This document shows, in pieces, positions 1 through 64,000 of a stretch of 64,000 nucleotides of DNA (within the stretch, counting starts at the first letter, position 1; each line of letters begins with the position of its first letter). The DNA is from Halanaerobacter jeridensis (GTDB lineage Bacteria > Bacillota > Halanaerobiia > Halobacteroidales > Halobacteroidaceae). Position numbers and translations under genes: made by a program. The stretch spans positions 1 through 64,000 of the forward strand of contig NZ_JAFBDQ010000005.1 in NCBI RefSeq assembly GCF_016908315.1. Reading direction: 5' to 3'. Under the pieces are notes generated by a model. The model was not told where the DNA came from and searched no databases. It was given only the letters and a program-made list of their open reading frames with translations.

Positions 1-534
1 ACCACTAGAAGTGCTCTTATCCCTCAGCTGATTAATCGCCTTAAACTTATCAATCAACAGATTGAAGAAATCAAAGAACAATTAGCTGAAAAAATTGATG
101 ATAACCCCTATCAATTAACTACTATACCTGGATTAGGTTACACTTTAGCAGCTCAATTCATTGCTGAAATCGGTCATATTGACCGTTTTGATTCTGCTAA
201 TGAATTAGCTAGGTATGCTGGATTAGCACCAGCTGAATACAGCTCAGGCAAATCTCAGCAAAGTTCTAGGAAAAAATACGGCTGTCGTAACCTAAACCGG
301 GCTTTCTATCTACTAGCTTTACAACAAATTGGCACTACTAGAAATAACAGACCTAAAAATCCAGTTGCCTATAAATACTATCAGAAAAAATTAGCTGAGG
401 GTAAATCACGCAAAGCTGCTTTAGTCTGCTTAAAAAGACGCTTAGTTGATATTATTTATGCTATGATGCGAGACAAATCTACCTATGAATTACCTGAAAC
501 TCCTGAGTACGAAGTCTTAAATCAAGCCAGTTAA
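1..534 (+). CDS. IS110-family transposase, C-terminal part (5' end outside window)
   Basis: Open frame from window start to TAA at 532-534. Translation has the IS110/IS116/IS902 C-terminal domain signature (IPGLGYTLAAQFIAEIGHIDRF...ARYAGLAPAEYSSGKS...NRAFYLLALQQI). Not in the ORF track because its start lies outside the window. Confidence 0.75.
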   Translation, partial: TTRSALIPQLINRLKLINQQIEEIKEQLAEKIDDNPYQLTTIPGLGYTLAAQFIAEIGHIDRFDSANELARYAGLAPAEYSSGKSQQSSRKKYGCRNLNRAFYLLALQQIGTTRNNRPKNPVAYKYYQKKLAEGKSRKAALVCLKRRLVDIIYAMMRDKSTYELPETPEYEVLNQAS

Positions 535-640
535 TTGATAATCTCTGAATTAGCTGCCATTAGTTAAAAAATCTATAATTATTGCTTTGGGGATTGCTAG
601 GTCAAATTAGTTTCCATTTTTTAACTTGTAAAACTTTTAC
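1..640 (+). mobile_element. IS110-family insertion sequence (right part) at the distal end of the cassette array
   Basis: Transposase 3' end plus about 100 bp of non-coding right end. IS110-family elements lack terminal inverted repeats; the end position is approximate. Confidence 0.5.
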
Positions 641-673
641 TTGACATAAGACGTCTTATATTTCACTTTAAAT

Positions 674-1255
674 TCAAAATTTATTACACAACTCATCTAA
701 CTTATCTCTTAATTCTTTTACCTTTTCTTTACTAACTTCGAAATTAACCTTTTTACTTTCCCCATCATTACAAGCGATATCTAATTCAATTAAAGCTGTA
801 GTAATATTATGTCCTAATTCTTCTTTTTTTATTACTTGATAATTTAATGACCTTAACTTATCATTTAAACACGAAATATGAAATAATAATTTTTGTTTGA
901 ATTCATCAGTCAAAATAATTTCACGTAATTTTTCAATTAAGTATGAATTTAATTCAATAAAATCTTTATCAAAATTCTTTTCTCCTAAAGATTTTTTCTC
1001 TATAAATGCTTCAATAAGTTCAGTTAAAATATGTAACGTATATTTTAAATAAAATTCATTCAAATCATATTCTTCTATATATTCATTATATGAAGTCTCT
1101 GATACTCCTATTCCGTATGACATATAATTTACATCCAATCCTATAATCCCTTTTTTATTCATTTCATCTAAACAATTTACAATTTCATCACACTTTTCTT
1201 TATCTGTTAATAAATTTTCTATTTCTTCTTGTTTTTCAAAATTAATTTCTGACAT
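674..1255 (-). CDS. hypothetical protein (distal cassette gene)
   Basis: 193-aa ORF with GGAGG RBS (rc of 1262-1268). No recognisable motifs; acidic and coiled-coil rich. Confidence 0.5.
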   Translation of the reverse strand: MSEINFEKQEEIENLLTDKEKCDEIVNCLDEMNKKGIIGLDVNYMSYGIGVSETSYNEYIEEYDLNEFYLKYTLHILTELIEAFIEKKSLGEKNFDKDFIELNSYLIEKLREIILTDEFKQKLLFHISCLNDKLRSLNYQVIKKEELGHNITTALIELDIACNDGESKKVNFEVSKEKVKELRDKLDELCNKF

Positions 1256-1505
1256 ATTATTCCTCCTCGCATAAGTTTATAATTTGAATTTTTTATAAAC
1301 TATACTCATATGTAAGTAATACTATATATAAGTATATTTTCCTGCATATATAGATAACTTTTTTATTTTCTTATTTTTAATAATAACAAAAATATTAATG
1401 AATTTACAGTTAAAATTATATTTTAAAAATAAAATTTTTATTAGAACCATTAATAAAAATATTCAAAACTACATAAAAAACAAAACTTCTAAAATAGGAT
1501 TTCGG

Positions 1506-1641
1506 ATAACGTCCCTGCGATTCGCGACGTCTCGCTACTGCTCCTATACTTTGCCTATTCTCCTAAATTTCATAAGTCAGTGCTTAACCCTGCACTATCC
1601 TCTAGACCTAGATGTCGCTAATCGCATGTTATATGATGGAG
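1506..1641. repeat. attC-like structured repeat, copy 1
   Basis: ATAACGTCCCTGCGATTCGCGACGTCT...AGATGTCGCTAATCGCATGTTAT. Ends are inverted repeats. The variable stem segment TGCGATT/AATCGCA is compensatory relative to other copies. Confidence 0.65.
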
Positions 1642-2526
1642 CGACCCGGAACCACAAAGATAAAATTCTGCTTTTGCTATTATCTTAGCTAAAAATCATT
1701 TCTTACGCATCACAAAGCAGTTCTATTCCTAGCCCAAAACTATTTACCTGAGGGAAAGGGGGCGAAACTTCTATCTTCCTAATAAGTGAATCTTTTCTCT
1801 CAATTATGTAATTCTTGCTAATATGTATAAACCCTTCATAAAATAATCCAATTTTCAAAAAGATAAAAATGGGTTTTCAACTTTCACATTCAAAATGAAA
1901 TTAAGGAGTTAGCTAATACAATTTTGCCATGCTATTCCAAGTTTTTTATCGTCTATCACAATGCTCTTTACTAACAAATTAAAAAGCTCTCCATTTAGCC
2001 TAACTCCTGTCCAGCACCGCACTGGTTTTCCTAACGAAAAGACTAGCCTAATAATTCCTAATCAAGGATAAAGAAAGGTTTTCTTCTGCCCCCTTTCCCT
2101 TTTCCAATTTTCTCTGCAAGATAGAAGTTGACTACATCAATCTAGCCATGCTATACCACAGATTATTTAATAACTCTTATGCTCTTTATTCTGCATTGAA
2201 AATTTATAAGTAGTCACACTTCTATCCTAAGAATAATCCAAATAAATAAACTTGCACAATGATAAAGAGGTTAGGAAATGTTATAAAAATATTGCTGAAG
2301 CTTTTTTTGAATTGAATCTTTTACCTGAGGTTTTAATGAAAGATTTTTAACCCTAATTTGTTTTCTTTTTAAATAAGTAACTAAAAAAGCTCTATTATTT
2401 TCCCTAATTTGCTATTAAAAATCTTAAACCTATAAAAAAATCACTATTTCCTAACCTTCCCTCGAAAATAGTGATCTCTTACTGGTTGGATTCTATAACT
2501 GAAAATCAATATCTTAGCTCTTTCAT

Positions 2527-2653
2527 ATAACGTCCCGCAGCTTCGCGACGTCCCATCAATGCTCTATAACCTAATCTAATGCAACCTTAATTTCATAAGT
2601 CAGTCCTAACCTCATTTATACTCTACAATTGGATGTCGCTAAGCTGCTGTTAT
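2527..2653. repeat. attC-like structured repeat, copy 2 (divergent centre)
   Basis: ATAACGTCCCGCAGCTTCGCGACGTCC...GGATGTCGCTAAGCTGCTGTTAT. Stem GCAGCTT/AAGCTGC and GTCC/GGAT co-vary. Central loop shares 'atttcataagtcagt' with copies 1, 3, 4 and 5. Confidence 0.65.
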
Positions 2654-2679
2654 GCGAAGTGCTAAATCTCAGATAACAA

Positions 2680-4140
2680 CTATATATCACTTGAAAAATA
2701 ATTATCAATGATTTTCCGTAATTTCTTTACTCCCTTCTCTTTGGCTTTATTTCGAATTTCTTCTTTGGAAAAATAATTTATTTGATATTTATTAGTGCTT
2801 TGAGCGCGTTCTTTCAAATAATCTTCTGCTTCTTTTTCAAAACCACCAGTAGACCATAACTCAAAAATGAGCTCTTTATTTCTATGTTCATCTTCTTGAA
2901 AAGTCCAACTTCTTATTTTAGGAATATTATCTGTCACCCATTTTTTAGCAAACCCCTTTCCTATTGGGGCTTTCTTTCCCTTGCATTCAACAATCCTTAA
3001 TCTATCGGGATTATCATAAGCAAGAACATCAATTTCTCTTCTTTCCCCACTATCTTTATCAAGAACTACCTCATTGATTTTAATATATATAGATGATTGA
3101 GAATAATAATATCCTACAGCCAATTCAAAAAGTGCTCCTCTTAAATTAATAGACGCTCCTCTTAAATCAGATAATTTATCAAATAAATCAAAATATTTAT
3201 CAGGATTTTTACTAATAACTGCAGAAGCATTTTCGATTACATTTACTAATGACTTCAATACTTCAGTATATTGGTTATCAAATAATTCATTAACAAATCC
3301 AATAAATATTCCTCGAGATTTAAGCAACTGAAAAGCTTCCTTCTCTAAATCTTCTACTATAATAATAGGGATAAAAGAAGAAACATTATGATTCTGTTTG
3401 ATAATATCAATTTTATTTAAAAAATATTCAACATGCTCTTCTAATACTTCTTTTCCCAGTAAAATATCTGCCACAATAAATCCTGGTGAATCTTCATTTC
3501 TTAAATTAAGAATATAAGATGGAGCTGTAAAACCCCACTGAAATTTATAAAATTCCGCATTATTAGATAACTTTTCTGCATCATTATAAGAAGTGAAATT
3601 TATTTTTTTCGCCCAATCTTCAAAATTAGAAATAGTTAGTTCTTTTGCTAACTCAATTGCTTTAAATCTGGTATGAGTTGAACTAACTTCTATTAATGAA
3701 TTCAACTGATATATATCATCAGTATATTCAACTAAAACATCTAATTGTAGCAAATCATCAATAATAGAGCTAGCCGGTTTATGTCCTTTTAACTTTTTAA
3801 TCGGAGAACAAGTATAACTAGGTAATTGATTCATATCTATAAATCCATCATGAAATAATACTGCTTGTATAAAAAAATGATACGCTTTAGCATGAGTTTC
3901 AAAACTGTTTACTAAATTTTGATAAAAAAGTTGAGTCTTAAAATGATCACTTAAATAAATAAATTGTTGGTTATTATTAAAAGAAATAGTCTTCATTTTT
4001 TTCACAGGAGAATTTGCCCGGGAAATAGCTTTTCTAGCTGCATCATTAGTTATTTCATGTTTTTCTTCTAATTTTTTAGCTAATACTCCGGAAACCATTG
4101 GACCATCATCTTGAAGAATCTTTTCTATACGTGTTGTCAT
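2680..4140 (-). CDS. PD-(D/E)xK nuclease-domain protein with N-terminal wHTH-like region (candidate defence cassette)
   Basis: 486 aa. C-terminal ...EIDVLAYD...RIVECKGKK... fits the D...(D/E)xK restriction-endonuclease-fold motif. Single-gene cassette between repeat copies 3 and 2. Confidence 0.5.
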   Translation of the reverse strand: MTTRIEKILQDDGPMVSGVLAKKLEEKHEITNDAARKAISRANSPVKKMKTISFNNNQQFIYLSDHFKTQLFYQNLVNSFETHAKAYHFFIQAVLFHDGFIDMNQLPSYTCSPIKKLKGHKPASSIIDDLLQLDVLVEYTDDIYQLNSLIEVSSTHTRFKAIELAKELTISNFEDWAKKINFTSYNDAEKLSNNAEFYKFQWGFTAPSYILNLRNEDSPGFIVADILLGKEVLEEHVEYFLNKIDIIKQNHNVSSFIPIIIVEDLEKEAFQLLKSRGIFIGFVNELFDNQYTEVLKSLVNVIENASAVISKNPDKYFDLFDKLSDLRGASINLRGALFELAVGYYYSQSSIYIKINEVVLDKDSGERREIDVLAYDNPDRLRIVECKGKKAPIGKGFAKKWVTDNIPKIRSWTFQEDEHRNKELIFELWSTGGFEKEAEDYLKERAQSTNKYQINYFSKEEIRNKAKEKGVKKLRKIIDNYFSSDI

Positions 4141-4320
4141 TTTATGTCACACCTCACTATTTATAAATAAACAATCAATCAAGCGATCAATTAATTTTTT
4201 TAGTTTTTCAATACCGACAATTCAATAGTTCATAGAGCTGGAAAAAAATACAATGTCACACTTTCCTTTTCAAACTAAAAAATTGTCACTAAAATATGTA
4301 ACTAAGATTTAGCATTTCGC

Positions 4321-4449
4321 ATAACGTCCCTGGGCTTCGCGACGTCTAGGCACTGCTCCTATACTTTTGCCTATGCTCCTAAATTTCATAAGTCAGTGCT
4401 GCAACCCTGCCATATCCTCTGTGCCTAGATGTCGCTAAGCCCATGTTAT
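4321..4449. repeat. attC-like structured repeat, copy 3
   Basis: ATAACGTCCCTGGGCTTCGCGACGTCTAGG...CCTAGATGTCGCTAAGCCCATGTTAT. Confidence 0.65.
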
Positions 4450-4489
4450 CTGACGTAGCCATTGTCGAATAAAAACTACTGTACTTACA

Positions 4490-6280
4490 TCAAAAATTTT
4501 GGTTATAATTAAGATTAGGTAAGGCAATTAAACAACTTGCTTTTTTATGATATCCATAGCGATTAAGCCCCATATTAGCAAATAAAAACACATCCTTCTT
4601 GGCTCTGGTAATCCCAACATAAAAAATGCTAAGCACTTCTTCAAATTCTTCTCTTAAAGAAGACAAAAACTGGAATTTACAACATTTATCAAACTCTTCC
4701 TTCCCTTGTTTAGCACTACACAACTTGCAAAGTCCTTTTGAAGTAGGAAATGAGTATGCTGTAACTCTAGGAATGTATACATAATCCCATTCTAATCCTT
4801 TGGCACCATGTATTGTAGTTATTGTTATCCTTTCATCAATTTCATTCATTAAATGCTTTAAAGATTCATTTTCTAACACAAAAGAAATCTTTTCAAACTT
4901 TTTATTTTTTGATATATTTTCTGCTTTAGTTTTTTGAAACAATTTTTTTAATAACCTTAACAAGGAATTATATATATACATTGTATCATCTTCATATATA
5001 TCTTCAGTAAGCAATTCCTCCATTCTATCAACAACTCTACTTAGTACACGTTTTGCAATAGATTGATTGATACCACTTTCTTCCAAAAACACATCTAAAG
5101 CTTTCTCATGAAAAGCTACATATTCTCTGTCAGTATCATTGAATAATCCATTAAAATAGGAAATAGATTGTTCTTCTAATTTTTCAATTACCTCATTAGT
5201 ACAATAACTAGCTCGACACAAAATAGATACATCATCAGAATCACTAATCTTATCTTTAATATGTTCTACAATAAACTCGGCTTCTTTATGATTGCTCTTA
5301 AAAAATTTAAAATTCATTTCAGCTTCTTTATCAAAAGAATCCATCTCACTATAATTTAAAAAGATACTACGAATATAACTGTCTAATTTTTTCATCTTTT
5401 CATTATCATCAAATCTATGATTTGTTTTGAATCTCATTTCTTCCATATTAAATTCCTCAGCCATATGGTCAAACAAATCAGGAATAGCTCCAATAAAGCC
5501 ATAAATTTTCTGAATTTTATCTCCCATTAAAATAATTTCGTTTTCTCCCATTAATTTTGTAAGCAATCTATATGATAAATAATTAGTATCTTGAAATTCA
5601 TCAACAATAATCATTTTATAATATTGCTGATAAAAATTTCTAATTGATTTCTTATTTAATAAATAATAGGAAAAAAGCAATAATCCATTAAATGTAATAA
5701 CTTCATTAGGGATTAATATTTCGTTTAAAATCTCAAAATAATTGCTTTCTAACTTTTCAACATTATCAATATTTTCTTTTTCAAACCCATTAAAATTTTT
5801 AATACATTTGTCATACTCTGATAAAATGTCCATTTCCGAAGATGATAGATAATCCTTTAGCACTGCTGAATAATCGGATACTATTCTAAAAGAATCCATA
5901 GCCCCCAAATTTTTATTTAATAAATATCCATGTTTTTTTAACAAAATTCTTGCTAAATTATGATAATTTGCTACATCAAGTTTCTTGGATAAATCAACAT
6001 TTTCATCATCTAATAATTCAGGTAATAATTCATTAGTATCTTTTTTAATTTTATTAGCTGCATTTACGCTAAATGTAAGGGCTAATATTTTTTTATGATG
6101 TATTGTCGGATCTGTAACTATTTTGTAAGCAATTTTACTAATCATTGTTTTGGTTTTCCCATATCCAGCTGGAGCAGTTACAATTATTCTTTGTTTTTGA
6201 CTGAAAATAAAATCAAGTTGCTCTTCATCTTTTCCATGAATATCCTCAATTGATTTAGAAATAGCTTTTTTATTCTTCAT
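4490..6280 (-). CDS. gajB: Gabija GajB, UvrD/PcrA/Rep-like SF1 helicase
   Basis: 596 aa. Walker A TAPAGYGKTKT, motif II MIIVDEFQDTN, motif V/VI TTIHGAKGLEWDYVYIP. Overlaps upstream gajA by 11 nt. Confidence 0.75.
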   Translation of the reverse strand: MKNKKAISKSIEDIHGKDEEQLDFIFSQKQRIIVTAPAGYGKTKTMISKIAYKIVTDPTIHHKKILALTFSVNAANKIKKDTNELLPELLDDENVDLSKKLDVANYHNLARILLKKHGYLLNKNLGAMDSFRIVSDYSAVLKDYLSSSEMDILSEYDKCIKNFNGFEKENIDNVEKLESNYFEILNEILIPNEVITFNGLLLFSYYLLNKKSIRNFYQQYYKMIIVDEFQDTNYLSYRLLTKLMGENEIILMGDKIQKIYGFIGAIPDLFDHMAEEFNMEEMRFKTNHRFDDNEKMKKLDSYIRSIFLNYSEMDSFDKEAEMNFKFFKSNHKEAEFIVEHIKDKISDSDDVSILCRASYCTNEVIEKLEEQSISYFNGLFNDTDREYVAFHEKALDVFLEESGINQSIAKRVLSRVVDRMEELLTEDIYEDDTMYIYNSLLRLLKKLFQKTKAENISKNKKFEKISFVLENESLKHLMNEIDERITITTIHGAKGLEWDYVYIPRVTAYSFPTSKGLCKLCSAKQGKEEFDKCCKFQFLSSLREEFEEVLSIFYVGITRAKKDVFLFANMGLNRYGYHKKASCLIALPNLNYNQNF

Positions 6281-7997
6281 TATCTTCTACTCCATTCATT
6301 AATTCTTCTATAATATCTTTAAAAACTTCAGGCACATTAGTAACATATTTTGCTAAAAGAGAACCATTTAAAGCATTTTTTTTATTCCTTAATTGTTTTA
6401 TTTCTTCTTCTTGATAATTTAGCATAATTCTATTTTTAACTTCCTCAGGAACCTCATATTCTTCAGGAGCTTCTATAAAAAGTCTGGGACTAAATTCTTC
6501 CATCTCCTTTTTTAAATAATTTATAAAAGGAGTAATTTTATCTGCTTCCTTTTGATAAAGCAAATAATCATTAAAATCAAAACTATTATATATTTCTGCT
6601 TCAAAATCTATTTCATTTGTGAAAAATATTCCATCTTCATTTTTATATTTTTCTTCTTGATCTTTATCAATTATAGCTATAGCTCTAATATCATATGCAT
6701 CATAAAGTTTCATACATCTAAGAACACTACCAGCCCCATCAAGTTTTATAATTCCAATACTTTCTTCATCAATATCATATCCTATTCTTTCAATAAGTAC
6801 TGGTAAAGCTCCGAATTCTGTATCACCTTCTACAAGAACTACAGCTTTACTAAACATAGCTTCTTTAATATACATAAAACTTCTTATTAAGTGTTTATGA
6901 GTTTTATCATTAAAATCTATATTTCTACCACACTTTACATTAACTTTATCATTAACCTTATATAATCTAGTAATTTGTTTATAGTTATTTAATAATATAT
7001 TAGGAGAATGTGTAACAACAAACACTTGTCCAATCAAACCATCTATTTCAAATAATTCTTCGAGAAGTTTGATAAAGTCTTCATTCTTATTATCAATAAT
7101 TCTTTTTATACCTTTAATTAATGCTCTTTGTCTATATGGATGTTGGTGTATTTCAGGTTCATCTAAAGCAATTACAATTGGTAAATATCTATTTCCCTCA
7201 TCATCATTAATTAAAATATTATTAAATTTTTCTTCTTTCTTATTAGTTTTTAATTTTATTAACAAATCTAAAATATATAAAAATATATTAAATGAATATT
7301 GTAAGCCATCACCAAGTTCATTTAAACTTTTACCTGTATTGTCTCCTACCTCTAAAATTCGACTAACAATATTCTGCTCATCATCATCCACAAATGCTTC
7401 AATTACTTCTCCTTTTAACCCATTTATTTTATATATTTTTTTATTTAAATCATCAACAATTTCATTAACATCACTAATATTAATTAAATCTAAATTTTCT
7501 ATATCTCTTTCCTCCAAAATGTTTTCAACTAAGTAATTTAAAACTTTTCCAGTTCCAGTGTTTTTTGAAAAATCTATTTCTTTGCTAGGATTCCTTAATG
7601 ACGAATAATAAATAAAATTGATTTTTTTAATAGTTATTGGATTTATATATGTATCTGCCGGAGATGCATGTTTATATTCAATTCGACTATAAATATCTTC
7701 TTGAGTTGCTATAATAGTTAAACTATATTCATCATCAATATCAAAATTATTTTCAAAAAAACCCAATTCATCTTTATTGTAACTTATAGTGAATTTAACA
7801 GATATCTCCTTCTTTGTATCATCAAAATGTTCTTCATAGAATTTACCCTTACGTAATAAACAATTAAGCAACTCCATTACATTAGTTTTACCAACATTAT
7901 TTTCTCCAACTAAAAAATTAATTTCCTCATCAAATTTAAAATTTAGTCCGCTTAAATTCTTGAAATTTTTTACTTCTTTTATTTCACTTACAAACAT
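6270..7997 (-). CDS. gajA: Gabija GajA, OLD-family ATPase with C-terminal Toprim nuclease
   Basis: 575 aa. ABC-type Walker A LVGENNVGKTNVMELL, D-loop/Walker B VIALDEPEIHQHP, and Toprim AVVLVEGDTEFGALPVL. Class-2 OLD gene immediately upstream of a UvrD-like helicase equals Gabija architecture. Confidence 0.8.
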   Translation of the reverse strand: MFVSEIKEVKNFKNLSGLNFKFDEEINFLVGENNVGKTNVMELLNCLLRKGKFYEEHFDDTKKEISVKFTISYNKDELGFFENNFDIDDEYSLTIIATQEDIYSRIEYKHASPADTYINPITIKKINFIYYSSLRNPSKEIDFSKNTGTGKVLNYLVENILEERDIENLDLINISDVNEIVDDLNKKIYKINGLKGEVIEAFVDDDEQNIVSRILEVGDNTGKSLNELGDGLQYSFNIFLYILDLLIKLKTNKKEEKFNNILINDDEGNRYLPIVIALDEPEIHQHPYRQRALIKGIKRIIDNKNEDFIKLLEELFEIDGLIGQVFVVTHSPNILLNNYKQITRLYKVNDKVNVKCGRNIDFNDKTHKHLIRSFMYIKEAMFSKAVVLVEGDTEFGALPVLIERIGYDIDEESIGIIKLDGAGSVLRCMKLYDAYDIRAIAIIDKDQEEKYKNEDGIFFTNEIDFEAEIYNSFDFNDYLLYQKEADKITPFINYLKKEMEEFSPRLFIEAPEEYEVPEEVKNRIMLNYQEEEIKQLRNKKNALNGSLLAKYVTNVPEVFKDIIEELMNGVEDNEE

Positions 7998-8132
7998 TTT
8001 TTTTGCCCCCGTTTCAATTTAAGTAATTAATCTTCTAATTTAAATAAAATTAGTTCATCGATTAAAATCAAGAAAAATTATATTTGATCTTAATCTCTTT
8101 GGATAACCTCTTTTTCAAAATGGCTATGTCAG

Positions 8133-8259
8133 ATAACGTCCCTGGGGTTCGCGACGTCTCGGGACTGCTCCTCTATTCTGCTCATCATCCTAAATTTCAT
8201 AAGTCAGTGCTACAACCCTGCCCTATCCTCTTACCTAGATGTCGCTAAGCTCATGTTAT
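8133..8259. repeat. attC-like structured repeat, copy 4
   Basis: ATAACGTCCCTGGGGTTCGCGACGTCT...AGATGTCGCTAAGCTCATGTTAT. Confidence 0.65.
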
Positions 8260-8425
8260 GTGATGTAGTTAGCAAAAGATATTTTCTATATTCTCCAAAA
8301 CCTATGCAAACACTTCTAAACTATGCTAAACCTATTCTACTCACCTTTGCTAATGAGACTTTTCTTTCACAATCCTTCCCAAACAGCTCTAATTAGAGTT
8401 CTCTTACAACTATAATTCTATAACT

Positions 8426-8671
8426 TTAAAAAAAGAATAAACCGAAAGAGATAGAGTAGATATCCTTCCCTAAAATGGTTTCTAAATGTGTTTTTAACTT
8501 CACTATACTCAAAAATTTGCCTCTAAACCTGAGCATTTTCGCCGAAAAATTATACCAACGCCCAAAATATAGCCTAGGCATCGCTACTGGACTAACTTCA
8601 AACAAATATACTTCCACATAACTTATATAAGCCTTAACTCTATATTTCTTTTCCTTAATATAAAAAAGCAT
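8426..8671 (-). CDS. small hypothetical ORF in the short cassette between repeat copies 4 and 5
   Basis: 81-aa ORF with a weak RBS. The cassette may instead be non-coding. Confidence 0.2.
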   Translation of the reverse strand: MLFYIKEKKYRVKAYISYVEVYLFEVSPVAMPRLYFGRWYNFSAKMLRFRGKFLSIVKLKTHLETILGKDIYSISFGLFFF

Positions 8672-8753
8672 CTACTCTATCTCTTGACCGGTTATAGAAT
8701 TCTGCAGCATTTTCTATTCTAATACAAACAAACCCATTTGCTAACTATGTCAC

Positions 8754-8882
8754 ATAACGTCCCTGGGCTTCGCGACGTCTCGGGACTGCTCCTATACTTT
8801 TGCTTATCCTCATAAATTTCATAAGTCAGTGCTGCAACCCTGCCCTATCCTCTATACCTAGATGTCGCTAAGCCCATGTTAT
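8754..8882. repeat. attC-like structured repeat, copy 5
   Basis: ATAACGTCCCTGGGCTTCGCGACGTCT...AGATGTCGCTAAGCCCATGTTAT. Nearly identical to copy 3. Confidence 0.65.
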
Positions 8883-8923
8883 CCGACGCCCGGCTTCTAT
8901 AAAAAATATATCCCTCTTTTAAC

Positions 8924-9781
8924 CTAGTAACTTTTTAATATATCTAAATATTCACTTTTTGTTTCATTATCATATAAACCCTTCGCTTCATTTAGAGTTT
9001 CTATAGCCCAGTCTACATATTTTTGATTTACTTTTTTACTATTTTCTATTTTTTCTATAAATCTTTCTATTTTATTTCTCAATTTATTGTTTACTGATTT
9101 TAATTTTTCTTCCAATTGTTCATTCTCTTCTGCTAGTTCTTCATTCTCTTCTGCTAGTTCTTCATTCTCTTGCTCTAATTGTTCTTCAATTTCTTTTAAC
9201 ATTTCTAATCTTTGTTTTAACCGTTGTGTTTCCTTCTTTTCTTGTTGTGTTTCCTTCTTTTCTTGTTGTGTTTCCTTCTTTTCTTGTTGTGTTTCCTTCT
9301 TTTCTTGTTGTAATTTCTTATCAGACTGCTCAACTGCCTCATCTAATGCACTTAACTCTTCATCACTCCATTCAGTACTTTCCTTACTACTCTCACCTTC
9401 ATTTAATATTTCTTTTATTTTGCTTTTAACCCAACTAGGAGCTTCTATAAAATCTTTTCTCAATCTTTTATTCTCTGATTTCAACAACTCTTTATAAGCT
9501 AAATCTAAATTAGAAAGATTATCTTTAGTCAATATATCTATTTCAATTAAATTTTCTGCGAATTCTCCTGGTTTCATAAATTTATCTTCTAATTTGCTTA
9601 TTTCTTCTAATTCGTCATATAATTTAGTTTTAGCCTTATTAGTACTTAATTCAGCTTGTTTTAGTTTCTCTTCTGTTAAACCATAATCCTCATTTAACTT
9701 AGTAGTTACATCATCTGCTAAAACATTCACTGTCAAAACCAATAGCAATACAATCAATAATAAAACACTTAACTTCTTCAT
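8924..9781 (-). CDS. secreted coiled-coil protein with tandem heptad-like repeats
   Basis: Signal peptide MKKLSVLLLIVLLLVLTVNVLA. QQEKKET x4 encoded by 21-bp tandem repeats at 9226-9310, and ENEELAEENEELAEENEQLEE. Ends with TAG. Confidence 0.6.
   Translation of the reverse strand: MKKLSVLLLIVLLLVLTVNVLADDVTTKLNEDYGLTEEKLKQAELSTNKAKTKLYDELEEISKLEDKFMKPGEFAENLIEIDILTKDNLSNLDLAYKELLKSENKRLRKDFIEAPSWVKSKIKEILNEGESSKESTEWSDEELSALDEAVEQSDKKLQQEKKETQQEKKETQQEKKETQQEKKETQRLKQRLEMLKEIEEQLEQENEELAEENEELAEENEQLEEKLKSVNNKLRNKIERFIEKIENSKKVNQKYVDWAIETLNEAKGLYDNETKSEYLDILKSY
9226..9310. repeat. 21-bp tandem repeat (x4) inside the coiled-coil protein gene
   Basis: tgtgtttccttcttttcttgt repeated four times in a row. 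Confidence 0.85.
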
Positions 9782-9864
9782 AATCTGCCTCCCCTAAATT
9801 ATGGTTTTTAATGTTTTTAATATGTATTTCTTTCAATAAAAATAGCAGCTAAGCCGGGTTTCGG

Positions 9865-9990
9865 ATAACGTCCCTAGGGTTCGCGACGTCTAGCTAAACC
9901 CTCCTATAACTTGTCCATCCTCTAAAACTCAATATTCAATTCCTAACCTTCCCTAACCTCTCAACCTAGATGTCGCTAACCCTATGTTAG
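9865..9990. repeat. attC-like structured repeat, copy 6 (different central region)
   Basis: ATAACGTCCCTAGGGTTCGCGACGTCTAG...CTAGATGTCGCTAACCCTATGTTAG. Stem TAGGGTT/AACCCTA. Confidence 0.65.
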
Positions 9991-10014
9991 ACGATGTTTG
10001 CTTGATAAAAATCA

Positions 10015-11046
10015 TTACCTTCTCTCTATTTCTTCAATTATTAATTTTGGGAATTTATATTCAATTACAGCAATAGCTTCTTTTAAAAGCGGATAAGAAA
10101 AATCTCCTTTTGAACTAGTAATCATTGACATCCAATGAGTTGGATAATATCGAACTAACATACCAATCGCATATGAAATAATGTAAATAGTTAATAAAGA
10201 AGAAAAATTTAAATTATCAGCTAAAGGGGCAACAGCAAATATATTATTTTTTCTATCATTTTTTACAAACGGAACTCTATTATAAAACTCTTCATTAGAA
10301 GAATGAATTATTCTAAAAGATATATTTTCTAAATTACCTGCAAAATTATGTTTTTCCTTCTTTCTCGTTTTAATGTCTTTTGGTAAACCAAAGTCATCTC
10401 TAACTAATTCCTTATTAGGTAACCCAATACTAGTTTCTAACACTGCAATATCTGTTTGTTCAGATAAACAAAAAACAATTGCATTATAACATTTAGAATA
10501 ATCATCAAAAGTATTCTCATATATATTTTGTAATTCCGGAATCCTCGCTAATATTTCTTTAATAGTAATTAAATTATTACTATCTTCTTTACCCCCATAT
10601 TGTTTTATTTTAGTTCGATTTGGATATGGAGCTATATATATTGAACTTCTCTCAATATTTTCTGTAACCTCCCATAACTTAGAAAATGTGCCAGAAGTAA
10701 TCTCAACATTCAAATTAGGTACTTCTTCTATTCCATCTGAAAGTTTTTGGGTCCAATTTTTCACTCTTAATCCATGAGATGGTTTAAGGCTAGTTACTCT
10801 TGCAAAAGGATCTAAAAATAAAATTAATCCACGACAAAATGCAACTACTCCGTAATAAAACAATAGAGGAGATACAACATTATCAGCCTGTTTTGCACTG
10901 GAAAAATATTCTCTTCCTTGAGTAATATGAGAAACTATTTCCTCTGCTTTTCCAGCCGAAAGTTCTCTATCATGCTTCTCTTCATAAAATTTTGAAACTA
11001 AATCTTTGCTTTCATACAAAGATATCTTAGACCAAACATTTTTCAT
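10015..11046 (-). CDS. YaaC-like family protein
   Basis: 343 aa. Pattern W..IS.YES.DLV.KF...H...QGREYF..A.....V.PLLFYYG.V and C-terminal PLLKEAI.VIE.KFPKLII match my recollection of B. subtilis YaaC-family proteins. Confidence 0.5.
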   Translation of the reverse strand: MKNVWSKISLYESKDLVSKFYEEKHDRELSAGKAEEIVSHITQGREYFSSAKQADNVVSPLLFYYGVVAFCRGLILFLDPFARVTSLKPSHGLRVKNWTQKLSDGIEEVPNLNVEITSGTFSKLWEVTENIERSSIYIAPYPNRTKIKQYGGKEDSNNLITIKEILARIPELQNIYENTFDDYSKCYNAIVFCLSEQTDIAVLETSIGLPNKELVRDDFGLPKDIKTRKKEKHNFAGNLENISFRIIHSSNEEFYNRVPFVKNDRKNNIFAVAPLADNLNFSSLLTIYIISYAIGMLVRYYPTHWMSMITSSKGDFSYPLLKEAIAVIEYKFPKLIIEEIERR

Positions 11047-11069
11047 TATTTACCTCCCTTTTTCCCTTG

Positions 11070-11528
11070 TCACAAATTTACTTTTTCTAACTGTGTAGGC
11101 CAAGCTCCTTGACCATTTCCTCCTTTAAAATAAACTCTATAATTTTTTCCTATAGAAGAAACAACATGTTTAGTAATATACTTCTTTTCTTCACCATCAA
11201 TTTCAACTTTACTTTTCTTTTTAACTTTGTCTCCAGGCTTTAAATTTAATTCTTCAATTGCTTGCTTATTATTTTCTTTTAATTTATCCTCAATTTTTGC
11301 TGAGGCAACTCTCAACGAATTGTTTTTAAGATCTAAACCCAATTCTTCTCCAAATTCAATTTGTTTTTCAGTAGACTCATTAAATTCCATATTAGGATCA
11401 ATTGCTGGTTCAACTGCATCATAAATCCTTGCACTTGCTACATTACGAGTATCATTAGAAATATCAACTTCTAATTTAATTGCTATATTCTTTTGAAATG
11501 GTGTTGGTTTTTTATGAACATCATTCAC
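11070..11528 (-). CDS. hypothetical protein, co-cassette partner of the YaaC-like gene
   Basis: 152 aa with internal duplication (RNVASARIYDAVE / LRVASAKIEDKLKE). Same cassette as 10015-11046. Confidence 0.45.
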   Translation of the reverse strand: MNDVHKKPTPFQKNIAIKLEVDISNDTRNVASARIYDAVEPAIDPNMEFNESTEKQIEFGEELGLDLKNNSLRVASAKIEDKLKENNKQAIEELNLKPGDKVKKKSKVEIDGEEKKYITKHVVSSIGKNYRVYFKGGNGQGAWPTQLEKVNL

Positions 11529-11577
11529 AAATAAATTTCCTCCTTTAAAAAATATAATATAACAAAAGCAAATGTCG

Positions 11578-11705
11578 TCTAACGTCCCTGGGGTTCGCGA
11601 CGTCTAGCTCAACCCTCTTATAACTTGTCCTTCCTATAAAACTTTCATATGTAATCTCTACCTTCACCCATCCTCCTAGCCTAGATGTCGCTAACCCCAT
11701 GTTAT
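11578..11705. repeat. attC-like structured repeat, copy 7 (same subfamily as copy 6)
   Basis: CTAACGTCCCTGGGGTTCGCGACGTCTAG...CTAGATGTCGCTAACCCCATGTTAT. Stem TGGGGTT/AACCCCA. Confidence 0.65.
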
Positions 11706-11955
11706 GTGATGCTTCTGATCGGTTAATAAAAAATAATCCCCAATAAAATTAAAACCCTCATTAAAATTTAGCATAATAATAAATACTCATATCAAACAAC
11801 TATAATTCGAATTATTTTATACTAATATTATATTCAACCTTACTTTTACTCCTCAATTTGCAACTCAACTCCTGGTATATAAACATTAATCCTTTCTATT
11901 TTAAATCTAATTCTATTTTCTAATTCTTTTTTCACAATATCTTGAATTGTTTGCC

Positions 11956-12648
11956 CTACTTTATAAACTTTTTTCTAGAATCAACAATTATATTTAAGTT
12001 AACAGTAATTCTTTCACCTTGTCTTTCAATCTCAACACCTTTAGATAAATCTTTTAAACCTAATATATCCTTAAGCGCATTCAAAAAACTACCTCCATTA
12101 GTATCTACTACCCCATCTATCTCTCTAACAACTATTCCCACTAACTCTTCTATCTTGTTATATTTTTCATCTTCAATACTAATTGAATTCAATTCAATAT
12201 TATTTTCATTTCCTAATTTATATTTAGGAAATAATCTATTACTTGGATCATCTGGTTCAGTATAATCAAATTTTTTTATATTAACTTTAACCTTGTTAAC
12301 TTCAATTCCTGTTTTATGTTTCAATCTATATTTTACAGTATCTCTTATTTCTTGGGCTACTATATTACTTTGCATTTCATCTTTTATTATTGCATTAATT
12401 TCAATAATAAATCCGTCATCAATTATTCTATATTCTATTCCCTTAGATAAATTATTTATTCCTAATAATACACGAATATCATCAAAAAAACTTCCCTGCG
12501 TATCAATTACTCCATCTATTTCTCTAACAATAACCCCAATTAAAATTTTTATTACTTCTTTAGAAATCCTAATCTTTCCTTTGTTATTTTTTTGTTCAAT
12601 ATCAATATCCTTAGATTTTTTCATAATTGTTTTGCTCTCCTTTTGCAA
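11956..12648 (-). CDS. Asp23/Gls24-family protein with two Asp23 domains; 3' end apparently frameshifted
   Basis: Two copies of VIKILIGVIVREIDGV.DT...LSKGIE. The conserved C-terminal continuation VYKVGQTIQDIVKKELENRIRFKIERINVYIPGVELQIEE* is in another frame at 11846-11958, after an A6 run. Confidence 0.65.
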   Translation of the reverse strand: MQKESKTIMKKSKDIDIEQKNNKGKIRISKEVIKILIGVIVREIDGVIDTQGSFFDDIRVLLGINNLSKGIEYRIIDDGFIIEINAIIKDEMQSNIVAQEIRDTVKYRLKHKTGIEVNKVKVNIKKFDYTEPDDPSNRLFPKYKLGNENNIELNSISIEDEKYNKIEELVGIVVREIDGVVDTNGGSFLNALKDILGLKDLSKGVEIERQGERITVNLNIIVDSRKKFIK

Positions 12649-12691
12649 TATAGATAAAAAGTTTTATAAGAAGTTTCACATAACTTATTTT

Positions 12692-12753
12692 TTAACGACA
12701 CAAAAATCATAATTTATAGTTGTTCCTTATATTTACGATGATTGTGTCGTTAA
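12692..12753 (-). promoter_or_regulatory. perfect hairpin immediately 3' of the recombinase gene (terminator and/or attI-like site)
   Basis: TTAACGACACAAAAATCAT...ATGATTGTGTCGTTAA. It contains GTCG/CGAC cores that resemble the conserved GCGACGTC/GATGTCGC boxes of the attC-like repeats. Confidence 0.35.
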
Positions 12754-12760
12754 AATCAGA

Positions 12761-13801
12761 TTAGTTGATTAAATTATCTAACGGACTTTCTATGTTTGCA
12801 ATATCTCTTTTGCTGACATGAGTATATATTTCAGTAGTAGTAGAACTCTTATGTCCTAATAATTTTTGGATGTATCGTAAATCAGTTCCTTGCTCTAATA
12901 AATGTGTTGCAAAAGAATGTCTTAAAGTATGTACAGAAACATCTTTAGTAATATTAGCTTTTCTACAGGCTTTTTTGAATATTCTTTGTACTGATCTTGT
13001 AGTTAAGTGTTCTCCTTCTTTGCCTCCAGGAAACAACCTCTTTTCGGGTTGATATAATTGATGATACATTTTTATCTGTTTCAGACAAGATTCTGATAAG
13101 ATCGTATAGCGATCTTTTCTCCCCTTCCCTTGATTAATTTTAATTAGCATTCTATCACTATTAATATCATCCATTTTTAGTTTAACAACTTCACTAACCC
13201 TTAATCCAGCAGAATAAACTACATACAAAATTGTTTTATGTTTGGGGTTATCTAGACTATCTAAAATCTTCGCTACTTCTTTTTTACTTAATACTTCCGG
13301 TAACTTTTTTTCTTTTTGTGGTCGTGATAAAACAACTGAAATATCTTTATTATCCAATACTTCCCGGGCCAAGAACTTAATAGCACTAATCCCCTGGTTA
13401 ACAAATGAATGTGATAAATCTTGGTCTAATAAATCCAACAAATAATCCTTAATCTCAGCATCAGTCACTCGTGATAACTTCTTATTAATAAATCGTGCAA
13501 ACTGCCTAATATGACTCATATAAACTTTTTCCGTCTTTTCACTATAACCTTCTAAATTTAACTGATTTTTTAGTTCATTAATTACTAGTTCATTTTCTAA
13601 AGCACTGGAAATTATAATTCTTTCATTAACAAATTTCTCTTTTAACTGTTCTAAAATATCATAATCATAAGGTACTAACCATGCTCTAGCTTTAGGGGCC
13701 CATTCCCGCTTATTAATTTCTTTAATTTTTTTAATTTTTCTTTCCGAATAATCAAATTTAACAGCTAGTTGTCCTTCTAACTTTTCAATTCTTAATGTCA
13801 T
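12761..13801 (-). CDS. tyrosine-type site-specific recombinase (XerD-like core, about 100-aa N-terminal extension); putative cassette-array integrase
   Basis: 346 aa. Box II HTLRHSFATHLLEQGTDLRYIQKLLGHKSSTTTEIYTHV, R at LRVSE, catalytic Y in EIYTHV, C-terminal SPLDNL. Only about 58 aa between KDR and HTLRHS, so no IntI-type additional domain is evident. Confidence 0.85.
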   Translation of the reverse strand: MTLRIEKLEGQLAVKFDYSERKIKKIKEINKREWAPKARAWLVPYDYDILEQLKEKFVNERIIISSALENELVINELKNQLNLEGYSEKTEKVYMSHIRQFARFINKKLSRVTDAEIKDYLLDLLDQDLSHSFVNQGISAIKFLAREVLDNKDISVVLSRPQKEKKLPEVLSKKEVAKILDSLDNPKHKTILYVVYSAGLRVSEVVKLKMDDINSDRMLIKINQGKGRKDRYTILSESCLKQIKMYHQLYQPEKRLFPGGKEGEHLTTRSVQRIFKKACRKANITKDVSVHTLRHSFATHLLEQGTDLRYIQKLLGHKSSTTTEIYTHVSKRDIANIESPLDNLIN

Positions 13802-14037
13802 AAATTAGCTCCTCTCTCGCACGCATAAAATTAAATCTAACAAAAAATAGATTTTATAACATTATAACCAAATTTAAGAGCTAATATACATTAAAATATA
13901 TTTGCAACTAGCTTTTCTTATTATATTATTGATTATATACATTTATAGCATATTCTAGTTATACTTTTATTTTTCTCCACTAAAAAATATTTTCCTGCAC
14001 ATTCATCGTTAAAATCAATTTATTCTACTTATTTTTA

Positions 14038-14073
14038 CAAAAAAATAAAAGCTATCAAAATAATTTTGATAGC
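14038..14073 (-). terminator. Rho-independent terminator
   Basis: gctatcaaaa taa ttttgatagc followed by a T-run on the minus strand. Confidence 0.6.
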
Positions 14074-14154
14074 AAATTAAAGTTTATATTCTTTTTTATC
14101 TATAAACTAGGGCCAACAACAAATAAGTTACTCAATCAAAATTAATATTTATTA

Positions 14155-14820
14155 TTAAACATCATTCTTCTGAACTAATTGATTTAAACCTTCAGCTACA
14201 TCTGCTAATTGCTGAGAAGAAGCTGCAATGTCATCAGACATATGAGTTATTTCTTGTGATACATCCAAAACTTCATCACTATTTTCAGCTAAAGTTTGGG
14301 TGGAATTGTTTATAGCTTCTATTGCTGCATTTAAAGCTAATAAATTAGTCTGTTCTGCTATATTATCAATCAATTTAATTATTTTCCCAACTTCTTCAGA
14401 ATTATGATCAAGCTGATTAATCGTTTTTACTGTTTGACTTACAGAATCAGTAATGTCTTCCATACTGTCAATTGCTTTTTGAACTTTTTTGCTACCCAAC
14501 TGAACTCTCTTATTAGTTTTTTGAGCAAATTCTGCTACTTCGTTAATACTATTAGATATACCGTGTATTTTAAGTGCCATTTTTTCAATCAAAGAAGAAC
14601 TAGTTTCAATTGAGGCATTCCCTTCTTCAGCAGCAGCTGATAATTGTTGACTAGTAGCAGTAACTTCTCCAACTTTTTCTTTTATATTATTAATAATGAT
14701 ATTTAAATTCTGACTTAAATCTAAAGCTTCAGCCTGTTTTTCTTCTGCCAAATTTATTAAATGAATTGATTTATTAATTAACAAAATAGCAACAATTCCA
14801 GTGAAAATAAAAATAACCAT
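14155..14820 (-). pseudogene. methyl-accepting chemotaxis protein remnant (TM plus partial signalling domain)
   Basis: 221 aa: one TM helix then [16 protein letters not shown]...[11 protein letters not shown]. Lacks the HAMP/sensor region and the ARAGE.GRGFAVVA segment. Compare intact MCP at 37424-39019. Confidence 0.5.
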
Positions 14821-14991
14821 AATTAAAATCTAAGTAGTAGGGCCAAACATAGCTAATATAGTATCTGTAATTATATAATATTCAACTAATAATTAGTGGA
14901 ATTAAGGTAATTGAGTTTAAAAATAGATATTGTTTTGTTACTAAGGATACTTGATAAGTTTTTAATTTATTCCCTTTAACTACTAAAAATA

Positions 14992-15780
14992 TTATTCTAT
15001 CATATCTTCTAATGATATTTGCTTATTATGATCTCTTTGTTTACCTATACTAACTTCTTGATATTGAATTGCTTCTTCTGGACACCACTGTATACAGGCA
15101 AAACACAATTCACAATCGTCTCCCCAGACTGGACTATCATCAACTAAACTAATATTACCTCTAGGACAAAGTTCTACGCACTTACCGCATAAATTACAAT
15201 CTTCAGTTGACCAAAAATCAGCTGCGGCTTCTTTGAATTGCTTAATTGCACCTTTATGGATCATTCCCCCCAAAAAATTAGCTAATTTTGAGCTAGTTTC
15301 TAATTTGTGCTGCTGCTTATTCTCAACTACCTCAATAATCTCTGATAATCGTTCTGCAAATGGAAGAGGCGGTTCTCCTGCAATATTCCTCATTATTTTC
15401 ATAAAAATATTTTCCTCTAAAAAAGTATAACTAGCCTCTCTTACTGCAAATCCCGCTTTTAAATCTCCTCCACTTTTATTCAACAACTCTTTTAGCTGAA
15501 TCAAAGTATTTCCTGGTGTTCCTCCACAAGTAGCTACAGCAAAAGTATACTCTTCCCCACTTAGTTTAATCTGTTTCACAAAATCTGCAACAATCCTCGG
15601 CAGACCCCAAGCATAAACTGGAAAGACAAAACCTATTCTTTCTGCTTCTAAACTATCACAATTATTCATAGCTTCAGAAATAGCTACTAACTCAACATTA
15701 TCAAGTTTCTCTACTATCTGACGAGCAGCAAATAAAGAATTCCCTGTTCCGGAAAAATAAAATATTTTGTTTAGCATCAT
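14992..15780 (-). CDS. flavodoxin-like / 4Fe-4S ferredoxin-domain protein
   Basis: N-terminal flavodoxin-like fold (IFYFSGTGNS). C-terminal CGKCVELCP and CELCFACIQWCP cysteine clusters. Confidence 0.6.
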   Translation of the reverse strand: MMLNKIFYFSGTGNSLFAARQIVEKLDNVELVAISEAMNNCDSLEAERIGFVFPVYAWGLPRIVADFVKQIKLSGEEYTFAVATCGGTPGNTLIQLKELLNKSGGDLKAGFAVREASYTFLEENIFMKIMRNIAGEPPLPFAERLSEIIEVVENKQQHKLETSSKLANFLGGMIHKGAIKQFKEAAADFWSTEDCNLCGKCVELCPRGNISLVDDSPVWGDDCELCFACIQWCPEEAIQYQEVSIGKQRDHNKQISLEDMIE

Positions 15781-15811
15781 TGATCACCTTTATTCAATTA
15801 ATTTTACTACC

Positions 15812-16630
15812 TTATTTACTTTTTTCTCTTCCTTCCTGATCATAAACAATAGCTGTCTTATCAAACTCATACAACAAACCATCACCAGCAAAGGTTCTAT
15901 GTTCTTTTCCACTAATTTCACCAGCTAAAACTCCTTCTATTCCTATTATCAATTCATCAACTATATCTGCTTCTAAAGGGGTCCTTCTGTGCGCTGGTAA
16001 AACCATATCAAATTCATCTATTCTACTTTTTATCTTCTTGAGTCCGGCTAAAAATGTATTTAATGACTTTGAACTTCCTAACTGCAACCAAATGTGCCCC
16101 TCTACTATTGCATCTCCAGTAAATAATGCTTTATCTTCTTTATCAAGCAAACAAATACTACCTGCAGAATGACTAGGCAGGGCAATTACTTCAATATTTT
16201 TATCTCCCAAGTCAAATTGATGACCATCTTTTATGAAAATTAAATTATTATAATCTGCTTCAAGCCATCCCTCTACATCAAATTGTGGGGGATAAGGTCC
16301 CCGTTGTGCTTTCTCTAAAGCCCACTCCCTACTTTCTCGTTCAAAACATCCTTTTAATAATTTTGCATCAGCTTTAGTGATGTGAACATTATCAAATTGA
16401 TAAGCTCCACCTACATGGTCAGGATGACCGTGAGTATTAACTACTACTATTGGCAGTTCTGTCAATTCAGAAATTAATTCTTTTAAATCTCCTATACCCC
16501 AGCCAGTATCAATTAATAAAGCTCGCTTACTACCTCTAACTAAATAAATAGTATTATCACCATTATCATCAATTGCTAAAATATCATCTGTTATTTCTTG
16601 TACTTCAAACCACTGCTCTTTCGTCTTCAT
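15812..16630 (-). CDS. MBL-fold metallo-hydrolase
   Basis: VNTHGHPDHVGG metal-binding motif. Confidence 0.75.
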   Translation of the reverse strand: MKTKEQWFEVQEITDDILAIDDNGDNTIYLVRGSKRALLIDTGWGIGDLKELISELTELPIVVVNTHGHPDHVGGAYQFDNVHITKADAKLLKGCFERESREWALEKAQRGPYPPQFDVEGWLEADYNNLIFIKDGHQFDLGDKNIEVIALPSHSAGSICLLDKEDKALFTGDAIVEGHIWLQLGSSKSLNTFLAGLKKIKSRIDEFDMVLPAHRRTPLEADIVDELIIGIEGVLAGEISGKEHRTFAGDGLLYEFDKTAIVYDQEGREKSK

Positions 16631-16689
16631 TGAAAAAAACCTCCACTAATTTAATTACTTTTAATCCAAGCAACAATATATTCCACTGA

Positions 16690-16960
16690 ATTAATTTATT
16701 CTCCCTTACTAATATTTTATTCTTTGTTCTGGGCCAACAACTTACGAAATCCTCTTTCATCAAAATACGTTACTGCTTCAAAATTAGCCGGATGATTATA
16801 GGCACCTTCCTCAAAATATTCTGTCCTTCCCCTCTTGCTCCACTAAATATTGATTAACTGACCTTGATACAGTAGTCTTTCCTGCACTAGGCAGCCCTTC
16901 TACTAAAATTAAATTTTCTTCCCCTAACACTTCACCTCTCAGTTTTATCACATAAAACTC
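16690..16960 (-). pseudogene. frameshifted remnant of a small P-loop NTPase/kinase
   Basis: rc translation VIKLRGEVLGEENLILVEGLPSAGKTTVSRSVNQYLVEQEGKDRIF*, then in another frame EEGAYNHPANFEAVTYFDERGFRKLLAQNKE*. Confidence 0.3.
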
Positions 16961-17029
16961 TAATTACTATAATATTTCTCTGTAAAACTTAATTCTCATT
17001 CAATTGATTCAACTAAAACTGCACACCAG

Positions 17030-17260
17030 TTAATCAAATTCCGCAAAGTTCTGCGCAAAAACAAAATTTAGTATCGGCTCCCCTTCTTGAAACTCCAACA
17101 TTTCTAATTTTAATTCTTTTCCAGCTAGTTCTTGTCTCGTCTTAATTATTTCTTTTTCTGGGGGAGTATTACTCATTCCTAACAACAAAATAGCTATTAT
17201 TAACATCAATCCTAACAACAATATCTTATTTTTGTTTAACATTTTATTCCCTCCAGTCAT
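17030..17260 (-). CDS. small membrane protein
   Basis: 76 aa with one hydrophobic helix. Overlaps the TetR gene end by 4 nt. Confidence 0.35.
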   Translation of the reverse strand: MTGGNKMLNKNKILLLGLMLIIAILLLGMSNTPPEKEIIKTRQELAGKELKLEMLEFQEGEPILNFVFAQNFAEFD

Positions 17261-17893
17261 TTTCTAATAGACCGCTTAGCAAAATCGAACATAGCTGTTA
17301 TGATCTCTTCTACTTCTCGCTGATGATATCCTTCTAAATAAGCTTTCTTTTTAGCCACCAAACTATTAACTCCCATAATATTGGCCCACAGAATTAATGC
17401 TGTATCAGTAACATCTATATCTTCTCTAATACTTCCATCTGCTATTCCTTCTTTTACCGCAGTAGTTAAAAACTCAAAAGCCTGTTCTCCCTTTTGATAA
17501 TACTCCTGCATCAACTGATCATCACTACTAAAATCTTCTTTTTGGGTTTCATAATTAGCGATTGCCTTAAAGTAATCGGGATATTCTTGATACAACTCTA
17601 AAAAACTACGGCCAATTGTCTCAATCTTGACCCAACCATTTTGTTCAGACATAGCTTCTAAATTCTGTTCTATCAACTTAATAAATTGTTCAAAAGCCCG
17701 AATAATCACTGCTAAATACAACTGCTGTTTACTATTGAAATAAACATAAATAGTTCGTTTACTAAATTATGCTTCTTGGGCTACTTCACTCATGGTAGTA
17801 TCTTCATAACCGTAGGCAAAAAATAATTTTTCTGCCGCATCAACAATCTCTGTTCTATTTATTTCTTTTGCTTTTTCTTTTCTTGATTCAACG
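17257..17893 (-). pseudogene. TetR/AcrR-family regulator with an in-frame TAA
   Basis: HTH part MGVESRKEKAKEINRTEIVDAAEKLFFAYGYEDTTMSEVAQEA, then TAA (+ strand tta at about 17767-17769), then FSKRTIYVYFNSKQQLY... joining the 154-aa ORF in the same frame. Confidence 0.5.
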
Positions 17894-18034
17894 CCCATAA
17901 TCTATCTCCTTTCATGAAAGTGTAATTAAATAAACTAATAGTTTACTTAATTACATTTTACTCTTTTTTTAATTATTATCAAGAAAAAAAGAACATATCT
18001 AATCTCAGACATGTTCTTAATTACATATTAATTA

Positions 18035-21000
18035 TTAATTTTTTAAACTACTACCAATCAACTTTAAATTTTCTCCAATGTTATTTAATTCATTGACCAC
18101 TTGGATTACTTTTTGCCCGTCTTGATTGGACTTTTTCTTACGGTAGATTTCTTTTATTTCCTGCCATCTTTCTTCTTTCTCTGCTGTCATCCGTCCAGTA
18201 ATTTCATGAAACTTTAACAAACTAGCTTCAGCATGAGTTGCTAAGGTCTGAGCATCATTAATATAACTATTAACTATCAACTTATCCAATTCATCTTCAT
18301 TCATAATCGGGACTACTTTTTCTACAATTTTATTCATATTCCGGTAAGACCCCTGCAGTTTAAATGGTGGTTCTGTTCTATAATCATCATTTTGCGAAGC
18401 AGATTTGATATATTCCATATTAACTCTTAGCACTTCATCTCTAATCTGGAGACAACTTTCTAATACCTTTTGGGCTTCTTCTAACTCTTCTTCAGTATAA
18501 CTACCCTGCAAATTCATTTCTTCTTGCGTCTTAGTTGTAATATCCTCTAATAGTTGATAGATATCTGTTTGATTTTTCATATAAATATTATTTAAATATT
18601 GATTAGACGTGATAGCATTTTCAATATAACTAAGTTTAAAAGCCGATTCATTTTCTCTTAACATATCACCTAAATTATAGACATCAGCCCGATTGGCTAA
18701 CATATCAGGAATCTTAAATTTATCTCCACTTTCAGTATAAGGGTTACCGCCCATTACTACAGCTACCTTTTTACCTCTAAATTGATAAGTTTTACTTTGG
18801 CCTTGATAGACACCATCTATCTTTCTCTGACCGTCGCATAAAGAGATAAACTTCTGTAAAAACTCAGGGTTAGAATGCTGGATATCATCTAAATAAATCA
18901 TCACATTATTACCAATCTCCAGGGCCAAATTCAACTTCGCGAGTTCCTCCCTCGCACTAGCATTTTCAGCTTCCGCCGGATCAAGTGAGGTTACCCCATG
19001 CCCAATTGTCGGACAATTGACTTTAACCAGCATCATACTTAAGCGGTTAGCCACATATTCCACCAAAGTCGTCTTCCCATAACCCGGCGGAGAAATCATC
19101 AACAGCATTCCCATGTTATCAGTCCGCTTATCTTTACCAGCCGTTCCAATCTGTTTAGCTAGATTATCACCAATTAACGGCAGATAAACTTTATCGATTA
19201 ATTTATTGCGGACAAAAGAAGTCAGCACACTCGGCTTTAAATCCTCAAAATTAAACCTACTTTTAAGTTCCGCAATTTTAGCAAACTTTAACTGCTGAAA
19301 CTCCTGATACTGGGGCACAATATTGTTTTTAAAATTATCTAACTTAGCTAAAAAATCCGTTAAGCTAATTTGATACTGCCCATTATCAAGCTGAGGATGA
19401 GTACCTACTAAATTATCAATCTCAATTTGCGATTCTTCATTAATTATACGCCGCTGCTCATAATCATCAACCATTAAAATAGATAATACTTCATCAACAT
19501 AATGATTAAAACTCACTTCTTCTTCATGTAAATAAGACTGCAGCCATTCACTAATTAAAATATACTTTCCTTCCAAATCATCTGCTAATTTTTCCACTGA
19601 ACTATCAAAATCACTTTTAGCACTCTTAGCAATTAGAAAATCAGCAAACTGCTGGTGGATTTCTGCTGCTTCTTTACTAATTGCAAAAGCCTCATTTTGA
19701 CTTATTTCTTTGGCTAAATATTCTGCTGTTTTGTGATACTGACTACATTTAATCCATTCATTATCTGCTGTAAATGATTTGATTTCAGCCGCTAAGATAG
19801 GGATAAAACTAGCCACTAACTCCCGCTGCGAATACTTAGCTATGACATTAACTGTTTTTAATCTCCGCTGCAACTTTTCTTTTTTCTCTGATGCTAAACC
19901 AAACTCCCAAAACAAGTTTGCTACTGCTCTAACTTGAGGACTGTAAGCTGCTAATTCTAATTCACGGTATTTCTCTACTACTGCCTTTAGTATTTTTCGT
20001 CCATCATGATCGTGAACTCCAGTGGTATAATATTCATTAGAATGCTGCTGCATATAATCTTTAATGATTTTAGTTAAAGCCTGCTCATCTTTTTGATAGA
20101 GGTTATCTAATTGATTTTGCTCCTCATATTTTTTAAAGATATTATAGGCTAAAAACTCAGCTCGGTAAACTTCTTTATTTTCAGAAATTACTTCCTGCTC
20201 CCACACCTGCTCGTAAGCACTAAATTCTTCTTGTTCAATCGCTTCCCAAAAGTCAGTACCGGAAATGTGAAAATAAAAGCCGTCATCTTTACGCATTAAA
20301 CTTAACTCAGCTTCTTGATTATTAACTAAGAAATGATGATTGCCGAGCTTAATTGTATTCTCATCTAAAAATAATTCCTGCTTATCTTTTAACTGCTTGA
20401 TACTAGTTTCCCTTAACGATTTAAGTTTGTTTTCAATATCATCTGCTTTGGTGCTCGCTCCAAGGTCAATTAATTCTGCAATAATATCTCTTATCTTATC
20501 AACCATTGGACTAGTAGATAGTAGTTCATTAATCTCTGCTACTTCATCACAAGAATGAACCCGATTCTTTAAACTTTTAAAAATTCTATCCGCCGCATTA
20601 CCTAAAGAATCAATTTTTCGATTCTTCTGTTCCATTAGCTGCTGCTTTTTAGCTTCAAAAGTAGATACTATCTCTTCTCTTTTTTCAGTCAGTAGCACTA
20701 TAAACTCATCAAATTCAGAAAATTTACTCTCTAACTCATCAATTTGGATAATAATTTTAGACATATATGATTCAGTTTTCTCAACAGTAGTTGATAGTTC
20801 TAAATAATTAGCTACAGAATGAGTTAAAAGATTTAACTTAGAATAAAACTCAGCTTCTTTCTCCTGCGCACTTAAATTATCTATTTTGTTTTTGAGCTGT
20901 GACTTGTGCTGATTTAAATTAGAGAATAACGCCGAAATTTTATCAATAATCACTGAAGTTTTAGTCGCATCTTTGATCTTTAGATTATTAACTATATTAA

Positions 21001-22909
21001 TTAACATTTCTAATTCTTCAGAGACTTTTTTTATCTTTTTATTTAATTCTTCACCATCTACTACTTTCTCAATCTCCGGTAATTTATCCTTAATTTCTTG
21101 TACTTCTTCTTGATAGGGTTTTAAACTATTCTCCTGCAGCAGGAAGTTAATACAATCTTGGGCCAAGGTCTCCTGCTTTTCCTTAATCTCTTCCGCTAAT
21201 TCCTCCACCTGCTCTTCTTCCATAAACTGCAGGTCCTTTAGCCCCGCTATTTCGCCTCTCACCTGTCTAATTTGCGTTAGATATTTGACAAAGTCATTAA
21301 TATTCTCAAAACTAGCATAGCTAATTGCTTTTGTAATCTTAGTTACTTTTTCCTTAACTTGCTGATACTGCTGCTCGGTGTTTTCCTTGATTTTGCTGAC
21401 CTTATCAAACTCTTTAATCGCAATTGCTCCTGCTTCTTTAATCTTTAGGAGAGACTCTTTAATCTTAAAAGCTTCCGGTTTATCAAGCCAGAAATAGTTA
21501 TTAATAATATTTTCGGCATCATTAACTATATCTACATACAAACCATAGTAACTGTCATCTTTTTTAGATAAATTATACAGCGAATAACAATCTGCCATGA
21601 CCCTAACTATCTGCTTATTGCCGATATTATATAGAAATTCATCACTTTTCTCTGCAGCATCAGTGCCTACTTCTTTACCAAAAGGCGTTTCCCAAATTTG
21701 GATCGTATGGTTCCGTTTCGCCTCTTGAGCGGCAGTAAAAATTATCATCTCTCCATTATCAAAATGAGTGTAGCCATTACACATAATCGGCGTCTCAATA
21801 TCTTGATGAATAATATTATAATTATGAATTGAATATTCACCAGTTACGCGGTCATAAAAAATATACTGATAGTCTTCTCCATTGAGCGAAGCCTTTTTAT
21901 TTTGAAAAACCATATTGGCATAATTTAACTGAAAACGCTTGAATTCTCCTGACTGCAGAAAAATACCGTCAGGAAAGATCAAGCCTTGGTCTTCTGGTAA
22001 TAAAACCACTGATTTACCAATCGAGTCTATGCGCTCTACTTCTTCTGTCTTTTCATTAAAGACAATATAACGATAATTCTCTTCTTGATAAGGTTTAATC
22101 TTTAGTAAAATAAAGTTACCTACTACAGCGTAAAAGATAGTTGCATCATCAAGCTTTTGGTCTTTCCGTTCTACTTCATCAGAATAAATTCCCTTCCCTG
22201 AATTTGTATTATTCTCTATTTTTAGGGTTACATCGCCATTAATAGTTTCTACAAACAAACGATCGTCAATTGAAATATGGGGATAAAGACCAGCCACCTG
22301 GTCTTCTCTTGTCGTTTCAATCCATTCAATCTCCTGTTGAGGTGGATAAGAGATCTCATGACTAAATCTATTTCCTAAGTATTCTATAGTTTGATTATCT
22401 TTAACTAACCACTTGAAACTTTTAATATCATCTACATTATCCCCGGTTTGAAAGACCATATACAGAAAACCGTTCTTTTCATAAAACTTAGCAAAAAAAC
22501 TTTCTTTATAGTATTGATACAACTCTTTAAAGTCTGCTTTAAAACTCTCATCATCCAGCAGCGTATAATCCGATTTAACAAATCTAGTCCCATTATACTG
22601 ATAAAGAGAAAAGACATCGCTTAATTTAGTTTCAGATTTTAGGCCTAAGTGCACATTATAACCTAAAATAACCTGCTCCCCAACCGAAACTATATCACGC
22701 GGTATACAACTATTTTCTGTTACAATTGCTTCACTATTCTTTAATTTATTCTTTGTTTCTCCATAGATTTCTATTCGCTTTTCTTCTAATTTAGTTAATT
22801 TTTCTTGCAATTCTTCCGCTCGTTCTACTAACCGGTTTCTAATCACATTATAAGAAGCAAAACTATCCTGTTTTTCTTCTGTTGTAGATTCTTTAGCCAC
22901 TTTAACCAC
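18035..22909 (-). CDS. giant coiled-coil protein with C-terminal AAA+ ATPase module (flotillin-operon associated)
   Basis: 1624 aa. Walker A ISPPGYGKTTLVEY, Walker B VMIYLDDIQHS. Long coiled-coil central region. Start overlaps the flotillin stop. Confidence 0.6.
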   Translation of the reverse strand: MVKVAKESTTEEKQDSFASYNVIRNRLVERAEELQEKLTKLEEKRIEIYGETKNKLKNSEAIVTENSCIPRDIVSVGEQVILGYNVHLGLKSETKLSDVFSLYQYNGTRFVKSDYTLLDDESFKADFKELYQYYKESFFAKFYEKNGFLYMVFQTGDNVDDIKSFKWLVKDNQTIEYLGNRFSHEISYPPQQEIEWIETTREDQVAGLYPHISIDDRLFVETINGDVTLKIENNTNSGKGIYSDEVERKDQKLDDATIFYAVVGNFILLKIKPYQEENYRYIVFNEKTEEVERIDSIGKSVVLLPEDQGLIFPDGIFLQSGEFKRFQLNYANMVFQNKKASLNGEDYQYIFYDRVTGEYSIHNYNIIHQDIETPIMCNGYTHFDNGEMIIFTAAQEAKRNHTIQIWETPFGKEVGTDAAEKSDEFLYNIGNKQIVRVMADCYSLYNLSKKDDSYYGLYVDIVNDAENIINNYFWLDKPEAFKIKESLLKIKEAGAIAIKEFDKVSKIKENTEQQYQQVKEKVTKITKAISYASFENINDFVKYLTQIRQVRGEIAGLKDLQFMEEEQVEELAEEIKEKQETLAQDCINFLLQENSLKPYQEEVQEIKDKLPEIEKVVDGEELNKKIKKVSEELEMLINIVNNLKIKDATKTSVIIDKISALFSNLNQHKSQLKNKIDNLSAQEKEAEFYSKLNLLTHSVANYLELSTTVEKTESYMSKIIIQIDELESKFSEFDEFIVLLTEKREEIVSTFEAKKQQLMEQKNRKIDSLGNAADRIFKSLKNRVHSCDEVAEINELLSTSPMVDKIRDIIAELIDLGASTKADDIENKLKSLRETSIKQLKDKQELFLDENTIKLGNHHFLVNNQEAELSLMRKDDGFYFHISGTDFWEAIEQEEFSAYEQVWEQEVISENKEVYRAEFLAYNIFKKYEEQNQLDNLYQKDEQALTKIIKDYMQQHSNEYYTTGVHDHDGRKILKAVVEKYRELELAAYSPQVRAVANLFWEFGLASEKKEKLQRRLKTVNVIAKYSQRELVASFIPILAAEIKSFTADNEWIKCSQYHKTAEYLAKEISQNEAFAISKEAAEIHQQFADFLIAKSAKSDFDSSVEKLADDLEGKYILISEWLQSYLHEEEVSFNHYVDEVLSILMVDDYEQRRIINEESQIEIDNLVGTHPQLDNGQYQISLTDFLAKLDNFKNNIVPQYQEFQQLKFAKIAELKSRFNFEDLKPSVLTSFVRNKLIDKVYLPLIGDNLAKQIGTAGKDKRTDNMGMLLMISPPGYGKTTLVEYVANRLSMMLVKVNCPTIGHGVTSLDPAEAENASAREELAKLNLALEIGNNVMIYLDDIQHSNPEFLQKFISLCDGQRKIDGVYQGQSKTYQFRGKKVAVVMGGNPYTESGDKFKIPDMLANRADVYNLGDMLRENESAFKLSYIENAITSNQYLNNIYMKNQTDIYQLLEDITTKTQEEMNLQGSYTEEELEEAQKVLESCLQIRDEVLRVNMEYIKSASQNDDYRTEPPFKLQGSYRNMNKIVEKVVPIMNEDELDKLIVNSYINDAQTLATHAEASLLKFHEITGRMTAEKEERWQEIKEIYRKKKSNQDGQKVIQVVNELNNIGENLKLIGSSLKN

Positions 22910-22910
22910 C

Positions 22911-24950
22911 TTACTCCATTATCTTTTTAATTGGAGTATTAGCTAGCCCTAGCTCTTTAGCTTTACTTAACACATGATTTAATACAGTTTTCTTAGTACC
23001 AGTGGCGTCATTCATATAATTCATAATTGCACTAGAAATAGTTAAGTTCTTAATTGCTTCTGAATCTAAATTAAAACTATCAATTAAAGATTTAACCTCT
23101 TGTTTAAACTCGTCTCTATCTCCACTGAAAAATGTATCTTTAACATCAGTTAAGACATCAGAATTATCAACTAATCTATCTACCTGTTTTCCTCTCGTAA
23201 TCGAATTAATTAAGTTATCAAAGAACATAGACTCGCCACCGACAATATCCACATTAGCATTCTGTAAGCCGTCTTTCAGGATTTCAGCCTGCGCTTGGGC
23301 AATTTGAGGTTGGATATTGATTTCGGCTAACTCTATTTCTTTATCTTTATTTAATCTCAACTTGAATTCTTCGTGTTCTTTACCAACAGAGTCTAATCGT
23401 TTCATTGCTTCCGCTTTCTTATTAATCCCCTCTGCCTCTGCTACAGCTTTGCCTTTAACTACCTCTGCTTCAGATTCTCCTGTTAACTTGATTGCTTTAG
23501 CTTCTGCTTCAGCCTGCATTTCTTTCACTTTAGCTTGAGTAGCACCTTCTTTTTCAGACGCTTCAGCTTTAGCCTTCATCACTCGAGCATCAGAAATACC
23601 TTCTACAGCAGATTCTTCGGCATTAGCATCAGCCATAATCTTAATCGATTCTGCCTTTTTGCGCGAAGTCTTTAATTCAGTATCAGCCTTAATAACCTCT
23701 TTTTCAGCTAATTCCGATTCACTTTGCTTCTCTGCTTCCGCTAATTTAATCTTTTGCAGTGCCTCTACTTCTGCATCACCTTCTGCAGTAGTAATATTCA
23801 CATCTTTAGCCCGCTTAGCTGCTGCTAATTCTTTAGTATCTTTGATCTTTTCTTCTTCCTCAGCTACCGACTTTTCCACCATCACTCGTTCGCGAATTAC
23901 TTCCTGCATATCTTTCTTTTCTTTCTCTAAGTTCTTATCTTTTTCTATTTGGGCCAAAGAAACTACCTTTTCTCGTTCCGTCTTTTCAATTTCTTGTTCC
24001 TTAGTCACCCGCTCTTCTTCCACAGCTTCAGTCGCCTCTTTAGACTTTTTGGCAACAATTATCTGACGATCCTTATTCTCTTCTGCAATTGCGATTTCTT
24101 CATCAGTTTTAATTCTCGCATTTTCAGACTTTAATCTCTCTTCTTCTTCCACAGTCTTGATTTGCGCACTTTCTCTAGACTTCATATTAGCAATTTCTCG
24201 CTTCTGTTTTTCCTCTGCTTCAGCCTGCTGGCGTTCTAATTCTAAAACTGCCTCTTTAGCACTGACATCCTGTTTGACAATTGTTTTTTCTTTGTTGCGC
24301 TGAATTTCATTTGCTTCCATAGCCTGCGTAGCAGTTAATTCTGTAATCTTTTTAATTCCTTCTGAATCAAGGACATTATTTTCATCTAAGTAATCCAATT
24401 TTGTCTGTTCTAAGTAATCAATCGCTGCATCATCTAAGACATAACCATTTAAATCAGTGCCAATCACCTGTAAAATTTCTTCTTTAAAGGTATCTCGTTC
24501 TGTATATAATTGAGTAAAATCAAACTTCTTTCCTACAGTTTTTAGAGCTTCAGAAAACTTAGCATCAAAAAATCTCATTAACGTATCCGTATCAGAAGCT
24601 TTTTTAGTCCCTAAAGACTTTGCTACCCGCAGCACATCTTCTTCAGTATGGTTAACCCGCACGAAAAAAGCTACTTTAATATCAGCTCGTAAATTATCTT
24701 TACAGACCAACCCATCTTTGCCGTCACGATGAATCTCTACTCTTTTTACTGAAACATCCATTGTCTCCCAGCGGTGCAGGATAGGAACCATCCAAGTTCC
24801 AGTGAAAGAAACTTTCGCTCCCCCAATTCCATTTCTGACAATTGCTGTTCCCTGACCTACTTTCTTGTAAAATAAGAGTAATAATAAAGGAAATCCAATA
24901 AAAACAAGAAATAAAATACCTCCTACTACATACAACACCATCTCTAACAT
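22911..24950 (-). CDS. flotillin-like SPFH/band-7 protein
   Basis: 679 aa: N-terminal TM, SPFH domain, long EA-rich coiled coil (AEAEA repeats). Confidence 0.8.
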   Translation of the reverse strand: MLEMVLYVVGGILFLVFIGFPLLLLLFYKKVGQGTAIVRNGIGGAKVSFTGTWMVPILHRWETMDVSVKRVEIHRDGKDGLVCKDNLRADIKVAFFVRVNHTEEDVLRVAKSLGTKKASDTDTLMRFFDAKFSEALKTVGKKFDFTQLYTERDTFKEEILQVIGTDLNGYVLDDAAIDYLEQTKLDYLDENNVLDSEGIKKITELTATQAMEANEIQRNKEKTIVKQDVSAKEAVLELERQQAEAEEKQKREIANMKSRESAQIKTVEEEERLKSENARIKTDEEIAIAEENKDRQIIVAKKSKEATEAVEEERVTKEQEIEKTEREKVVSLAQIEKDKNLEKEKKDMQEVIRERVMVEKSVAEEEEKIKDTKELAAAKRAKDVNITTAEGDAEVEALQKIKLAEAEKQSESELAEKEVIKADTELKTSRKKAESIKIMADANAEESAVEGISDARVMKAKAEASEKEGATQAKVKEMQAEAEAKAIKLTGESEAEVVKGKAVAEAEGINKKAEAMKRLDSVGKEHEEFKLRLNKDKEIELAEINIQPQIAQAQAEILKDGLQNANVDIVGGESMFFDNLINSITRGKQVDRLVDNSDVLTDVKDTFFSGDRDEFKQEVKSLIDSFNLDSEAIKNLTISSAIMNYMNDATGTKKTVLNHVLSKAKELGLANTPIKKIME

Positions 24951-25163
24951 TAAATTTTCCTCCTCATAATAATATAGCTTTTATTTTTTAAGTTGATCCA
25001 ATTTATTTAAGGTTTAAATTTGCTTTAATTATTAAAACATAATTTTGCATATTTTTATATTTTATCCATTTAACATTAAAAAAATAATTAAATTAAATCA
25101 ACTTATTAACAGATATTCAAACTCTAGTTTTATTAAGAATCACCTTAACTCTTGTCCTAGAAT

Positions 25164-25778
25164 TTAATTAAGCAATTTTTCTTTAACTATATATAAATCC
25201 TTTTCTTCCACTTTAGATACTACCACCGCAGCACTACCTTTTAGGATTGTATCTCCTACAGATTTAACATTAATCACAATCGGATAGCCATCAACCATAA
25301 TTTCTGCCTGCCCTATATTTTCTGCATTAATAGTAGATTTCAACACACAATCTTTTCCCACTATCTCTACACTGCTGCTATCTTCCATGGCGGCAAAAAA
25401 TCCTGTTAACGGCTCAGTTAAAGCCTTGGTAAGCAAAACTGCTATAATTATATTTTGCCCAAAAATTAAAAATCCCCCGAACGATTGGGGAGAAATATTA
25501 GTATAATACACTAACATACTTAAGACCCACAATACAAGAAATAAAATAGTCCCATAAATCATAATTGGTACCGCACCAATATTAAGAAACTTAATTATTT
25601 TAACACCGCCGTCAAAATACAGATTCGAAGAACAATCCAGGTCGAAATCAAGATCAAAATCTATCACATTAACTGAAAAGACTCCTAATATCACTGACAG
25701 CCAATAAAAAATAACTATCATTAACAACATCGACGGCAGTATATTTATCCCACTAAACGCAAATGCAATATACTCCAT
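25164..25778 (-). CDS. NfeD-like membrane protein
   Basis: Multi-TM N-terminus plus C-terminal OB-fold-like VEIVGKDCVLKS...GQAEIMVDGYPIVINVKSVGDTILKGSAAVVV. Sits upstream of the flotillin gene, the classic NfeD-SPFH pairing. Confidence 0.65.
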   Translation of the reverse strand: MEYIAFAFSGINILPSMLLMIVIFYWLSVILGVFSVNVIDFDLDFDLDCSSNLYFDGGVKIIKFLNIGAVPIMIYGTILFLVLWVLSMLVYYTNISPQSFGGFLIFGQNIIIAVLLTKALTEPLTGFFAAMEDSSSVEIVGKDCVLKSTINAENIGQAEIMVDGYPIVINVKSVGDTILKGSAAVVVSKVEEKDLYIVKEKLLN

Positions 25779-25959
25779 AAACCTTCATTCTCCTTTTGGC
25801 TTAATGATATTCTCTTGTGTAACTTTCTCGTTACTCATAACTCATCATTGTTATTTTTGTTTTAATTACACTTGGCAGTATTGTAATAAAACCTACAACC
25901 TAGACTTGGCAATGCAAAGTCTCTACAACAGTTAGAATCTCCACAAAACCGGAGTTACT

Positions 25960-26400
25960 GTTTTTGTTTTTTCTGTTTTACTCTTCACTGATTATTATTT
26001 TTCTTGTTACTTTTTACTTGTTACTCTTTTCTTGTCACTGCTTTTTCTTGTTACTGCTTTACTCTTGCACTTGACTTTTATTTTGTGTCTCTTTACTGAT
26101 CACTGTTTTACTGTTTTTATGCTTTATTCTTGAATTTGACTTTTATCTTATCTCTTCACTGATTACTTGTTACTCATCACTGTTTTACTGTTGCACTTGA
26201 CTTTTATTTTGTGTCTCTTTACTGATCACTCATTACTCCTCACTTTTTTTTATCTCTTCACTGATTACTTATTATTGTTTTTCTATTTCACTGTCTTTTG
26301 TGTTTTTTACTGATTATTTGTTACTGATTACTCATCACTATTATTCTGCTTTACTCTTGTATTTGACTTTTATCTCTTCACTAGTCACTCATTACTAATT
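25960..26400. repeat. degenerate tandem/dispersed AT-rich repeat region
   Basis: Motifs TTGACTTTTAT, CTCTTCACTGATTACT, CTCATTACT, TTACTGATCACT. Units of about 45 nt recur at 26060-26110 and 26195-26240; shorter ones at 26140-26175 and 26370-26395. Relatives at 42000-42185 and 29455-29545. Confidence 0.7.
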
Positions 26401-27192
26401 ACTATTATTACCTTCGTATTTATTCAAACTAGCTGCCATTTTTCTCAAATTGACAATACTTAAATCTAATTCACTATCAGCATGTTGGGAAATTGTTTTT
26501 AACTTTGCTAATTTTATTTTCATATTATCTAAGTCTGTAATTGCTTGTTCATTAATTGAAAGATATTTATTAATTGCCTGCAATTCAGTTAAAATCATCT
26601 CTTTTTTCTCTTTTAATGAGTTAAGTTCATCTCCCATCTCTGCAGTTAACTCATCTTTAGTTTCTAGTAACTCAATTCTTGAATTAATATAATTAAGGTT
26701 AATATCCTCTATCGATTGATAAATATCTTTAACTTGGGCCAAATTATCTAAAATATTATAGTATACTTCTTCTGTGACCCTCATGAATTTTTGATAAGTA
26801 ATTCCGTTTTTATCTAATTTGATATCTAAAATATTCTTAAACTTTTCAAACTTTTCAATCACTCTTAATAATTGATTTAAAGCCAAACGAGCACTTTCCT
26901 GATAATGATTAGTATTTGTCAAATCACTAAATTGAGTCTTTAATTCAGCAATAAAGGAAATTATCTCCTGCTTATAAGAAACATTACCTGTTCGCATTTT
27001 ACTCTCATCTATATCTACTTTTAATTTTTCTTCTTTTTTATATCCATTGCTTAACGACAAATTTAGCACCTCCACTAATAAGGCACCTGCTAAAATCCCC
27101 CATCCAAACTGCTGCAGAGAGTCAACAAACAAAATGATTTCTACGCTCACTACAATTGGAACCAACTTTTGAATAAGCAATTTTTTAATCAA
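26395..27192 (-). CDS. hypothetical membrane plus coiled-coil protein
   Basis: 265 aa, two N-terminal TM helices then coiled coil. Function unknown. Confidence 0.4.
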   Translation of the reverse strand: MIKKLLIQKLVPIVVSVEIILFVDSLQQFGWGILAGALLVEVLNLSLSNGYKKEEKLKVDIDESKMRTGNVSYKQEIISFIAELKTQFSDLTNTNHYQESARLALNQLLRVIEKFEKFKNILDIKLDKNGITYQKFMRVTEEVYYNILDNLAQVKDIYQSIEDINLNYINSRIELLETKDELTAEMGDELNSLKEKKEMILTELQAINKYLSINEQAITDLDNMKIKLAKLKTISQHADSELDLSIVNLRKMAASLNKYEGNNSN

Positions 27193-27284
27193 CTTTACTC
27201 CCCTATCTTTTATTACATTATTTTGAAAAATATACTGTTTTTAGAATACCATTTAATATTTTAGATGTCAAGTAATATCTAAGT

Positions 27285-27332
27285 TACTGCAAAAATTCAA
27301 TAACTCCCTGTAATCAATGATTGCAGGGAGTT
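27285..27332 (-). terminator. Rho-independent terminator
   Basis: AACTCCCTG(loop)CAGGGAGTT followed by a T-run on the minus strand. Confidence 0.65.
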
Positions 27333-27362
27333 ACATTAATATTATTATATTGCTGATAAAGG

Positions 27363-28253
27363 CTATTTATAATATTTATTATACTCTTCTTTTAATCTAG
27401 TAGGACTCAATTCTCCAGCAGTCAATTCTTTAGAAGTTACTGCTAATCCAGCAGCAATGGTTCCCAGTTTAGCTCCTTCAGCCCAACTGAAATTATTAAG
27501 ATAACCATATAATAAACCAGCAGTGAAATTATCTCCTGCTCCATTAGTATCTACTACCTCATAATCTAAACTAGATTCTTCTATCCACTCTCCTTTAGCT
27601 GACAAAAGAGTTGAGCCTGCTGCTCCATGAGTGCAGGCGACTAATTCTTTCCCTTCCTCTATCCAACTTTTCATAATTTCTCTATAATTATCAACTTTTT
27701 CAGAACTAAAGATTAATTTATCAGCACACTTGATAAAGGGCTCACAATAATCATCTTGATCATCATAAGAATGTAAATCACACCAAATTTCTGCCTCACA
27801 TTTTTCTATTAACGAAATAAATCTTTTACAATAGGGAGCTATATTTAATAATATGATATCACTATTCTTAATCATTTCTTCTATTCTTGCTTCATCTAAC
27901 TTTATATCGTATGGCGGTGTATGTAAAAAGATTGAAGTTCTTTCGGTATTTTGGTTAGTCATTAAATTAACATGTCGTTCTGTTCCTTCGGGATCAATAT
28001 CATAAATAAAATCAATTCCTTCCTCAATTAAATAATCTTCTACTATTCTTCCGTAACGATCATCTCCAATTACACCATGGAGAGTTAAATCTATTCCTAG
28101 TCTATTTAATGCTAAAGCCTTTCCAGCTCCAGTAGAACCAACTGTTTCATGATAATCTGCTGCTGATAACGAGCTTTGATTAAGAGTTACAGTTTCTCCT
28201 AACTCAACCATAGTATTATAAGAAACTCCACCAAAGACTAATACTTTTTTCAT
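27363..28253 (-). CDS. PfkB-family carbohydrate kinase
   Basis: DTNGAGDNFTAGLLYG (PfkB signature 2), GAG motif. Ends with TAG. Confidence 0.75.
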   Translation of the reverse strand: MKKVLVFGGVSYNTMVELGETVTLNQSSLSAADYHETVGSTGAGKALALNRLGIDLTLHGVIGDDRYGRIVEDYLIEEGIDFIYDIDPEGTERHVNLMTNQNTERTSIFLHTPPYDIKLDEARIEEMIKNSDIILLNIAPYCKRFISLIEKCEAEIWCDLHSYDDQDDYCEPFIKCADKLIFSSEKVDNYREIMKSWIEEGKELVACTHGAAGSTLLSAKGEWIEESSLDYEVVDTNGAGDNFTAGLLYGYLNNFSWAEGAKLGTIAAGLAVTSKELTAGELSPTRLKEEYNKYYK

Positions 28254-28576
28254 TATTATTCTAACTCCTTTCTAAAATAGTTTTCTTACTTATATTATAA
28301 CGAACATTTGTTACTCTAGCGAATAAAATAAGCAATAATTGTTCAAACTATTATTATCCTTACAACTTTATTAAAAAGGAAGTGACCTTATGAACAAAAA
28401 TCAAAAAAATAATTTTAATAAATTTAATTTTACTTTGCGGACTTACTGCTATAATCTTAATTGCTTGTTCTAATCATCAATCACCTAATCATTCTAATAA
28501 AAACAATAATCTCTCTCCTACCCCACAAACACCAGCTAAAATTATTACAGCCCAAAAAGAATATAACTACCAAAAA

Positions 28577-29434
28577 ATGCAGCAGGATATTAAACAACTA
28601 AGCAAACACTACGATTCTCTAGCTCTAAGTTCCTTCGGTAGATCACTAACTAATAAAAAACTATACCTGCTCAAATTAGGTACAGGTCCTAAAAAAATTA
28701 CAGTTGTCGGCGGTGTTCACGGTCGTGAAAGTATCACTTCATTACTGATTCTAAAATTAATTGAAGATCATATCCAAAAAGACAACATTGCTAACTATAA
28801 ATTAGATAATATTTTAAAAGAAATTAGTTTTTATTTTATCCCGATGCTCAATCCCGACGGGATTGAAATAGCTACTCAGGGCCTCACTAATATAAATTTA
28901 AAAAGCAAAGAATTTTATCTGAAAGCTAATGAAGGGAGTAATGACTTTCAACGTTGGAAAGCTAATGGACGAGGTGTTGACCTCAATAAACAATTTCCAG
29001 CTCATTGGGGAGAACTTAAATCAAAAACAGAGCCTCATTTTGCTCATTACAAAGGACCACGCCCTGAAAGCGAGCCGGAAAGTAAAGCTTTAGCAAACCT
29101 CACGCGGCAAGAAGATTTTGCTGCAGTAGTTGCTTTTCACAGTAGTGGGCAGGTCATTTATTGGTACTATAATCAAAGCAAGCAGCAGTACCACCACGAT
29201 TATCAGTTGGCCCAGAAATTAAGCCAAGCTGCCGGTTATAAACTAGTCTCACCACAAGAAAGTGATAAGTACGCAGCTGGATATAAAGACTGGTTTATCA
29301 AAGAATTCAAACGCCCTGGTTTTACTATTGAAATTGGTGAAAAAAATGGGGATAAATCTTTACCCTTTGACAACCTAGAACAATACTGGCACAATACACG
29401 GACTATTTTGCTTACTTTAGCTGCTAATATCTAA
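28577..29434 (+). CDS. M14-family zinc carboxypeptidase (gamma-D-glutamyl-diamino-acid peptidase-like) lipoprotein; 5' end frameshifted
   Basis: GGVHGRESITS...NPDG. Lipoprotein signal KKIILINLILLCGLTAIILIAC is in frame with the ORF but out of frame with the only ATG (28391), across an A7 run at about 28405-28412. Confidence 0.7.
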   Translation: MQQDIKQLSKHYDSLALSSFGRSLTNKKLYLLKLGTGPKKITVVGGVHGRESITSLLILKLIEDHIQKDNIANYKLDNILKEISFYFIPMLNPDGIEIATQGLTNINLKSKEFYLKANEGSNDFQRWKANGRGVDLNKQFPAHWGELKSKTEPHFAHYKGPRPESEPESKALANLTRQEDFAAVVAFHSSGQVIYWYYNQSKQQYHHDYQLAQKLSQAAGYKLVSPQESDKYAAGYKDWFIKEFKRPGFTIEIGEKNGDKSLPFDNLEQYWHNTRTILLTLAANI

Positions 29435-29566
29435 TAAAAATGTTCGTCTACCCATTTTTATCTTTTTTTAGTTTTTTCTTTTTAAATTTTGAATTTACTC
29501 TTTACTTTTTATTTTTTAATTGTCACTCTTCACTAATTACAACTGGGCACTACCAGTTTCTCATTC

Positions 29567-29741
29567 TTTAAGAATACTTTGCCCAGGAGCAACTATTTTT
29601 ATTTGACCGCCAGTAGAACACATTAATTTAGAACCTTCCAATAAAGCAGACTGTTGACCAACTTTCACGTTTTCTTTCACCTTAGTCCATGGTGAGGGAA
29701 GACTAGGCGTACAAGAGCTTTCAGTAATTTTGCAATGACCT
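29567..29741 (-). pseudogene. C-terminal portion of the DUF4280 (PAAR-like) gene, displaced by the miniature IS element
   Basis: rc translation CKITESSCTPSLPSPWTKVKENVKVGQQSALLEGSKLMCSTGGQIKIVAPGQSILKE* matches my recollection of the DUF4280 C-terminal half. Confidence 0.5.
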
Positions 29742-30100
29742 ACTTGAAGGGCAAGCCCGTTCAGGTTTCTTCATTCATTGAAACGAGCCTAATCTAAACC
29801 TACCGAAATGGTAAGACAAATCAGGTCTTACAGTTTCTAGACCAGCCAAAAGACTGGTTGAGGCAACTTACAATGCCTCCAGAAGCTTGAATTCCCGTCA
29901 GCCCGACGGTATGTATTATATTTTAACCCTTTTCTAATTTTATAGAGCAGCTTGGTTGTCGCTTACTCTTTATCGTAGGGTTTCATTTTTTTGACTTATA
30001 TTTAGTATATCTTATTTTAGAAATAATATTCAATTATTTCTAAAATGTTGTCATTTAACCCAAAGGCAAGCCCATTAGGGTTTTCTGACAACTAATGCAA
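29742..30100 (-). mobile_element. miniature, transposase-less IS200/IS605-family derivative (LE and RE only)
   Basis: 29742-29925 is about 95% identical to the RE/omega-RNA region at 44821-45004. LE hairpin cccaaaggcaagcccattaggg at 30058-30085 is homologous to the LE at 46822-46865. Only about 130 bp of AT-rich DNA lies between them. Confidence 0.6.
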
Positions 30101-30884
30101 TAACATTTGCAATTAAATTACCACAGACTTTAGAATTATGTCCTGATACTACTTGTAATTGACTGGGGGTACTTCCAGCGCTACATTTCAGCCTTGCACC
30201 AGAACAGACATACAACTGACCTCCTCCACTAGAACTTCCTTGACTATTACCGCCGCTATTATTTTTGCTCGTCTGACTATAACTTGCTCTATTATTACTG
30301 TTCCTATTAGTTGCTGCACCTTGTTTTCCTTTCTCTTTCTCACTACTGCTACCAACACTAGCAGCAACTTGACCTTGAGCTTTACTTTGTTCTTTGTTTT
30401 GCTGCTTTTTATTTTCTTCTTTTTCTTCCGGAAAGACTATCTTATCGCCTCGGTAAATCCATAAAAAATTATTTTTTATTCGTTTTTCTTCTTTTAAGTA
30501 TTGATTTTCTTTCACTCCTAGTACTGCACCTTTAGTATCTTCTTCTTCCGCACTTTGCTCAAATATCTTTCCTTGCTCTAAATAATAAGGAGCAGGTTTA
30601 TCTAGCCACAAACCATAATCCCCTTCTTTAAAATCATCAATTAAAGCCCAATTTAATTCATTATTCTGATCTAAATATAACATCACTAAGTTACCATCTT
30701 CTTTACGGTATTTATTATCATATTGATCTTTATAATCTATATCTTCTTCCTCTGTTTCTTTAATCCCCGGGCCAATCAAATTGCCATTAATCTTAATTTT
30801 AGTTTTTCTTTTTTCTAAATCAATATTAATTTCACGCTCATCTTTAGCTAGTTTAGTCTTTTGATATTCATTCTTTCCTGTCAT
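30075..30884 (-). pseudogene. DUF4280/PAAR-like domain protein, interrupted by the miniature IS element
   Basis: C-terminal LYVCSGARLKCSAGSTPSQLQVVSGHNSKVCGNLIAN equals the DUF4280 N-terminal half. Reading frame runs into the element LE and stops. N-terminal region has the EGDYGLWLDKP module shared with the adjacent lipase protein. Confidence 0.55.
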
Positions 30885-30906
30885 TTTACCCCACCCTCAA
30901 ATAATT

Positions 30907-33900
30907 TTAAGCATAACAAATTAGTTTATCCCTTTCTTTACGATTGAATTTAGAATTAGCTCCAGCTATTTCATCAATCCTATTAAGCGGTAATTTAATT
31001 CCATAATCACCGTTCCGAAACTTCTTAATCATTATCTTCCACTGCTGATTCGAACCATATTTAATTACTAAATCATACTTGTCGTCATAACAATTTTGGC
31101 TATACTCACAATATAAAGTGGCCGTTTTATATTTCTTGACTTTAACTTCATAAAAAGTCTTTATTCCATAAGTATTACCATCTGAATTAGCTATTCTTTT
31201 CAGCTTAGGTAACTGCTTAAAATTAAGTTCAGCTAAATTATGCAGTTGTCCAAATAATTTTAGTAGGATCTTGCCGCTGCCGTCTGATTCCATAACGACG
31301 CCGTTAAAACTACTTGTTCCTTCATCTTCTCGTTTGTAAGTTGGAGTTGATTCTCCGTTATAAAATATATATTGGTCTGGTGACTGACCTCGGTTATCTT
31401 GAAACTTGAATTTAGCATGGTTCAGACCGTAGTCTCCATTTTCAAAACCATTAATTAATAAGGCATTGTTATAGTCACCAAAATTAATTACTAAATTGCC
31501 CAGCTCTTTTAGATAAGTAAAAGTGATCTTATCACCATTTAAACAGACATTTTTTTGCGTATCCTTTGCAACTTCAGTCTTACTTAATAAACTAGCTGCA
31601 TCCCTATAGTCCTGCTTTCCAAACTTCAGCAGTATCTTTCCACTGCCGTTACTTTCCTCTTCTACAGTATTATTATGCTGCCAAAAACCGCTGCTGCCTG
31701 CAGTAAATTTATATTCACAGTTACTTCTATCCAGTTGGACTACCAAATTCCGACTGCCGTAGAGGACTGTGGCATAATTAACTACTTCATCTTCAAGATC
31801 GTATCTTCTCCTACTACCGTATAACACATCTTCCGGCACGATAAATTCTAAACCAAAGTCACCATATTGATAGTTATCTATTATGACTTTACCGCCGTAC
31901 TTAGAAAAGTACTGTTTGTTATTGCCAAAACTTGCCCCATAACTATAATTAACTTCTACAGTAGACTCTTCAGGAATATAAGCATAATAAAAGCCGAACT
32001 TATCCGTGAATTCATACTTTAATTTATTCTCTATAAGTTCTACTTCATTTTTAAATTCTAAGTCTTGACCTAATAACTTCTGCTCGCCATTCGGTAGAGC
32101 AATTTTCAATCCATCACCACTAATTTTAGAGTTTTCCTGTTGGCGGTGGGCATAAATCTCATAATACTGCAGTTCTCTGATTCCATCATCAACTATCTCC
32201 GCCTCTAAACTACCTTCTACTCTATGTACACGCGGGAGATAGATGCCATAATCTCCATTCACAAACTCATCTATTCTTGTCCTATTTAACTTTTCTGTCG
32301 TAAATTCAGTCACACCATCTTTAGTTGCGCTTGGCCCGTAATAAGCAATCAGTACGTTTTCTTCTGGTTGACTAAAATTAGGCTGTAAGTGATATTCTAC
32401 TTTAAAATCTTGCTCTGCAAATACTTCTTCATATATTTCAGTGCCATAATACTTATCTTCATCTTCTTTTAGATTATTTAAATACTCCTCTTGAATCTCA
32501 ATTTTCTTTCCTAACTGTACTTCATTAATTATGATATCAGTCTGGGGATCACTGTCTTGATTATAAGTATCTATTTGGCCCATGCCCATCACAAACTCAA
32601 ACGGATCTCTTTGAGACTTACTATTCTCTTCTAGTTTACTGCTGCCAAATAAATTATGCCTATTTGGTGGAGCCGTAATGTTCATTTTTATCTGTTGGGA
32701 AGAATTAGTAATTGGAGTGCTGTGGTAGATTGTTTCTTCCTCCTGCGTTACCCCTGCTGTCCCTAAGAATAACTGCTTGATGTTTCCAGATGATGACCAG
32801 CGCCATAATTTTTTCCTGTCTTGTTCATCTATTTTCTTTAGTTGCGCTAAAATAGCAGTATCTAAGCTATACTCACTATTATTTTCATCAATTACTATTG
32901 TATATTTACATTCATTATAAATAGTTATTAATATTTTTAGCAAAGAAGACTCCTCTATTGTTATCCATTCTTCATTTAAATCCTGGTTAATATTATTTTT
33001 AGTAACTTCATCTAACTTCCGACCTTGCTGTTTAACACTATTAAATAAAGTTGCCTTAGATAATTTAAATAAATTATCTTGAAAAGTTTCTTCAGTCTTC
33101 TTTCTACTAGCTGATTTATATTTTAAATATAACTCTTCTAATTCTTTTAAATCATTACCATCATCAGTTATTTCTAAAATTATATATTTTATTATTGAAC
33201 GCAAATAATCATAACTCAAACTATCTGTTAACTCTCCGATTTCTGCTGTCCCGCCTTTATAATTTTCTGGTTCTCCTATGTTACCTTTCTTTTCTAATAA
33301 TATATAAGGGTAAAATATATTAACACCATGCTGCTTAGCTAATTCTAATTCTTCTCCTCCTATTTCACCTGCCCCATCTTTAAGAGAACCTTCTTCTATT
33401 AAATCCGAATATTTTATTTCGCTATTATCTTTAAATTCTTTATCTACTAAATAGCAGTTACCTACATGCTTAAAAATTGTTCCCGTAATATCATAAGAAT
33501 TAGCATAATTTTGGAGATTTGACTTATCCAATTTTTTATATTTTTCAGCAAAACGTAATTTTCTATTTGCAAGTTCAAATGCTATCTCTTCTAATTCCTC
33601 AGCCTCTTCAATCGGCATAATTAAAGATAAACCAGATTCTTTTATCAAACTATCCTCTATTAATGCTTGTTTATAATCTTTCTGCAGTGCTAATAACTGC
33701 TCAGTAAATTGATCAGTATCACTAATATCTTCAAATTGTTGATAACCCTCACTAAGCAACTCATCTTTTAAGTTGTCAATCTTACCTTGGAGTAAACTTT
33801 TTTTATTTAAATCATTATTCAACTCCATCTGATAAGTAAATTGATTATAATCTCCTGCTTCCATTCTCTCTTCAATTGCTTTGATTTCTTGCTTGAACTT

Positions 33901-35025
33901 TTTTACTTTATCTGCTGCTTCATCAATCATATCTAATCTATGTTTTACTAATTCTCTAATAAATTTAATCCTATCTATTTCCGGAATTCCTGCCTCATTC
34001 TTTTTTACAAATTTAGAATTTATACTAGTTCCTTGAATAATATCTGACTTTTGAATTTCCTGATAGACCCTCTTATCAAGTTCATCTCTTAAGTCTCTTT
34101 CCCCTATTAAAACTTTATTAACTAAAAAGAGCAAAGCATCCTTATAGCCTAAAAACTCATTACCATAGAAATTCTTAAAATGTTTAATTCCAATTCCATT
34201 CCACGTCTTACAATAAACATGATGACCATTCCCTTGAGCCATAACTGCTGCATACTGAGCTAATCCTCCAGCTAAGGAATGTCCAGTGAAAGTGAAAGAG
34301 TAATTCTTATATTCCGAATGATCTTTTAAAATAAGTTTATAAAAATTTTCTGCCTTATCAAATTGCTCACTAGGAATACCAGCAGCAATCAAAGAATTAG
34401 TCATTGTATGATCTCTAGTTTCATTTGTCCCCCGATAAGCAATGATTATTTCTTTATCACCTTCATTTACAAAAGCTGCTGCATAAAATCCATCGCCTGC
34501 ACCTAAATCTCCTTCCAAGAACTTATCTATTTTACTATAAACTAAATCTTCTAATTGATTGACCAACGCCCAATTAGTCAAATTAAAAGAAATTGCCGCT
34601 TTATTTAATTTTGCTAGCACAGGTAACAGAGGTACTTGTTTTATAACTAATGATAATACATCCGGGTCAGTTCCTGCATCGATCATAGGACCTGCTTGAC
34701 CCATTACAAAATTCATAATTACAGATTTTATTTTATAAAATAAATTATTTGGCTCTTCTTTTCTTTCTAAATTATTTTCTCCATCTTTCATTAAAAATTT
34801 CCAATTACTTAATTGATCATAGTTAGTATAATTAACTTCCAATCTATTCTTTCTATATTTGGGATCATCTTTAAATCTATTTTCCGCTGAATTAAAAAAT
34901 ATTTCTTCTATAGTAGAATTTTCATCTCCCCCATCCGCTTTTTTACCATTATAAAAATCTTCATAAACCATATCACTAAAAATCAAACTTAAATAATCAT
35001 TTGCTTTTGGCTTTTTTCCACTCAT
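30907..35025 (-). CDS. giant class-3 lipase (alpha/beta hydrolase) domain protein with C-terminal NGDYG repeat modules; candidate toxin/effector
   Basis: 1372 aa. Lipase_3 nucleophile elbow FTGHSLAGGLAQY preceded by AYRGTNET. Repeated modules NGDYGIYLP, NGDYGIKLP, GDYGLNHAKF and GDFGLEFIV. No signal peptide. Confidence 0.6.
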   Translation of the reverse strand: MSGKKPKANDYLSLIFSDMVYEDFYNGKKADGGDENSTIEEIFFNSAENRFKDDPKYRKNRLEVNYTNYDQLSNWKFLMKDGENNLERKEEPNNLFYKIKSVIMNFVMGQAGPMIDAGTDPDVLSLVIKQVPLLPVLAKLNKAAISFNLTNWALVNQLEDLVYSKIDKFLEGDLGAGDGFYAAAFVNEGDKEIIIAYRGTNETRDHTMTNSLIAAGIPSEQFDKAENFYKLILKDHSEYKNYSFTFTGHSLAGGLAQYAAVMAQGNGHHVYCKTWNGIGIKHFKNFYGNEFLGYKDALLFLVNKVLIGERDLRDELDKRVYQEIQKSDIIQGTSINSKFVKKNEAGIPEIDRIKFIRELVKHRLDMIDEAADKVKKFKQEIKAIEERMEAGDYNQFTYQMELNNDLNKKSLLQGKIDNLKDELLSEGYQQFEDISDTDQFTEQLLALQKDYKQALIEDSLIKESGLSLIMPIEEAEELEEIAFELANRKLRFAEKYKKLDKSNLQNYANSYDITGTIFKHVGNCYLVDKEFKDNSEIKYSDLIEEGSLKDGAGEIGGEELELAKQHGVNIFYPYILLEKKGNIGEPENYKGGTAEIGELTDSLSYDYLRSIIKYIILEITDDGNDLKELEELYLKYKSASRKKTEETFQDNLFKLSKATLFNSVKQQGRKLDEVTKNNINQDLNEEWITIEESSLLKILITIYNECKYTIVIDENNSEYSLDTAILAQLKKIDEQDRKKLWRWSSSGNIKQLFLGTAGVTQEEETIYHSTPITNSSQQIKMNITAPPNRHNLFGSSKLEENSKSQRDPFEFVMGMGQIDTYNQDSDPQTDIIINEVQLGKKIEIQEEYLNNLKEDEDKYYGTEIYEEVFAEQDFKVEYHLQPNFSQPEENVLIAYYGPSATKDGVTEFTTEKLNRTRIDEFVNGDYGIYLPRVHRVEGSLEAEIVDDGIRELQYYEIYAHRQQENSKISGDGLKIALPNGEQKLLGQDLEFKNEVELIENKLKYEFTDKFGFYYAYIPEESTVEVNYSYGASFGNNKQYFSKYGGKVIIDNYQYGDFGLEFIVPEDVLYGSRRRYDLEDEVVNYATVLYGSRNLVVQLDRSNCEYKFTAGSSGFWQHNNTVEEESNGSGKILLKFGKQDYRDAASLLSKTEVAKDTQKNVCLNGDKITFTYLKELGNLVINFGDYNNALLINGFENGDYGLNHAKFKFQDNRGQSPDQYIFYNGESTPTYKREDEGTSSFNGVVMESDGSGKILLKLFGQLHNLAELNFKQLPKLKRIANSDGNTYGIKTFYEVKVKKYKTATLYCEYSQNCYDDKYDLVIKYGSNQQWKIMIKKFRNGDYGIKLPLNRIDEIAGANSKFNRKERDKLICYA

Positions 35026-35178
35026 TGATCTCCTCCTCTGTAATTAAATAATTATTTCTATAACTATTTTTTATCTCTTCTATTTCTTTTTTATATCCCT
35101 CCCAACCAGTTTTTGAAATGCAATCCTCTTGAATATCACTAACAGAATTGATTTTTTTATAATCTTCACTTCTAATTT

Positions 35179-35934
35179 TTAAGTTATATTTTTTTCTGCC
35201 ATGTATATTCTAGCTCTACTATACTTTGCATGACCATCATAACCATCTTTCATTAAATCTATGTCATTACTAAATACATCTGTCGCATTCAGTAACCAAT
35301 TTACATCTATATCTTTAAATAATTCTCCTCTATATATATAAATATATATGCCTGACCTCTTTAAATCTTGTCCTTCTAGCTTTTCTTTGAGTCGTAAAAC
35401 ACTTCTTAAAAAATTTTCTTTATCTTTTTTTATTACATTTTTAAATATGTGAATATGCGGCAATATATAAGTGTTTTCGTGATCTTCTTCAAATAATTCT
35501 TTTTGGGAAGGAATATGGTCCCAATTTGAATAAGTACCCCCATTAACATAAAAAACTTTTTTTTCATAAGGAAAAAGGTCTTCAATCATATTTTCGTAAT
35601 ATTGATTAATATTGTGCCCTACTCGTCTTCTCCCATATCTATCCCAAACTGAATTACCGTATTTATGACCGCCTGTCCGAGCTTCAAATACAAATTCTTT
35701 ATCATCCACTGGATTACAATAAGCTACATAAACATTTGTCTCACTTATGTATCTCATCTTTTTCATCTCAAATTTTTCATGATAACCACTTTCTAAGTTT
35801 TCTTTTATCCGTTGATATATCTCAGGATAATCTCGCTTAGGATTTCTGGTGACACTTGGTTGAAAACTACAGCCCATAATGCTAATCATTAACAATAATA
35901 AAATCAACATTTTCTTTATTCCATTTACTTTCAC
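35179..35934 (-). CDS. hypothetical lipoprotein
   Basis: Lipobox signal MKKMLILLLLMISIMGC at the N-terminus. Confidence 0.5.
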   Translation of the reverse strand: MKVNGIKKMLILLLLMISIMGCSFQPSVTRNPKRDYPEIYQRIKENLESGYHEKFEMKKMRYISETNVYVAYCNPVDDKEFVFEARTGGHKYGNSVWDRYGRRRVGHNINQYYENMIEDLFPYEKKVFYVNGGTYSNWDHIPSQKELFEEDHENTYILPHIHIFKNVIKKDKENFLRSVLRLKEKLEGQDLKRSGIYIYIYRGELFKDIDVNWLLNATDVFSNDIDLMKDGYDGHAKYSRARIYMAEKNIT

Positions 35935-36146
35935 TTTATCACCTCATTACTCCAATTTTTTATCTCCCTTCAATTAACAGCAGACTCTCATTTATTAACG
36001 GATTCCTAAAATTACTGTGAACATGTTTCGCAGTGAATCTAAATTTGCTACCCAAAGAATAGTTCATTAAATTTATTTTACCATTTTATTCTAATCTTTT
36101 CAACTATAGTAAGTCATATATTGAGAGAACTTATGTGAAATAAAAA

Positions 36147-36404
36147 TTATAATTTAATTTTTGTTCCCAACATCTCTAAAAACTTAGCTAACCATTCCGG
36201 ATGAGCCGGCCACGCAGGAGCAGTAACTAAATTATCATCTACATGAGCAGCATCAACATCTTTATCTACCCAACTTCCTTTAGAATTAACAACTTCTGTT
36301 TTTACCGCAGGATAGGCAGTACACTCTTTATTTTCTAATACATTAGCAGCAGCTAATACTTGAATCCCATGACAAATAGCAGCTATCGGTTTATTAGTTT
36401 TCAT
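36147..36404 (-). pseudogene. DJ-1/PfpI-family C-terminal fragment
   Basis: PIAAICHGIQVLAAANVL... matches only the C-terminal half of DJ-1/PfpI proteins. It starts right after a terminator with no RBS. Confidence 0.5.
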
Positions 36405-36480
36405 AATATGTATTTAAATACCATTCTTTGCATTCCTGCAAAGCTCAATTCTTTATTATTACCTAAATCCTTTGCTTTAT

Positions 36481-36522
36481 ACAAAATAAAAATCTCCCGA
36501 GAATAATCTAGGAGATTTTTTA
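36481..36522. terminator. bidirectional Rho-independent terminator
   Basis: atctcccgagaataatctaggagat flanked by A/T runs. Confidence 0.65.
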
Positions 36523-36549
36523 AACTTACTATTTACTTTTTATCTTTTG

Positions 36550-37293
36550 CTATTTCTTTAAACCAGCAATCCCTGCTAACATATTTTGATAATGCGACCC
36601 CTTCCAATATACTTTATTACACTGCTGACATAAATAAAACTCCTGATAATACTGCTTTGTTTTGGGTTCTAATTTATCAATTATTTTTTCTTTCTCTACT
36701 GCTTTTAGAAGCGTATTACATTCAGTACACCGGCCTCGCTGACCAACTTTGCCAAATAAATCATAGCGGCTTAAGACTGAATGCAGCTGCCGGCGCGGAT
36801 CATCTTCACGGACAAAGTAGCCGTAATTTACTCTACTTCTTTTCAATAGTCCATGGTCCCTAGTTAATAAAATCCTATCTTCTTCATCAGAAATTTGAGC
36901 CAATTCTGGATCATCATAATCATTGCGATACCAGCTATCAAAACCAAGCATTCTCATATAACGGGCCAATTTACCTAAATGAGCATCTAATACAAATTGA
37001 TACGGTGGCTCATATAGAGGGCGGAGCCTAATATCAGAAATAAGAGCAAAAGTTCTAAAAGCCGGATAAACACTAATCGAATCTTCAGCTTGGACATGAT
37101 AAGAAAAATCAACCGGTTCTCCATTACTCAAAATCAAACTCACCTCAGGGTGTGGTACACCAATACTCTCAATTCTATCTTTCACTGACTGGATACCTTT
37201 AAATTGATGATGATGCCAAGTTCCGGACTGTCCAGGTGGGAAGAAATCATTCAATTCAGCATAAAATCTAAAATAAGCCGTTTTCATCTTCAA
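36550..37293 (-). CDS. Mut7-C/PIN-like RNase-domain protein with C-terminal zinc ribbon
   Basis: 247 aa. C-terminal CTECN...CQQCNKVYWKGSH zinc ribbon. Overall resembles the DUF82/Mut7-C family. Confidence 0.45.
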   Translation of the reverse strand: MKMKTAYFRFYAELNDFFPPGQSGTWHHHQFKGIQSVKDRIESIGVPHPEVSLILSNGEPVDFSYHVQAEDSISVYPAFRTFALISDIRLRPLYEPPYQFVLDAHLGKLARYMRMLGFDSWYRNDYDDPELAQISDEEDRILLTRDHGLLKRSRVNYGYFVREDDPRRQLHSVLSRYDLFGKVGQRGRCTECNTLLKAVEKEKIIDKLEPKTKQYYQEFYLCQQCNKVYWKGSHYQNMLAGIAGLKK

Positions 37294-37423
37294 TACGCCC
37301 TCCTTAATACAATTTACATATTTTCTCTGTATTATTATAACTTCTAGCTAATAATTAATTCTTCCTCTTGCAAATAAAAAACTTCTGGAGTTCAACCCCC
37401 AGAAGTAACTCTGCTTATCTTGA

Positions 37424-39019
37424 TTAAATTTTAAAGTAAGCAACTTCTTCTTGTAATTCTTGCGACATGGTTGCTAATTCTTGTGCTGATTCAGAAACTT
37501 CTTCTGACATAGTATCGATATCTTCAGCAGCATTCATCACTTCATCAGTATCTTTAACTAATGTCTGAGAAGCATGAGCAGTTTCTTCAATTTGAGCAGA
37601 AGTTTCTCCACTAGCATTTTTTATCTCAGCAAAAACTTCTCCTGTATTTTCAGCAATAGTTTGTCCTGTTTGGGCTTTTTCTTCTACTTCTCTAATAGCC
37701 TTAAGGCCAACTTTAGTTTTACTCTGTGTCTTATCAATTAGATTAGCAATCTTATCCGTAGCTTGAGAAGTTTCTTGAGCTAATTCTCTAATTTCATCCG
37801 CTACTACAGCAAATCCCTGTCCGTGTTCTCCGGCTCGAGCAGCTTCAATAGCAGCATTTAAAGCTAATAAATTAGTTTGCTCAGCAATACTATTAATTAA
37901 ATTAATTATATTCTCAATCTCTTCAGAATTATTATCTAAATCATCAATAGCATTTACTGCTTTAGAAACTAACTGATTAATATTATTTACATTAGTAATT
38001 GTGTCTTGAATATTTTTATCTCCTGTTTCTGTTTGGGCATTAGCTTCTTGAGCAAAACCAGCTACTTCTTCTGTACTAGCTGAAATCTGTTGAATACTAG
38101 AAGCCATCTTTTCAATTAAGTGTTTCGTAGTATCAATTGAAGCATTCCCCTCTTCTGCCGCAGCTGATAATTGCTGGCTATAAGCTGATAAATCTTCTGT
38201 CTTATCTAATAAATTAGTAATAATCTTTTTTAACTTATCCTGCATTTGAGTTAAAGCAGTTACTAAATCACTAACTTCATCATTAGATTTAACTTCTATC
38301 GCCTCTATAGTTAAATTACCCGATGCTATTTCATCAGCAAAATTAACAGCTTTATTTATAGGGCCAGAAATTCTTTTATTAATCAATAATGCAATTCCTA
38401 ATCCAATTATAATTGCTATAATAGTACTAATTAATATCACCTTTTGAGCTAAATTAACTTTCGTTTTTGCTATATTAAGGTTTCTTTCTTGCTCAGTAGT
38501 TAAATAATTTTGATATTGATTAAAATTGCTTTGTACTTTCTTTAAACTTTCATGCGTTTGATTATTATAAATTTCTAAGGCTAATTGATAGCCTTGCCCA
38601 TTTTGTATCCCTTGATTTTCTTTAATCTCAATAATTTTTTTAGCTGACTGATGAAGTTCTTTATGAGGCTGTTCAATATCTTTTAAAGTTTTCTGTATTT
38701 CAGACGGCATTTTCTTAAATTCTTCTGTATCCAATAATTGATAATATGTTTTCCCGAAAGCACATTGAGTATGGTCTAATTCTCCCGAAAAATCTTCTTG
38801 ATGTAAAATTACATCTGCTAAAGAATTCACCCATTCTAAATGATCAATCTCTCTTTCTAAAACATTTATTTTTTCAGCAGTTGAATTTTCCGCTTTTGAA
38901 TTAAAATTTTCAATTTCACCTATAAAATAAAAAGAAACTCCTCCCATAATTACCATCAATAACAAAACAATACCAAAACCACCTAAAATCTTTTGTTTAA
39001 TAGTTAATCTCATTATCAA
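37424..39019 (-). CDS. methyl-accepting chemotaxis protein
   Basis: N-terminal TM, sensor, second TM/HAMP, and MA domain ([16 protein letters not shown]...[32 protein letters not shown]). Confidence 0.85.
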
Positions 39020-39233
39020 CCCTCCAACACTTCCAATTTATTTAATAATTTTATTGGCCTTAACAAAAATAATAATCATTATCATAATTATATCATAAAT
39101 TACATAAAATTTCAGCAATTATTTTTTAAATTTAAGTTAAATTATAATAATTAACAGGAATTTTTGTTATCTATAACGAAATTAAGATAATGAACTCTTA
39201 AACCAAATCATTTATGGAGGTGGCAATTTTGAA

Positions 39234-40907
39234 GAAAAAACACTTTTATTGTCCTTAGTCCTTTGTTTATTAGTATCTTTTTCTGTGACTGCAGCAGCAG
39301 ACGACTTACAGCTGAAAATTTTCCACACAAATGATACTCATGCCCGAGTGGAAGCAGGCAAATATGCTGGTATGGGATTTGCCAAAATTTCTAGTCTAGT
39401 CAAAGAAGCTCGCAATGAATCCGATAATGTTTTCGTTATTGATGCGGGAGATGCTTTTCACGGTCAAATCATTGCTAATCTAGTCGAAGGAAAAAGTATT
39501 GCTCAAATTTATAATGCTATTGGCTATGATGTGATGACACCTGGTAATCATGATTTCAACTATGGTGTTAAACGATTAAAAGAATTAAATGAAATGACTG
39601 ATTTTCCAGTTATCGCTGCTAATATTACTAACAAAGATGACACTCAAGACTATCCCTTCCCTCCAGGAGAAATTAAAACAATTGATGGAGTTAAAATTGC
39701 CTTTATTGGTTTAGCTACTCCAGAAACTGCTTATAAAACTCATCCAAAAAATGTACAAGGTATTACTTTCCAAGATCCAATTCAATCAGCTCAAAAGATG
39801 GTAGATAGACTACAAAAACAAGAAAATCCCGATATTATTATTGCTGTCAGCCATTTAGGTTTAAGTGAAGGTAGTAAATATACTAGTGCTGATGTAGCTA
39901 AAAAAGTAGATGCCATTGATTTAATTGTTGATGGTCACAGCCATCATGAATTAAAAGAAGGACGAGTCATCAATGATACCCCAATTGTTATGGCAGGAGA
40001 ACATACTAAGAACTTAGGTGTTGTTAACTTAACTATTGAGAATAAAAAATTAGTTAATAGCGAAGCCAATCTAATTACTAAAAAAGAAGCTGCAGATGTT
40101 AAGCCTGATCCAGAAATTACAAAGCTAGTCCAAGAAATCAAACAAGAACAGGACAAAATCACTTCTGAAGTGATTGGTAAAACTGCCGTAGAACTAAATG
40201 GAGCCCGGGCAAATATTCGGACTGGTGAAACTAACTTAGGTAATTTAGTTGCCGATGCAATGTTAAGTGCAGCTGATGCTGACGTGGCACTTACTAACAG
40301 TGGAGGTATTAGAGATTCTATTGCTCAAGGTGAAATAACTAAAGGTGATATCATCCGCGTCTTACCACTTGGTAACTATGTAGTTGTTAAGAAAATGAAA
40401 GGTAAAACTCTAATGGAAGCAGTTGAACACGGTTTAACACAATATCCAGCTCACGAAGGATTATTCCCACAAGTTGGCAATATGTCTATTATCTTTAACC
40501 GTTCTAAGCCAGCGGGAGATAGAGGGATGTTTCTTCACGTAAATGGAGAGTTTGTTAAACCTAATAAATACTACCGCGTAGCTACCAATGACTTTATGGC
40601 TGCTGGTGGGGATGGATATGATATGCTTAAAGACACAGAAACAGTGCAAGAAGCAGACGGTTTAGCAGAAATAGTAATTGATTATATTAAAGACAAAGGT
40701 ACTATAGCCCCTACTCAAAATGGAAGAATTCTATCTGTAGCTAAAGATAATAACCACTATATTTACAAAGTTGAAGCAGGAGATACATTATCAGAAATTT
40801 CTAACTGGTTTGGTGTTGAAATGTCTAAGATCATTAAATTAAATAATATTGAAAATCCAAATTTAGTTTATCCAGATACTAAAATAAAATTACCTCCAGC
40901 ACAATAA
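39234..40907 (+). CDS. secreted bifunctional metallophosphatase/5'-nucleotidase with C-terminal LysM domain; 5' end frameshifted in an A-run
   Basis: Calcineurin-like NDTH...GNHDF motifs, 5'-nucleotidase C-terminal domain, LysM YKVEAGDTLSEISNWFGV. RBS ggaggtg plus TTG at 39234 would give the signal peptide MKKKTLLLSLVLCLLVSFSVTAAA if the A6 run (39238-39243) were A7. Confidence 0.75.
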   Translation, partial: EKTLLLSLVLCLLVSFSVTAAADDLQLKIFHTNDTHARVEAGKYAGMGFAKISSLVKEARNESDNVFVIDAGDAFHGQIIANLVEGKSIAQIYNAIGYDVMTPGNHDFNYGVKRLKELNEMTDFPVIAANITNKDDTQDYPFPPGEIKTIDGVKIAFIGLATPETAYKTHPKNVQGITFQDPIQSAQKMVDRLQKQENPDIIIAVSHLGLSEGSKYTSADVAKKVDAIDLIVDGHSHHELKEGRVINDTPIVMAGEHTKNLGVVNLTIENKKLVNSEANLITKKEAADVKPDPEITKLVQEIKQEQDKITSEVIGKTAVELNGARANIRTGETNLGNLVADAMLSAADADVALTNSGGIRDSIAQGEITKGDIIRVLPLGNYVVVKKMKGKTLMEAVEHGLTQYPAHEGLFPQVGNMSIIFNRSKPAGDRGMFLHVNGEFVKPNKYYRVATNDFMAAGGDGYDMLKDTETVQEADGLAEIVIDYIKDKGTIAPTQNGRILSVAKDNNHYIYKVEAGDTLSEISNWFGVEMSKIIKLNNIENPNLVYPDTKIKLPPAQ

Positions 40908-40918
40908 ATACTAATCTC

Positions 40919-40950
40919 GGGATAAGTCTTTACGGCTTATCCCTTTTTTT
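40919..40950. terminator. bidirectional Rho-independent terminator
   Basis: gggataagtctttacggcttatccc followed by T7. Confidence 0.75.
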
Positions 40951-41989
40951 AACAAAGACGCGGTAATAATTGCTTTTGCAATGGCCTTAAAATTCTCGTC
41001 CCTCCTAAATTAGTTGTCAAGCAGACTCTTGATTTATCTCCTGTAACTTCTCCAATTACTGCAGTGCCTGTTCCTATAGGGCTATCTTTCATAGCATTAA
41101 CTACTGCTTCCGCTTCTTCTGCAGCAGCAACACATAACACCCGCCCTTCACTTGCTAAATAAAGTGGATCGATTCCTAAGATTCCTCCTAAGCCTTGGAC
41201 CTCTTTTTTTATCGGTAGTATTTCTTCTTCTAAATTAATCGTAACCTGCTTTTGCTGAGCTATTTCATGTAGTGCAGTAGCTAATCCACCTCGTGTTGGA
41301 TCAGTTAAAAATTTAATTCCACCACTAGAGCTTAAAATTTGAGCAGTTAAATTATTTAATAAAGCACAGTCACTCGTTAATGCACTACTCACTTCAAATT
41401 CTTCTCGGCTAGCTAAAATAGCTGCTCCATGATCACCTATAGAACCACTAATTATTATTTTATCCCCTGTTTCTATTTTAGCATCTTGTAAATTGATATC
41501 CGGGCCAACTACTCCTAATCCAGTAGTATTAATATAAATCCCTCCTCCTTTACCCTGCGGCACTACCTTAGTATCTCCTGCTGCTATCTTAACCCCTGCC
41601 TTCCGTGCAGTTTCAGCTACTGACTTAATAATACGTTTTAATTTATCTATCTCCAACCCTTCTTCCAAAATCAATCCCAAAGTTAAATATAACGGGTGCG
41701 CTCCATTCACAGCCAAATCATTAACAGTACCGCAGACAGCTAATTTACCAATATCCCCCCCAGGAAAAAAGATGGGATCAACGACAAAAGAATCTGTAGT
41801 AGTTACTAATTCCCCTTCTACTTCAGGCAAATAAGCAGCATCATCCTGCTGCAATAAGATATCATTACCGCAATAATAATAAATAATATCTTTAATTAAC
41901 TCCTGCATTAACTCCCCACCATTACCGTGGGCCAAAGTTATCGTTTTCACTTTGCTCACTCCTTTCCTAAATTCTATATAAATCTTCAC
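40949..41989 (-). CDS. hypE: hydrogenase maturation factor HypE
   Basis: AIR-synthase-related fold. N-terminal TITLAHGNGGE. C-terminal RILRPLQKQLLPRLC-type tail. Confidence 0.8.
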   Translation of the reverse strand: MKIYIEFRKGVSKVKTITLAHGNGGELMQELIKDIIYYYCGNDILLQQDDAAYLPEVEGELVTTTDSFVVDPIFFPGGDIGKLAVCGTVNDLAVNGAHPLYLTLGLILEEGLEIDKLKRIIKSVAETARKAGVKIAAGDTKVVPQGKGGGIYINTTGLGVVGPDINLQDAKIETGDKIIISGSIGDHGAAILASREEFEVSSALTSDCALLNNLTAQILSSSGGIKFLTDPTRGGLATALHEIAQQKQVTINLEEEILPIKKEVQGLGGILGIDPLYLASEGRVLCVAAAEEAEAVVNAMKDSPIGTGTAVIGEVTGDKSRVCLTTNLGGTRILRPLQKQLLPRLC

Positions 41990-42185
41990 TTTTTAGTGAA
42001 GATTTATAGTAATTAGTAACAAGTAAAGAGTGATGAGTAGAAAATCAAAAACAAAGTCAAAACCAAGTTCAAAAACTATAATCTTAGTGGTTGTGTCTTT
42101 TTTAAGATTTTGATTTTATGGTTTTGACTCATTACTGATTACTCTTTACTATAAAGTTTCATTTTCACTGAAACTTTATATAGGT
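41985..42185. repeat. hairpin-bounded AT-rich repeat element in the hypD-hypE intergenic region
   Basis: Hairpins tcttcacttttt agtgaaga (about 41985-42008) and aaagtttcattttcactgaaacttt (about 42155-42183) flank a sequence sharing CTCATTACT/TTGACTTT/CTCTTTACT motifs with 25960-26400. Confidence 0.5.
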
Positions 42186-43263
42186 ACGCCGCGCAACTCC
42201 CCTCCTGCGAGACCATACATGGGCCCAGAGGATGTGATGGAGTACATTTTGTCCCAAATAACTCACAATCAGTTGGCTTTTTTATTCCCATCAACACCTC
42301 TCCACAACTACACCCCGACTGTTTTGCTACTTTACCAGTTGCAGAAGCAAAATCAAATTTATTCTCAGCAGCAAATTCTTGATATTCCGGCCTTAATTCT
42401 AACCCTGAATTAGTTATCTTTCCCAAACCACGCCACCGACTTACAGTAGAGGTGAAAACTTGCTCCATAATCTTTAAAGCCTTTGGATTTCCTTTCTGTT
42501 CGACAACTCTAGGATAGGCATTGACTACTTTAGCTTCCTGTCTTACAATCATCTCCATAATTTGCTCTAAAGCAAAGAGAATATCACCTACTTCAAAACC
42601 AGCTACAACAGCAGGTAAATCATATTCTTTAGCCAAAAACTGAAAAGGTTCTACTCCAATGATACTAGCTACATGCCCCGGACACAAAAAGCCATCTATA
42701 TCTAAGTACTGATTTAAAACTAACTCTTCCATCACCGGCGGCATTGTTTTGAGAGCTTGTAACAAAGAATAGTTAGTCAGATTCTTTTTTTGCGCGTCTA
42801 AAATACTTAACGCAATCACAGGCGCAGTAGTTTCAAAACCAACAGCTAAAAATACAACTTCTTGTTCAGGATTATTTTCAGCAATCTTGACAGCATCTAG
42901 CGGTGAATATACTGTTTTAACATTTGGCCCCTGGGCTTGTTCTAATTCCAAAGTACTGTTACTACCCGGCACTTTTAAAAAATCAGCAAAAGTTGCTACC
43001 ATTACTCCTTCTTGCTGAGCCAAACTAATAGCAGTATCTATATAACTAAACGGCGTTACACAAATTGGGCAGCCTGGACCTGTCAATAATTCTACATTAG
43101 ACGGCAGTAGTTCCCGCAGCCCAATCTTCGAGATAGCCTGCGTATGAGTACCGCAAACTTCCATTATTTTAATCTTTCCTTTAACTACTGTGAATTCTTG
43201 CTGCAATTTTTCTAAGAGTTTACTGTTTATCTTTGCAGCCCTAAATTGTTCTAAGTAATTCAT
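42139..43263 (-). CDS. hypD: hydrogenase maturation factor HypD
   Basis: 374 aa with CGxH, GPGCPVC and CPVC motifs characteristic of HypD. Confidence 0.85.
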   Translation of the reverse strand: MNYLEQFRAAKINSKLLEKLQQEFTVVKGKIKIMEVCGTHTQAISKIGLRELLPSNVELLTGPGCPICVTPFSYIDTAISLAQQEGVMVATFADFLKVPGSNSTLELEQAQGPNVKTVYSPLDAVKIAENNPEQEVVFLAVGFETTAPVIALSILDAQKKNLTNYSLLQALKTMPPVMEELVLNQYLDIDGFLCPGHVASIIGVEPFQFLAKEYDLPAVVAGFEVGDILFALEQIMEMIVRQEAKVVNAYPRVVEQKGNPKALKIMEQVFTSTVSRWRGLGKITNSGLELRPEYQEFAAENKFDFASATGKVAKQSGCSCGEVLMGIKKPTDCELFGTKCTPSHPLGPCMVSQEGSCAAYLYKVSVKMKLYSKE

Positions 43264-43493
43264 CTTTCTTCCCCCGCATCTTGGGCCAAATCTCTAAAAG
43301 CAGCTAAAGTTTCCTGGGCTGCAGATTGATTTAACTTTTGAATCGCACATCCCGAATGAAGCAGCACATAGTCTCCTACCTCTACTTCCGAAATCAAAGT
43401 AATATTGACTGTCTTTCTAACTCCTTTTACTGCTCCTACAGCCTCTGTATCATTAACAATTTCTATAACTTTAACCGGCACAGCAATACACAT
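43260..43493 (-). CDS. hypC: hydrogenase maturation factor HypC
   Basis: 77 aa starting with MC (MCIAVPVKV...), the HypC/HupF hallmark. Confidence 0.8.
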   Translation of the reverse strand: MCIAVPVKVIEIVNDTEAVGAVKGVRKTVNITLISEVEVGDYVLLHSGCAIQKLNQSAAQETLAAFRDLAQDAGEER

Positions 43494-44233
43494 TACAAAT
43501 GACCCCTCTCTTGATAATTAGCTACTGCTAATTGTCCTACTGCTAAGCCCTCATCAGTACAAGGAATCTTATGAGGTAGATGAACTTTAAATCCCCCAGC
43601 TGTTAACTTGCGATAAACCTCAATCAATAAGATCTGATTCTGCCATACCCCTCCACTTAATACTACATGATCTAATTTGAATTGTAGTCGCAATATCTCA
43701 CATAACCTAACACTAAAATTAATCACTGTATTATGAAATTTACGAGCAATCATACCTGCATCTACTCCCGCTCTTAAATCAGCAGCAATTTCTTTTATCA
43801 AAGTGGTAATCAAAATCTGATACTGACCTGCTCTCTTGCTGATTTGATAATTATAACTATCATTATTATTAACAGTTTGAGCTGCAGTTTCTAACTTAAG
43901 AGCAGCCTGCCCTTGATAACTCCTTTTTAAACACAATCCTAATAGAGCTGCTACTGCCGCAAATAATCGTCCAAGACTAGAAGTAAGAGGACAATTAATA
44001 TCTTGTTCTAACATTTGCTCTACTGCAGCTAATTTATCAGGCTTTATTTGAGACATATTTTGAGTAAAGATTTCAGTTACTTCTATTCCCGCCTGGTGGA
44101 GATAACTAACTGCCATCCGCCATGGTTCCTTAACTGCTTGATCTCCGCCGGGTTGAGCTACATACTGCAAATGACCTACACGCATAAAATCACTATAATC
44201 ACAAATAAAAAACTCCCCCCCACAAGTGACCAT
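43493..44233 (-). pseudogene. hypF: hypF fragment (Kae1-like C-terminal domain)
   Basis: Overlaps the preceding hypF fragment in another frame. The frameshift lies in an aaaaaactcccccc homopolymer region at about 44205-44225. Confidence 0.7.
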
Positions 44234-44818
44234 CAGTTCCTAAACCTACTCCATCAAAAGCAATTCCAATCACCGGTTGTTGGAGTTGATGTTCAACCAT
44301 AGAACTGACTAAATGGGCATGATGATGCTGCACTGCTATCTTCTCACCTGGTAATTGCTGAGCATAATGAGTAGAATAATAACCCTCATGTAAATCATGA
44401 ACAATTAACTCCGGTTCTATATCATACAACTGCTCTAAATGTTCAATATTATCTTGATAACGTTGGTAAGTCTCTAAGTTACTTAGACTGCCTGTGTACT
44501 GACTTACAAAAGCAAATTCTCCTTTGCTGAGACAGAATGTATTCTTTAAATCTCCTCCACAGGCCAAAGTAGCTACCTCTGAGCTTACTTTAATCACTTG
44601 TGGTGCAAAACCACGGCCGTGTCTAATTACTCGTTCATGACCAAGGGCTACATTGGTTACTGCATCATCTACCGGCACCTCTATCTTGCGATTATGTAAT
44701 AAACAGTAGTCAGCTACTGCAGTTAATTCTTCTCCTGCTCTTTGATTAGTATATTCTAACGGTAGTCCACTTAAATTTCCACTTGTCGCTACTAATACAT
44801 CAAGTCCATGGGCCAATG
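44199..44818 (-). pseudogene. hypF: hypF fragment (YrdC-end/Kae1-like middle portion)
   Basis: ...LAHGLDVLVATSGNLSGLPLEY... The annotated N-terminus MKKPERACPSGRS is read-through from the IS right end, not hypF. Confidence 0.7.
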
Positions 44819-44820
44819 AC

Positions 44821-45050
44821 CTACCTGAAGGGCAAGCCCGTTCAGGTTTCTTCATTCATTGAAACGAGCCTAATCTGAACCTACCGTAAATGGCAAGACA
44901 AATCAGGTCTTACAGTTTCTAGACCAGCCAAAAGACTGGTTGAGGCAACTTACAACGCCTCCAGAAGCTTGATTTCCCGTCAGCCCGACGGTAAATATGT
45001 TTTTTATGAGCTTCACGAAAAGTCCGTTAGGACTTGTAGGATGTGGACTA
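44821..45050 (-). ncRNA. putative TnpB-associated omega-RNA / right-end element
   Basis: Highly conserved approximately 185-bp structured sequence immediately 3' of tnpB. It is duplicated (about 95% identity) in the tnp-less copy at 29742-29925. Confidence 0.45.
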
Positions 45051-46181
45051 ACCTGCTAACAGTTTCTTTCCTTCTTGGAGGATATTCAAACTTGCGTTAA
45101 GGTCACGATCATGTTCAGCACCACATTCACAGGTCCAGTTTCTTACAGATAGATCTTTAACATTTGGATTTTTAGTTCCACATTCGTTGCAAGTTTGAGA
45201 ACTTGCGAAAAATCTATCTACCTTTTGAATGATACAATTATACCAGTCACCTTTATATTCTAGCATATCTGTAAATTTGCCCCAAGATACATCTGTTATA
45301 TGTTTGCCAAGTTTGCTGTTTTTGACCATACCTTCAATGTTTAAGTTTTCAAGACAGATAAATTGATTTTCTTTAACTAGTCTTGTACTTAATTTATGGA
45401 GGAAATCAGTTCGTACATTTTTGATCTTTTCATGTACTTTAGCAATCTTATGTTTGAGCTTTTGCCAGTTATTAGAACCTTCTTTTTTACGAGCTAATTG
45501 TTTTTGTAATCTGGCTAGTTTATTTTCATATTTAGAAAGATGTTTAGGATTTTCTATCTTTTCGCCCTCTGATGTAATAGCAAAATCTTTGAGACCTAGA
45601 TCAATTCCTATCTGACCATCATTGGAATAATTAACTTCTACAACTTTAATTTTTTCAACATTGATAGAGATATAATACTTTCCTGTTCTTGATTTAGAGA
45701 CTGTAACATTATTTAATTTACCTCCAATATTTTCTTCACTATAATTAGAAAATTTGATCCAAGAAACTTTAGGAAGTTTGATTTTATTTCCTTTGATTTC
45801 TATACTTTCAGTTCCGCTAGATCGTTTAAAATATTCGGTACGATATGATAGTCGAGAACCTTTCTTGCTTTTGAAATTAGGGAATCCTTTATCACCGTTA
45901 AAGAAATCTTGGAAAGCTTTATCTAGATCTCTAATTGATTGCTGCAAAGCTATAGAATCAGCATTTTTAAGCCATGAAGTTTCTTCCTGATTTTTAAGTT
46001 TAGGAAGATCTTTAATATATTGAGTTTTATTTGCATAGCCATTTTGTTTAGCTTTGTCTAAAAAATAATTATATACCCATCGGCTAGACCCTATAGTTTG
46101 GTTGATTATATCTTTTTGCTTTTGATTTGGATATATCCGACATTTATATCCCCGTTCGATAGGAACAAATCGCTTAATCAT
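45048..46181 (-). CDS. tnpB: IS605-family TnpB (RuvC-like nuclease with zinc finger)
   Basis: 377 aa. C-terminal CNECGTKNPNVKDLSVRNWTCECGAEHDRDLNASLNI zinc-ribbon. RuvC-like motifs. Confidence 0.9.
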   Translation of the reverse strand: MIKRFVPIERGYKCRIYPNQKQKDIINQTIGSSRWVYNYFLDKAKQNGYANKTQYIKDLPKLKNQEETSWLKNADSIALQQSIRDLDKAFQDFFNGDKGFPNFKSKKGSRLSYRTEYFKRSSGTESIEIKGNKIKLPKVSWIKFSNYSEENIGGKLNNVTVSKSRTGKYYISINVEKIKVVEVNYSNDGQIGIDLGLKDFAITSEGEKIENPKHLSKYENKLARLQKQLARKKEGSNNWQKLKHKIAKVHEKIKNVRTDFLHKLSTRLVKENQFICLENLNIEGMVKNSKLGKHITDVSWGKFTDMLEYKGDWYNCIIQKVDRFFASSQTCNECGTKNPNVKDLSVRNWTCECGAEHDRDLNASLNILQEGKKLLAG

Positions 46182-46197
46182 AATTTGACCTCATTCC

Positions 46198-46602
46198 CTA
46201 TTTAAGGTTTTGATTTTTTATATAATTTCTAATAGTTTCAATATTAGCATTACCTACTGTATCTACAAAATATCCTTTGCTCCACAAAGAACCACAACGA
46301 TCATAAAAAATCTTTAATTTAGGATGTTCCTTGAAAAGTTTAATTGCTGATATGCTTTTAATAGTTCTTACTATATCAGTAGGAGCAACTGTGGGTCTAG
46401 CAGATACAAAAATATGAATGTGATCTGGCATTACTTCTAACTCTAATATTTTATAGTTATATCTGTTACAAATATTAATGATAATATCTTTTAAAGATAA
46501 AGCTATATCGCCATTTAAAACTTCAAATCTGAATTTAGGACACCAAACTAAATGATATTTGATGGAATATTTACAATGGTTAGTAGAATTATATTCATTC
46601 AT
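46198..46602 (-). CDS. tnpA: IS200-family TnpA (Y1 HuH transposase)
   Basis: 134 aa. HuH motif MPDHIHIFVSA. Catalytic Tyr region SKGYFV. Confidence 0.85.
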   Translation of the reverse strand: MNEYNSTNHCKYSIKYHLVWCPKFRFEVLNGDIALSLKDIIINICNRYNYKILELEVMPDHIHIFVSARPTVAPTDIVRTIKSISAIKLFKEHPKLKIFYDRCGSLWSKGYFVDTVGNANIETIRNYIKNQNLK

Positions 46603-46801
46603 TTAAATCATACTTTTCTTTGATACTTCTACGCATTAAATCTAAATAGCTTAGTGTAGTCTCTTCTTCAACTGAATAAATACTAGCTAAATTTTCTAAT
46701 TCCCGATCAAAAGGAATTGCAATATTAATTTTAGTATTATCTTTACTTGAAGACATTTTATTTGCTCCTTTAACACATATTATCCCACAATAGATTATAT
46801 A

Positions 46802-47434
46802 TTATGTGAATAGTTGTGTTCTTGACCCAAGGGCAAGCCCGTTGGGTTTTTTACACAAAAACAATAACTGTGGCCCACAATCAGGGCAGGCATTTGGCTG
46901 AGCATGAAAGCGCCTGCTAGTCGGATCTTGATATTCACTAAGGCAATCTTCACACATACTAAAATCAGACATAGTAGTTGACTCCCTGTCATATGGTATA
47001 CTCTCAATAATTGAAAAGCGTGGGCCGCAGTTCGTGCAATTAATAAACGGATATCTATATCTTCTATCATCTCCATCTAATAATTCCTCTTGGCATTGTG
47101 AACATAAAGCTGCATCTGGAGTCACAAAGGTTAACTGTTCATTATCATCTGTACTATCTTTGATTTTAAAATGTTGATAATTCGTAGATTGCAGCTGGTT
47201 GATTATTATCTCTTCTATTTGGGCCAAGGTTGGCGGATTAGATTTAATTTGATTAATCAAATTAGTTACTCCCCGCAGCGAGCCCTGCACATCAATTTCT
47301 ACCCCCTGCTGAGTATTATTAACTTCTCCTTGTACATCATAATGCTGAGCTAAATTATAAACAAAGGGTCTAAAGCCAACTCCTTGTACTATGCCCTTTA
47401 CTATCACAAACTTACGAATTACTTGCTCATTCAT
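46802..47434 (-). pseudogene. hypF: hypF N-terminal fragment (acylphosphatase plus two zinc fingers)
   Basis: KFVIVKGIVQGVGFRPFVYNLA (acylphosphatase), CSQC...CTNCGP and CEDC...CPDCGP zinc fingers. Runs into the IS left end. About 130 aa of the YrdC-like domain is missing between this and the next fragment. Confidence 0.75.
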
Positions 47435-48080
47435 TTTGCTTAATCCTTTCTTTTAAATAACTGCAAAATTCTTTTAATCCCTGCTGATTACTACAAGAAA
47501 CAGGAAACACTCTTAACTCCGGCTGCAGAGATCTCAAATCAGATTCAACTTCGGAAAGAGAAAAATTGCTCTGCTCTAATAAATCCAACTTGTTGATGAC
47601 TACTGCATCAGATTGCTGGAATAAAGCAGGATACTTAAGCGGTTTATCATTACCTTCTGGAACGCTAAGTACAGTAATTGTCATTGCCGTACCTAGAGCA
47701 AATGAAGCAGGGCAGACTAAGTTACCTACGTTTTCAATAATTAAACAATCTAACTGCTATAAATCCAATTTTTTTAATACCTGTTGAATTGATAATGCTT
47801 CTAAATGACACGCCCCCTGCGTATTAATTTGAATTACTTGACTACCATAACCCTCTAGTCGCTCGGCATCTCTTCTCGTATATAAATCCCCTTCAATTAC
47901 TGCTAGATTAATCTCTTGACCTAATTCACTTAATAAATATTCTAATAAAGTCGTCTTACCACAGCCAGGAGAACCAACTATATCAAAAGCAAAAACATCT
48001 GCTTGCTCTAAAATGCTTTTATTTTCTTGTGCCCTTTGCTCATTTTTAGCTAATAAATTTTTCTCTACTTCTACTTTCAT
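47427..48080 (-). pseudogene. hypB: hydrogenase nickel-incorporation GTPase HypB with in-frame TAG
   Basis: G1 motif VGSPGCGKTT. ...[43 protein letters not shown]... is continuous in a single frame. TAG at + strand 47757-47759. Confidence 0.7.
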
Positions 48081-48433
48081 GCTGATTCCCCCTCAATGGT
48101 ACTTAAATATAATTCATCCCCCGATAACAATTGTTGACAAAAACTATTACAATTAGGGCAATATTTATTTCGCTTCTTCACTTTAAACTGAGTCCCACAA
48201 TTTTTACACTTAGCTTGAGCCGTGACCCACTCTATCTTCAATTCAGCCTCCTCCATTCCAGTACTAGCAGCAAAAGCAGAAAAGGCAAATCTTAATGCAC
48301 TTTCTTCTATACAAGTTAGTTGGCCTATTTTTAATTCTACACTATTAATTTTTTCTAACTGCTGCTCAACTTTAGTCGCAGTTATAATTTCAAATACCCG
48401 AGCCATAATTGACATTTCATGCATCTTAATCAC
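48077..48433 (-). CDS. hypA: hydrogenase maturation factor HypA
   Basis: MHEMS start, CKNCG...CPNC zinc site. Confidence 0.8.
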   Translation of the reverse strand: MIKMHEMSIMARVFEIITATKVEQQLEKINSVELKIGQLTCIEESALRFAFSAFAASTGMEEAELKIEWVTAQAKCKNCGTQFKVKKRNKYCPNCNSFCQQLLSGDELYLSTIEGESA

Positions 48434-48502
48434 CCTTTATTTCCTATTAACATTTCAAACAATAATTTTTTCTATTCTCCATTATTAATTTTCAATTATC
48501 AA

Positions 48503-49894
48503 TCAAAACGTAACCTTTTCTTCTATCTCTCCTTCAACATTAAGCACATGAGTAGCACAGGAAATACAAGGATCAAAAGAGCGAATAATCCGTCCTAAAA
48601 TCGTAGTTAATAAATTAGCATTAGGAATTTTAGTTCCGACTAAAGCATTTTCTACTGGTTCCCGCCGGCCCAATTTATCTTTAGGAGAAAAATTCCAAAC
48701 GGTAGGCGTTATAATTTGATAACTTGATACTTCTTCTCCTTCAATTTCTGCCTGATGCAATAGCGCTCCCCGCATCGCATCAGTAGTAGCTGTGACCTTA
48801 GTCTTAACTGGCTTTTCACTTTGACTAATTGGAGGTGGACCAGGTTCTAATTGAGCCAACCATTTCTCCATTAATTCTGCAATCTGCAGTGTTTCTCGTG
48901 AGCGGGCTACAATACGATCCATAGTTGAAGTCTTTAACGGATAGTCACCTCTGATAATTGCCCGCGCTAAAGGACCAGTTTCAAAAAAATCTCCGTCATA
49001 CTACACAGATTTAGTCCAACTATAAGCTCCTGGTTTATCTGGAGCCGGCTCTAACTGACCATCTTCTTCTTCAAACCAAGAATTAGCTACTGTTTCTTCA
49101 ATTTTATCCACATCAGGCTGGGCAAACTGCCGCCCGTTAATTACTCCCCTAGGCCAAAAATCATCTTGATTCTGTTCACCAAACTTAAATAAGCCACAAG
49201 AAATTAACCGCTTAGGAGTAACCCCAATCTTAAAATAATCATTATAAACTTGGGCCAACAATTCTGTATCTGGAATCAGTTTTTCTCTAATAAATTGCAA
49301 AATATTAGCTAATAATGCTTGAGCTCGATTAATCTTATCAGCAGTAGGAGCTACTGCTACACCACCTTGCACAAAACTATGTTGATGCGGTGCTTTCCCG
49401 CCAAATAAAGCTAATATCTCATGCGCTTCCTGCGCAACCTTGACAGCATCAAAGTAATGACCTACTAAGCGCTGATTATCTTTAGGCTTCAAACGCCCAT
49501 CAACAAGATTTTGATTTTGCCACGGAGGCCGATTAGGAAACTCAACAAAATCAGGCAAGCTAAAAAAATAAAAATGGCGGATATGATTTTGTAAGAAATC
49601 AGCAACCAGCATAATATTTCTTAAATACTGAGCCCGCTGAGATAAAGTACTACCATATAACTCATCTAATAAATAACTACCCACTGCTCCATGGGCCAAA
49701 GAACAAATCCCACATACCCGCTGCGTCAGATATACAGCATCAGTTACTTTCCGGCCCTGCATAATTTTTTCATAACCTCTAAACATCGTACCTTTAGCAT
49801 TAGCCTCTTTGATCCAACCATCATCTATAACTACCTTGACTGATAGTAATCCACTTAATCGCGTAACAGGACTAAAATTAATCGTCTGACTCAT
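48503..49894 (-). pseudogene. [NiFe]-hydrogenase large subunit with in-frame TAG
   Basis: N-terminal RVCGICSLAH (RxCGxC) and C-terminal DPCISCATH (DPCxxCxxH) motifs lie in one frame. ...YSWTKSV-TAG-YDGDFFETGPLARAII... TAG at + strand 49001-49003. Confidence 0.75.
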
Positions 49895-49978
49895 ATTCTC
49901 TAACCCCCTTCTTTAATATAATAAAGATTGAGTTTAAGTCTAAGAATTAGGCTTTATCTTCTCTTTTGTCTTGACTGT

Positions 49979-50899
49979 TTATTCATTACTGTTTTCAGAT
50001 AGCGGAGTAAAAAATGGCGTCGAACCATCGGGAAAATCGGGATTAGTACAGCCGATACAAGGAGTATTAGCTTCGACTGGCCAATTAACATTAATCCACT
50101 TCCGATAAGGGCAATCTGCTCTAGTTTTAGGCCCTACACATCCTTGACTGAACATACATTCAATCTCACCTAAATTTTCAGCAAAGTTACCATTATCAAA
50201 ATAAGAGCGACGCTGACAATGGCGGTGAATAGTATAACCATAAAATAAAGTTGGTCGATTGCGGTTATCAAGTTCTGGCCGTCCATACATTAATAAATGC
50301 GCTAAAGTTCCAACAAACCAATCAGCATTCACCGGGCAACCACTGACATTAATAACTTCCCGGTCTAATACCTCACTGACTGCTACACTTTGACTGAGAT
50401 TAGGTCGAGCTGCACTAGGGCCACCGAAACTAGCACAAGTTCCTAGTGCTACTACATATTTAGCCAAGCCACCTAACCACTTTACTGCTTCTAAAGCACT
50501 AACTTCTCCTTGGGAAGTAATGAAGACAACATTGTACTCTTCTTGTAAAGGAATTGCTCCTTCTACTACTAAAGTAAATTGACCGGCTTTTTTATTAGCA
50601 GCAGCTTTGAGATTATTAACCGCATCTTGGCCCTGGGCAGCCATAAAAGTATTACTGTATAACAAATCAATTGTTTCCTCCAAAAATCGGTCTAAATAGG
50701 GATATGTTGTATTCATGATTGAAATATTATTATCACAACTACAATTTGTTTCTAACCAAATTACAGGTAATTTTTCAGTTTGAGAATCATGATAACTACT
50801 TACTTCTGCTAAGATTTTATGAGTTAAAGAACTATGCCCTTTATTACCTTGGTAAGGAGAATAATTCTGACAAAGATTGATAAACTCATTTCGCTTCAC
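49979..50899 (-). CDS. [NiFe]-hydrogenase small subunit
   Basis: Cys clusters GCPVNADWF and CIGCTNPDFPD typical of the small subunit. No Tat signal is evident. Confidence 0.8.
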   Translation of the reverse strand: MKRNEFINLCQNYSPYQGNKGHSSLTHKILAEVSSYHDSQTEKLPVIWLETNCSCDNNISIMNTTYPYLDRFLEETIDLLYSNTFMAAQGQDAVNNLKAAANKKAGQFTLVVEGAIPLQEEYNVVFITSQGEVSALEAVKWLGGLAKYVVALGTCASFGGPSAARPNLSQSVAVSEVLDREVINVSGCPVNADWFVGTLAHLLMYGRPELDNRNRPTLFYGYTIHRHCQRRSYFDNGNFAENLGEIECMFSQGCVGPKTRADCPYRKWINVNWPVEANTPCIGCTNPDFPDGSTPFFTPLSENSNE

Positions 50900-51270
50900 A
50901 AATATACCTCCCCTTTTTATGTCTCTAATAATATTATGTTTTCAAATTATCTATTATTAAAATTATTTATACTCTATTTTAGTAACGAAAGAACATTTAT
51001 CTAATATGCTGTATTAAAAAGCTTATGGGGGGAGTCTAACTTGAAAAGTATAAAAACAATATTCAAAAATATGAAGACAAATATAATACATATAGCAATT
51101 CTACAATTAACTCTGACTGCTTAATCAATTGTTTATCACTATTAATTGATTATAGTCTTAAAAAACGAAAATTTTCCAAGCAAAAATAAAAGAGACAAAA
51201 AATATTAACTTTATTTATTAATTGACGCTAGCAATGTATAATTAATTCAACTTATTAATAAATATTAACT

Positions 51271-51747
51271 ATGGAAAAAATCAATTATAAAGTTACAATT
51301 ATAGGACTTGGTAATATCTTAATGTCAGATGATGGTTTAGGAGCAACTGTAATTAAACAATTAAAGCAAGAAACCTGGAGTAGAGAAATTTTAATTGTAG
51401 ACTGCGGTACTTGTCCCCTAGTTTATCTTGAACAATTGAGTACATCGCAGCACGTAATTGTAATTGATGCTATTAAAAAAGGTAAACCGGCTGGGACCAT
51501 TTATCACTTTAATTTAGCAAAACACAGATCAAAAAATAGACTTAAAAGAACCACTCATAATTATTCTTTACCTCAAGTTATTGCCTTAGCTCGCGAAATT
51601 AACAATTTACCTCACACAGTAATCTATTATGGCATTGAACCTGCTAATCTAAATTTAGGAACAGAACTTTCTCATCCACTAAGACAGTCTATCCCCAAAT
51701 TAATTAGACTGATTAAAAAACAAATCAATCAGTTAAGCAAAAAATAA
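51271..51747 (+). CDS. hydrogenase maturation endopeptidase (HyaD/HybD/HycI family)
   Basis: ITIIGLGNILMSDDGLGATVIKQL signature of hydrogenase maturation proteases. Confidence 0.8.
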   Translation: MEKINYKVTIIGLGNILMSDDGLGATVIKQLKQETWSREILIVDCGTCPLVYLEQLSTSQHVIVIDAIKKGKPAGTIYHFNLAKHRSKNRLKRTTHNYSLPQVIALAREINNLPHTVIYYGIEPANLNLGTELSHPLRQSIPKLIRLIKKQINQLSKK

Positions 51748-51777
51748 TCCAGGAGCAGCTCAAGGCTACTCCTGGAT
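51747..51777 (+). terminator. hairpin directly after the protease gene stop
   Basis: atccaggag...ctcctggat. Weak U-run. Confidence 0.4.
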
Positions 51778-51805
51778 TATGCTAGTTATTATGAACTTTT
51801 AAAAT

Positions 51806-51846
51806 TACAAAAAATTAAAAAAGCTCTGGGGAAATTCCCCAGAGCT
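51806..51846 (-). terminator. Rho-independent terminator of the csp gene
   Basis: agctctgggg aaatt ccccagagct followed by a T-run on the minus strand. Confidence 0.8.
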
Positions 51847-51881
51847 TTGTAAGGTCGCAATTTATGTTAGTTAGAGCTTAT

Positions 51882-52087
51882 TTACAGCTTAACAACATCT
51901 TCAGCTTGCAATCCACGATCGCCTTCTACTACTTCAAATTCTACCTCTTGATCTTCTTCTAAAGTTTTGTAACCTTCTTCTTCAATTGCAGAAAAGTGAA
52001 CGAATACGTCATCTCCTGCTTCTCTTTCGATAAATCCATAACCTTTTTTCCCGTCAAACCATTTTACATTACCTTGTTCTTTCATTA
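51882..52087 (-). CDS. cold-shock protein (CspA family)
   Basis: [22 protein letters not shown]...[12 protein letters not shown] motifs. Likely start at the Met after the ggagg RBS rather than the upstream ATG of the 85-aa ORF. Confidence 0.85.
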
Positions 52088-52228
52088 TAAAATTCCTCCT
52101 AAGTTTTTTAAAACAGTTGATAAGAAGTTTTTTTATCAACCTAAATAAATAATAGCACAGGATTAGCTATTTGTCAAAGGATTTATTCATTAATTATAAA
52201 TTATTACAACTGCTATAATAATAATTAC

Positions 52229-53416
52229 TTAATTTTCACCATCAGCCAACCATCTCTCTCCTGTTAACTTAATACCTAATGCTCCTAGAGGTGAAGTTAC
52301 TACAATCGATAAGACTGCTAATGCTAAAATTAATTCCCCCGACTCAACTCCTGCAGCTAACGGTACTGCCCCTACAGCAGCCTGTACTGTTGCTTTAGGT
52401 AGATAAGCGATCACACAAAATAATCTCTCTTTCCACTCTAAATTAGTATTAATTAATGAAATTAAAACCCCAATCGATCTAGCTAAAAGACCAACCGCAA
52501 TAATTACTAGCCCGACTAAGCCTGATTGTAAAGCCACCTCAATATTAACCTCAGCACCAATTAACACAAATAATAATAATTCAGCAAACACCCAGATTTT
52601 ATTAAACTTAGCCGCTAACCTCTGCCCTACTTCCTTATATTTTTCCATAATTACAAAACCAATTGTCATTACTCCCAATAAACTAGCAATTGATATAATT
52701 CCTTCGAGCGCTTCTTTAGATACATCCAGAAATATAGCCACACTTAAAATCAACAATACCTTTTTAGTATCACGCATATGATACTTTTTAAACAAATAAA
52801 TCAAGAATAAAGCTACCACAACTCCAATTGCTACTCCTAGGATAATTGAAATCGGAATATTTAAAAGTTTCCAAGTTAAATTAACACTCTGTCCCCCATA
52901 AAATCCTAGAAAAGTAGAAAATAGAGTAATTGCGACTATATCATCGATTGATGCTCCCGCTAAAACTAAAGTTGGAATCCCCTTAGCTGCTCCTTTACCC
53001 CGATCAATCAAATTTAACATTTGAGGAACTATTACAGCAGGAGATACAGCAGCAATAATAAAAGCTAAAATTCCTGCTTCAATTAACGAGATATCTAATA
53101 AATAATTAGCCACAAACAAAATCGTAAAACCTTCCATTAGCCCCGGAATAAAACTCATCTTAACTGCAGGAACTCCTATTTTCTTTAGCGTTTCTTTCTT
53201 TAAGCCTAGTCCGGCTCGAATTAAAATAATAATCAAGGCTATTTTTCTTAAATCCGGCGAAACCTGCAGTAATTCTTGACTCATTACATCAAAACCATAC
53301 GGACCAATTGCTACTCCCAAAATCAACATTCCTAATAACCCTGGTAAACTAACATGGTCAAAAGCCTTATTAAGTATTAGACCAAACAAAATTATAATTG
53401 CTAAACTTAACGCCAT
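52229..53416 (-). CDS. cation:proton antiporter family membrane protein
   Basis: 395 aa, about 11 TM segments. Resembles CPA-type Na+(K+)/H+ exchangers. Confidence 0.55.
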   Translation of the reverse strand: MALSLAIIILFGLILNKAFDHVSLPGLLGMLILGVAIGPYGFDVMSQELLQVSPDLRKIALIIILIRAGLGLKKETLKKIGVPAVKMSFIPGLMEGFTILFVANYLLDISLIEAGILAFIIAAVSPAVIVPQMLNLIDRGKGAAKGIPTLVLAGASIDDIVAITLFSTFLGFYGGQSVNLTWKLLNIPISIILGVAIGVVVALFLIYLFKKYHMRDTKKVLLILSVAIFLDVSKEALEGIISIASLLGVMTIGFVIMEKYKEVGQRLAAKFNKIWVFAELLLFVLIGAEVNIEVALQSGLVGLVIIAVGLLARSIGVLISLINTNLEWKERLFCVIAYLPKATVQAAVGAVPLAAGVESGELILALAVLSIVVTSPLGALGIKLTGERWLADGEN

Positions 53417-53835
53417 TTTTTATCCCACTCCCTTTTCTATATAAGTAAGACAGTTAAAGTTAAAAGAATCTTTGCTAAAGATATTTTCTTTTAAAAGAGA
53501 ATATCTCTATAAGACCATTCCTGCCCCACACTATTAAAGTAAGATTACCTTAGATGTAGATGAAATTTTTTCGCAGCGACTTTAAATCTAGTTTGCAATA
53601 AGTCTTAACGCAGAATAATAAAAAATCATTTTATCTACATCTGGAAAGCTACACTTTATATAAAAAAGACCCCTACTCGCTGAGAAGATAAAGTAATCCC
53701 CAAGCAAGTAGGAGCCATCAATTGCTATATTTAGCAATAGTTAAAGGCGAGCTCCATCGCCTACCATTTAATTTTAGCAGATTAATTATAAGATTGCAAT
53801 CAAAATTTGTAGACTAATTATTTTACTGCCTTTTT

Positions 53836-55044
53836 TCACCTTTTACATTTCCCCAACATACCATCTAACAAAGGATTAGTTCGTACCCCAGTATCTCTAG
53901 AATACGGCATGACAGATATTCTAGTTCCCGGCACAGCAAATGGATCTTCAGGAATAACTTTTGTTCCACTCCAGGTTGATTGCTCCCCAGAAAAAGTTGA
54001 TTCTTCTAAAATAATAGAATAACTCCGCCCTTCGCCAGTACCAATGCCAATTCCCACTCCAGCTACATAAGAATCAAACTGCCCATCAAATATTGATTCT
54101 GGAGCCGGCAAACCAGTAGCACCAACAGTCAGAGCATAGCTGTTTTCTGCTAATTTCTGCACTAAAACAACACCACCTCGTCGAGCAGGCACAGGTCTCA
54201 AATATTCAGGTGCAGTCAGTATCACAACACATTTTTCCGGTACGATTGCTTCTGTAGGTATACATATCTTTTCTCCCACAGAAATTTGGTTAGGATTTTC
54301 TATTTGAGGATTAGCAGCAATTAAATTATCTACCGTAATTCCATATCTTTGGGCTATTTCATATAAAGTATCTCCTGCTTGGACAGTATAAGTTTTCCCT
54401 ACACAATCAGTTGTTTGATCGGCTGAATACTGATTTTCTACTAACACAAAAGAGCCCGGCACAAAAGCAACTGAATCATAAGGCACAATTCCTACTATTT
54501 TTGTATTAGACAAATTTATTCCACCTAAAGCCAAACTCCAGGTTGGTTCTTGATTTCCCACAGCAGTCTGCTTTAATTCAGAGTAAAAAGTTCCTCCGCG
54601 TTCTCGACTAAAAAATCTAGTCATGACTGCATAGGAATCAAAATCAAGCTGAGATTCTAGCAATTCTGGTTCCGGCAGCCCAGCAGCAAAAACAGTCACA
54701 TCATAACTATCTTCTGTTAGCTGCTGTAGTAAAATCACTCCTCCAGCTCGGTTTGAAACTGAAGGATATTCAGTATTTTGAGGTCGAGTTAGTACTGTTG
54801 ACCATTTTTCACTTCCCTCAATTTCTTCAATTGGAATACAGATTACCTGACCAACAAAAATAAAATTAGGATTTTCTATCTGCGGGTTAGCAGCCAGTAA
54901 ATCATCTACTGCAACTTCATATTTCTGAGCTATCTTGTTTAAAGTATCGCCCGGCTGCACAGTATATCTAGTCCCTGGACAATCATTCATATAATTCCTG
55001 CTTATAATATAAAATCCTATGCATAATGCATAGACCACAATCAT
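53836..55044 (-). CDS. LysM-repeat protein, paralog 1 of 3
   Basis: Two LysM domains (YTVQPGDTLNKIAQKY...; YTVQAGDTLYEIAQRYGI...), each followed by an approximately 130-aa module. Confidence 0.7.
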   Translation of the reverse strand: MIVVYALCIGFYIISRNYMNDCPGTRYTVQPGDTLNKIAQKYEVAVDDLLAANPQIENPNFIFVGQVICIPIEEIEGSEKWSTVLTRPQNTEYPSVSNRAGGVILLQQLTEDSYDVTVFAAGLPEPELLESQLDFDSYAVMTRFFSRERGGTFYSELKQTAVGNQEPTWSLALGGINLSNTKIVGIVPYDSVAFVPGSFVLVENQYSADQTTDCVGKTYTVQAGDTLYEIAQRYGITVDNLIAANPQIENPNQISVGEKICIPTEAIVPEKCVVILTAPEYLRPVPARRGGVVLVQKLAENSYALTVGATGLPAPESIFDGQFDSYVAGVGIGIGTGEGRSYSIILEESTFSGEQSTWSGTKVIPEDPFAVPGTRISVMPYSRDTGVRTNPLLDGMLGKCKR

Positions 55045-55105
55045 ACAAGATTAGATTGTGTTAGCTATAATCCTATGCACAGTTTTTCTTATAAGCAGGA
55101 TTTTC
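54995..55105. promoter_or_regulatory. palindromic operator-like element upstream of LysM paralog 1
   Basis: Perfect 17-bp palindrome CTATGCATAATGCATAG (55017-55033) nested in a long imperfect inverted repeat cctgcttataa...ttataagcagg. Confidence 0.45.
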
Positions 55106-55179
55106 ACCACCTTTCTTTTTGTTTGAATTAAAATTTTTACTAAAAGTCAATTTATCTAACCTTTAATCAGGTCATAATC

Positions 55180-56376
55180 CTAAAATTCCTCCGCTATCTT
55201 GCCAGATAATAAAATTTCTGCTCCTGATATCTCATCCGGTTGATAATATGGTCTAATATTGACCTCCGCTCCCTGCACACTATATGGCAATTCCGGAGGT
55301 AAAATTACTGTTCCTGCCCAGATTGAACCCTGGACTGGAGTAACAACTCGTTCTAAAACAGCATAATAAGAAAGCTGCTGTTCAAACCCAAGTTGAATAT
55401 TGATCGTAGCTAAATAGCTATCATACTCTAACTCATCACCTATAACCTCAGGCACAGGCGGTATCCCCACTGCACCAAATGTTACAACATATCCTCTGTC
55501 AGGTGTATATTGAGCTAAAACTACTCCCCCAGTCCAAGGTGGAACAGGCTTAAAATAATCTGAAGCAGTCATTACTGCCGTATATTTTCTCGGTATAGAA
55601 GCTTCCGGCGGCAGCACAATCGTTTGACCTACAAAAATTTGGCTTGGATCTCCTATATCAGGATTTACAGCTAGTAATTGGTCCAAAGTCAAATTATATT
55701 TTTCTGCTACTTTACTTAAAGTATCTCCGGCTTGAATTCGATAAGTTGTTCCATATTCAGAATAATCTTCCTCAATTAAAATATTTCCTTCTGATGTTCG
55801 ACCAGTGGTCTGATGTAAAGCAAAAACCCTGATCAAATATTCCTCCGGATCTATCGTACCTAAAGTTCCTGACCAAACTGGTTGCAGAGAACCACCAGCT
55901 GTTCGGGTAGTTTTTTTCAAAACTTTAGTATATCTATAGTTTCCAATTTCCGGAGGAGAATCATATTCATTCATCCTAGTTACTAAAGTCACATAAGAAT
56001 CAAAATTTCCTAACTCTTCTAAACTAGGCAGCCCTGTAGCAAATATGACTGCCTCATAAGCATCATCATCTATCTGCTGTAACAACATTGTTCCGCCTAA
56101 ATCATAGGGGATAGGAAGATTATTTTCTTCAAGAGTAGGCAACATTGGCGGCAGCAGTAATACCGCTTCTTTTATAAACTCATCACCCCCATTGGCAGTA
56201 GGAATACAGAGTTTCTGCCCTACATCAATCTGACTAGAACCTCCCAACTGTGGATTAGCTGCATACAAACTTTCTAGGGTAATTCCATATCTTTGAGCAA
56301 TTTTATATAATGTATCTCCTGCTCTCACAAGTATAACTTCTCCTTTACACTTTCTGCCGTCACTCATTTCAATCAC
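55180..56376 (-). CDS. LysM-repeat protein, paralog 2 of 3
   Basis: Two LysM domains. Same architecture as 53836-55044. Confidence 0.7.
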   Translation of the reverse strand: MIEMSDGRKCKGEVILVRAGDTLYKIAQRYGITLESLYAANPQLGGSSQIDVGQKLCIPTANGGDEFIKEAVLLLPPMLPTLEENNLPIPYDLGGTMLLQQIDDDAYEAVIFATGLPSLEELGNFDSYVTLVTRMNEYDSPPEIGNYRYTKVLKKTTRTAGGSLQPVWSGTLGTIDPEEYLIRVFALHQTTGRTSEGNILIEEDYSEYGTTYRIQAGDTLSKVAEKYNLTLDQLLAVNPDIGDPSQIFVGQTIVLPPEASIPRKYTAVMTASDYFKPVPPWTGGVVLAQYTPDRGYVVTFGAVGIPPVPEVIGDELEYDSYLATINIQLGFEQQLSYYAVLERVVTPVQGSIWAGTVILPPELPYSVQGAEVNIRPYYQPDEISGAEILLSGKIAEEF

Positions 56377-56552
56377 CTCTAACTAGTAGTTTATATTATT
56401 ATATGCCTGATAAAATATTTTGGTTATTGCATTGATAGGCAGAAACTGCTAATAGGCTCCCCACTGAGCTGAATAACAACAGTTTAGAAACAATTTGATA
56501 TTATTTCTAAACTGTGATGAAAGTAAAAACTACTTATTTATCATTTTTAAAT

Positions 56553-57755
56553 TTATAAATTTCGGATGATCTTCTGCCTATCAGCAGTTCCACTTAAGAT
56601 AACATCACCTCTAGATTTAGTTATCTTATTAACCGGAAACACGTTTAATCTACTATTTTGAGGCTCCACAGACTGATTATTGGAAATCACAACTACTCCC
56701 GCCCAAGTTGGTTCTTGGTTGCTGGAAGTAGTCTTTTTCAGAATACTAGTATATTCTTCCCCAGCAATTTCGACTACAGCTAAATAATCATTAAACTCAG
56801 CAGTTTCCAATTCTTCCGGAGCAGGCACTCCAGTAACAACAAAGGTTGCAGCATAATTATTCTCCTCTAATTTATCCAGCAAAGCTACTCCACCAGCTAA
56901 AGAAGACAATTCTCTACCTGCAGGAGGAGCTAATACTACAGCCCATTTGCTCAGCGGAACAACTCCTTCTGGAATACAAAGCGGCTGCCCAATATAAAGT
57001 TGACTAGGGTCTTCTAACTGTGGATTAGCTGTAAGTAACATTTCAACTGAAATATTAAGTTTCTGAGCTATCTGATAAAGCGTATCTTCTGGTTGAATAA
57101 CATAACTTATTCCTTCACAGCTATGCTTTAGTTCATCTTTAATTACTCTACCTACTAATAAAGAATCAGACATTACCCTTTCAACTTGATTATAGAGCTT
57201 AATGGCTATTTTGCTTTTAAATACAGCAAACGGATTATCCGGAATGACTATTGTTCCCACTAAAATCGGCTTCTCAATAGTAATTGTTCCGCTCTGAATA
57301 AAATAACTAAATTCTTCTATCACAATCTCTAAATTAGCAAAATAACGTTCATCAGCAATATTTATCTCGCCTAAATAAGAATCAAACGCATCTCCTTTTA
57401 ATTCTTGGGGAGCAGGTAACCTGGCACCAAAAAAAGTCACAACCGCTTTCCCATTTTCTAACTCCTGCACTAAAACCAATCCTTCAACTGTGCGAGCAAT
57501 AAATTGAGAAATAGATGCTAAATATTCAGTATAAGTCATTAAAATTATATTTTTTTTAGGTACTACAGCTACACTTGGAATACAAATTATCTGACCAACA
57601 AAAATAAGATTAGGATTTTCTATTTGCGGATTAACAGCTAATAATTCCTCTAAAGTTACCCTATATTTTTGCGCTATCTGATTTAAAGTATAGCCCGCTT
57701 GAACAGTATAAGTTTCTCCTTTACAATTAACTTCTTGCTCACTCAAACCAACCAC
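56553..57755 (-). CDS. LysM-repeat protein, paralog 3 of 3
   Basis: Two LysM domains. Same architecture. Confidence 0.7.
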   Translation of the reverse strand: MVGLSEQEVNCKGETYTVQAGYTLNQIAQKYRVTLEELLAVNPQIENPNLIFVGQIICIPSVAVVPKKNIILMTYTEYLASISQFIARTVEGLVLVQELENGKAVVTFFGARLPAPQELKGDAFDSYLGEINIADERYFANLEIVIEEFSYFIQSGTITIEKPILVGTIVIPDNPFAVFKSKIAIKLYNQVERVMSDSLLVGRVIKDELKHSCEGISYVIQPEDTLYQIAQKLNISVEMLLTANPQLEDPSQLYIGQPLCIPEGVVPLSKWAVVLAPPAGRELSSLAGGVALLDKLEENNYAATFVVTGVPAPEELETAEFNDYLAVVEIAGEEYTSILKKTTSSNQEPTWAGVVVISNNQSVEPQNSRLNVFPVNKITKSRGDVILSGTADRQKIIRNL

Positions 57756-58382
57756 CTCAATTAATATGATATAGTACTCTCGGCTAAATTAGTTGCTTAA
57801 TTCATAGTCTTGAGCCCAACTACTAACATTTTAAATATGAAAATTATTATAAATTTAGCCGAGAATCCTTATGATTTATTATATAATATATGTGCTTGAG
57901 ATGATTATAGTAGAGAAAAGTGGTTTATTACCCGTTATAAATCTATTGGACCAAATAATTTTCTGCATAGTTTAGTTGTTTAAATGAAAATTATGTTGCT
58001 CATATCTTCTCTGTGACCAGAATAATTAATAGCTATTTTAAAAATTAATATTCTTTCTTCCACTAGAGAATAATATTCAAGTTCTATTTTAAACGCTCAA
58101 GAAATAATTAATACTACTTCACTAACCCTAGTTTTATATTATTTATCCGCTACACTGTATGGCATGATTGCCGCTTATATTTTAAATTTAATCTACCAAA
58201 AATGCGGTCCAGTGAATTAAATCTTAGTTTAACCTACACTTTATTTTTAATAAATTGCAGGTTTTTCACTGCTTATCAGCAATTTATTAGTTACAAGGAC
58301 ATTAATCTTTGTTTTTTATTTCGAATATAATTTTCGGTTAAAAGCAAAATATTATAGTTGCTATCTGTAATCATTTCATTTT

Positions 58383-59504
58383 TTGCTTTTAATGGTCTTG
58401 AATTTAATTATCTATTATCCATTATTACTTAAACCTGGAGGTGAAATTTTGCTTTACACACAAAAAGATTATATGAAATTTGCTTTAATTGTGAGCGATT
58501 ATGAACAGAAAAAATATCCGCAGTCAAAATTAAGTTTGCACCTTTTAACTACTATCTTTCAGCATTCACTCAGGCAAGAAATAAATATTTTTTCCTGTAG
58601 CAAACAGCAGCGTGAAAATATAATCACCACTGCTTTTGATCATAATCAATACTATGAAAGCCGCGTTAAAAAGGCTAAGCAGGTGTTTTTAAATCAAGAA
58701 TATCTCAACAAATTAACATCTCAAGTAGAAACCGAATTAGAACTTTGTCAAAAAAATAATATCAATTTTTTAGAATATGAAAGCAAAGATTATCCGGCAC
58801 CACTGCAAGAAATTGCTACGCCACCTGTAGTCTTATTTTACCAGGGCCAACTCCCATCTGATGCCGCCCTGCAGCAATCCTTAGCCGTAGTAGGCTCGCG
58901 CGACTGTGAACAGTACGGTCAGAATATTGCCCATTCAGCCGGCAGAATCTTAAGTGAACACGGTTGGTGGAATATCAGCGGTTTAGCCGCTGGGTGTGAC
59001 ACGAATGGTCACTGGGGGTCACTAGAAGCCAACGGTTTAACCGGGGCAGTCTTGGCCCACGGCTTGGCAGCAGATATTTATCCCCCGGAAAATAAAGATT
59101 TAGCTGCAGAAATTATAAGTAGCGGCGGTTTTTTATTGTCCGAAGTTGCTCCTTCAACCTCCACAGCCCCCCACTTTTTCAAATGGCGGGATAGACTGCA
59201 GAGTGGGTTAACTAAAGGTATCTTTGTTGTAGAAACTGGCCGAACTGGAGGTACACTACACACAACTAACTATGCACTGCGGCAGGGAAAGCAAGTTTAT
59301 GTCTGGGAACCGACTACGCCAAGTATTTTACCTGAAGAAAAAATTGAAGGTAATTTGATGTTAGTCGGCCTTAAAGAACCAAATGACAATTTTAAGATTA
59401 AATCACAACAGCGCTTAGATAAAATTAACTCCCTTTCTTGTCCTCGGGAGTTAATAGACGAGTTTGAAAGATTACAGCAAGAAGAATTAACGTTTCAGTT
59501 TTAG
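58383..59504 (+). CDS. DprA/Smf-like Rossmann-fold (SLOG) protein with N-terminal extension
   Basis: VVLFYQG...LAVVGSRDCEQYG...GLAAGCDTNGHWGSLEANG...LLSEVAP...RNR-like WRDRLQSGL...VVETGRTGGTLHTTNYALRQGKQVYV. Locally GC-rich (58840-59300). Confidence 0.5.
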   Translation: MLLMVLNLIIYYPLLLKPGGEILLYTQKDYMKFALIVSDYEQKKYPQSKLSLHLLTTIFQHSLRQEINIFSCSKQQRENIITTAFDHNQYYESRVKKAKQVFLNQEYLNKLTSQVETELELCQKNNINFLEYESKDYPAPLQEIATPPVVLFYQGQLPSDAALQQSLAVVGSRDCEQYGQNIAHSAGRILSEHGWWNISGLAAGCDTNGHWGSLEANGLTGAVLAHGLAADIYPPENKDLAAEIISSGGFLLSEVAPSTSTAPHFFKWRDRLQSGLTKGIFVVETGRTGGTLHTTNYALRQGKQVYVWEPTTPSILPEEKIEGNLMLVGLKEPNDNFKIKSQQRLDKINSLSCPRELIDEFERLQQEELTFQF

Positions 59505-59682
59505 AATCTGTCAGCGTTCAGTTGTCAACCTTCAACGGTTAGACGAAGACTCTATGAGCTCTGAGCAGTGAGGCAGGAGTTGAAATATTACTAGTTGAAA
59601 GCTCTTAGTTGTCAGCTCTCAGCACTTAGAAGAAAAGATAGGATATTGAAGTTAAGAACATAAAGGCAAACTCTTTTTAAGA

Positions 59683-59720
59683 CAAAGAAGCCATGCCCTT
59701 TCGGGCATGGCTTCTTTTAG
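59683..59720. terminator. bidirectional Rho-independent terminator between convergent genes
   Basis: aagaagccatgccc tttc gggcatggcttctt. Confidence 0.8.
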
Positions 59721-59779
59721 CTAGTTCTTTTTTAGCTTTTAGCTGACTACTACTGATAGTTGACAGCTAATTACAGCTA

Positions 59780-62485
59780 TTAAGTGCTGCTTTGTCTAAT
59801 CTTCAGTACCTGAATTATTACATTCGGAATAATAAATCCTAGTGAAATAGCCGGCCACATTCCTAACGGAATAGCCGTAGTCTTTAAAACTGTCTGTAAA
59901 AACGGATTATAAATAGCTAGTATCTGTAATAGAAAACTAACTACAATCGACAAGATCAAATATGGATTTTCTAATACTGACTTGTCATATCCAGTTCCCT
60001 TTTGCCGTCGAACATTAAAGGCATGCAGCAACTGGGTAAAGGAGAACACAGCAAAACTAATGGTGCGACTTAACTCCACACTATATCCGCTGTTTAAGAC
60101 TATTAAATAAGTAACCAAGGCTCCAGCAGCAATCAAACTACTGTGCAGCAAAATTTCTTTCTTAAAATCATCATGTAAAATCGGCTTATCAGGGTCACGC
60201 GGTGACCTGCTCATGACATTAGGTTCTGCTACTTCCCATCCTAAAGATAAAGCTGGGAAGACATCAATTACTAGGTTTAACCATAAAATCTGTAACGCTA
60301 ACATTGGAACAGGCACTTGTAGTACTATACCTAAGAAAATAAGAATAATTTTACTTAAGTTACTTGAAAAGAGATAGTACATAAACTTCTTAATATTATC
60401 AAAAATAATTCGCCCTTGCTTAATAGCACTAACAATTGTACTAAAGCTGTCATCAAGCAGGACTATATCTGCCGTATTCTTAGCTACAGAAGTACCGCGT
60501 TGGCCCATAGCTACTCCAATATCAGCTTTTTTCAAAGCTGGAGCATCATTAACGCCGTCACCAGTCATAGCCGTAATCTCATTATTTTGATTTAAAGCAT
60601 CAATAATTTCTAATTTATTTTCCGGCGACACTCTCGTAAATACCGAATGAGTCTTAATTGCACTACTACGCTCTGCTGTCGTCATAGCATCAAATTCTTG
60701 CCCTGATAAATCAGAGTTGCTATCTTTGCTAATCCCAACTTTTTCAGCAATAGAAACAGCAGTATCGCGTTGATCACCAGTAATCATTTTAGTTTCAATT
60801 CCTGCTGCTTGCGCTTCTTGAATTGCATTAGCTGCTTCTTGCCGCGGGGGATCCATAATACCAGCTAATCCTGCAAAAACCAAACTAGATTCAATTGCTT
60901 CCTCAATTTCAGCTTCAGTTTCCGCCCTCACATCGGCTCGATAAGCAACAGCTAAGACACGCAGGCCATTTTGGGCCAAGGCTTGATTGCGCTCGGTTAG
61001 CTCATCAATCCTCTGTTCGGTTAGTTCTTTCTTTCCGTCAGTAGTTAATTCCTGATCACACATTTCTAAAACTACATCCGGCGCACCTTTAACAAAAATA
61101 TAATCGCCGTCGGGAATCTCATAAGAGACAGCCATATATTTCAATTCCGAGCTAAAAGGAATCTCTTCTAAACGTTGATAATCATTATCTTCCATTTTTT
61201 CTTTATCATAACCAGCCTTGTGGGCAGCAGTTACTAATGCCCCTTCAGTTGGATCGCCTACTACTTTCCAAGCTCCTGTTTCATCTTGATTAATCGCAGC
61301 ATTGCTGCATAAAGCTCCTGACTGTAAAAAGAGATCTAAATTCTTTTTCTCAGTTGCAGTTAACTGACTACCGTCTGCATCTTCAAACTCACCCTGCGGC
61401 TCATAGCCCGTGCCCGTTACATTTATCTCAGCATCAGGCAGTATAATCTGGCGTAAAGTCATTTGATTTTCAGTAATTGTACCTGTTTTATCAGTACAAA
61501 TAGTAGTCGTTGAACCCAGTGTTTCTACTGCCGACAAACGCCTAACTAAGGCATTTTTATCTACCATTTTGTTCATGCCAATTGCTAAAGTGATAGTTGC
61601 TACAATTGGTAATCCCTCAGGCACAGAAGCAATTGCTAAGGCAATACCTGTTTTAATCATTTCTTTGATTGGCTGTCCGACCAAAATTCCAATCCCTGTC
61701 ACAATCACTGCCACTACCAAAGTGATTTTAACTAAGGCTTTACCCATTGTATCCAATCTTTCTTCGAGCGGAGTTTCTTCTTGTTCAGTCTCTTGCAGCA
61801 TGTCACTAATTTGGCCCATTTCAGTGTCAGTACCGGTTCCAGTTACCAGTACTTCCGCATTACCTCTGGTCACTGAAGTTCCCATATAGACCATATTCTC
61901 TCTTTCAGCTAAAGCTATCTCTTCATCAACCGTGAAATTATGGTCTTTCGCTACCGTCTCCGATTCTCCTGTTAAAAGTGATTCGTTAATCTGCAGTTTA
62001 TCCGCATCAAGCAGTCGACCATCAGCCGCAACCCGGTCCCCTTCTTCAATTACTAAGATATCACCAGGGACTACTTCAGTTGCTTCAATTTCAATCGTTT
62101 TTCCGCCGCGGATTACTTTTGCAGTTGGTGAAATCACCTCTTTTAAAGCGGCAAGAGATTTTTCAGCTTTATACTCAGTAATAAATCCAAAGGCTCCATT
62201 AAATATAATAACTGCTAACACAGCCGCCCCTTCTATTACATCACCAATCGCAAAAGCAGCAATTGCAGCAACTAACAAAATTAATACAATTATATCTTTA
62301 AACTGCTCTAATAGTACTTCCCAAATTGAGACTTCACTTTTTTCTTCTAACTTATTTGGCCCATATTCTTTTAATTTTTGTTGAGCTTCACTACTGCTCA
62401 GACCAGTTTCTGTATCAACTGCGAAGTTCTCTATTAATTGCTCTAAATCCTGTTGATAATAATCTTCAGTAGATTTAGATATAAT
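59780..62485 (-). CDS. P-type Ca2+-transporting ATPase (PMCA/SERCA-type)
   Basis: DKTGTIT, TGDGVNDAPALKKADIGVAMG. The conserved N-terminal segment DTETGLSSSEAQQKLKEYGPNKLEEK continues in frame upstream of the annotated Met to an aggaggg RBS, with no ATG/GTG/TTG (possible ATT/ATA start at about 62482-62485). Confidence 0.8.
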   Translation of the reverse strand: MISKSTEDYYQQDLEQLIENFAVDTETGLSSSEAQQKLKEYGPNKLEEKSEVSIWEVLLEQFKDIIVLILLVAAIAAFAIGDVIEGAAVLAVIIFNGAFGFITEYKAEKSLAALKEVISPTAKVIRGGKTIEIEATEVVPGDILVIEEGDRVAADGRLLDADKLQINESLLTGESETVAKDHNFTVDEEIALAERENMVYMGTSVTRGNAEVLVTGTGTDTEMGQISDMLQETEQEETPLEERLDTMGKALVKITLVVAVIVTGIGILVGQPIKEMIKTGIALAIASVPEGLPIVATITLAIGMNKMVDKNALVRRLSAVETLGSTTTICTDKTGTITENQMTLRQIILPDAEINVTGTGYEPQGEFEDADGSQLTATEKKNLDLFLQSGALCSNAAINQDETGAWKVVGDPTEGALVTAAHKAGYDKEKMEDNDYQRLEEIPFSSELKYMAVSYEIPDGDYIFVKGAPDVVLEMCDQELTTDGKKELTEQRIDELTERNQALAQNGLRVLAVAYRADVRAETEAEIEEAIESSLVFAGLAGIMDPPRQEAANAIQEAQAAGIETKMITGDQRDTAVSIAEKVGISKDSNSDLSGQEFDAMTTAERSSAIKTHSVFTRVSPENKLEIIDALNQNNEITAMTGDGVNDAPALKKADIGVAMGQRGTSVAKNTADIVLLDDSFSTIVSAIKQGRIIFDNIKKFMYYLFSSNLSKIILIFLGIVLQVPVPMLALQILWLNLVIDVFPALSLGWEVAEPNVMSRSPRDPDKPILHDDFKKEILLHSSLIAAGALVTYLIVLNSGYSVELSRTISFAVFSFTQLLHAFNVRRQKGTGYDKSVLENPYLILSIVVSFLLQILAIYNPFLQTVLKTTAIPLGMWPAISLGFIIPNVIIQVLKIRQSST

Positions 62486-62567
62486 TAATCCCTCCTTAGT
62501 AATTAGTAATTAAACATTATTAAGGAAATATATCTTTTTATTATTTTCTCTATCTGACAGAAATACT

Positions 62568-64000
62568 TTAATTCAAACTTTCTTCTATCCTTCGTTTGAG
62601 CTGCCTTTTGCACTGTTCAGCATTAAGGTAAAAACTAGCCCCCTGCAGGTTATAAATATCCCAGCCAACTCTAATTAACTGCCGCTGTTTTCTCTTATCC
62701 TCCCACCATTGTTCAGGCGAATAAAATTGATCACCAGCACACTCAATCGCCATTCGATTTTGTTCTCCTTTAACTACTAGGTCAAGCACATGATTGCCGA
62801 TTTGTTCCTTAACCGTTACATTGTATCCTTCAGCTTTTAACCACTGATAAACATCCTTTTCTAACTGTGTTTCACACTTAACGCTTCTGTTTTTCTGCTC
62901 TAAGTACTGATGATTTTTAATATAATCTAATAATTTATAGCGCATATCATCTTCATTATCTAATTCCTGCTCTAATTTAACCGAATGCACTAAAATCACT
63001 TGATCTCTAGCTCGACTAACTGCTACATTAAAACGCTGCCGGGCACTACTTCGCGTTAAAGCTCTAAAGCGCCGATTACTAGCAACCACCATTGATAATA
63101 GCATTACATCTCTTTCGTCTCCCTGGAATGTATAAGCATCACCAGCTAAAAATTTATGCTCTTCTTGCTCTTGGGGAGTTAGATAATCATCAATTTTAGC
63201 AGCAATATATTCCGCCTGCTTCTTTCCTTTAAGAGAGACAACCCCAAAAGTTTTATCCTGATACATTGGATCTTGGCTTAATTCCTTCACTTTCTCACAA
63301 ATAACTTCTGCTTCTCGTTTATTTACTTTACCCTTACTATCAATTTCTCCCTCTTTGAGGTAAATATTTTCTAAAGTTGGCTTTAATCTTTGCTCTTCGC
63401 GTACATTACGCAGCGGTAATATCTTTCCTTCATAGAAATTTTGATTGCTAAATTCAATAATTTCAGGCAGTGAGCGGAAATGTTCTTTTAACATTAAATT
63501 ATAGCGTCCGTCAAAGGTAGCTTTAGCAATATCATAAAGACTCGTCTTTAAATCCATCATATTTTTATTAGCTAAATCTTTTAAATGCTGTTCAATAAAG
63601 ACCTCAATCTTATCCCGAGAAATTCCTACTACGCTAGGGCTAATCTGTTTTTCATCTCCCACAACAATCACCTTTTTAGCCCGGGCCAAAGCCAATAATG
63701 CTGTGATATTCGACTGGCTAGCTTCATCAATGATTAGCACATCAAAAGAATTCATCTCCCGCGTAATCGTCTCCGACACACGATAAAGCGGCATAATCCA
63801 CGTGGGAACAGCATTTTTAGCCTTTTTCATATACTTTTGCGCTTCTTTACTCCATTTAGCAGCATTCTTCCCCGTACCTTTACCAATTCTATTAACTGCA
63901 TGTTTCCATTTCTTCAAGGCATTAATATCAGCCTGTGAAGTATTTTCTTTTAATTTCAATTTCACTTTAGCTAAAACTAATTTACGCTTTAAATTAGTTA
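62568..64000 (-). CDS. SF1 (DNA2/NAM7-like) helicase-domain protein with C-terminal DUF559/Vsr-like endonuclease domain; N-terminus outside window
   Basis: VLIIDEASQS (motif II), VIVVGDEKQISP, C-terminal ...MAIECAGDQFYSPEQWWEDKRKQRQLIRVGWDIYNLQ. Open to the window end. Confidence 0.6.
   Translation of the reverse strand, partial: TNLKRKLVLAKVKLKLKENTSQADINALKKWKHAVNRIGKGTGKNAAKWSKEAQKYMKKAKNAVPTWIMPLYRVSETITREMNSFDVLIIDEASQSNITALLALARAKKVIVVGDEKQISPSVVGISRDKIEVFIEQHLKDLANKNMMDLKTSLYDIAKATFDGRYNLMLKEHFRSLPEIIEFSNQNFYEGKILPLRNVREEQRLKPTLENIYLKEGEIDSKGKVNKREAEVICEKVKELSQDPMYQDKTFGVVSLKGKKQAEYIAAKIDDYLTPQEQEEHKFLAGDAYTFQGDERDVMLLSMVVASNRRFRALTRSSARQRFNVAVSRARDQVILVHSVKLEQELDNEDDMRYKLLDYIKNHQYLEQKNRSVKCETQLEKDVYQWLKAEGYNVTVKEQIGNHVLDLVVKGEQNRMAIECAGDQFYSPEQWWEDKRKQRQLIRVGWDIYNLQGASFYLNAEQCKRQLKRRIEESLN

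Follow-up and report, generated by a model that had tools for sequence, protein, structure and literature searches.

Seven repeats of about 127 nt on the + strand of the 64-kb window (the whole stretch of DNA that was analysed; region 1506-11705) are, with a probability that we put at roughly three in four, attC-like recombination sites that belong to an integron-like platform for gene capture on the chromosome of Halanaerobacter jeridensis (Halanaerobiales, Bacillota). The system is real and integron-like, its recombinase is not a classical integron integrase, and the chemistry of recombination is what we infer by analogy with integrons. A literature search found no published description of this system. 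If the proposed reading is true, it would represent integron-type gene capture in a halophile of the Gram-positive lineage, built around a non-classical recombinase.

Table 1. Features of the array and its flanks (positions in the window)
Feature	Position	Strand	Content
Repeat c1 core (ATAAC...GTTAT)	1506-1632	+	strand that folds best is the non-coding ('bottom') strand
Repeat c2 core	2527-2653	+	
Repeat c3 core	4321-4449	+	
Repeat c4 core	8133-8259	+	
Repeat c5 core	8754-8882	+	
Repeat c6 core	9865-9990	+	
Repeat c7 core	11579-11705	+	
Cassette 1	11579..12683	-	Asp23-family gene 11956-12648, repeat c7
Cassette 2	9865..11578	-	152-aa ORF 11070-11528, YaaC-like gene 10015-11046, repeat c6
Cassette 3	8754..9864	-	285-aa ORF with internal 21-nt tandem repeats 8924-9781, repeat c5
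Cassette 4	8133..8753	-	81-aa ORF 8426-8671, repeat c4
Cassette 5	4321..8132	-	Gabija defence pair, GajA 6270-7997 and GajB 4490-6280, repeat c3
Cassette 6	2527..4320	-	486-aa ORF 2680-4140, function not assigned, repeat c2
Cassette 7	1506..2526	-	about 890 nt, no ORF >51 aa, repeat c1
attI-like junction box GTTATGTGA	12676..12684	-	A-rich run before the box; first cassette starts here
Hairpin just past the recombinase stop	12692..12753	-	TTAACGACA in two inverted copies; the motif resembles the repeat L boxes
Tyrosine recombinase, 346 aa	12761..13801	-	HARP-like N-terminal domain (residues 1-64), then SAM-like DNA-binding and catalytic domains
IS110-family transposase gene, 3' part	1-528		

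Structure and covariation of the repeats

Within the window, TTCGCGACGTC is present seven times where chance alone would give 0.06, GATGTCGCTAA has seven exact occurrences and one more elsewhere with a single mismatch (0.64 expected), and a covariance-model search of the 64 kb returned no eighth repeat copy. DNA folding of the + strand reproduces the previously noted hairpin in all seven copies, with fold z-scores of -2.9 to -6.4 in six of them and -0.6 in c4. From the outside inwards, this hairpin consists of an outer stem, ATAAC(G)/(T)GTTAT, a 4-nt bulge, TCCC, on the 5' arm, a 7-bp variable stem followed by a CxT mismatch, a 9-bp inner stem, GCGACGTCT/AGATGTCGC, with one internal G.T pair, and a loop of about 75 nt. 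The outer R box reads TCRNATAAC/GTTATNYGA and lies beside a G.T pair, the 9-bp stem is the conserved L box, and the variable stem has conserved TT/AA pairs on either side of a 5-bp part of free sequence. Hardly any variation is seen in the R and L boxes, two G.T pairs and a loop motif. The motif TTMRCGACR is found 17 times in the window (1.16 expected), namely 14 times in the repeats, twice in the hairpin past the recombinase gene and once elsewhere.

The first-pass annotation had described seven repeats with conserved boxes and a stem held by compensatory changes, and this description is confirmed, the covariation lying far above shuffled and slid controls. The 7-nt pairs that it quoted are correct for c1, c2, c3, c5, c6 and c7, as is the switch in c2 of GTCC/GGAT versus GTCT/AGAT. 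The statement that complementarity is always kept applies to six of the seven copies but not to c4, whose arms it had not quoted and whose TGGGGTT/AAGCTCA contains one G.T and one GxG. Similarly, the supposedly invariant end boxes are not strictly so (c7 begins CTAAC and c6 finishes GTTAG); of the GTCCC reported as unpaired on the 5' arm, TCCC is indeed bulged but the G pairs as G.T; and the division of the loops into two subfamilies (c1-c5 versus c6-c7) has to be amended, the c2 loop being a third type outside the c1-c5 group.

Additional copies from related genomes, which had been proposed as a test of the covariation, support it. A MAFFT alignment of 37 copies from 15 sources, in which the genome-scan pattern forced the invariance of two boxes, contains 108 cells changed on both sides, compared to 44.5 +/- 5.2 after shuffling (0/500 shuffles reach the observed value) and 7-27 with the partner slid. 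For 69 model-aligned copies the respective numbers are 270, 100 +/- 13 (again 0/500) and 17-42, counts that lean towards the structure of the model to which this alignment was fitted. Selection on the structure is thus shown statistically, but the sequence is strongly conserved as well, so that the earlier claim of selection on structure rather than sequence is better worded as structure plus sequence, as in Vibrio VCRs. The inner pairs of the hairpin show mutual information of 0.3-1.2 bits (z 4.4-9.2), compared to 0.06 and 0.17 bits (z 1.3 and 2.4) in two outer pairs of the R box whose entropy is similar (H about 1.1-1.25); such equal variability without covariation is to be expected if it is the neighbouring cassette that contributes the outer 5' half-box.

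Two G.T pairs hold without exception on the + strand (67/67); the other evidence on the strand is modest, G.T outnumbering A.C by 9 to 3 in the variable stem on that strand. By the established geometry of tyrosine recombinases, binding to a hairpin at the R box places the cut on the 5' arm, and the crossover box lies on that arm of the + strand, which fits the + strand as the recombining one. By itself, covariation does not distinguish a DNA hairpin from an RNA hairpin and fits RNA pairing equally well; moreover, each copy lies 3' of an ORF with which it would be co-transcribed. The repeats might accordingly be viewed primarily as 3' stabilising or terminating stem-loops, or as small RNAs between genes, with the cassette pattern secondary. 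We consider this explanation quite improbable: read as mRNA, the two invariant G.T pairs turn into A.C mismatches, the wobble bias favours the antisense strand, and the repeats show no T-run, terminator call or Rfam family match. Furthermore, it leaves unexplained the conserved, non-covarying outer boxes, the GTTAT junction at attI, the reshuffling of cassettes and the strict link to the recombinase. A secondary RNA role of the repeats may nonetheless exist.

Cassette arrays and the attI-like site

The repeats form the 3' ends of seven co-oriented cassettes that lie head-to-tail directly downstream of the tyrosine recombinase gene and in its orientation, each consisting of one or two ORFs, or none, followed by the imperfect palindrome of about 127 nt. 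An association with cassette-like ORFs had been set as a further test; each copy does follow a cassette-like ORF set immediately on its 3' side, all copies point the same way, and the array starts from the recombinase gene. The Gabija assignment in cassette 5 comes from PADLOC (GajA 525 bits, GajB 594 bits) and also from Pfam.

Comparison with L001, a related metagenomic contig (several of the other loci are likewise metagenomic), shows that cassette boundaries lie at the GTTAT box, that the same cassettes occur at other array positions and that other cassettes stand behind the same recombinase flank. The L001 recombinase is 87% identical and its upstream genes are the same as in the window, whereas the cassettes, with nine repeat copies, are different, duplicated and reordered. 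Cassette 4 of the window stands both first and second in the L001 array (window 8758-8124 versus L001 11120-11756, 87.7% identity), and cassette 7 has four paralogous copies there.

The homology between the two loci continues through the recombinase gene and ends exactly at the GTTATGTGA box (window 12676 = L001 11128), about 75 nt past the recombinase stop codon, and for this reason we read the box as an attI-like site. The first L001 cassette follows AATAA^GTTATGTGACATAG at this box (^ marks the junction), and its duplicate follows GGGAC^GTTATGTGACATAG behind a repeat; likewise, paralogous DinB cassettes of Caldalkalibacillus follow AAAAATAT^GTTATCGG at attI and AAGAAC^GTTATCGG behind a repeat. 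The adjacent hairpin folds at -17.5 kcal/mol, and seven other loci have motifs equivalent to its own 3' of the recombinase gene; within the attI-like site the hairpin probably has an accessory role or serves to bind the recombinase.

The repeat family is also present in Orenia, Natroniella, Halanaerobium, Ca. Frackibacter, Anaeromonas and several MAGs; in Orenia (7 copies), Natroniella (6) and the locus L004 the recombinase has such an array downstream of it. Recombinase homologues with 49-59% identity head similar arrays in Orenia, Natroniella, Tindallia, Caldalkalibacillus and a MAG; in the last three (49-50% identity) the arrays have repeat families of their own that share ATAAC...(bulge)GTTAT, and L032 also has a TCYC bulge. 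Related arrays carry Shedu SduA as cargo (L001 and Orenia), a toxin-antitoxin pair in inverted orientation (L031), and IS91 and IS-like elements.

The latter elements, the 3' part of an IS110-family gene at the start of the window and the hairpin-forming, intergenic character of the repeats would suit a selfish repeat (REP, MITE or PATE-like) that a transposase, for instance the one of that IS110-family element, has dispersed. This origin is hardly credible: the seven copies form a single block in 64 kb, in a single orientation from the recombinase, with none elsewhere, the recombinase and array occur together at all 8 of the 8 loci examined, and the moving unit is the gene with its repeat, not the repeat alone.

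The recombinase and a possible mechanism

The recombinase matches a protein of Halanaerobacter jeridensis at 100% identity. Its N-terminal domain has the five-stranded sheet and two helices of the HARP fold. Pfam HARP is matched by relatives of this domain (2e-9) and, below threshold, by 8 of 25 family members, and sequence relatives of the domain are located at the N-terminus of SNF2 helicases; our literature search found no paper on a HARP-like domain fused to a tyrosine recombinase.

Could this be an ordinary integron, with IntI as the recombinase and the usual attC sites, recognisable to existing annotation tools? NCBI labels the protein 'site-specific tyrosine recombinase/integron integrase', VchIntIA is its top sequence match among solved structures, an SPLD-like C-terminal tail aligns with the IntI tail, and the repeat ends retain AAC...GTT. 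However, the TIGR02249 score is 218, below the cut-off of 265, with the match split in two pieces; the region of the IntI-specific domain spans 19 aa compared to 61 in VchIntIA; and archaeal XerA, the other nearest solved relative, scores equally well. Moreover, the recombinase gene runs in the same direction as the cassettes and has attI on its 3' side, the bulge occupies the other arm, and in published surveys complete integrons are essentially absent from Firmicutes. An ordinary integron is therefore very improbable; by the defining test the recombinase is not an integron integrase, and the system works like an integron outside the IntI-defined family. With the IntI insertion absent and the base-stacking W157 of VchIntIA aligned with Asn, integron-style reading of extrahelical bases cannot apply.

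The Xer-like character of the recombinase brings up double-stranded dif-like sites, in which each half-repeat (R box, spacer, L box) would be a duplex core and the modules would move like those of Acinetobacter plasmid pdif, without a hairpin. The half-repeat does resemble a core site in having two boxes 7-12 bp apart, and the attI region contains duplex-compatible inverted motifs. Yet a duplex requires no complementarity between left and right spacers 100 nt apart, for which covariation reaches z 4.5-8.7. Two-strand exchange by Xer/Cre-type recombinases needs spacer homology and would be blocked by the differences between neighbouring spacers (TGGGC, GCAGC, TAGGG, TGCGA); also, pdif sites alternate in orientation whereas all the repeats have one. 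We thus regard such sites as unlikely.

For attC-like sites, we propose that the non-coding strand (the window + strand) would become single-stranded and fold into the hairpin, whose R and L boxes would be bound by recombinase subunits. The HARP-like domain, given its junction- and structure-specific DNA-binding fold, might read the bulge, the mismatch or the stem-loop junction and, hypothetically, fix the strand used, in place of the IntI-specific insertion that reads extrahelical bases. One strand would then be cut on the 5' arm, in or beside ATAA^C, and exchanged with attI or another repeat, and the resulting junction might be resolved via replication.

Comparison with known systems

The closest parallels are with sedentary chromosomal integrons, such as the Vibrio cholerae superintegron with its VCR attC sites. 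In both, promoter-poor cassettes of one orientation form an array on the chromosome, and every cassette is closed by an imperfect palindrome whose ends are ...AAC / GTT...; in both, the sites of an array resemble one another in sequence while compensatory changes maintain the stem, one cassette meets the next within a GTT box, cassettes are duplicated and reshuffled, some lacking ORFs and others carrying defence cargo, and a tyrosine recombinase gene adjoins the insertion site. In contrast to these integrons, the Halanaerobacter recombinase lacks the IntI-specific domain and possesses the HARP-like one, its gene is co-oriented with the cassettes with attI at the gene's 3' end, and the hosts are Bacillota, where integrons are reported to be almost absent. 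The likeness to attC pointed out in the first-pass annotation accordingly holds for the cassette context but not for the unpaired bases, which lie on the opposite hairpin arm: classical attC sites have two single extrahelical bases in the 3' half of the integron bottom strand (PMC3053210); here, the 5' arm of the bottom strand carries a 4-nt bulge next to the crossover box. Furthermore, the central spacer is unpaired in those sites and paired in the Halanaerobacter repeats.

The Treponema denticola 'reverse' integron, in which intI is co-oriented with the cassettes, shares the common reading direction of recombinase gene and cassettes. The known integrons of this arrangement have a genuine IntI, additional domain included, and attC sites of the classical type, both of which are missing from the Halanaerobacter system.

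With Xer systems (archaeal XerA, XerC/D at dif, pdif modules) the recombinase shares catalytic and core-binding domains that are equally close to archaeal XerA and to IntI, and the Xer-dependent modules are likewise discrete gene modules bounded by recombinase sites. However, Xer acts on 28-bp duplex dif sites, unlike the hairpin-forming palindromes with covarying arms described here, which all have one orientation and are served by a recombinase with an extra domain. Finally, that extra domain shares its sheet and helices with the HARP / UvsW-N / XPB damage-recognition fold, which mediates structure-specific DNA binding in annealing and fork-remodelling helicases and is here fused to a tyrosine recombinase.

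Conservation and folding of the repeats

The ~127-nt element that separates the cassettes is present in seven copies, all of which, when the + strand is folded as single-stranded DNA, adopt the same hairpin, with the parts listed in the table. Its boxes TTCGCGACGTC and GATGTCGCTAA occur exactly seven times each in the window, against 0.06 and 0.64 expected occurrences, respectively, and a covariance-model search of the 64 kb detected no eighth copy. The first-pass annotation described complementary 7-mers, invariant terminal boxes and two loop subfamilies. The 7-mers read as quoted in six copies, the pairing in copy 4 being imperfect (TGGGGTT/AAGCTCA); the other two descriptions need amendment, as copy 7 starts with CTAAC, copy 6 ends with GTTAG and copy 2 has a loop of a third type. 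The AAC...GTT triplets are near-invariant, the 7-mer GGATAAC having two mismatches to RYYYAAC (R'') and GTTATGT one to GTTRRRY (R'). A near-invariant loop motif, TTCATAAGTCAG, is common to most Halanaerobiales copies and could be a protein-binding site.

The claim of compensatory change was upheld with larger samples. With 37 copies aligned by MAFFT without regard to structure, 89.6% of the cells are paired and 108 are changed on both sides, compared to 44.5 +/- 5.2 after shuffling (0/500 shuffles reach the observed value) and 7-27 in a slid-partner control. The search of related genomes with a covariance model, which the annotation had proposed, retrieved 69 copies, some of them divergent and devoid of the exact boxes; their alignment, which was fitted to the model and is thus biased toward the structure, contains 270 doubly changed cells against 100 +/- 13 shuffled (0/500) and 17-42 with slid partners, and reveals compensatory changes even within the 'invariant' stem. 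As in attC sites, the structure is kept through compensatory change, with mutual information of 0.3-1.2 bits (z 4.4-9.2) at the inner stem pairs. The observation is real and statistically supported. Were the repeats duplex sites of the Xer/dif type, this covariation between arms ~100 nt apart would be left unexplained.

Two G.T pairs of the + strand are invariant in 67/67 copies, and the variable stem contains nine G.T against three A.C pairs, which together lend modest support to the + strand as the one that folds. If the repeats functioned primarily as an RNA element, these conserved wobble pairs would sit on the wrong strand, and the cassette junctions and reshuffling would be left without explanation; a secondary RNA role is possible. 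With Rfam, neither a whole-window search at gathering thresholds nor a search of positions 1-14200 at E <= 0.1 matched the repeats or their vicinity. A scan for promoter and terminator consensus sequences showed no enrichment and no site coincident with the repeats, and is uninformative on cassette expression. The sole Rfam match in the window is a fluoride riboswitch at 53.7 kb (RF01734; 48.7 bits, gathering score 34).

Features of the repeats, the cassette array and its surroundings (window positions unless a locus is named)
Feature	Location	Strand	Details
Seven repeats	1506-11705	+	~127 nt each
Outer stem		+	ATAAC(G)/(T)GTTAT
Bulge		+	4-nt TCCC, 5' arm
Variable stem		+	7 bp, first five pairs vary among copies
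Mismatch		+	CxT
Inner stem		+	9 bp, GCGACGTCT/AGATGTCGC, one G.T pair
Loop		+	~75 nt
Loop motif	e.g. 1566-1577		TTCATAAGTCAG
Recombinase gene	12761-13801	-	346 aa
GTTATGTGA junction	12676-12684		L001 counterpart at 11120-11128
Seven cassettes	1506-12683		integron-like layout
Cassette contents	between repeats		Asp23-family gene
Cassette contents	between repeats		152-aa ORF and YaaC-like gene
Cassette contents	between repeats		285-aa ORF; 21-nt repeats at 9107-9327
Cassette contents	between repeats		81-aa ORF
Cassette contents	between repeats		Gabija pair GajA/GajB (PADLOC, 525 and 594 bits; Pfam)
Cassette contents	between repeats		486-aa ORF
Cassette contents	between repeats		~890-nt stretch without ORF
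Cassette 4 homology	8758-8124		
ORF-less cassette	1634-2526		relatives in L001 at 12.3-15.4 and 19.7-20.4 kb
IS110-family transposase gene	1-528	+	at window start
COMM-domain ORF	674-1255		193 aa
DUF3686/DUF7902 protein and partner	18035-24950		1624 and 679 aa
Fluoride riboswitch	53702-53770	-	RF01734
Helicase-like ORF	62568-63965		465 aa
L017, L026, L027 possible insertions	207-245, 3744-3756, 569-581		GGGAC GTTGT, then ATGTCCAGC...GCTGGACAT
L028 array portion	12.6-20.6 kb		four IS91-type genes
L031 array	7.9-21 kb		adjoins smpB
L033 locus	8965-19005		plasmid NZ_CP041688

Array organization and cassette exchange

Every gene of the region lies on the minus strand, and the recombinase gene directly precedes the repeats when the region is read as it is transcribed. 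Past the recombinase stop codon, two inverted copies of TTAACGACA are followed by an A-rich run and GTTATGTGA, forming an attI-like region from which the seven cassettes extend. The window contains 17 occurrences of the motif TTMRCGACR against 1.16 expected, of which 14 are in repeat L boxes (the conserved inner stem), two in the attI-like region and one elsewhere; at seven other loci, equivalent motifs and a GTTAT or GTTAG box likewise come after the recombinase gene. Each repeat is located close behind its own ORF, and the next ORF starts 50-180 nt past the repeat. One cassette contains a Gabija system, with GajA (ATPase-TOPRIM) adjoining GajB (UvrD-like helicase). A dispersed selfish repeat is contradicted by the strict clustering and common orientation of the copies.

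The array on the metagenomic contig L001 provides evidence of mobility. Its recombinase is 87% identical to that of the window and its upstream genes (encoding a DUF3686 protein and a metallo-beta-lactamase) are the same, at 86-89% DNA identity; downstream, it carries nine repeat copies and a differing cassette set. The homology between the flanks runs through the recombinase gene and a hairpin and ends exactly at GTTATGTGA. The first L001 cassette is preceded by AATAA|GTTATGTGACATAG, and its tandem duplicate by GGGAC|GTTATGTGACATAG, at a repeat end. Window cassette 4 is 87.7% identical to L001 cassettes 1 and 2, and the ORF-less cassette 7 of the window has four paralogues in L001. Since the homologous blocks begin at GTTAT and take in the downstream repeat, the mobile unit consists of an ORF and its 3' repeat, a composition shared with the cassettes of integrons. 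Duplex Xer/dif-type recombination would also leave unexplained that the spacers differ between partner sites.

The cassette homologies and the behavior of the outer box place the crossover, as in integrons, in the R' GTT box. Two pairs of the outer ATAAC/GTTAT stem (R box), although of similar entropy to the inner pairs, yield 0.06 and 0.17 bits (z 1.3 and 2.4). Such absence of covariation is expected if, on the + strand, the R box receives its outer 5' half from the neighboring cassette, in which case the exchange point would lie past the outer ATAAC box and before the variable stem; because GGGACGTTAT is invariant, the crossover is placed to the box rather than to a single phosphodiester bond. 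In the established geometry of tyrosine recombinases, the subunit at the hairpin base cuts the 5' arm, so that the + (non-coding) strand would be the substrate. We infer the precise position of the cut and, as in integrons, the recombination of one folded bottom strand with resolution by replication, for which the invariant G.T pairs of the + strand and the 9:3 bias of G.T over A.C are indirect evidence. The analogy to attC drawn in the annotation is supported; the structure, the cassette boundaries, the mobility and the association with the recombinase are observed.

Several further features of the array and its surroundings deserve mention. The 285-aa cassette ORF contains internal tandem 21-nt repeats encoding 7-aa units. 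The ORF-less cassettes form a family of ~1 kb elements (one in the window, four in L001; 62-96% identity) with no ORF longer than 51 aa and no Rfam match. At its distal end, the last repeat is followed by a COMM-domain ORF and, ~150 nt beyond it, by an IS110-family transposase gene with C-terminal Transposase_20-like sequence, inside which the window starts; record look-ups for P0031 and for the COMM-domain ORF returned none. No attC-like palindrome was found between positions 1 and 1500, and, given that no attC-like site separates the IS110 gene from the COMM-domain ORF, the array may end at the repeat farthest from the recombinase (c1) or be truncated by the IS. On the other side, the DUF3686/DUF7902 protein and its partner are kept upstream of the recombinase in L001, and a 465-aa ORF near the end of the window resembles the anti-phage proteins ProA and Hhe in their helicase part.

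The recombinase and its N-terminal domain

The recombinase is 100% identical to a Halanaerobacter jeridensis protein and passes the NCBIfam model NF040815 ('XerA-type tyrosine recombinase/integron integrase'; 227.8 against 220). It scores below the cut-off of the TIGR02249 integron integrase model (218 against 265, matched in two pieces) and of PRK15417 (144.7 against 435). The IntI-specific additional domain (alpha-I2 region, between conserved catalytic patches) is absent: 19 residues of the recombinase (245-263) lie opposite 61 residues (179-239) of VchIntIA (2a3v). Furthermore, W157 of VchIntIA, which stacks on an extrahelical base (PMC3053210), aligns with an Asn, and archaeal XerA matches the recombinase equally well in sequence and fold. 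These tests exclude a classical integron.

Residues 1-64 of the recombinase are conserved family-wide, with W34 and W41 invariant, and have no Pfam match. As Foldseek with the whole protein retrieved recombinase cores only, the N-terminal domain was modelled alone; the AF2 model (pLDDT 89) comprises a five-stranded sheet and two helices. Its relatives, from a search of 1.8 billion representatives, occur standalone, in tandem, on SNF2 helicases and on other recombinases. The window recombinase itself does not match Pfam HARP (PF07443) at E <= 1 and stays below the gathering score; 8 of 25 family members match below threshold (best E 4.7e-4), and more distant relatives of the domain match at up to 2e-9 and attain 37.2 bits against a cut-off of 25. 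We infer a structure-reading role for this HARP-like domain, which would recognize the folded site by its bulge, its mismatch or its stem-loop junction and thereby stand in for the IntI insertion.

Related loci and comparison with known systems

An array is present at all eight recombinase loci examined, and the layout of recombinase, attI-like site and cassettes is repeated in L001, L004 and L028-L032. Directly downstream of homologous recombinases, Orenia metallireducens has seven and Natroniella sp. six repeat copies on the strand opposite the genes, and L004 is arranged likewise. Homologues with 49-50% identity from Tindallia californiensis, Caldalkalibacillus salinus and an Ignavibacteriales-labelled MAG head co-oriented arrays of small, diverse genes with repeat families that differ from that of the window and read ATAACA-stem...stem-(purine-rich bulge)-C-GTTAT on the coding strand; on the non-coding strand, the repeats of the MAG fold with the ATAACG/TGTTAT stem seen in the window, and their 5' arm has a TCYC bulge. 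The DinB cassettes of Caldalkalibacillus, which are paralogues, mark the same junction at attI and attC. Among plasmids, tblastn retrieved mainly XerA-like genes with a shorter N-terminus, along with a full-length homologue (42% identity) on Chryseobacterium plasmids, whose repeat differs and measures 282 nt.

Scanning one genome per species with the repeat pattern gave 22 loci, of which 18 are genuine, originating from Orenia, Natroniella, Halanaerobium, Ca. Frackibacter and Anaeromonas, as well as from Halanaerobiales and Bacillota MAGs and one Thermotogaceae MAG; the scan of viral contigs gave 0 matches. The other four (L006, L007, L010 and L019, from Gammaproteobacteria, Acidobacteriota, Clostridiales and Planctomycetota MAGs) were dropped as chance matches without TAACGTCCC context, ~2 being expected.

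Individual loci offer additional observations. The Caldalkalibacillus salinus array (L031) holds an APH gene (aminoglycoside phosphotransferase family) and an inverted ParE toxin pair; toxin-antitoxin cassettes of Vibrio superintegrons are often inverted. In Natroniella sp. ANB-PHB2 (L028), four IS91-type Y2 transposase genes are bounded by repeats as if they were cassettes. At three loci from Natroniella acetigena and a MAG (L017, L026, L027), all within ~250 nt of the locus end (the contig end in L017 and L026), the crossover end of the repeat is followed by a hairpin, as though a mobile element had entered the R' box. In the Thermotogaceae-labelled MAG (L022), a contig of 5.5 kb contains at least five copies of the repeat; their presence in a different phylum could reflect horizontal transfer or mis-binning. 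In a Chryseobacterium sp. SNU WT5 plasmid (L033), a homologue that includes the N-terminal domain is followed by co-oriented small genes, and the locus also has four 282-nt repeat copies, a group II intron and an IS110; this may be a plasmid-borne relative in Bacteroidota.

Taken together, the best description of the element is that of an integron-like cassette platform whose recombinase is distinct and bears a HARP domain. We propose, with a probability of about 0.6, that it represents a widespread, undescribed family of integron-like gene-capture systems in Bacillota (Halanaerobiales, Clostridia and Bacilli), possibly extending beyond, in which recombinases that are sister to IntI and Xer recognize folded attC-like hairpins via a HARP-type structure-specific domain instead of the IntI insertion. 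Neither the cassette system nor a fusion of a HARP domain with a tyrosine recombinase is described in the full texts searched, which comprised papers readable without subscription. If the proposal is correct, the capture of cassettes by way of hairpins arose on two occasions or is older than the IntI insertion.

Integrons, the model of rapid gene capture, are operationally defined by the IntI-specific domain. IntI-based surveys find Firmicutes almost wholly without integrons, for a reason that is unexplained, with no complete integrons reported in 2016 and a single one, in Limnochorda, in 2022; under our proposal, the reported lack of integrons in Gram-positive lineages would in part result from their definition by IntI. 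A platform of the same logic with another structure-reading module would alter the known range of cassette capture, and would be a natural comparison for how a tyrosine recombinase chooses a folded strand, making questions of integron origin directly testable. It would also reveal a reservoir of mobile defense and accessory genes, such as Gabija, Shedu (SduA) and the APH gene, in halophilic and alkaliphilic anaerobes, and the recombinase with its sites is a possible cassette-shuffling tool for Gram-positive hosts.

Among known systems, Xer/dif sites are 28-30 bp duplexes with two 11-bp arms and a 6-8 bp spacer that are recombined as duplex, in contrast to the window sites of ~127 nt with distant, covarying arms. 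In the folded bottom strand of classical attC sites, two extrahelical bases occupy one side of the 3' (R''-L'') half (PMC3053210), whereas here the bottom-strand equivalent has one 4-nt bulge (TCCC/TCYC), in its 5' arm, together with a CxT mismatch. The system departs from integrons as defined in the IntI-specific domain and in the position and nature of the extrahelical bases, and differs from them in gene orientation and attI placement; in function and architecture, sedentary chromosomal integrons are its closest match.

Follow-up and report, generated by a model that had tools for sequence, protein, structure and literature searches.

The question raised by this locus, which lies in a 64,000-nt stretch of the genome of the halophilic anaerobe Halanaerobacter jeridensis (the window), was whether two adjacent genes between two hairpin repeats form a complete Gabija system carried as one gene cassette, and in what kind of array it is carried. 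An NCBI protein with 100% identity identified the host. The answer developed below is that an intact Gabija-type operon was very probably captured as one discrete, circularisable cassette in a sedentary chromosomal integron-like array. The two genes are:

6270 to 7997, minus strand: gajA, encoding an OLD-family ABC-ATPase plus Toprim nuclease of 575 aa

4490 to 6280, minus strand: gajB, encoding a UvrD-like SF1 helicase of 596 aa

The two genes adjoin each other on one strand in the order gajA, gajB, and the ORF coordinates place the gajB start over the gajA stop in an overlap of 11 nt (6270-6280), exactly as the first-pass annotation had read it. Homologous gajA/gajB pairs overlap as well, by 8-14 nt. 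The same annotation had claimed a complete gajA-gajB system, with an OLD-family ABC ATPase and a Toprim domain in GajA and a UvrD-like helicase in GajB, and had proposed that failure of HMM searches to place the proteins in the two families would speak against it. Both ORFs were full-length matches to PADLOC families, GajA to PDLC00085 (E 6e-158; residues 3-568 on profile positions 3-576 of 580) and GajB to PDLC00107 (E 9.7e-179; residues 4-594 on positions 3-585 of 587), and the domains were recovered with Pfam (AAA_15, AAA_21 and OLD-like_TOPRIM in GajA, UvrD-helicase and UvrD_C in GajB). Each protein was thus assigned to its expected family, GajA or GajB, over its full length, and the claim stood. 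In an alignment of 24 homologues the GajA residues of Walker A (G31-K37), Q99, D279/E280 and H330 were invariant, as were E390/G391/E394 and D444/D446 of the Toprim domain, with D392 nearly so. The GajB motifs I (GYGKT), II (DEFQD), III, V and VI aligned with those of E. coli UvrD (3lfu). By sequence comparison, the catalytic motifs of both proteins are intact, in GajA Walker A and B, the H-loop and the Toprim Glu and DxD.

Searches of the PDB with GajA yielded other OLD, RecF and Rad50 chains and no B. cereus GajA chain, neither by phmmer (E up to 10) nor with the family profile (E up to 0.01), and the comparison was therefore made with a predicted structure in Foldseek. With an AF2 model (pLDDT 81.7) the best PDB matches were the B. 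cereus GajA chains 8u7i_A, 8sm3_A and 8x5i (E 6e-17 to 8e-16) at a TM of about 0.5, and Thermus OLD 6p74 and the retron Eco8 effector scored nearly as well. Judged from the model, the link to B. cereus GajA is detectable only by fold, and the alignments mark the H. jeridensis Gabija as a divergent, distant subfamily. Like the B. cereus VD045 system (8sm3, 8u7i, 8x5i), it comprises gajA and, behind it in the same operon, gajB; GajA is an OLD nuclease of the ABC-ATPase plus Toprim type, GajB a UvrD-like helicase, and the catalytic motifs are kept. Unlike that system, it shares only about 15% identity in GajA and falls into a separate PADLOC subfamily (PDLC00085/PDLC00107), for which no experimentally tested member was found.

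The gene pair lies among seven hairpin repeats, each about 127 nt long (ATAAC...GTTAT) and all in one orientation. Both arm motifs occur seven times, versus 0.0-0.1 expected in shuffles, and no copy was found in 12-64 kb of the window. The repeats are:

1500 to 1640, plus strand: attC-like site 1 (CM 163.1 bits), which closes the ORF-less cassette 7

2521 to 2661, plus strand: attC-like site 2 (CM 136.8 bits), which closes cassette 6 (486-aa ORF)

4315 to 4457, plus strand: attC-like site 3 (CM R1 157.6 bits), the Gabija cassette's own site

8127 to 8267, plus strand: attC-like site 4 (CM R1 149.9 bits), the upstream boundary of the Gabija cassette, which closes the preceding ORF-less cassette

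8748 to 8890, plus strand: attC-like site 5 (CM 157.1 bits), which closes cassette 3 (285-aa ORF)

9859 to 9998, plus strand: attC-like site 6 (CM 142 bits), which closes cassette 2 (152-aa ORF and YaaC-like ORF)

11573 to 11713, plus strand: attC-like site 7 (CM 136.3 bits), which closes cassette 1 (Asp23 gene, 11956-12648)

The Asp23 gene and the YaaC-like ORF matched the Pfam families Asp23 and YaaC, and the 486-aa ORF had no match in Pfam or PADLOC. An Rfam scan of 1-15 kb matched no family. Beyond site 1 lies a COMM-domain gene for which no attC of its own was found, perhaps owing to disruption by an IS110-family fragment. Site 3 lies 32 nt past the gajB stop and folds as DNA with -25.7 kcal/mol (z -5.6); its identity is 92% with site 5 and about 90% with sites in the array of a relative (L029). 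Site 4 has its cores at 8133-8137 (ATAAC) and 8255-8259 (GTTAT), with the hairpin on the plus strand. Across the seven copies 95.8% of the stem cells pair and six pairs carry compensatory changes; across 52 copies from several genera the pairing is 93.1%, with 142 compensatory cells versus 50 +/- 7 in shuffles, and slid controls paired at 29-52%. The hairpins are asymmetric, with a 4-nt one-sided bulge and long arms (GTCCC...TTCGCGACGTC) that are conserved across genera. Of the attC layout, the ATAAC/GTTAT cores, a covarying stem and a one-sided bulge were thus seen, and the canonical arrangement of spacer and extrahelical bases was not reproduced. Folding energies were similar for both strands and did not discriminate which of them folds; the hint that it is the strand antisense to the ORFs comes solely from two G.T wobbles that are near-invariant on this strand. 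In 50 intervals between sites 93% of the ORF residues had one polarity, and ORF stops lay 16-33 nt from the downstream site. A 3.7-kb Logan contig of H. jeridensis breaks at the repeats. Taken together, the comparisons support that the repeats act like attC sites.

From these sites the cassette and its leader were delimited:

4325 to 8136, minus strand: Gabija cassette of 3,812 nt by the integron convention (from the TT in the upstream core through the G in the cassette's own core)

7998 to 8126, minus strand: 5' leader of the cassette, 129 nt, read from the sequence

The first-pass annotation had described a single two-gene cassette bounded by repeat copies 4 and 3, and these copies (8127-8267 and 4315-4457) indeed flank the pair; no copy lies between gajA and gajB, and the repeat spacing across the cassette is likewise 3812. 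The 5' end of the cassette, GGCTATGTCAG (plus strand, 8122-8132), pairs at 10 of 11 positions with CTGACGTAGCC, the outer flank of its own attC (4450-4460), versus only 6 of 11 with the abutting attC. The same holds for all six cassettes and the attI-side cassette, whose 5' ends pair at 8-10 of 11 positions with the flank of their own site versus 2-6 of 11 for the abutting one (9 of 11 for the first cassette and the outer flank of attC7). The cassette reading therefore goes further than mere adjacency: it is backed by stem covariation and own-attC flank pairing, and also by cassette permutation and an attI x attC junction resolved to the base (see below). The GC content is 25.5% in the cassette versus 34% in the rest of the window. 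Six contexts (L002, L003, L004, L035, L036, L037) of the nearest Gabija homologues, which have 57-63% identity, were scanned for a matching attC-type site; none contained one, which gives no sign of recurrent mobility for this particular cassette.

The Gabija cassette is the fifth unit of the array, about 4.5 kb from attI. By eye, its leader contains a GGGGG Shine-Dalgarno-like run ahead of the gajA ATG, and a TATAAT hexamer at 8082-8077 is accompanied by a poor -35; a promoter scan of the leader gave no site on the minus strand and no enrichment over shuffles. As there is no convincing promoter in the 129 nt, the cassette may be silent at this position. This touches on the reading that the OLD plus UvrD pair is stored, silent or non-defensive cargo, for example a repair-like module or a decaying cassette, that confers no present phage resistance, which we consider unlikely. 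The distal position and the lack of a clear own promoter fit it, as does the distance from any tested Gabija, and in V. cholerae distal cassettes protected only after relocation to the first position, downstream of an active promoter. Against it stand the full length of both ORFs, the invariance of every catalytic motif and a conserved overlap that gives translational coupling. In addition, PMC10568477 gives class 2 OLD plus UvrD as the defining Gabija architecture, and known defence genes abound in sister arrays: they hold Avs2, in a cassette of 4.7 kb, and Shedu, and pooled cassette ORFs, which were not mapped to loci, matched models of type II RM, UzuA (Uzume) and AbiTii.

Upstream of the cassettes, and pointing in the same direction, lies the putative enzyme of the array, followed by its site:

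12761 to 13801, minus strand: tyrosine recombinase of 346 aa (Pfam Phage_int_SAM_4 and Phage_integrase)

12676 to 12755, minus strand: attI-like site, a hairpin with a 14-bp stem (12755-12690) and then the core GTTATGTGA (12684-12676)

The attI-like hairpin has a z of -5.4. No Pc promoter could be assigned, and promoter and terminator scans did not rise above shuffles. The recombinase scored above the cutoff for NCBIfam NF040815 (227.8 bits versus 220) and below that for the integron integrase model TIGR02249 (218 bits versus 265, in two pieces). Across 28 homologues its residues R201, H291, R294, H317 and Y326 do not vary. Residues 179-239 of VchIntIA (2a3v), 61 aa, are reduced to 19 aa, and in the recombinase model DSSP assigned no helix to residues 251-267, which align with the IntI insert. 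The model further has an extra N-terminal beta/alpha domain (residues 1-64). XerA 4a8e and IntI 2a3v were about equal as fold matches, and the catalytic core is colinear with XerA 4a8e and 5hxy. On alignment and model, the recombinase lacks the insert by which IntI is defined, and because of this "integron-like", the earlier wording for the array, is the right term. As the missing insert binds extrahelical bases in canonical integrons, recombination of folded single-stranded sites is not guaranteed.

Footprints of recombination were revealed by comparison with the relative L029, in which the recombinase is 87% identical and the upstream flank is syntenic at 83-89%. Its array has nine sites, and the cassettes are different and permuted: the fourth cassette of the window is the first of L029, and the ORF-less cassette 7 is conserved at 84-87% in several copies. 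The synteny stops at 12676, and a three-way alignment of the attI x attC junction placed the crossover inside the shared GTTATGTGA core. The pairing of recombinase and array recurs in Natroniella, Frackibacter, Halobacteroidaceae MAGs and Thermotogaceae MAGs, and exact matches to the arms are confined to two loci of the complete Natroniella genome.

With these results it can be asked whether the locus represents a sedentary chromosomal integron of the ordinary kind, with a genuine but divergent IntI and with Gabija as just another defence cassette. Two of the features by which integrons are recognised were found, namely an attI beside the integrase with a crossover in a GTT core and bases 3' of it that belong to the next cassette, and a co-oriented array whose content varies between close relatives. 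The attI x attC junction and the own-attC complementarity speak for an ordinary integron, and so do the ATAAC/GTTAT cores (site 7 has a perfect GTTAGAC), VchIntIA as the top PDB sequence match, the NCBI family name "tyrosine recombinase/integron integrase" and the co-directional integrases known from Treponema integrons. Against it, the IntI-specific region near patch III (Cury 2016) is absent, 61 aa of IntI4 corresponding to 19 aa, and the integron integrase match is split and below its cutoff. Recombinase and cassettes share a strand, whereas an integron has intI divergent from its cassettes and Pc in or near intI. The colinearity with XerA, the added N-terminal domain and a hairpin geometry that departs from canonical attC (4-nt one-sided bulge, long conserved arms) also argue against it, and we regard an ordinary integron as quite improbable.

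ERIC-like elements are imperfect palindromes of about 127 nt. This length, the position of the repeats after ORF stops and the breaking of the short-read assembly at them could suggest dispersed palindromes (REP/ERIC/MITE-like) or terminators, with Gabija in a defence island that has no cassettes, but such readings can scarcely be right and were rejected on clustering (7 of 7 copies in 10 kb beside the recombinase and none in the other 52 kb; only two loci with exact arm matches in Natroniella), polarity (strictly one orientation) and junction evidence (flank complementarity offset by exactly one cassette, permutation, a junction in the core), and no T-run follows the hairpins.

In the preferred reading, the captured Gabija cassette in its integron-like array, the class 2 OLD nuclease GajA would be translationally coupled to the UvrD-like helicase GajB. 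The H. jeridensis recombinase, XerA/IntI-like, would presumably act on folded attC-like hairpins of about 127 nt and on the attI-like site just past its own gene, and recombination between the two types of site would let cassettes be inserted, excised and reordered. On the model of the B. cereus system, GajA and GajB may form a 4:4 complex; a drop of nucleotide levels during infection would let GajA nick or cleave DNA, and GajB would sense the resulting ends and hydrolyse (d)ATP/(d)GTP, so that phage replication is aborted. If expressed at position 5, the pair could thus provide anti-phage activity.

It is tempting to speculate, and we are evenly divided on this, that the cassette marks an undescribed class of integron-like gene-capture platforms in Halanaerobiales and some Clostridia, with a recombinase intermediate between XerA and IntI, sites of about 127-140 nt and a defence "biobank". 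If true, integron-type cassette capture would not be restricted to IntI or to phyla with known integrons. The recombinase of this proposed platform lacks the IntI insert and bears an additional domain at its N terminus; its sites are sequence-conserved hairpins, and the biobank could house full-size systems (Gabija 3.8 kb, Avs2 4.7 kb, Shedu). That integron cassettes can carry defence systems has recently become an established theme. The locus departs from it in a full-size two-gene Gabija cassette, a Firmicutes-related host and a recombinase without the IntI-specific insert, despite which the array shows textbook footprints of cassette recombination. If confirmed, it would extend cassette capture to further enzymes and taxa, offer a new source for defence-gene discovery in anaerobic halophiles, and represent a natural experiment on the recognition of folded attC without the I2 insert of IntI. 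Gabija is not mentioned in two preprints on integron defence cassettes, a literature search on integrons in Halanaerobiales or Clostridia returned nothing relevant, and IntegronFinder surveys report almost no integrons in Firmicutes, to which the host lineage is related.

Among known systems, archaeal XerA and bacterial XerC-XerD share the colinear core (4a8e, 5hxy) and NF040815 membership above cutoff. Xer enzymes, however, act on one short dif site in chromosome dimer resolution, whereas here arrays of 127-nt hairpin sites bound unrelated accessory genes, and the recombinase has its added domain. IntI (VchIntIA, 2a3v) shares Phage_int_SAM_4 plus the catalytic domain at about 30% identity; unlike it, the recombinase has no insert in the I2 region, begins with an additional domain of about 65 aa and is encoded in the direction of the cassettes. 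In the inverted-integrase integrons of Treponema spp. the integrase likewise points the same way as the cassettes. Cury et al. count the Treponema enzymes as IntI, a class for which their scheme demands the intI_Cterm region; the H. jeridensis recombinase differs from them in lacking it. With classical attC the sites share AAC/GTT cores, a crossover in the GTT-containing core and an imperfect hairpin with conserved asymmetry, and, as in classical integrons, the bases past the crossover belong to the next cassette. In contrast to classical attC, the arms are sequence-conserved across genera, and a one-sided 4-nt bulge replaces the layout of spacer and extrahelical bases. Integron defence systems have been reported as small and "streamlined", whereas Gabija here occupies 3.8 kb and the Avs2 of a sister array 4.7 kb; for classical integrons a 3.8-kb cassette is large and recombines poorly. 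Unlike the canonical defence cassettes (BRiCs in mobile integrons; Vibrio sedentary chromosomal integrons; Kieffer 2025, Darracq 2025, Getz 2025), this one resides in a member of the Halanaerobiales, not of the Pseudomonadota, beside a recombinase that is not IntI. Like them, it has a defence system enclosed by a pair of attC-type sites; the array is co-oriented, lies beside a tyrosine recombinase and varies in content between relatives. Shedu, in a sister array, and Abi and RM-type genes, among the pooled cassette ORFs, are further common features.

The first-pass annotation had claimed a complete gajA-gajB Gabija system, carried as a single two-gene cassette between two repeat copies. The relevant features are the following:

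4490-6280, minus strand: gajB, 596 aa (ORF listing)
6270-7997, minus strand: gajA, 575 aa (ORF listing)
8136 to 4325, minus strand: Gabija cassette, 3,812 nt by integron convention
4315-4457: the Gabija cassette's own site
1500-1640, 2521-2661, 4315-4457, 8127-8267, 8748-8890, 9859-9998 and 11573-11713: seven repeat copies (sites 1 to 7), all in one orientation
12761-13801, same strand as the cassettes: array recombinase, Phage_int_SAM_4 plus catalytic domain

The HMM search placed both proteins in the expected families. The protein encoded at 6270-7997 matched the PADLOC GajA model PDLC00085 with an E-value of 6e-158 (residues 3-568 on profile positions 3-576 of 580), and that at 4490-6280 matched the GajB model PDLC00107 with an E-value of 9.7e-179 (residues 4-594 on profile positions 3-585 of 587). 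The Pfam domains, AAA_15/AAA_21 plus OLD-like_TOPRIM for GajA and UvrD-helicase plus UvrD_C for GajB, concurred with the annotation as an OLD-family ATPase with Toprim and a UvrD-like helicase. In an alignment with 24 homologues, Walker A (G31-G36-K37), Walker B (D279/E280), Q99, H330, the Toprim residues E390/G391/E394 and the DxD residues D444/D446 of GajA were invariant, and D392 was nearly so (at least 90%). Helicase motifs I, II (DEFQD), III, V and VI of GajB aligned with those of E. coli UvrD. The 11-nt overlap of the genes (6270-6280) was verified in the ORF listing, and overlaps of 8-14 nt were found in homologous pairs elsewhere, which points to translational coupling of gajA and gajB. 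Taken together, the full-length family matches, the intact motifs and the conserved overlap argue for a complete and apparently intact Gabija system. The gajA leader contained a TATAAT hexamer (8082-8077) whose -35 is poor, and a GGGGG run resembling a ribosome-binding site; a promoter scan of this leader yielded no minus-strand site and no enrichment over shuffles.

GajA was 100% identical to the NCBI H. jeridensis protein, and the next relatives (Bacillus, Petromonas and MAGs) were 62-57% identical. Neither phmmer with GajA (E up to 10) nor a 24-sequence GajA profile recovered the GajA chains of B. cereus VD045 from the PDB; sequence searches with GajA matched only other OLD nucleases (6p74, 6njv, 6nk8) and ABC heads. 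The best PDB folds for the AlphaFold model of GajA (pLDDT 81.7) were B. cereus GajA chains (8u7i_A, 8sm3_A and 8x5i; E 6e-17 to 8e-16), with a TM-score of about 0.5 and an identity of 15%, and Thermus OLD and the retron Eco8 effector ranked close behind. Because architecture (class 2 OLD plus UvrD helicase), PADLOC subfamily and predicted fold agree, the pair is assigned to Gabija, as a distant subfamily. For B. cereus Gabija, PMC8136825 and bioRxiv 10.1101/2023.05.02.539174 describe a nucleotide-sensing GajA that nicks DNA and a GajB that hydrolyses (d)A/(d)GTP once triggered by DNA ends. Carried over by analogy, this scheme would comprise nicking by GajA and end-triggered nucleotide hydrolysis by GajB in H. 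jeridensis.

Both arm motifs of the repeats occurred seven times in the window, compared to an expectation of 0.0-0.1, and no copy was present at 12-64 kb. Each repeat extends over about 127 nt from ATAAC to GTTAT and folds into a long imperfect hairpin. A 6-bp terminal box is followed by a one-sided bulge of 4 nt (TCCC) and a variable stem of 7 bp; a C/T mismatch then leads into the conserved 11-bp stem. In the seven window copies 95.8% of the cells were paired, with six compensatory pairs, versus 29-46% in slid registers. In 52 copies from several genera the values were 93.1% versus 30-52%, and 142 compensatory cells were observed versus 50 +/- 7 in shuffles; the covariation thus supports the predicted hairpin. 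Folding energies alone did not discriminate between the strands. Two G.T wobbles were near-invariant in the 52 copies on the strand antisense to the ORFs, a mild argument that the "bottom" strand is the one that folds, like that of integrons. Rfam contained no family matching the repeats.

Four independent lines of evidence, i.e., polarity, own-site pairing, turnover relative to a sister array and a base-level junction, argue that the repeat-bounded units are true cassettes, and on these the claim of one two-gene Gabija cassette held. In the window, the ORF stops precede the next site by 16-33 nt, and 93% of the ORF residues in 50 site-to-site intervals, taken from the window and from other genomes, had the same orientation relative to the site. 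The first 11 nt at the cassette 5'-ends paired with the outer flank of their own 3' site at 8, 10, 10, 9, 9 and 9 positions (10 of 11 for the Gabija cassette), and the attI-side cassette followed the same rule (9 of 11). Pairing with the currently abutting site amounted to only 2-6 of 11. Such own-site complementarity is a classical mark of integron cassettes that can circularise, and it places the crossover at the core. An excised Gabija circle is predicted to have the junction ...CTACGTCAGATAAC...GGGAC-GTTAT-CTGACATAGCC. The GC content of the cassette was 25.5% versus 34% in the rest of the window. None of the closest Gabija homologues was flanked by this hairpin site in the contexts examined, so that the Gabija cassette has been seen only once.

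A related array was found on a metagenome contig (L029), the recombinase of which was 87% identical. Its upstream chromosome was syntenic with the window at 83-89% (DUF3686 ATPase, metallo-beta-lactamase-fold gene, recombinase). The homology ended at window position 12676, after which nine sites follow in L029 with a different cassette set. Window cassette 4 (8758 to 8124) is the first cassette in L029, and the Gabija, 486-aa, 285-aa, YaaC and Asp23 cassettes are absent from it. The window attI junction reads ...TTGTGTCGTTAAAAAATAA-GTTATGTGA-AACTTC, the L029 junction ...TTGTGTCGTTAATAAATAA-GTTATGTGAC-ATAGTTAGC and the window site 5 junction ...GCCCAGGGAC-GTTATGTGAC-ATAGTTAGC. By these sequences the L029 junction is the apparent product of attI x attC recombination, with a crossover within the common core. 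A strong hairpin (12690-12755, z -5.4) lies between the recombinase stop and the attI core, directly 5' of the core, and is kept in L029. It has a 14-bp stem (TTTTAACGACACAA/TTGTGTCGTTAAAA) and an inner 7-bp stem, and could serve either to bind the recombinase or as a terminator. Two cassettes (8268-8747 and 1641-2520) lack a substantial ORF, with an 81-aa ORF at most. Both are kept at 84-88% in L029, where the seventh cassette (1641-2520) is present in three tandem copies and a further single one; selection may be acting on them as non-coding cassettes or as cassettes for small peptides.

Several further observations were made in the window. The C-terminal part of an IS110-family transposase (1-534, plus strand; TIPGLGYTLAAQFIAEIGHIDRF...) is cut by the left edge of the window and lies on the other strand than the cassettes. 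It may have disrupted the array end, because no attC belonging to the COMM-domain gene beyond site 1 (674-1255) could be recognised. In classical integrons, attC sites are targeted by IS1111-attC relatives. The 285-aa cassette ORF at 8924-9781 includes a 21-nt unit repeated five times in tandem (9202-9327) and matched only a TrlF-family ATPase model, faintly. The two-gene cassette at 10015-11528 encodes a 152-aa ORF and a YaaC-like protein (PF14175), neither of which had a PADLOC match. Just upstream of the recombinase region, 18035-24950 encodes a protein of 1,624 aa (DUF3686 "ATPase involved in DNA repair" plus DUF7902) and a 679-aa ORF. This region might be a defence-like module in its own right; L029 contains a portion of the DUF3686 gene (window 18035-22453) in syntenic position. 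Repetitive sequences comprise a dense, iteron-like cluster of TTACTGATTACT-like direct repeats in an intergenic gap (25999-26406), two segments of about 190 nt that are 93-96% identical and 15 kb apart (29733-29923 and 44814-45005), and three paralogous genes in tandem, each encoding about 400 aa, that share internal repeats of 126-221 nt (53836-57755).

The left arm of the repeat was conserved in Orenia metallireducens (a run of sites over 24 kb), Halanaerobium salsuginis (8 sites in 8 kb), a complete Natroniella sp. genome (two loci only), Fuchsiella, Frackibacter, a Halobacteroidaceae MAG, Anaeromonas, Sporosalibacterium and a contig binned as Thermotogaceae. The recombinase family is large in Halanaerobiales and Clostridia, and orthologues adjoin arrays in four further loci. 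Three of these are full-length and 53-59% identical (L011, L012, L022), and the fourth is a C-terminal third only (L025). The geometry was that of the window in three of the four (L011, L022 and L025), and the L012 sites had mixed orientation; L020 carries a split copy. The median length of the site-to-site intervals (n=50) was 1,353 bp and the longest measured 4,700 bp; the Gabija interval (3,812 bp) was the fourth largest. A full-length Avs2 (1,505 aa, E = 0) forms a single 4.7-kb cassette (L024, 1072-5586), and a Shedu SduA cassette is present in L029 (17144-18244). A pooled scan of 51 cassette ORFs, unmapped to individual cassettes, yielded matches to type II methyltransferase, EcoO109I-like endonuclease, UzuA, AbiTii and RES toxin models, and metabolic genes occur beside the defence matches. 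Recognised defence systems are a recurrent cargo of this array family.

Other cassette contents were also observed. An Orenia interval (L023, 3583-4941) encodes a reverse transcriptase with group-II-intron/homing-endonuclease-like matches. In the Natroniella arrays (L011/L015/L007), a cassette with a 399-aa ORF recurs, with at least five copies, of which four are spaced at a period of 1,485 bp. Separately, two members of the pooled ORF set match IS91/Y2-transposase models. In a Halobacteroidaceae MAG (L012, 2060-4008) the recombinase gene lies between two sites that are inverted relative to each other; these bracketing sites suggest that this segment was inverted through site x site recombination.

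The array recombinase passed NCBIfam NF040815, "tyrosine recombinase/integron integrase" (227.8 bits, cutoff 220), and stayed below TIGR02249, integron integrase (218, cutoff 265), with a match split in two. R201, H291, R294, H317 and Y326 were invariant in 28 homologues. Residues 179-239 of VchIntIA (2a3v), the IntI-specific region mapped in V. cholerae IntI (Cury et al.), correspond to only 19 residues in the recombinase, which aligned colinearly with archaeal XerA. Its AlphaFold model (pLDDT 81.9) predicts with confidence an additional beta/alpha domain at residues 1-64; by DSSP, residues 251-267, which align with the IntI insert, contain no helix. In Foldseek XerA (4a8e) and IntI (2a3v) ranked about equally. 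Cury et al. defined IntI by the IntI-specific region and did not count region-less recombinases beside attC sites as IntI. Their region-less cases had fewer than three sites, whereas the window has at least seven and L029 at least nine, with recombination footprints. The array is therefore "integron-like" and not an integron in the strict sense, in agreement with the term used in the first-pass annotation.

That defence systems in integron cassettes are a recent theme, as had been noted, is borne out by Kieffer 2025, Darracq 2025 and Getz 2025. Darracq et al. report 783 systems, mostly from Vibrio, which are small, "streamlined" and never of more than two components, with Shedu as the second most frequent type. 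In a Vibrio study, sites 4 kb apart were inferred to recombine poorly. Two preprints on integron defence cassettes contain no mention of Gabija. IntegronFinder 2.0 detected one complete integron across all Firmicutes and a few CALINs, and a search for literature on integrons in Halanaerobiales or Clostridia found nothing relevant. The theme is thus known, and what is new is the platform, the lineage of its host and how large a system has been captured. The sequence comparisons support a divergent full-size Gabija that forms a genuine cassette of an integron-like array of non-canonical type.

Follow-up and report, generated by a model that had tools for sequence, protein, structure and literature searches.

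A probable attI-equivalent platform site beside an Xer/IntI-like recombinase gene in Halanaerobacter jeridensis

Integrons are defined by the IntI-specific domain, and attI1 has a "simple site" layout of an L box, a spacer and an R box, with accessory sites that are direct repeats. Chromosomal integrons with an "inverted integrase" are known, for example in Treponema spp. (PMC4889954), and attC sites, such as the Vibrio cholerae repeats, are recombined by IntI as folded single strands (PMC2727003, PMC3458562). A folded single strand also takes part when the attP(+) hairpin of CTX-phi recombines with the double-stranded site dif, where one pair of strands is exchanged by XerCD, recombinases of the Xer type that carry no IntI insert (PMC3442271), and the chemistry proposed below would therefore need no IntI domain. 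Canonical integrons are reported to be nearly lacking in Firmicutes: the 2016 survey had none (PMC4889954), and that made with IntegronFinder 2.0 had one complete integron (PMC9024848). Our search of the literature on integrons in Halanaerobiales and Bacillota, on the box sequences and on HARP domains together with recombinases found no description of the system presented here, with incomplete coverage, so that an earlier description is possible.

The window (the 64,000 nucleotides of Halanaerobacter jeridensis contig NZ_JAFBDQ010000005.1 that were analyzed) is low in G+C and has nearly all of its genes on the minus strand, including a recombinase gene and at least seven gene cassettes in the same orientation (the co-oriented or "inverted" arrangement). 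A hairpin lies between the recombinase stop codon and the first cassette, which is where attI would be in an inverted integron, as the sequence-only reading had recognized. Together with the adjacent TCACATAAC core, this hairpin is probably the attI-equivalent platform site of a chromosomal, co-oriented integron-like system.

The recombinase and its cassette array

The recombinase is an Xer/IntI-like tyrosine recombinase of 346 aa (12761..13801, minus strand) with an extra N-terminal domain of 75 aa, and it is 100% identical to an H. jeridensis protein named "site-specific tyrosine recombinase/integron integrase" by NCBI. Its best solved relatives, with equal scores, are VchIntIA (2a3v) and archaeal XerA (4a8e). 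The match to VchIntIA falls into two parts, between which 19 residues of the query (245-263) replace 61 residues of the chain (179-239), the stretch in which the IntI-specific domain is located. The NCBIfam XerA model recognizes the recombinase just over its cut-off (227.8 vs 220), and the integron-integrase models score below theirs (TIGR02249, 218 against 265 and in two stretches; NF011946, 144.7 against 435). The additional domain specific to IntI, which has about 35–60 aa and is located close to the C-terminal portion of the catalytic domain, is absent from the recombinase by both the structural and the NCBIfam comparison, and on these grounds the enzyme is not a canonical IntI. Across the alignment of the recombinase family, the catalytic R, K, H, R, H and Y do not vary.

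The N-terminal domain (residues 1–75; 13576-13801, minus strand) is also found in the recombinases of the related loci (L001-L102), where F16, Y18, W34, W41 and P44 are invariant. Its AlphaFold model is confident (pLDDT 87.5), and its best match among solved structures is to archaeal XPB helicase, in the N-terminal, DNA-damage-recognition domain of that protein (E = 0.05, probability 0.99, TM 0.53), with the HARP domain of SMARCAL1 further down the list. Pfam HARP gave sub-threshold matches in 6 of 22 members of the recombinase family (best E = 4.7e-4). The resemblance of the modelled domain to XPB/HARP-type domains is weak; if it is real, the domain might stand in for the IntI insert in the reading of folded sites.

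The first cassette (11715..12683, minus strand) carries an Asp23-family gene (ORF 11956-12648, likely ATG at 12625) and is closed by the first attC-like site (11569..11714, minus strand; 135.8 bits with the covariance model), in which the R'' box, TCACATAAC, is the pairing partner of the core (12676-12684). Six further attC-like sites on the minus strand (9855-9999, 8744-8891, 8123-8268, 4311-4458, 2517-2662, and 1496-1641) bound the later cassettes. The seven sites are ~146 nt long and have the minus-strand order TCnnnTAAC-A-TGGGC-TTAGCGACATC ... GACGTCGCGAA-GCCCA-GGGAC-GTTAnnnGA. At six of the six internal junctions, the variable 3' (R') triplet of one site is complementary to the 5' (R'') triplet of the next, which is an integron cassette signature, since the first bases of a cassette derive from its own recombination site; the start of a cassette is thus complementary to the R'' of its own attC-like site throughout the interior of the array, as in integrons, and the same holds at the platform junction in nine of the ten loci.

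The fold of these sites was assessed in an alignment of 31 attC-like sites from the window and the related loci, using a structure specified by hand and tested against controls. In this fold, 92.6% of cells are paired, against at most 48% when it is slid by 1–3 columns, and 71 cells have changed on both sides, compared with 28 ± 4.6 in shuffles (none of 500 reached 71). The 5-bp spacer stem alternates among TGGGC/GCCCA, GCAGC/GCTGC, TAGGG/CCCTA, and TGCGA/TCGCA, and two L-box mismatches and an unpaired GGGAC are conserved, with no variation at the mismatches or at four of the five GGGAC columns. The pairing and covariation identify the 146-nt repeats as folded, attC-like sites, and the cassettes are therefore bounded, as in integrons, by imperfect palindromes that have AAC...GTT cores and fold as single strands. 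The structure given by RNAalifold for the same alignment was set aside, as it chose a local GACGTC/GACGTT stem over the long-range fold. The L boxes TTAGCGACATC and GACGTCGCGAA are nearly identical over all sampled genera, the attC-like sites being unusually uniform, and the conserved unpaired GGGAC is on the 3' arm of the gene-sense strand.

The cassette at 4459-8122 (minus strand) contains a complete two-gene Gabija system (ORFs 6270-7997 and 4490-6280; GajA E = 6e-158, GajB E = 9.7e-179), and cassettes of the relatives carry Shedu-type SduA_C, type I restriction-modification, Fic, PDDEXK, and STAND-NTPase genes. The arrays resemble defence-gene stores, and with its Gabija, Shedu-type, restriction-modification, Fic and STAND-NTPase cassettes the platform also matters as such a store in extremophiles. 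Another cassette ORF of 285 aa (8924-9781, minus strand), which had no Pfam match, contains two runs of 21-nt tandem repeats (9107-9327; three and five copies), some copies being 100% identical and the encoded protein repeat having seven residues.

A recombinase gene with a co-oriented array of the same attC-like sites is also present in metagenome contigs (L001, L004, and L005; recombinase 87% identical), in Natroniella (L093), Orenia metallireducens (L094), O. marismortui (L100), Halonatronum (L095), Sporohalobacter (L102), and Selenihalanaerobacter (L098), and in the metagenome-assembled genome of an uncultured Bacillota (L008); L001-L007 all come from one metagenome study and are not fully independent. 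Several genera of Halanaerobiales thus have the complete cassette logic in the absence of an IntI domain: the sites fold, the ends of the cassettes match, there is a platform site, and the cassettes turn over. The window and L001 share synteny upstream of the recombinase gene, where both encode an MBL-fold protein and a DUF3686 protein of 1624 aa, and they differ on the downstream side, by which the platform looks sedentary and chromosomal. The attC-like site had no match among PLSDB plasmids, and plasmid-borne recombinase homologues are at most 47% identical. In the loci of distant homologues from other phyla no sites of the attC-like type were found (one 28-bit match in 1.04 Mb), and no obvious arrays were seen downstream of five distant recombinase homologues. 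Homologues with 50–57% identity also exist in other Clostridia (Natranaerovirga, Tindallia, Marinisporobacter, and Clostridium sp. CF012). A scan of the genome collection with the recombinase alignment returned distant homologues only (at most 51% identity), peptide patterns being too general, and a metagenome scan with the attI pattern TTGTGTCGTTWAWAAATAAGTTA gave seven matches to one and the same unrelated sequence, lacking the partner arm. Contig P0006 ends within the recombinase gene and contributes no junction.

Several of the related loci have features of their own. In L090 (metagenome/MAG; recombinase 59% identical), the recombinase gene (10001-11047) lies between inverted attC-like sites (9245-9398, plus; 11048-11195, minus), with an additional site upstream (5397-5546, plus) and mutated outer cores in two of the sites (GATAT, GAATC); recombination between the inverted sites could flip the recombinase gene between the co-oriented and the divergent arrangement. 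The array of L093 (Natroniella sp.) contains, at 12665-20614, four genes for IS91-family Y2 (rolling-circle) transposases (399 aa), each followed by a weaker attC-like variant (51–56 bits) and three of them ~1627 nt apart, and the transposase gene is either a repeated cassette or an element that targets the hairpins. In L001, the closest relative, the first five cassettes past the platform (11125-15447) are about 490–1025 nt each, with three of ~1020 nt, and have no ORF above 61 aa; they may be non-coding, may encode small proteins or may be duplicated. In the window itself, the last recombinase codons and the stop codon (ATCAACTAA-T; 12764-12781, minus strand) are loosely like the R'' consensus ATCAcaTAAC, and the covariance model aligns these codons to the R'' box, a likeness that is not kept in L008. 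This end of the recombinase gene may preserve part of an ancestral attC-like site that overlapped it, or the likeness may be due to chance.

The hairpin and the insertion junction

The hairpin occupies 12690..12755 and is kept in L001-L009. An inverted-repeat search gives arms of 23 nt each (12690-12712 and 12733-12755; 87% complementary), within which a perfect stem of 14 bp is formed by TTTTAACGACACAA (12690-12703) and TTGTGTCGTTAAAA (12742-12755), consisting of 12 pairs plus flanking TT/AA, with 4 of the 14 pairs G-C and an interior of 38 nt; above it are a 3-nt AAA bulge and four further pairs (TCAT/ATGA). The letters quoted in the sequence-only reading for a perfect 16-bp stem are present (TTAACGACACAAAAATCAT at 12692-12710, 27 nt, and ATGATTGTGTCGTTAA at 12738-12753), but the quoted arms are 19 and 16 nt long and the perfect part ends after 14 bp at the bulge. 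The foot of the stem is 5 nt from the recombinase stop codon (12761-12763). As DNA, the hairpin has folding energies of −14.9 and −17.1 kcal/mol (z = −4.6 and −5.1; none of 200 shuffles equally stable), and as RNA of the recombinase strand −26.8 kcal/mol (z = −6.0). At five places in the window, a perfect inverted repeat with arms of 14 bp or more encloses a loop no longer than 60 nt, compared with 0.14 expected per 64-kb window from first-order Markov simulations. A promoter within the hairpin loop was also considered, and the consensus scan gave it no support.

Four distinct versions of the H. jeridensis-type hairpin exist, and among them two pairs have changed on both sides and are still complementary (C-G to T-A in L008; T-A to A-T in L006). 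In the pairing test on these versions, 93% of cells are paired, against at most 54% in slid controls, and the observed score was reached by 18 of 500 shuffles. This suggests that selection acts on the complementarity of the arms, with modest support for pairing as such because the distinct sequences number only four. These sequences fit a folded structure or a symmetric double-stranded binding site alike, as a palindromic protein site could give symmetric changes.

The arms contain two L-type boxes with the sequence TTAACGACA, one proximal to the crossover (12692..12700, plus; TGTCGTTAA on the recombinase strand), assigned by motif and spacing, and one distal and inverted (12745..12753, minus), located 5–13 nt past the recombinase stop codon. 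TTAACGACA matches the attC-like box TTAGCGACA in both arms, and the motif TTARCGACA occurs 10 times in the window, against 0.64 by chance, in the L'' boxes of the seven attC-like sites, in each hairpin arm and at one further position, which bears out the earlier remark that the hairpin cores echo the boxes of the attC-like repeats. A 7-nt spacer (12685..12691; TTATTTT on the plus strand) separates the proximal box from the core, and it is 6–7 nt in most lineages examined, in which the distance from the TCG of the box to the GTTA core is 10–11 nt. Across lineages, the box ahead of GTTA appears as TGTCGTTAA, CTTCGTTAA, CTTCGTAAA, CGTCGTAAA, or GTGTCATGAA. The distance to the inverted partner box varies; it is 38 nt in the window, and in Orenia and Halonatronum there is no gap, the boxes forming loop-less palindromes (e.g., AACGACATATGTCGTT) with a second palindrome upstream. 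The arrangement GTGTCGTTAA + AAAATAA + GTTATGTGAAA fits an Xer/dif geometry with putative recombinase-binding arms of ~11 bp and a centre of 6–8 bp, but the two arms are only weakly related to each other.

The covariance model of the attC-like sites aligns the hairpin end to end and in the same orientation, with L'' as the distal arm, L' as the proximal arm and R' as the core. The match is weak (E = 0.73 for the hairpin over all DNA searched), and the platform site scores 15.0–15.2 bits in the window and 22 in L008, compared with typically 85–145 for true sites and 51–56 for the weakest variants. In L090, the place directly past the stop codon is taken by a full attC-like site of 104 bits that is inverted and has a degenerate outer R box. 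By this alignment and the full site in L090, the platform site appears to derive from an attC-like site by trimming, being AT-rich and retaining the L boxes and a single R box.

The R-type box with the crossover core (12676..12684, minus strand) reads GTTATGTGA on the minus strand, which is TCACATAAC on the plus strand. The ATAAC noted in the sequence-only reading is present at 12680-12684, one base off the 12679-12683 given there, and it is 5 nt outside the stem rather than inside the hairpin. The sequence after the stop codon was aligned for four lineages (the window, L001-5, L006-7, and L008-9), in which the hairpin is kept at recombinase identities to the window of 87, 85, and 73%, and similarity ends directly after GTTAnnnGA(A/C)A, where unrelated sequence begins. 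The lower-stem arms are identical to the window at 24–27 of 28 positions, compared with 61–79% identity for the third positions of codons in the recombinase gene, and identity between the arms is 58–82%, approximately the neutral rate. Over the first 18–80 nt past the core it drops to 28–44%, the background level, in most pairs, the 18-nt comparisons with L009 ranging from 17 to 56%.

The sequence past the core differs among the window, L001, L006, and L008, giving at least four distinct continuations, and L008 and L009, which encode an identical recombinase protein, nonetheless differ past the core over the 18 nt available in L009. Three metagenome contigs break in or just ahead of the core, as is expected where a population is heterogeneous. 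The core triplet is the reverse complement of the first attC-like R'' triplet in 9 of 10 loci from seven genera, with six different triplets (TGT, TAT, AGT, GGT, GCC, and TAC); for example, GTTATGTGA at the platform of the window (12684 to 12676) corresponds to TCACATAAC in the first site (11569-11714), and in L090 the rule is off by one base. By its complementarity with the beginning of the first attC-like site, the core is recognized as a true insertion junction. As similarity ends at the GTTA core and its triplet matches the R'' of the first site, the exchange point would be G|TTA, between 12684 and 12683, where the platform ends and cassette 1 starts. The comparison of relatives for cassette change at the hairpin, as had been suggested, thus showed different first cassettes behind a conserved core, and the proposal of an attI-like primary site is supported, with the hairpin kept, the similarity ending at the core, the cassettes variable, the triplet matching in nine of ten loci and the L-box motif shared.

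Proposed mechanism and rival readings

In the mechanism that we infer from these motifs and junctions, the recombinase would recognize two kinds of box, an R box with invariant TAAC/GTTA and an L box, for which the cassette sites have TTAGCGACA and the platform has TTAACGACA. At the platform, the proximal arm would serve as the L box, followed by the 7-nt spacer and the R box bearing G|TTA (11 + 7 + 11), a layout like that of an Xer core site or of the "simple site" of an integron attI. A circular cassette would offer its attC-like site as a folded single strand, and a single strand exchange at G|TTA would insert the cassette directly after the platform, as in integrons. Replication might then resolve the exchange product, by analogy with integrons and with CTX-phi/XerCD (PMC3458562, PMC3442271). 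The distal arm, as an inverted second L box, could bind more recombinase subunits or could let the L box form a duplex hairpin in single-stranded DNA. The strand cleaved would likely be the plus strand of the window (5'-R box-spacer-L box-3'), judging from the general geometry of tyrosine recombinases. The analogy with integrons may fail in mechanistic detail, since the recombinase has no IntI-specific domain.

The stem begins 5 nt past the recombinase stop codon, and such a position together with the very stable RNA fold would also suit an RNA element (a terminator, an attenuator or a 3'-end stabilizer of the recombinase mRNA) that parts recombinase from cassette expression, control of read-through into the cassettes being plausible in a co-oriented platform. 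However, UUUU-stem-AAAAAAUAAG is the reverse of a terminator and the other strand is alike, the stem being bounded as TTTT-stem-AAAA on both strands; no U-tract follows the stem in either direction, so the hairpin is no classical terminator and the simple terminator held in reserve by the sequence-only reading, for which a U-run was to be looked for, is not supported. In place of a G+C-rich stem and a short loop, there are 4 G-C pairs in 14 and an interior of 38 nt, a terminator scan was empty at the hairpin, Rfam had no match in the region 11400-14200, and the palindromes of Orenia and Halonatronum likewise lack T-runs. An RNA element would, moreover, leave the shared attC motif, the fixed distance to the core and the junction evidence unexplained, and we consider it unlikely, although the hairpin may act as a weak attenuator or mRNA 3' stabilizer. 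The loop-less palindromes of Orenia and Halonatronum, such as AACGACATATGTCGTT, are typical of dimeric repressor sites, and a weak sigma-70-like match lies just upstream of the hairpin (12801-12773, minus strand), both of which would fit a palindromic operator, bound by another DNA-binding protein or by the recombinase in autoregulation, that controls a cassette promoter and takes no part in strand exchange. Promoter matches show no enrichment, however (22 vs 18.2 ± 4.2 in shuffled sequence), the motif is that of the attC L box, which is found at recombination sites and not at promoters, and no regulator gene is conserved beside the platform across the loci, which makes an operator very improbable.

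The end-to-end alignment of the hairpin by the covariance model, with L'', L' and R' recognizable, and the full attC-like site at the same position in L090 can also be read as signs of a decayed attC-like site, a functionless relic of the innermost cassette, with insertion taking place deeper in the array by attC x attC exchange. Against a relic, the arms are more conserved than the silent sites of the neighboring gene and show compensatory changes, the box-to-core distance is constant in most lineages examined although the sequences differ, and the cassette content changes exactly at the platform site. Since descent from an attC-like site is compatible with a present platform function, the kinship does not distinguish the two, and we regard a functionless relic as improbable.

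The platform reading can be extended to a gene-capture system of Halanaerobiales in which the folded sites are read by the N-terminal domain of an Xer-like enzyme, an XPB/HARP-like domain that would bind DNA by its structure and take the place of the lacking IntI insert, and in which attI is derived from an attC-like site and acts in folded form at least in part. We offer this extension tentatively and with some doubt; if true, single-strand cassette recombination would have been solved independently, or in an ancestral form, in a phylum almost without canonical integrons. The platform site is compact (~80 bp) and has clear L and R boxes, which make the system directly testable, and it opens the questions of whether an Xer-like enzyme can run an integron, which strand is used and whether attI evolved from attC.

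Comparison with integrons, attC sites and CTX-phi

The 146-nt sites of the window share with attC sites the R''-L''...L'-R' symmetry, the AAC/GTT cores, the covarying stems and the conserved unpaired bases, and by our own reading of the alignment their unpaired or extrahelical bases are on the arm opposite to that of canonical attC bottom strands. The hairpin shares with them the L box and the R' core, but it has no R'' partner other than the loose match on the stop codon, no covarying GC spacer stem and no GGGAC bulge, and it is thus not itself an attC site. With Rho-independent terminators it has in common a stable stem-loop right after the stop codon and differs from them in being AT-rich, with a 38-nt interior and no U-tract. 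The CTX-phi case differs in that a phage integrates at the chromosome dimer-resolution site by means of two different Xer proteins and there is no cassette array with a dedicated platform.

The closest comparison is with the attI of the "inverted integrase" group (PMC4889954). In both, the site adjoins the recombinase gene on the cassette side and ends in a GTT-containing core that takes the cassettes, is lineage-specific on the platform side with variable cassettes on the other, has an L-spacer-R layout and belongs to a recombinase co-oriented with its cassettes. The canonical integron layout, with an integrase divergent from the cassettes and Pc in or near intI/attI, is not found here, where the recombinase and its cassettes share one strand, like those of the inverted group (PMC4889954). 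The attI sites described so far are neither hairpins nor attC-like, whereas the platform site has an inverted second L box and a weak attC-like alignment; its accessory boxes are inverted where those of attI1 are direct repeats, and its enzyme is not an IntI. The platform would therefore act like an attI of the inverted group, but because its recombinase has no IntI domain the system is outside the integron family as defined and is a variant of the integron idea.

Follow-up and report, generated by a model that had tools for sequence, protein, structure and literature searches.

Integron integrases (IntI) are defined by an additional domain, I2, which is regarded as a requirement for attC recombination and is thought to be needed for the recognition of extrahelical bases. 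In some integrons, for example that of Treponema denticola, termed inverted or reverse, intI is co-oriented with the cassettes. An 'inverted integron-integrase group' has been recognised in a published survey, so that co-orientation is precedented (PMC4889954). Surveys define IntI by the additional domain and report Firmicutes to be essentially without integrons (PMC4889954), with one complete integron found in that group (PMC9024848); their verdict on recombinases near attC sites that lack the additional domain is that these "are not IntI" (PMC4889954; PMC9024848). A classification of tyrosine recombinases has already placed IntI and its insertion-less relatives together in an 'Integron-like' subgroup (10.1101/542381). 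The gene described here, from Halanaerobacter jeridensis, an anaerobe of Gram-positive lineage, probably encodes (we put the probability at roughly 0.8) the site-specific integrase of an integron-like element that is chromosomal and sedentary. This reading draws support from comparison: of site grammar, of cassette boundaries, of cassette turnover, of the attI junction, and of the linkage between integrase and array across distant taxa.

The window, by which is meant the whole 64,000-nucleotide stretch of DNA that was analysed (contig NZ_JAFBDQ010000005.1), contains the features collected in Table 1. The open reading frame at the head of the array starts with ATG, encodes 346 amino acids and is 100% identical to a H. 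jeridensis protein; it is a genuine gene. Pfam locates Phage_int_SAM_4 at residues 75-151 and Phage_integrase at 170-331, and the R-K-H-R-H-Y set of the tyrosine recombinases is complete, residues R201, K226, H291, R294, H317 and Y326 being aligned with IntI1 and invariant in 112 family members. No second, paralogous recombinase was found in the window, nor was a LexA (Cheo) box found upstream of the gene. An initial sequence-only reading of this DNA had described the integrase as co-oriented with the cassettes, and so it is: the gene and every cassette ORF of at least 60 aa lie on the minus strand, with the array 3' of the integrase.

Table 1. Features assigned in the window, with coordinates and, where recorded, the basis of the assignment.
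Feature	Position	Strand	Basis
Integrase gene (346 aa + stop)	12761..13801	-	ORF call, Pfam, NCBIfam, alignments
HARP/UvsW-N-like domain, residues 1-65	13607..13801	-	beta-beta-alpha-beta-beta-alpha-beta fold
Core-binding (SAM-like) domain, residues 66-151	13349..13606	-	Pfam, AlphaFold model
Catalytic domain, residues 170-346	12764..13294	-	Pfam, alignment, family-invariant columns
Short connector, residues 244-264, where IntI has the ~40-aa additional domain	13010..13072	-	phmmer, MAFFT, AlphaFold model
attI-like site, integrase stop codon to first cassette	12681..12760	-	homology with L009 ends at GTTA
Cassette 1, tandem Asp23-family gene, apparently frameshifted near 3' end	11705..12680	-	
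attC-like site 1 (TAAC...GTTA)	11580..11704	-	
Cassette 2, 152-aa ORF and YaaC-like 343-aa ORF	9990..11579	-	
attC-like site 2	9866..9989	-	
Cassette 3, 285-aa ORF without assigned function, internal 21-nt repeats	8882..9865	-	
attC-like site 3	8755..8881	-	
Cassette 4 ('X'), 81-aa ORF; an 87% identical cassette is first and second in L009	8259..8754	-	
attC-like site 4, spacer mismatched, poor folding (z +0.3 and -0.6)	8134..8258	-	
Cassette 5, complete Gabija defence system: GajA (6270-7997) and GajB (4490-6280)	4449..8133	-	PADLOC (GajA E 6e-158, GajB E 9.7e-179), Pfam
attC-like site 5	4322..4448	-	
Cassette 6, 486-aa ORF without assigned function	2653..4321	-	
attC-like site 6	2528..2652	-	
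Cassette 7 ('Y'), no minus-strand ORF of at least 60 aa; four copies in L009	1632..2527	-	
attC-like site 7, last visible; next cassette runs toward window start	1507..1631	-	

The sequence-only reading had proposed that the IntI additional domain is missing, on the strength of a spacing of about 58 aa between GKGRKDR and HTLRHS, against about 100 in IntI1. The spacing measured from GKGRKDR (225-231) to HTLRHS (291) is 59 residues, against 100 in IntI1, whose reference sequence was confirmed by 100% identity to annotated intI1 genes. The phmmer alignment to VchIntIA (PDB 2a3v) splits, with query residues 82-244 matching 14-178 and residues 264-343 matching 240-319, and about 42 residues of VchIntIA are without counterpart. 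By MAFFT, one 31-letter segment of IntI1 together with QHTHSTDPRS has no counterpart in the query, in three members of its family or in XerC/XerD, producing a 41-column gap, and the AlphaFold model shows no inserted element at the position of the additional domain. The NCBIfam integron-integrase model TIGR02249 reaches 218, short of the 265 required, with its match split in two; NF011946 scores 144.7 against a cut-off of 435. As the spacing, the split alignment, the gap and the structural model all attest, the integrase lacks the IntI-specific additional domain of some 35-40 aa (the I2 helix region, near patch III), and the alignment to IntI1, VchIntIA, XerC and XerD that had been called for reveals no such insertion. 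The C-terminal SPLD motif (residues 339-342), previously said to resemble both IntI and Xer proteins, bears out the first likeness but not the second, since among the sequences aligned it is common to the integrase and IntI1 and absent from XerC/XerD.

The N-terminal extension, originally estimated at roughly 100 aa, is shorter than that, at about 65-72 aa: the SAM-like domain begins near residue 73-75, and residue 11 of IntI1 aligns with residue 69 of the integrase. By profile search and by fold the extension is a folded HARP/UvsW-N-like domain, the query itself scoring 15.2 bits in Pfam (HARP, PF07443), below the gathering cut-off of 25. Of eight N-domains from the family, six match PF07443 below threshold (E-values 6.7e-5 to 0.035), the sequence profile of the family N-domain reaches SNF2-HARP helicases, and the fold also agrees with that of HARP domains. 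The HARP-type domains of SMARCAL1, UvsW and XPB bind forked, branched or distorted DNA, and we would hazard the guess, by analogy, that the HARP-like domain supplies here the recognition of DNA structure that IntI takes from its I2 additional domain.

The array 3' of the integrase contains at least seven attC-like imperfect palindromes of about 125 nt each, co-oriented with the gene. Read in gene sense, their grammar is CNTC-nnn-TAAC, a 5-nt spacer, GTTAGCGACATC ... GACGTCGCGAAC, a complementary spacer plus GGAC, and GTTA-nnn-GA[C/A]A. Between the 3' flank of one site and the 5' flank of the next, 12.35 of 16 positions pair, whereas other combinations reach 6.4 of 16; an independent set of metagenome contigs gives 11.4 and 6.1. 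When 25 sites were reconstituted, 80.9% of cells paired, as compared with 64.2% in shuffles (0 of 500 reached the observed value) and 24-43% in slid registers, and 196 double-sided changes were observed where 69 were expected; three positions are always unpaired and a 4-nt bulge is fixed. In the window the hairpins beat shuffles at six of the seven sites, and in those six the z-score is stronger on the plus strand. Judged by covariation and by invariant mismatches, the seven window sites possess the R''/L''/L'/R' boxes and the conserved unpaired bases by which integron attC sites are recognised. Rfam gave no match at the repeats, its sole match in the window being a fluoride riboswitch; no tRNA was found in the window, and the site pattern was not found in the viral contigs searched.

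The same cassette system might alternatively operate by conventional double-stranded exchange of the Xer or Cre type, at paired simple sites (R''-spacer-L'' and L'-spacer-R') and with no hairpin, in a manner resembling Xer-dependent modules flanked by dif-like sites. Each half-site indeed has the build of a classical core site, with two similar, inverted arms (GTTA-n2/3-GAC[A/G]T) and a short spacer between them, and the enzyme is without the IntI domain thought to be needed for extrahelical-base recognition; further, the top and bottom strands of the sites fold with similar free energies, so that strand choice and single-stranded recombination are matters which we infer. Yet the left and right spacers covary across about 100 nt (positions 22-26 pair with 65-69, and four of these five pairs show 9-12 double-sided changes), and the flanks of the cassette ends covary too, which a purely double-stranded mechanism does not demand. 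The 4-nt bulge and the three invariant mismatches, two of them G.T wobbles on one strand, have been kept and look like strand markers, while the right-hand spacer, at 9 nt, is long for the overlap region of a two-strand exchange. We consider double-stranded exchange unlikely. On the preferred reading the substrate would be a folded single strand, probably the bottom strand (the plus strand of the window), and its orientation may be set by the bulge together with the three mismatches.

The attI-like site has inverted arms TTTTAACGACACAA and TTGTGTCGTTAAAA at 12742-12755 and 12690-12703, respectively, with the junction GTTA at 12681-12684, and its position 3' of the integrase gene is that seen in 'inverted' integrons. 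Homology with the relative locus L009, the integrase of which is 87% identical, spans the integrase and ends at this GTTA. In five loci the flanks of the first cassette and of the first attC are complementary, and the complementary flanks and GTTA junctions agree with the integron pattern in which cassette ends reconstitute one attC at the GTT of R'. Cassettes X and Y are common to the window and L009, at different positions and in different copy numbers. The 497-nt cassette X of L009 is present in two copies at 100% identity, one fused to attI and one behind an attC, both with their upstream junctions exactly at GTTA. The integron rule, in which an ORF is followed by its own attC, is favoured because in this duplicate the cassette and the following site are nearly identical. 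A scan for cassette promoters of the Pc kind gave promoter-like matches no higher than the shuffled background, and no terminator was found between the integrase and cassette 1. It was also observed that some copies of one cassette precede sites with differing spacers, which is puzzling.

Such turnover bears on the proposal that the enzyme is a decayed IntI from which the additional domain has been lost, with an array now frozen, much like a CALIN. In favour of a relic are the sister position of the family to IntI, the SPLD tail found in both, the degeneracy of one site and the apparent frameshift in one cassette gene. Family members, however, range from 49% to 87% identity and over several phyla while keeping the HARP-bearing, domain-less architecture and invariant catalytic residues, close relatives differ in cassette content, and a 100%-identical duplicate sits at attI, so that decay strikes us as highly improbable.

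An integrase with a co-oriented array was present at all 13 relative loci examined, although the neighbourhoods upstream vary. These loci derive from Halanaerobacter, Orenia, Natroniella, Halonatronum, Sporohalobacter, Tindallia, Caldalkalibacillus and Gracilibacter, and from an Ignavibacteriales MAG, two further metagenomic relatives and a Chryseobacterium plasmid, the host groups being Halanaerobiales, Clostridia and Bacilli in addition to the MAG and the plasmid. The site grammar is clear in most of the 13, looser in L063 and L019, and represented by one detected site in L015; L012 departs from the simple layout, with sites on both sides of the integrase and an inverted site directly after the stop codon. 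The sequence-only suggestion that this enzyme drives cassette exchange finds its support in comparison: the attI junction, the complementary ends, the changed order of cassettes, the 100%-identical duplicate at attI and the 13 loci together support the integrase as the likely recombinase of a mobile-cassette array.

Two of these loci, L013 and L063, have Y2-transposase genes within their arrays, which raises the question whether the integrase serves an IS91-family (rolling-circle) element as its accessory tyrosine recombinase, the repeats being by-products of that element and not cassettes of the integron type. The published classification sets IS91 and IS3 tyrosine recombinases beside IntI (10.1101/542381), and the IS91 transposase genes of L013 and L063 parallel the IS91 link of the 'Integron-like' subgroup described there. 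Against this, the array in the window is without an IS91 transposase, as are most of the arrays examined, and the transposase gene of L013 has the limits of a cassette, namely an attC-like site of its own and ends that complement each other, and looks like cargo or a parasite and not like the engine of the array. An IS91 origin is accordingly given very little weight.

The relationship to IntI and Xer was approached with a neighbour-joining tree over 248 shared columns, a small tree built by a distance method, in which IntI is represented by three sequences and Xer by four, some of these being incomplete. In 120 of 120 bootstraps the family groups with IntI in a clan that leaves out XerA, XerC and XerD, the family being sister to the three IntI sequences and not nested among them; the diversity of IntI in the tree is thin, because the search for IntI1 homologues returned only close relatives (at least 74% identity). 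Clustering with XerC/XerD, which the sequence-only reading had held would count against it, is therefore not what the tree gives. The best structural match of the integrase is to VchIntIA, followed by XerA. The opposite view, of a housekeeping chromosome-dimer resolvase of the XerA/XerC/XerD type merely lying beside an unrelated repeat array, can cite the source annotations, which call the protein XerD or 'site-specific tyrosine recombinase', and the NCBIfam model XerA_Arch (NF040815), which it passes narrowly (227.8 against a cut-off of 220) and over residues 77-336 only. That model is named by NCBI 'site-specific tyrosine recombinase/integron integrase', and despite the pass the tree groups the family with IntI rather than with the two XerA structures. 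The XerC (TIGR02224, 201.1) and XerD (TIGR02225, 208.3) models fall far under their cut-offs of 335 and 330, the protein bears an extra HARP-like domain, cassettes attach to a site immediately behind the integrase stop codon, and the array accompanies the gene at 13 of 13 loci even though the upstream neighbourhoods differ; a search of the window for a dif site of the B. subtilis type, a weak test, found none. A housekeeping role is barely credible. The further idea, that the enzyme is an independently evolved, non-IntI cassette integrase, found no support: the shared clan, the SPLD tail in both groups and the published 'Integron-like' grouping make common ancestry of the family and IntI the simpler reading. 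We take the family to represent a second lineage of integrons, one that lacks I2.

The integron-like element that we favour would be laid out as the integrase, an attI-like site, and an array of promoter-proximal cassettes, each closed by an attC-like palindrome. Cassettes would be excised by recombination between two attC-like sites and re-inserted at attI, with crossover, as in integrons, at or beside the GTTA of the R' box, and the lineage and IntI may both descend from a cassette-recombining ancestor. It is tempting to go further and see here a second, ancient integron lineage, widespread in Bacillota and reaching plasmids of Bacteroidota, in which HARP-like sensing replaces I2 on folded attC hairpins; this wider proposal is tentative, and we rate its chances as somewhat short of even. 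Were it true, cassette capture would be older than the insertion in IntI, and Gram-positive bacteria would have been reported as nearly devoid of integrons because integrons are defined by that insertion. No prior description of a domain-less, HARP-bearing cassette system was found in a literature search that took in few subscription journals. The arrays look like a working platform for cassettes, paired with a sister of IntI that lacks the domain, in lineages reported to be poor in integrons. If confirmed, they would widen the host range of integron-type gene capture, with cargo that includes anti-phage systems such as Gabija; they would provide a natural test of whether attC recombination truly requires the I2 domain; they would open the origin of integrons from Xer-like enzymes to experiment; and they would offer a new pair of recombinase and site for low-GC Gram-positive hosts.

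Among known systems, XerA, XerC and XerD have the same fold and the same two-domain core as the integrase, likewise with no insertion in the catalytic domain, but the integrase differs from them in its extra N-terminal domain, its SPLD tail and its steady linkage to cassette arrays, and its sites are palindromes of about 125 nt as opposed to the 28-bp dif of the Xer resolvases. Integrases of the Lambda/Tn916 type similarly have an extra N-terminal DNA-binding module ahead of the core-binding domain, and the attI region here contains additional motifs of integrase type (TTAACGAC); the N-domain fold is, however, HARP-like, no arm sites flank a mobile element, and there is a cassette array. Residues 1-65 share their fold with the HARP domain of annealing helicases such as SMARCAL1 and with the N-terminal domains of UvsW (phage T4) and XPB (archaea), whereas in the integrase the domain is fused to a tyrosine recombinase and its DNA binding and specificity are predictions. 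The family fits the 'Integron-like' tyrosine recombinases of Smyshlyaev, Barabas and Bateman, which comprise IntI and close homologues without the insertion (10.1101/542381); those relatives are annotated as IS91 or IS3 recombinases, and the text consulted describes for them no cassette array, attI/attC-like sites or HARP-like N-domain (10.1101/542381).

The closest likeness is to the integrons themselves, with IntI, attI and attC. In both, a tyrosine recombinase stands beside attI and is followed by co-oriented cassettes that are, or in this array appear to be, mostly promoterless. The attC or attC-like sites share an imperfectly palindromic form, the R''/L''/L'/R' boxes, the ...AAC / GTT... 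cores and unpaired bases that are conserved. Cassettes are delimited at GTT, and the opening bases of R' are part of the cassette that follows. Defence systems and toxin-antitoxin genes are among the cargo, and group II introns and IS elements are found within the arrays. In the small tree, the integrase is the nearest relative of IntI. The differences are that this integrase is without I2 but has a HARP-like N-terminal domain, that the R box extends to about 20 bp, that a 4-nt bulge and fixed mismatches take the place of the canonical extrahelical G and T, and that the hosts belong to Halanaerobiales, Clostridia and Bacilli, groups reported to be almost free of integrons (PMC4889954, PMC9024848).

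The integrase is 100% identical to a H. jeridensis protein annotated "site-specific tyrosine recombinase/integron integrase", in which Pfam recognises a SAM-like core-binding domain (residues 75-151) and a Phage_integrase catalytic domain (170-331). The sequence-only reading had proposed, from a short spacing between GKGRKDR and HTLRHS, that the additional domain of IntI is absent, and this was borne out on several counts. From GKGRKDR (225-231) to HTLRHS (291) there are 59 residues, against 100 in IntI1 (a reference sequence 100% identical to annotated intI1 genes). In phmmer searches of solved structures VchIntIA (2a3v) aligned in two blocks (query 82-244 with IntIA 14-178; 264-343 with 240-319), leaving about 42 of its residues unmatched, and XerA (4a8e) aligned colinearly. 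In a MAFFT alignment, 41 residues of IntI1, including QHTHSTDPRS, lacked a counterpart in the integrase, in three distant family members and in XerC and XerD. The AlphaFold model (pLDDT 85.7), a check that the same reading had suggested, has three parts: a beta-beta-alpha-beta-beta-alpha-beta domain (residues 1-64), a helical core-binding domain, and a catalytic domain, in which no insertion is predicted at the site of the extra helices of IntI; its top structural matches are VchIntIA, then XerA. The NCBIfam integron-integrase model scored 218 (cut-off 265), matching in two stretches; the XerC and XerD models gave 201 and 208, far under their cut-offs, and XerA_Arch gave 227.8, barely over its cut-off of 220.

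Other features described at the outset fared variously. The N-terminal extension is about 65-72 residues long rather than about 100. The SPLD tail (residues 339-342), likened to both IntI and Xer proteins, is common to IntI1 but absent from XerC and XerD in the MAFFT alignment. Co-orientation with the cassettes holds, since all cassette ORFs of at least 60 aa in 1-12800 lie on the integrase strand.

Seven repeats of about 125 nt were found, and none further in the 64-kb window. In gene sense the 5' half reads CNTC-nnn-TAAC, a 5-nt spacer, GTTAGCGACATC and then about 70 nt; the 3' half reads GACGTCGCGAAC, the complementary spacer plus GGAC, and GTTA-nnn-GA[C/A]A. An attC site has this same layout, R''-L''...L'-R'. 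Between the 16 nt past GTTA and the 16 nt that precede TAAC in the next site, 12.35/16 positions pair (n = 20), compared with 6.6/16 for flanks of the same site and 6.4/16 for all other pairs (n = 486); at variable positions only, the figures are 9.95/12 versus 4.28/12, and on independent metagenome contigs with the site 11.4 versus 6.1. The cassette ends being complementary, the two ends of each cassette therefore rebuild a single long R box, the way those of integron cassettes do. For 25 sites from five loci, reconstituted by joining each 3' flank to the next 5' flank, standard pairs filled 80.9% of cells, against 64.2% in shuffles (0/500 reached the observed value) and 24-43% in slid registers, and double-sided changes numbered 196 where 69 were expected. 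Pairing is never seen at three positions, one in the R box (C.A) and two in the L box (A.G, A.C); the 4-nt GGAC bulge is fixed, and copies of one cassette may precede sites with coordinately differing spacers. Given the complementary ends, the stem covariation and the turnover of cassettes, the repeats are, on sequence grounds, cassette boundaries and more than dispersed repeats.

On the + strand of the window, the "bottom" one with respect to the genes, G.T wobbles replace two of the three mismatches and the TAAC:GTTA stem is closed. Fold z-scores are stronger there in six of the seven sites (-4.9, -4.9, -3.6, +0.3, -6.9, -2.8 and -3.8, against -3.6, -4.3, -2.7, -0.6, -4.7, -2.2 and -3.3 on the - strand). 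By analogy with integrons, we put at roughly 60% the probability that the working form of the attC-like site is a folded single strand. This reading accommodates the joint variation of left and right spacers across some 100 nt, for which a duplex mechanism would have no need. Strand and orientation would then be marked by the bulge and the fixed mismatches. The GC skew of the + strand is strongly negative throughout 1-64000 (-0.03 to -0.38), and almost every gene lies on the - strand. The G-rich strand is usually the leading strand in Firmicutes; if so here, the better-folding site strands lie on the leading-strand template. The same site-strand orientation has been reported for sedentary chromosomal integrons.

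Features of the window and of related loci (identities are those of the integrase)
Feature	Position	Strand	Remarks
Integrase ORF	12761-13801	-	346 aa, ATG start
Inverted arm TTTTAACGACACAA	12742-12755		in attI-like stretch
Inverted arm TTGTGTCGTTAAAA	12690-12703		in attI-like stretch
attI junction GTTA	12681-12684		
attC-like site 1	11580-11704		
attC-like site 2	9866-9989		
attC-like site 3	8755-8881		
Cassette X	8259-8754		
attC-like site 4	8134-8258		spacer mismatched, does not fold
Gabija cassette	4490-7997	-	complete two-gene system, between sites 4 and 5
GajA	6270-7997	-	E 6e-158
GajB	4490-6280	-	E 9.7e-179
attC-like site 5	4322-4448		
attC-like site 6	2528-2652		
attC-like site 7	1507-1631		
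L009, L010			metagenomic relatives; 87%; at least 9 sites (L009)
L011			MAG; 73%; 1 site
L012			metagenome; 59%; 4 sites, layout atypical
L013			Natroniella; 57%; 6 sites
L014			Orenia; 58%; 7 sites
L015			Halonatronum; 56%; 1 site
L016			Sporohalobacter; 52%; 2 sites
L017			Tindallia; 50%; same site grammar
L018			Caldalkalibacillus (Bacillus-class organism); 49%; same site grammar
L062			Ignavibacteriales MAG; 49%; 6 sites
L063			Gracilibacter; 53%; similar sites, less clear
L019			Chryseobacterium plasmid; 42%; ~280-nt repeats with AAC...GTT palindrome
Intron RT / IS110 genes in arrays	L015 18215-19471; L063 15304-16569; L019 13263-14264, 15729-17045		

Homology between the window and the metagenomic locus L009 runs from the integrase to 77 nt past its stop codon, ending at AATAA-GTTA-TGTGA. 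The corresponding stretch in other genera contains between two and four motifs of the TTAACGAC type, and GTTA-nnn-GA[C/A]A closes it in every case. At five loci the flank past this post-integrase GTTA is complementary to that before the first attC-like site, and the region therefore behaves as an attI. L009 shares the integrase region and the upstream metallo-beta-lactamase-fold gene with the window, and its cassette order is unlike the window's: cassette X, fourth in the window, is both first and second in L009, and cassette Y has one copy in the window and four in L009. Both L009 copies of X agree at 497/497 nt, and in each the identity starts exactly at GTTA; upstream, one is preceded by ...GTCGTTAATAAATAA, the post-integrase sequence, and the other by ...CCCCAGGGAC. 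Identical copies so joined, one of them to post-integrase sequence, have the look of a cassette insertion at attI, which must be recent.

No terminator was found between the integrase and cassette 1, and a scan for cassette promoters gave matches at background level. The first cassette carries the gene of a tandem Asp23-family protein (11845-12648, -), whose last ~35 codons lie in another frame past 11956; this apparent frameshift could reflect a pseudogene or a sequencing error. Perfect 21-nt tandem repeats coding for heptads (9107-9327) lie inside a 285-aa cassette ORF. Elsewhere, the window contains a fluoride riboswitch unrelated to the array (53702-53770, -; Rfam RF01734, 48.7 bits) and a cluster of T-rich, degenerate direct repeats, 37-65 nt long and of CTTGTTACT / CACTGATTACT type, at 25971-26406 and 29494-29530.

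In all readable neighbourhoods of the relatives, housekeeping genes are followed by the integrase and then by a co-oriented series of small genes of diverse kinds, with attC-like sites between them. The grammar of the R box (CNTC-nnn-TAAC / purine-rich 4-mer plus GTTA-nnn-GA[C/A]A) is conserved in most loci; L boxes and the site centre vary. Cargo includes Shedu-like (SduA_C), restriction-modification, nSTAND, HEPN and ParE genes. Metagenome contigs with the site pattern number 42; among viral contigs there was none. In the metagenomic locus L012 (JGI Ga0153774_1000435, 5402-13236) attC-like sites lie both upstream and downstream of the integrase, and an inverted site 15 nt past the integrase stop takes the place of attI, which suggests either an inversion or an integrase gene inside the array. 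Comparison of the sequences shows the site grammar, cassette limits, GTTA junction, attI insertion, cassette shuffling and duplication, and integrase-array linkage. In Caldalkalibacillus salinus (L018, 7903-11110) the integrase adjoins smpB, and a ParE toxin-antitoxin pair is opposite in orientation to the other cassettes, as toxin-antitoxin cassettes often are in chromosomal integrons. The L015, L063 and L019 arrays harbour reverse transcriptases of group II introns and an IS110-family transposase; these guests recall the group IIC introns that target attC, and the IS1111-attC elements, known from classical integrons.

Descent was assessed in a neighbour-joining tree (248 shared columns, 120 bootstraps) of 12 family members, IntI1, a 76%-identical IntI, VchIntIA, two XerA structures, and E. 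coli XerC and XerD. Within this small sample, treated by a simple method and with the VchIntIA and XerA sequences partial, the family and IntI were each monophyletic (120/120) and together formed one clan without XerA, XerC or XerD (120/120), so that a clustering with XerC/XerD was not seen. This agrees with the "Integron-like" subgroup of Smyshlyaev et al. (10.1101/542381); that work describes the helical insertion as "specific to IntI only", and as lacking from the closest IntI homologues, in IS91 and IS3 elements. The enzyme is therefore non-IntI by definition, as had been proposed on condition that it drives cassette exchange; a descent independent of IntI, proposed on the same condition, is not supported.

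The IS91 connection recurs in Natroniella sp. (L013, CP175562.1, 12572-21053), where an IS91-family Y2-transposase gene makes up a cassette that has complementary ends and a divergent attC-like site of its own. Of the four copies of this cassette, three follow one another in tandem, repeating every 1627 bp; the first cassette of the Gracilibacter locus comprises a small recombinase and a Y2 transposase. Such packaging in L013 is a possible reason for the association of 'integron-like' recombinases with IS91 in databases. No Y2-transposase gene occurs in the window array, and IS91 is therefore cargo or guest, not mechanism.

Pfam HARP gave sub-threshold matches in six of eight family N-domains. 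A profile of the N-domain found 2849 cluster representatives at E <= 0.001, among them SNF2 helicases with a Pfam-called HARP and tyrosine recombinases with three to four tandem copies. P0128, P0135, P0140 and P0166 are tyrosine recombinases of 600-790 aa in which three to four tandem HARP-like domains precede the SAM-like and catalytic domains. Plasmid homologues of Clostridium estertheticum / C. tagluense (H6-H18; ~45% identical, annotated xerA) match only query residues 75-346, and thus lack the HARP-like domain. HARP-type domains bind forked, branched or distorted DNA, and this one is therefore a reasonable candidate reader of the folded site. Our tentative suggestion is that it might read structural features, or a single-strand/duplex junction, in replacement of the I2 domain of IntI.

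One integron survey reported no complete integron in Firmicutes (PMC4889954) and a later one a single example, in Limnochorda, with a few CALINs (PMC9024848); in these surveys a recombinase that lies near attC sites without having the IntI domain is not counted as IntI. No description of the present system was found in the full-text literature searched, whose coverage was incomplete, and an earlier description is possible. The position of the attI-like region, 3' of the integrase gene, is that of the "inverted" integrons, a known group (PMC4889954). The system combines the logic of an integron with a sister enzyme of IntI, which fails the defining IntI feature and gains another accessory domain.
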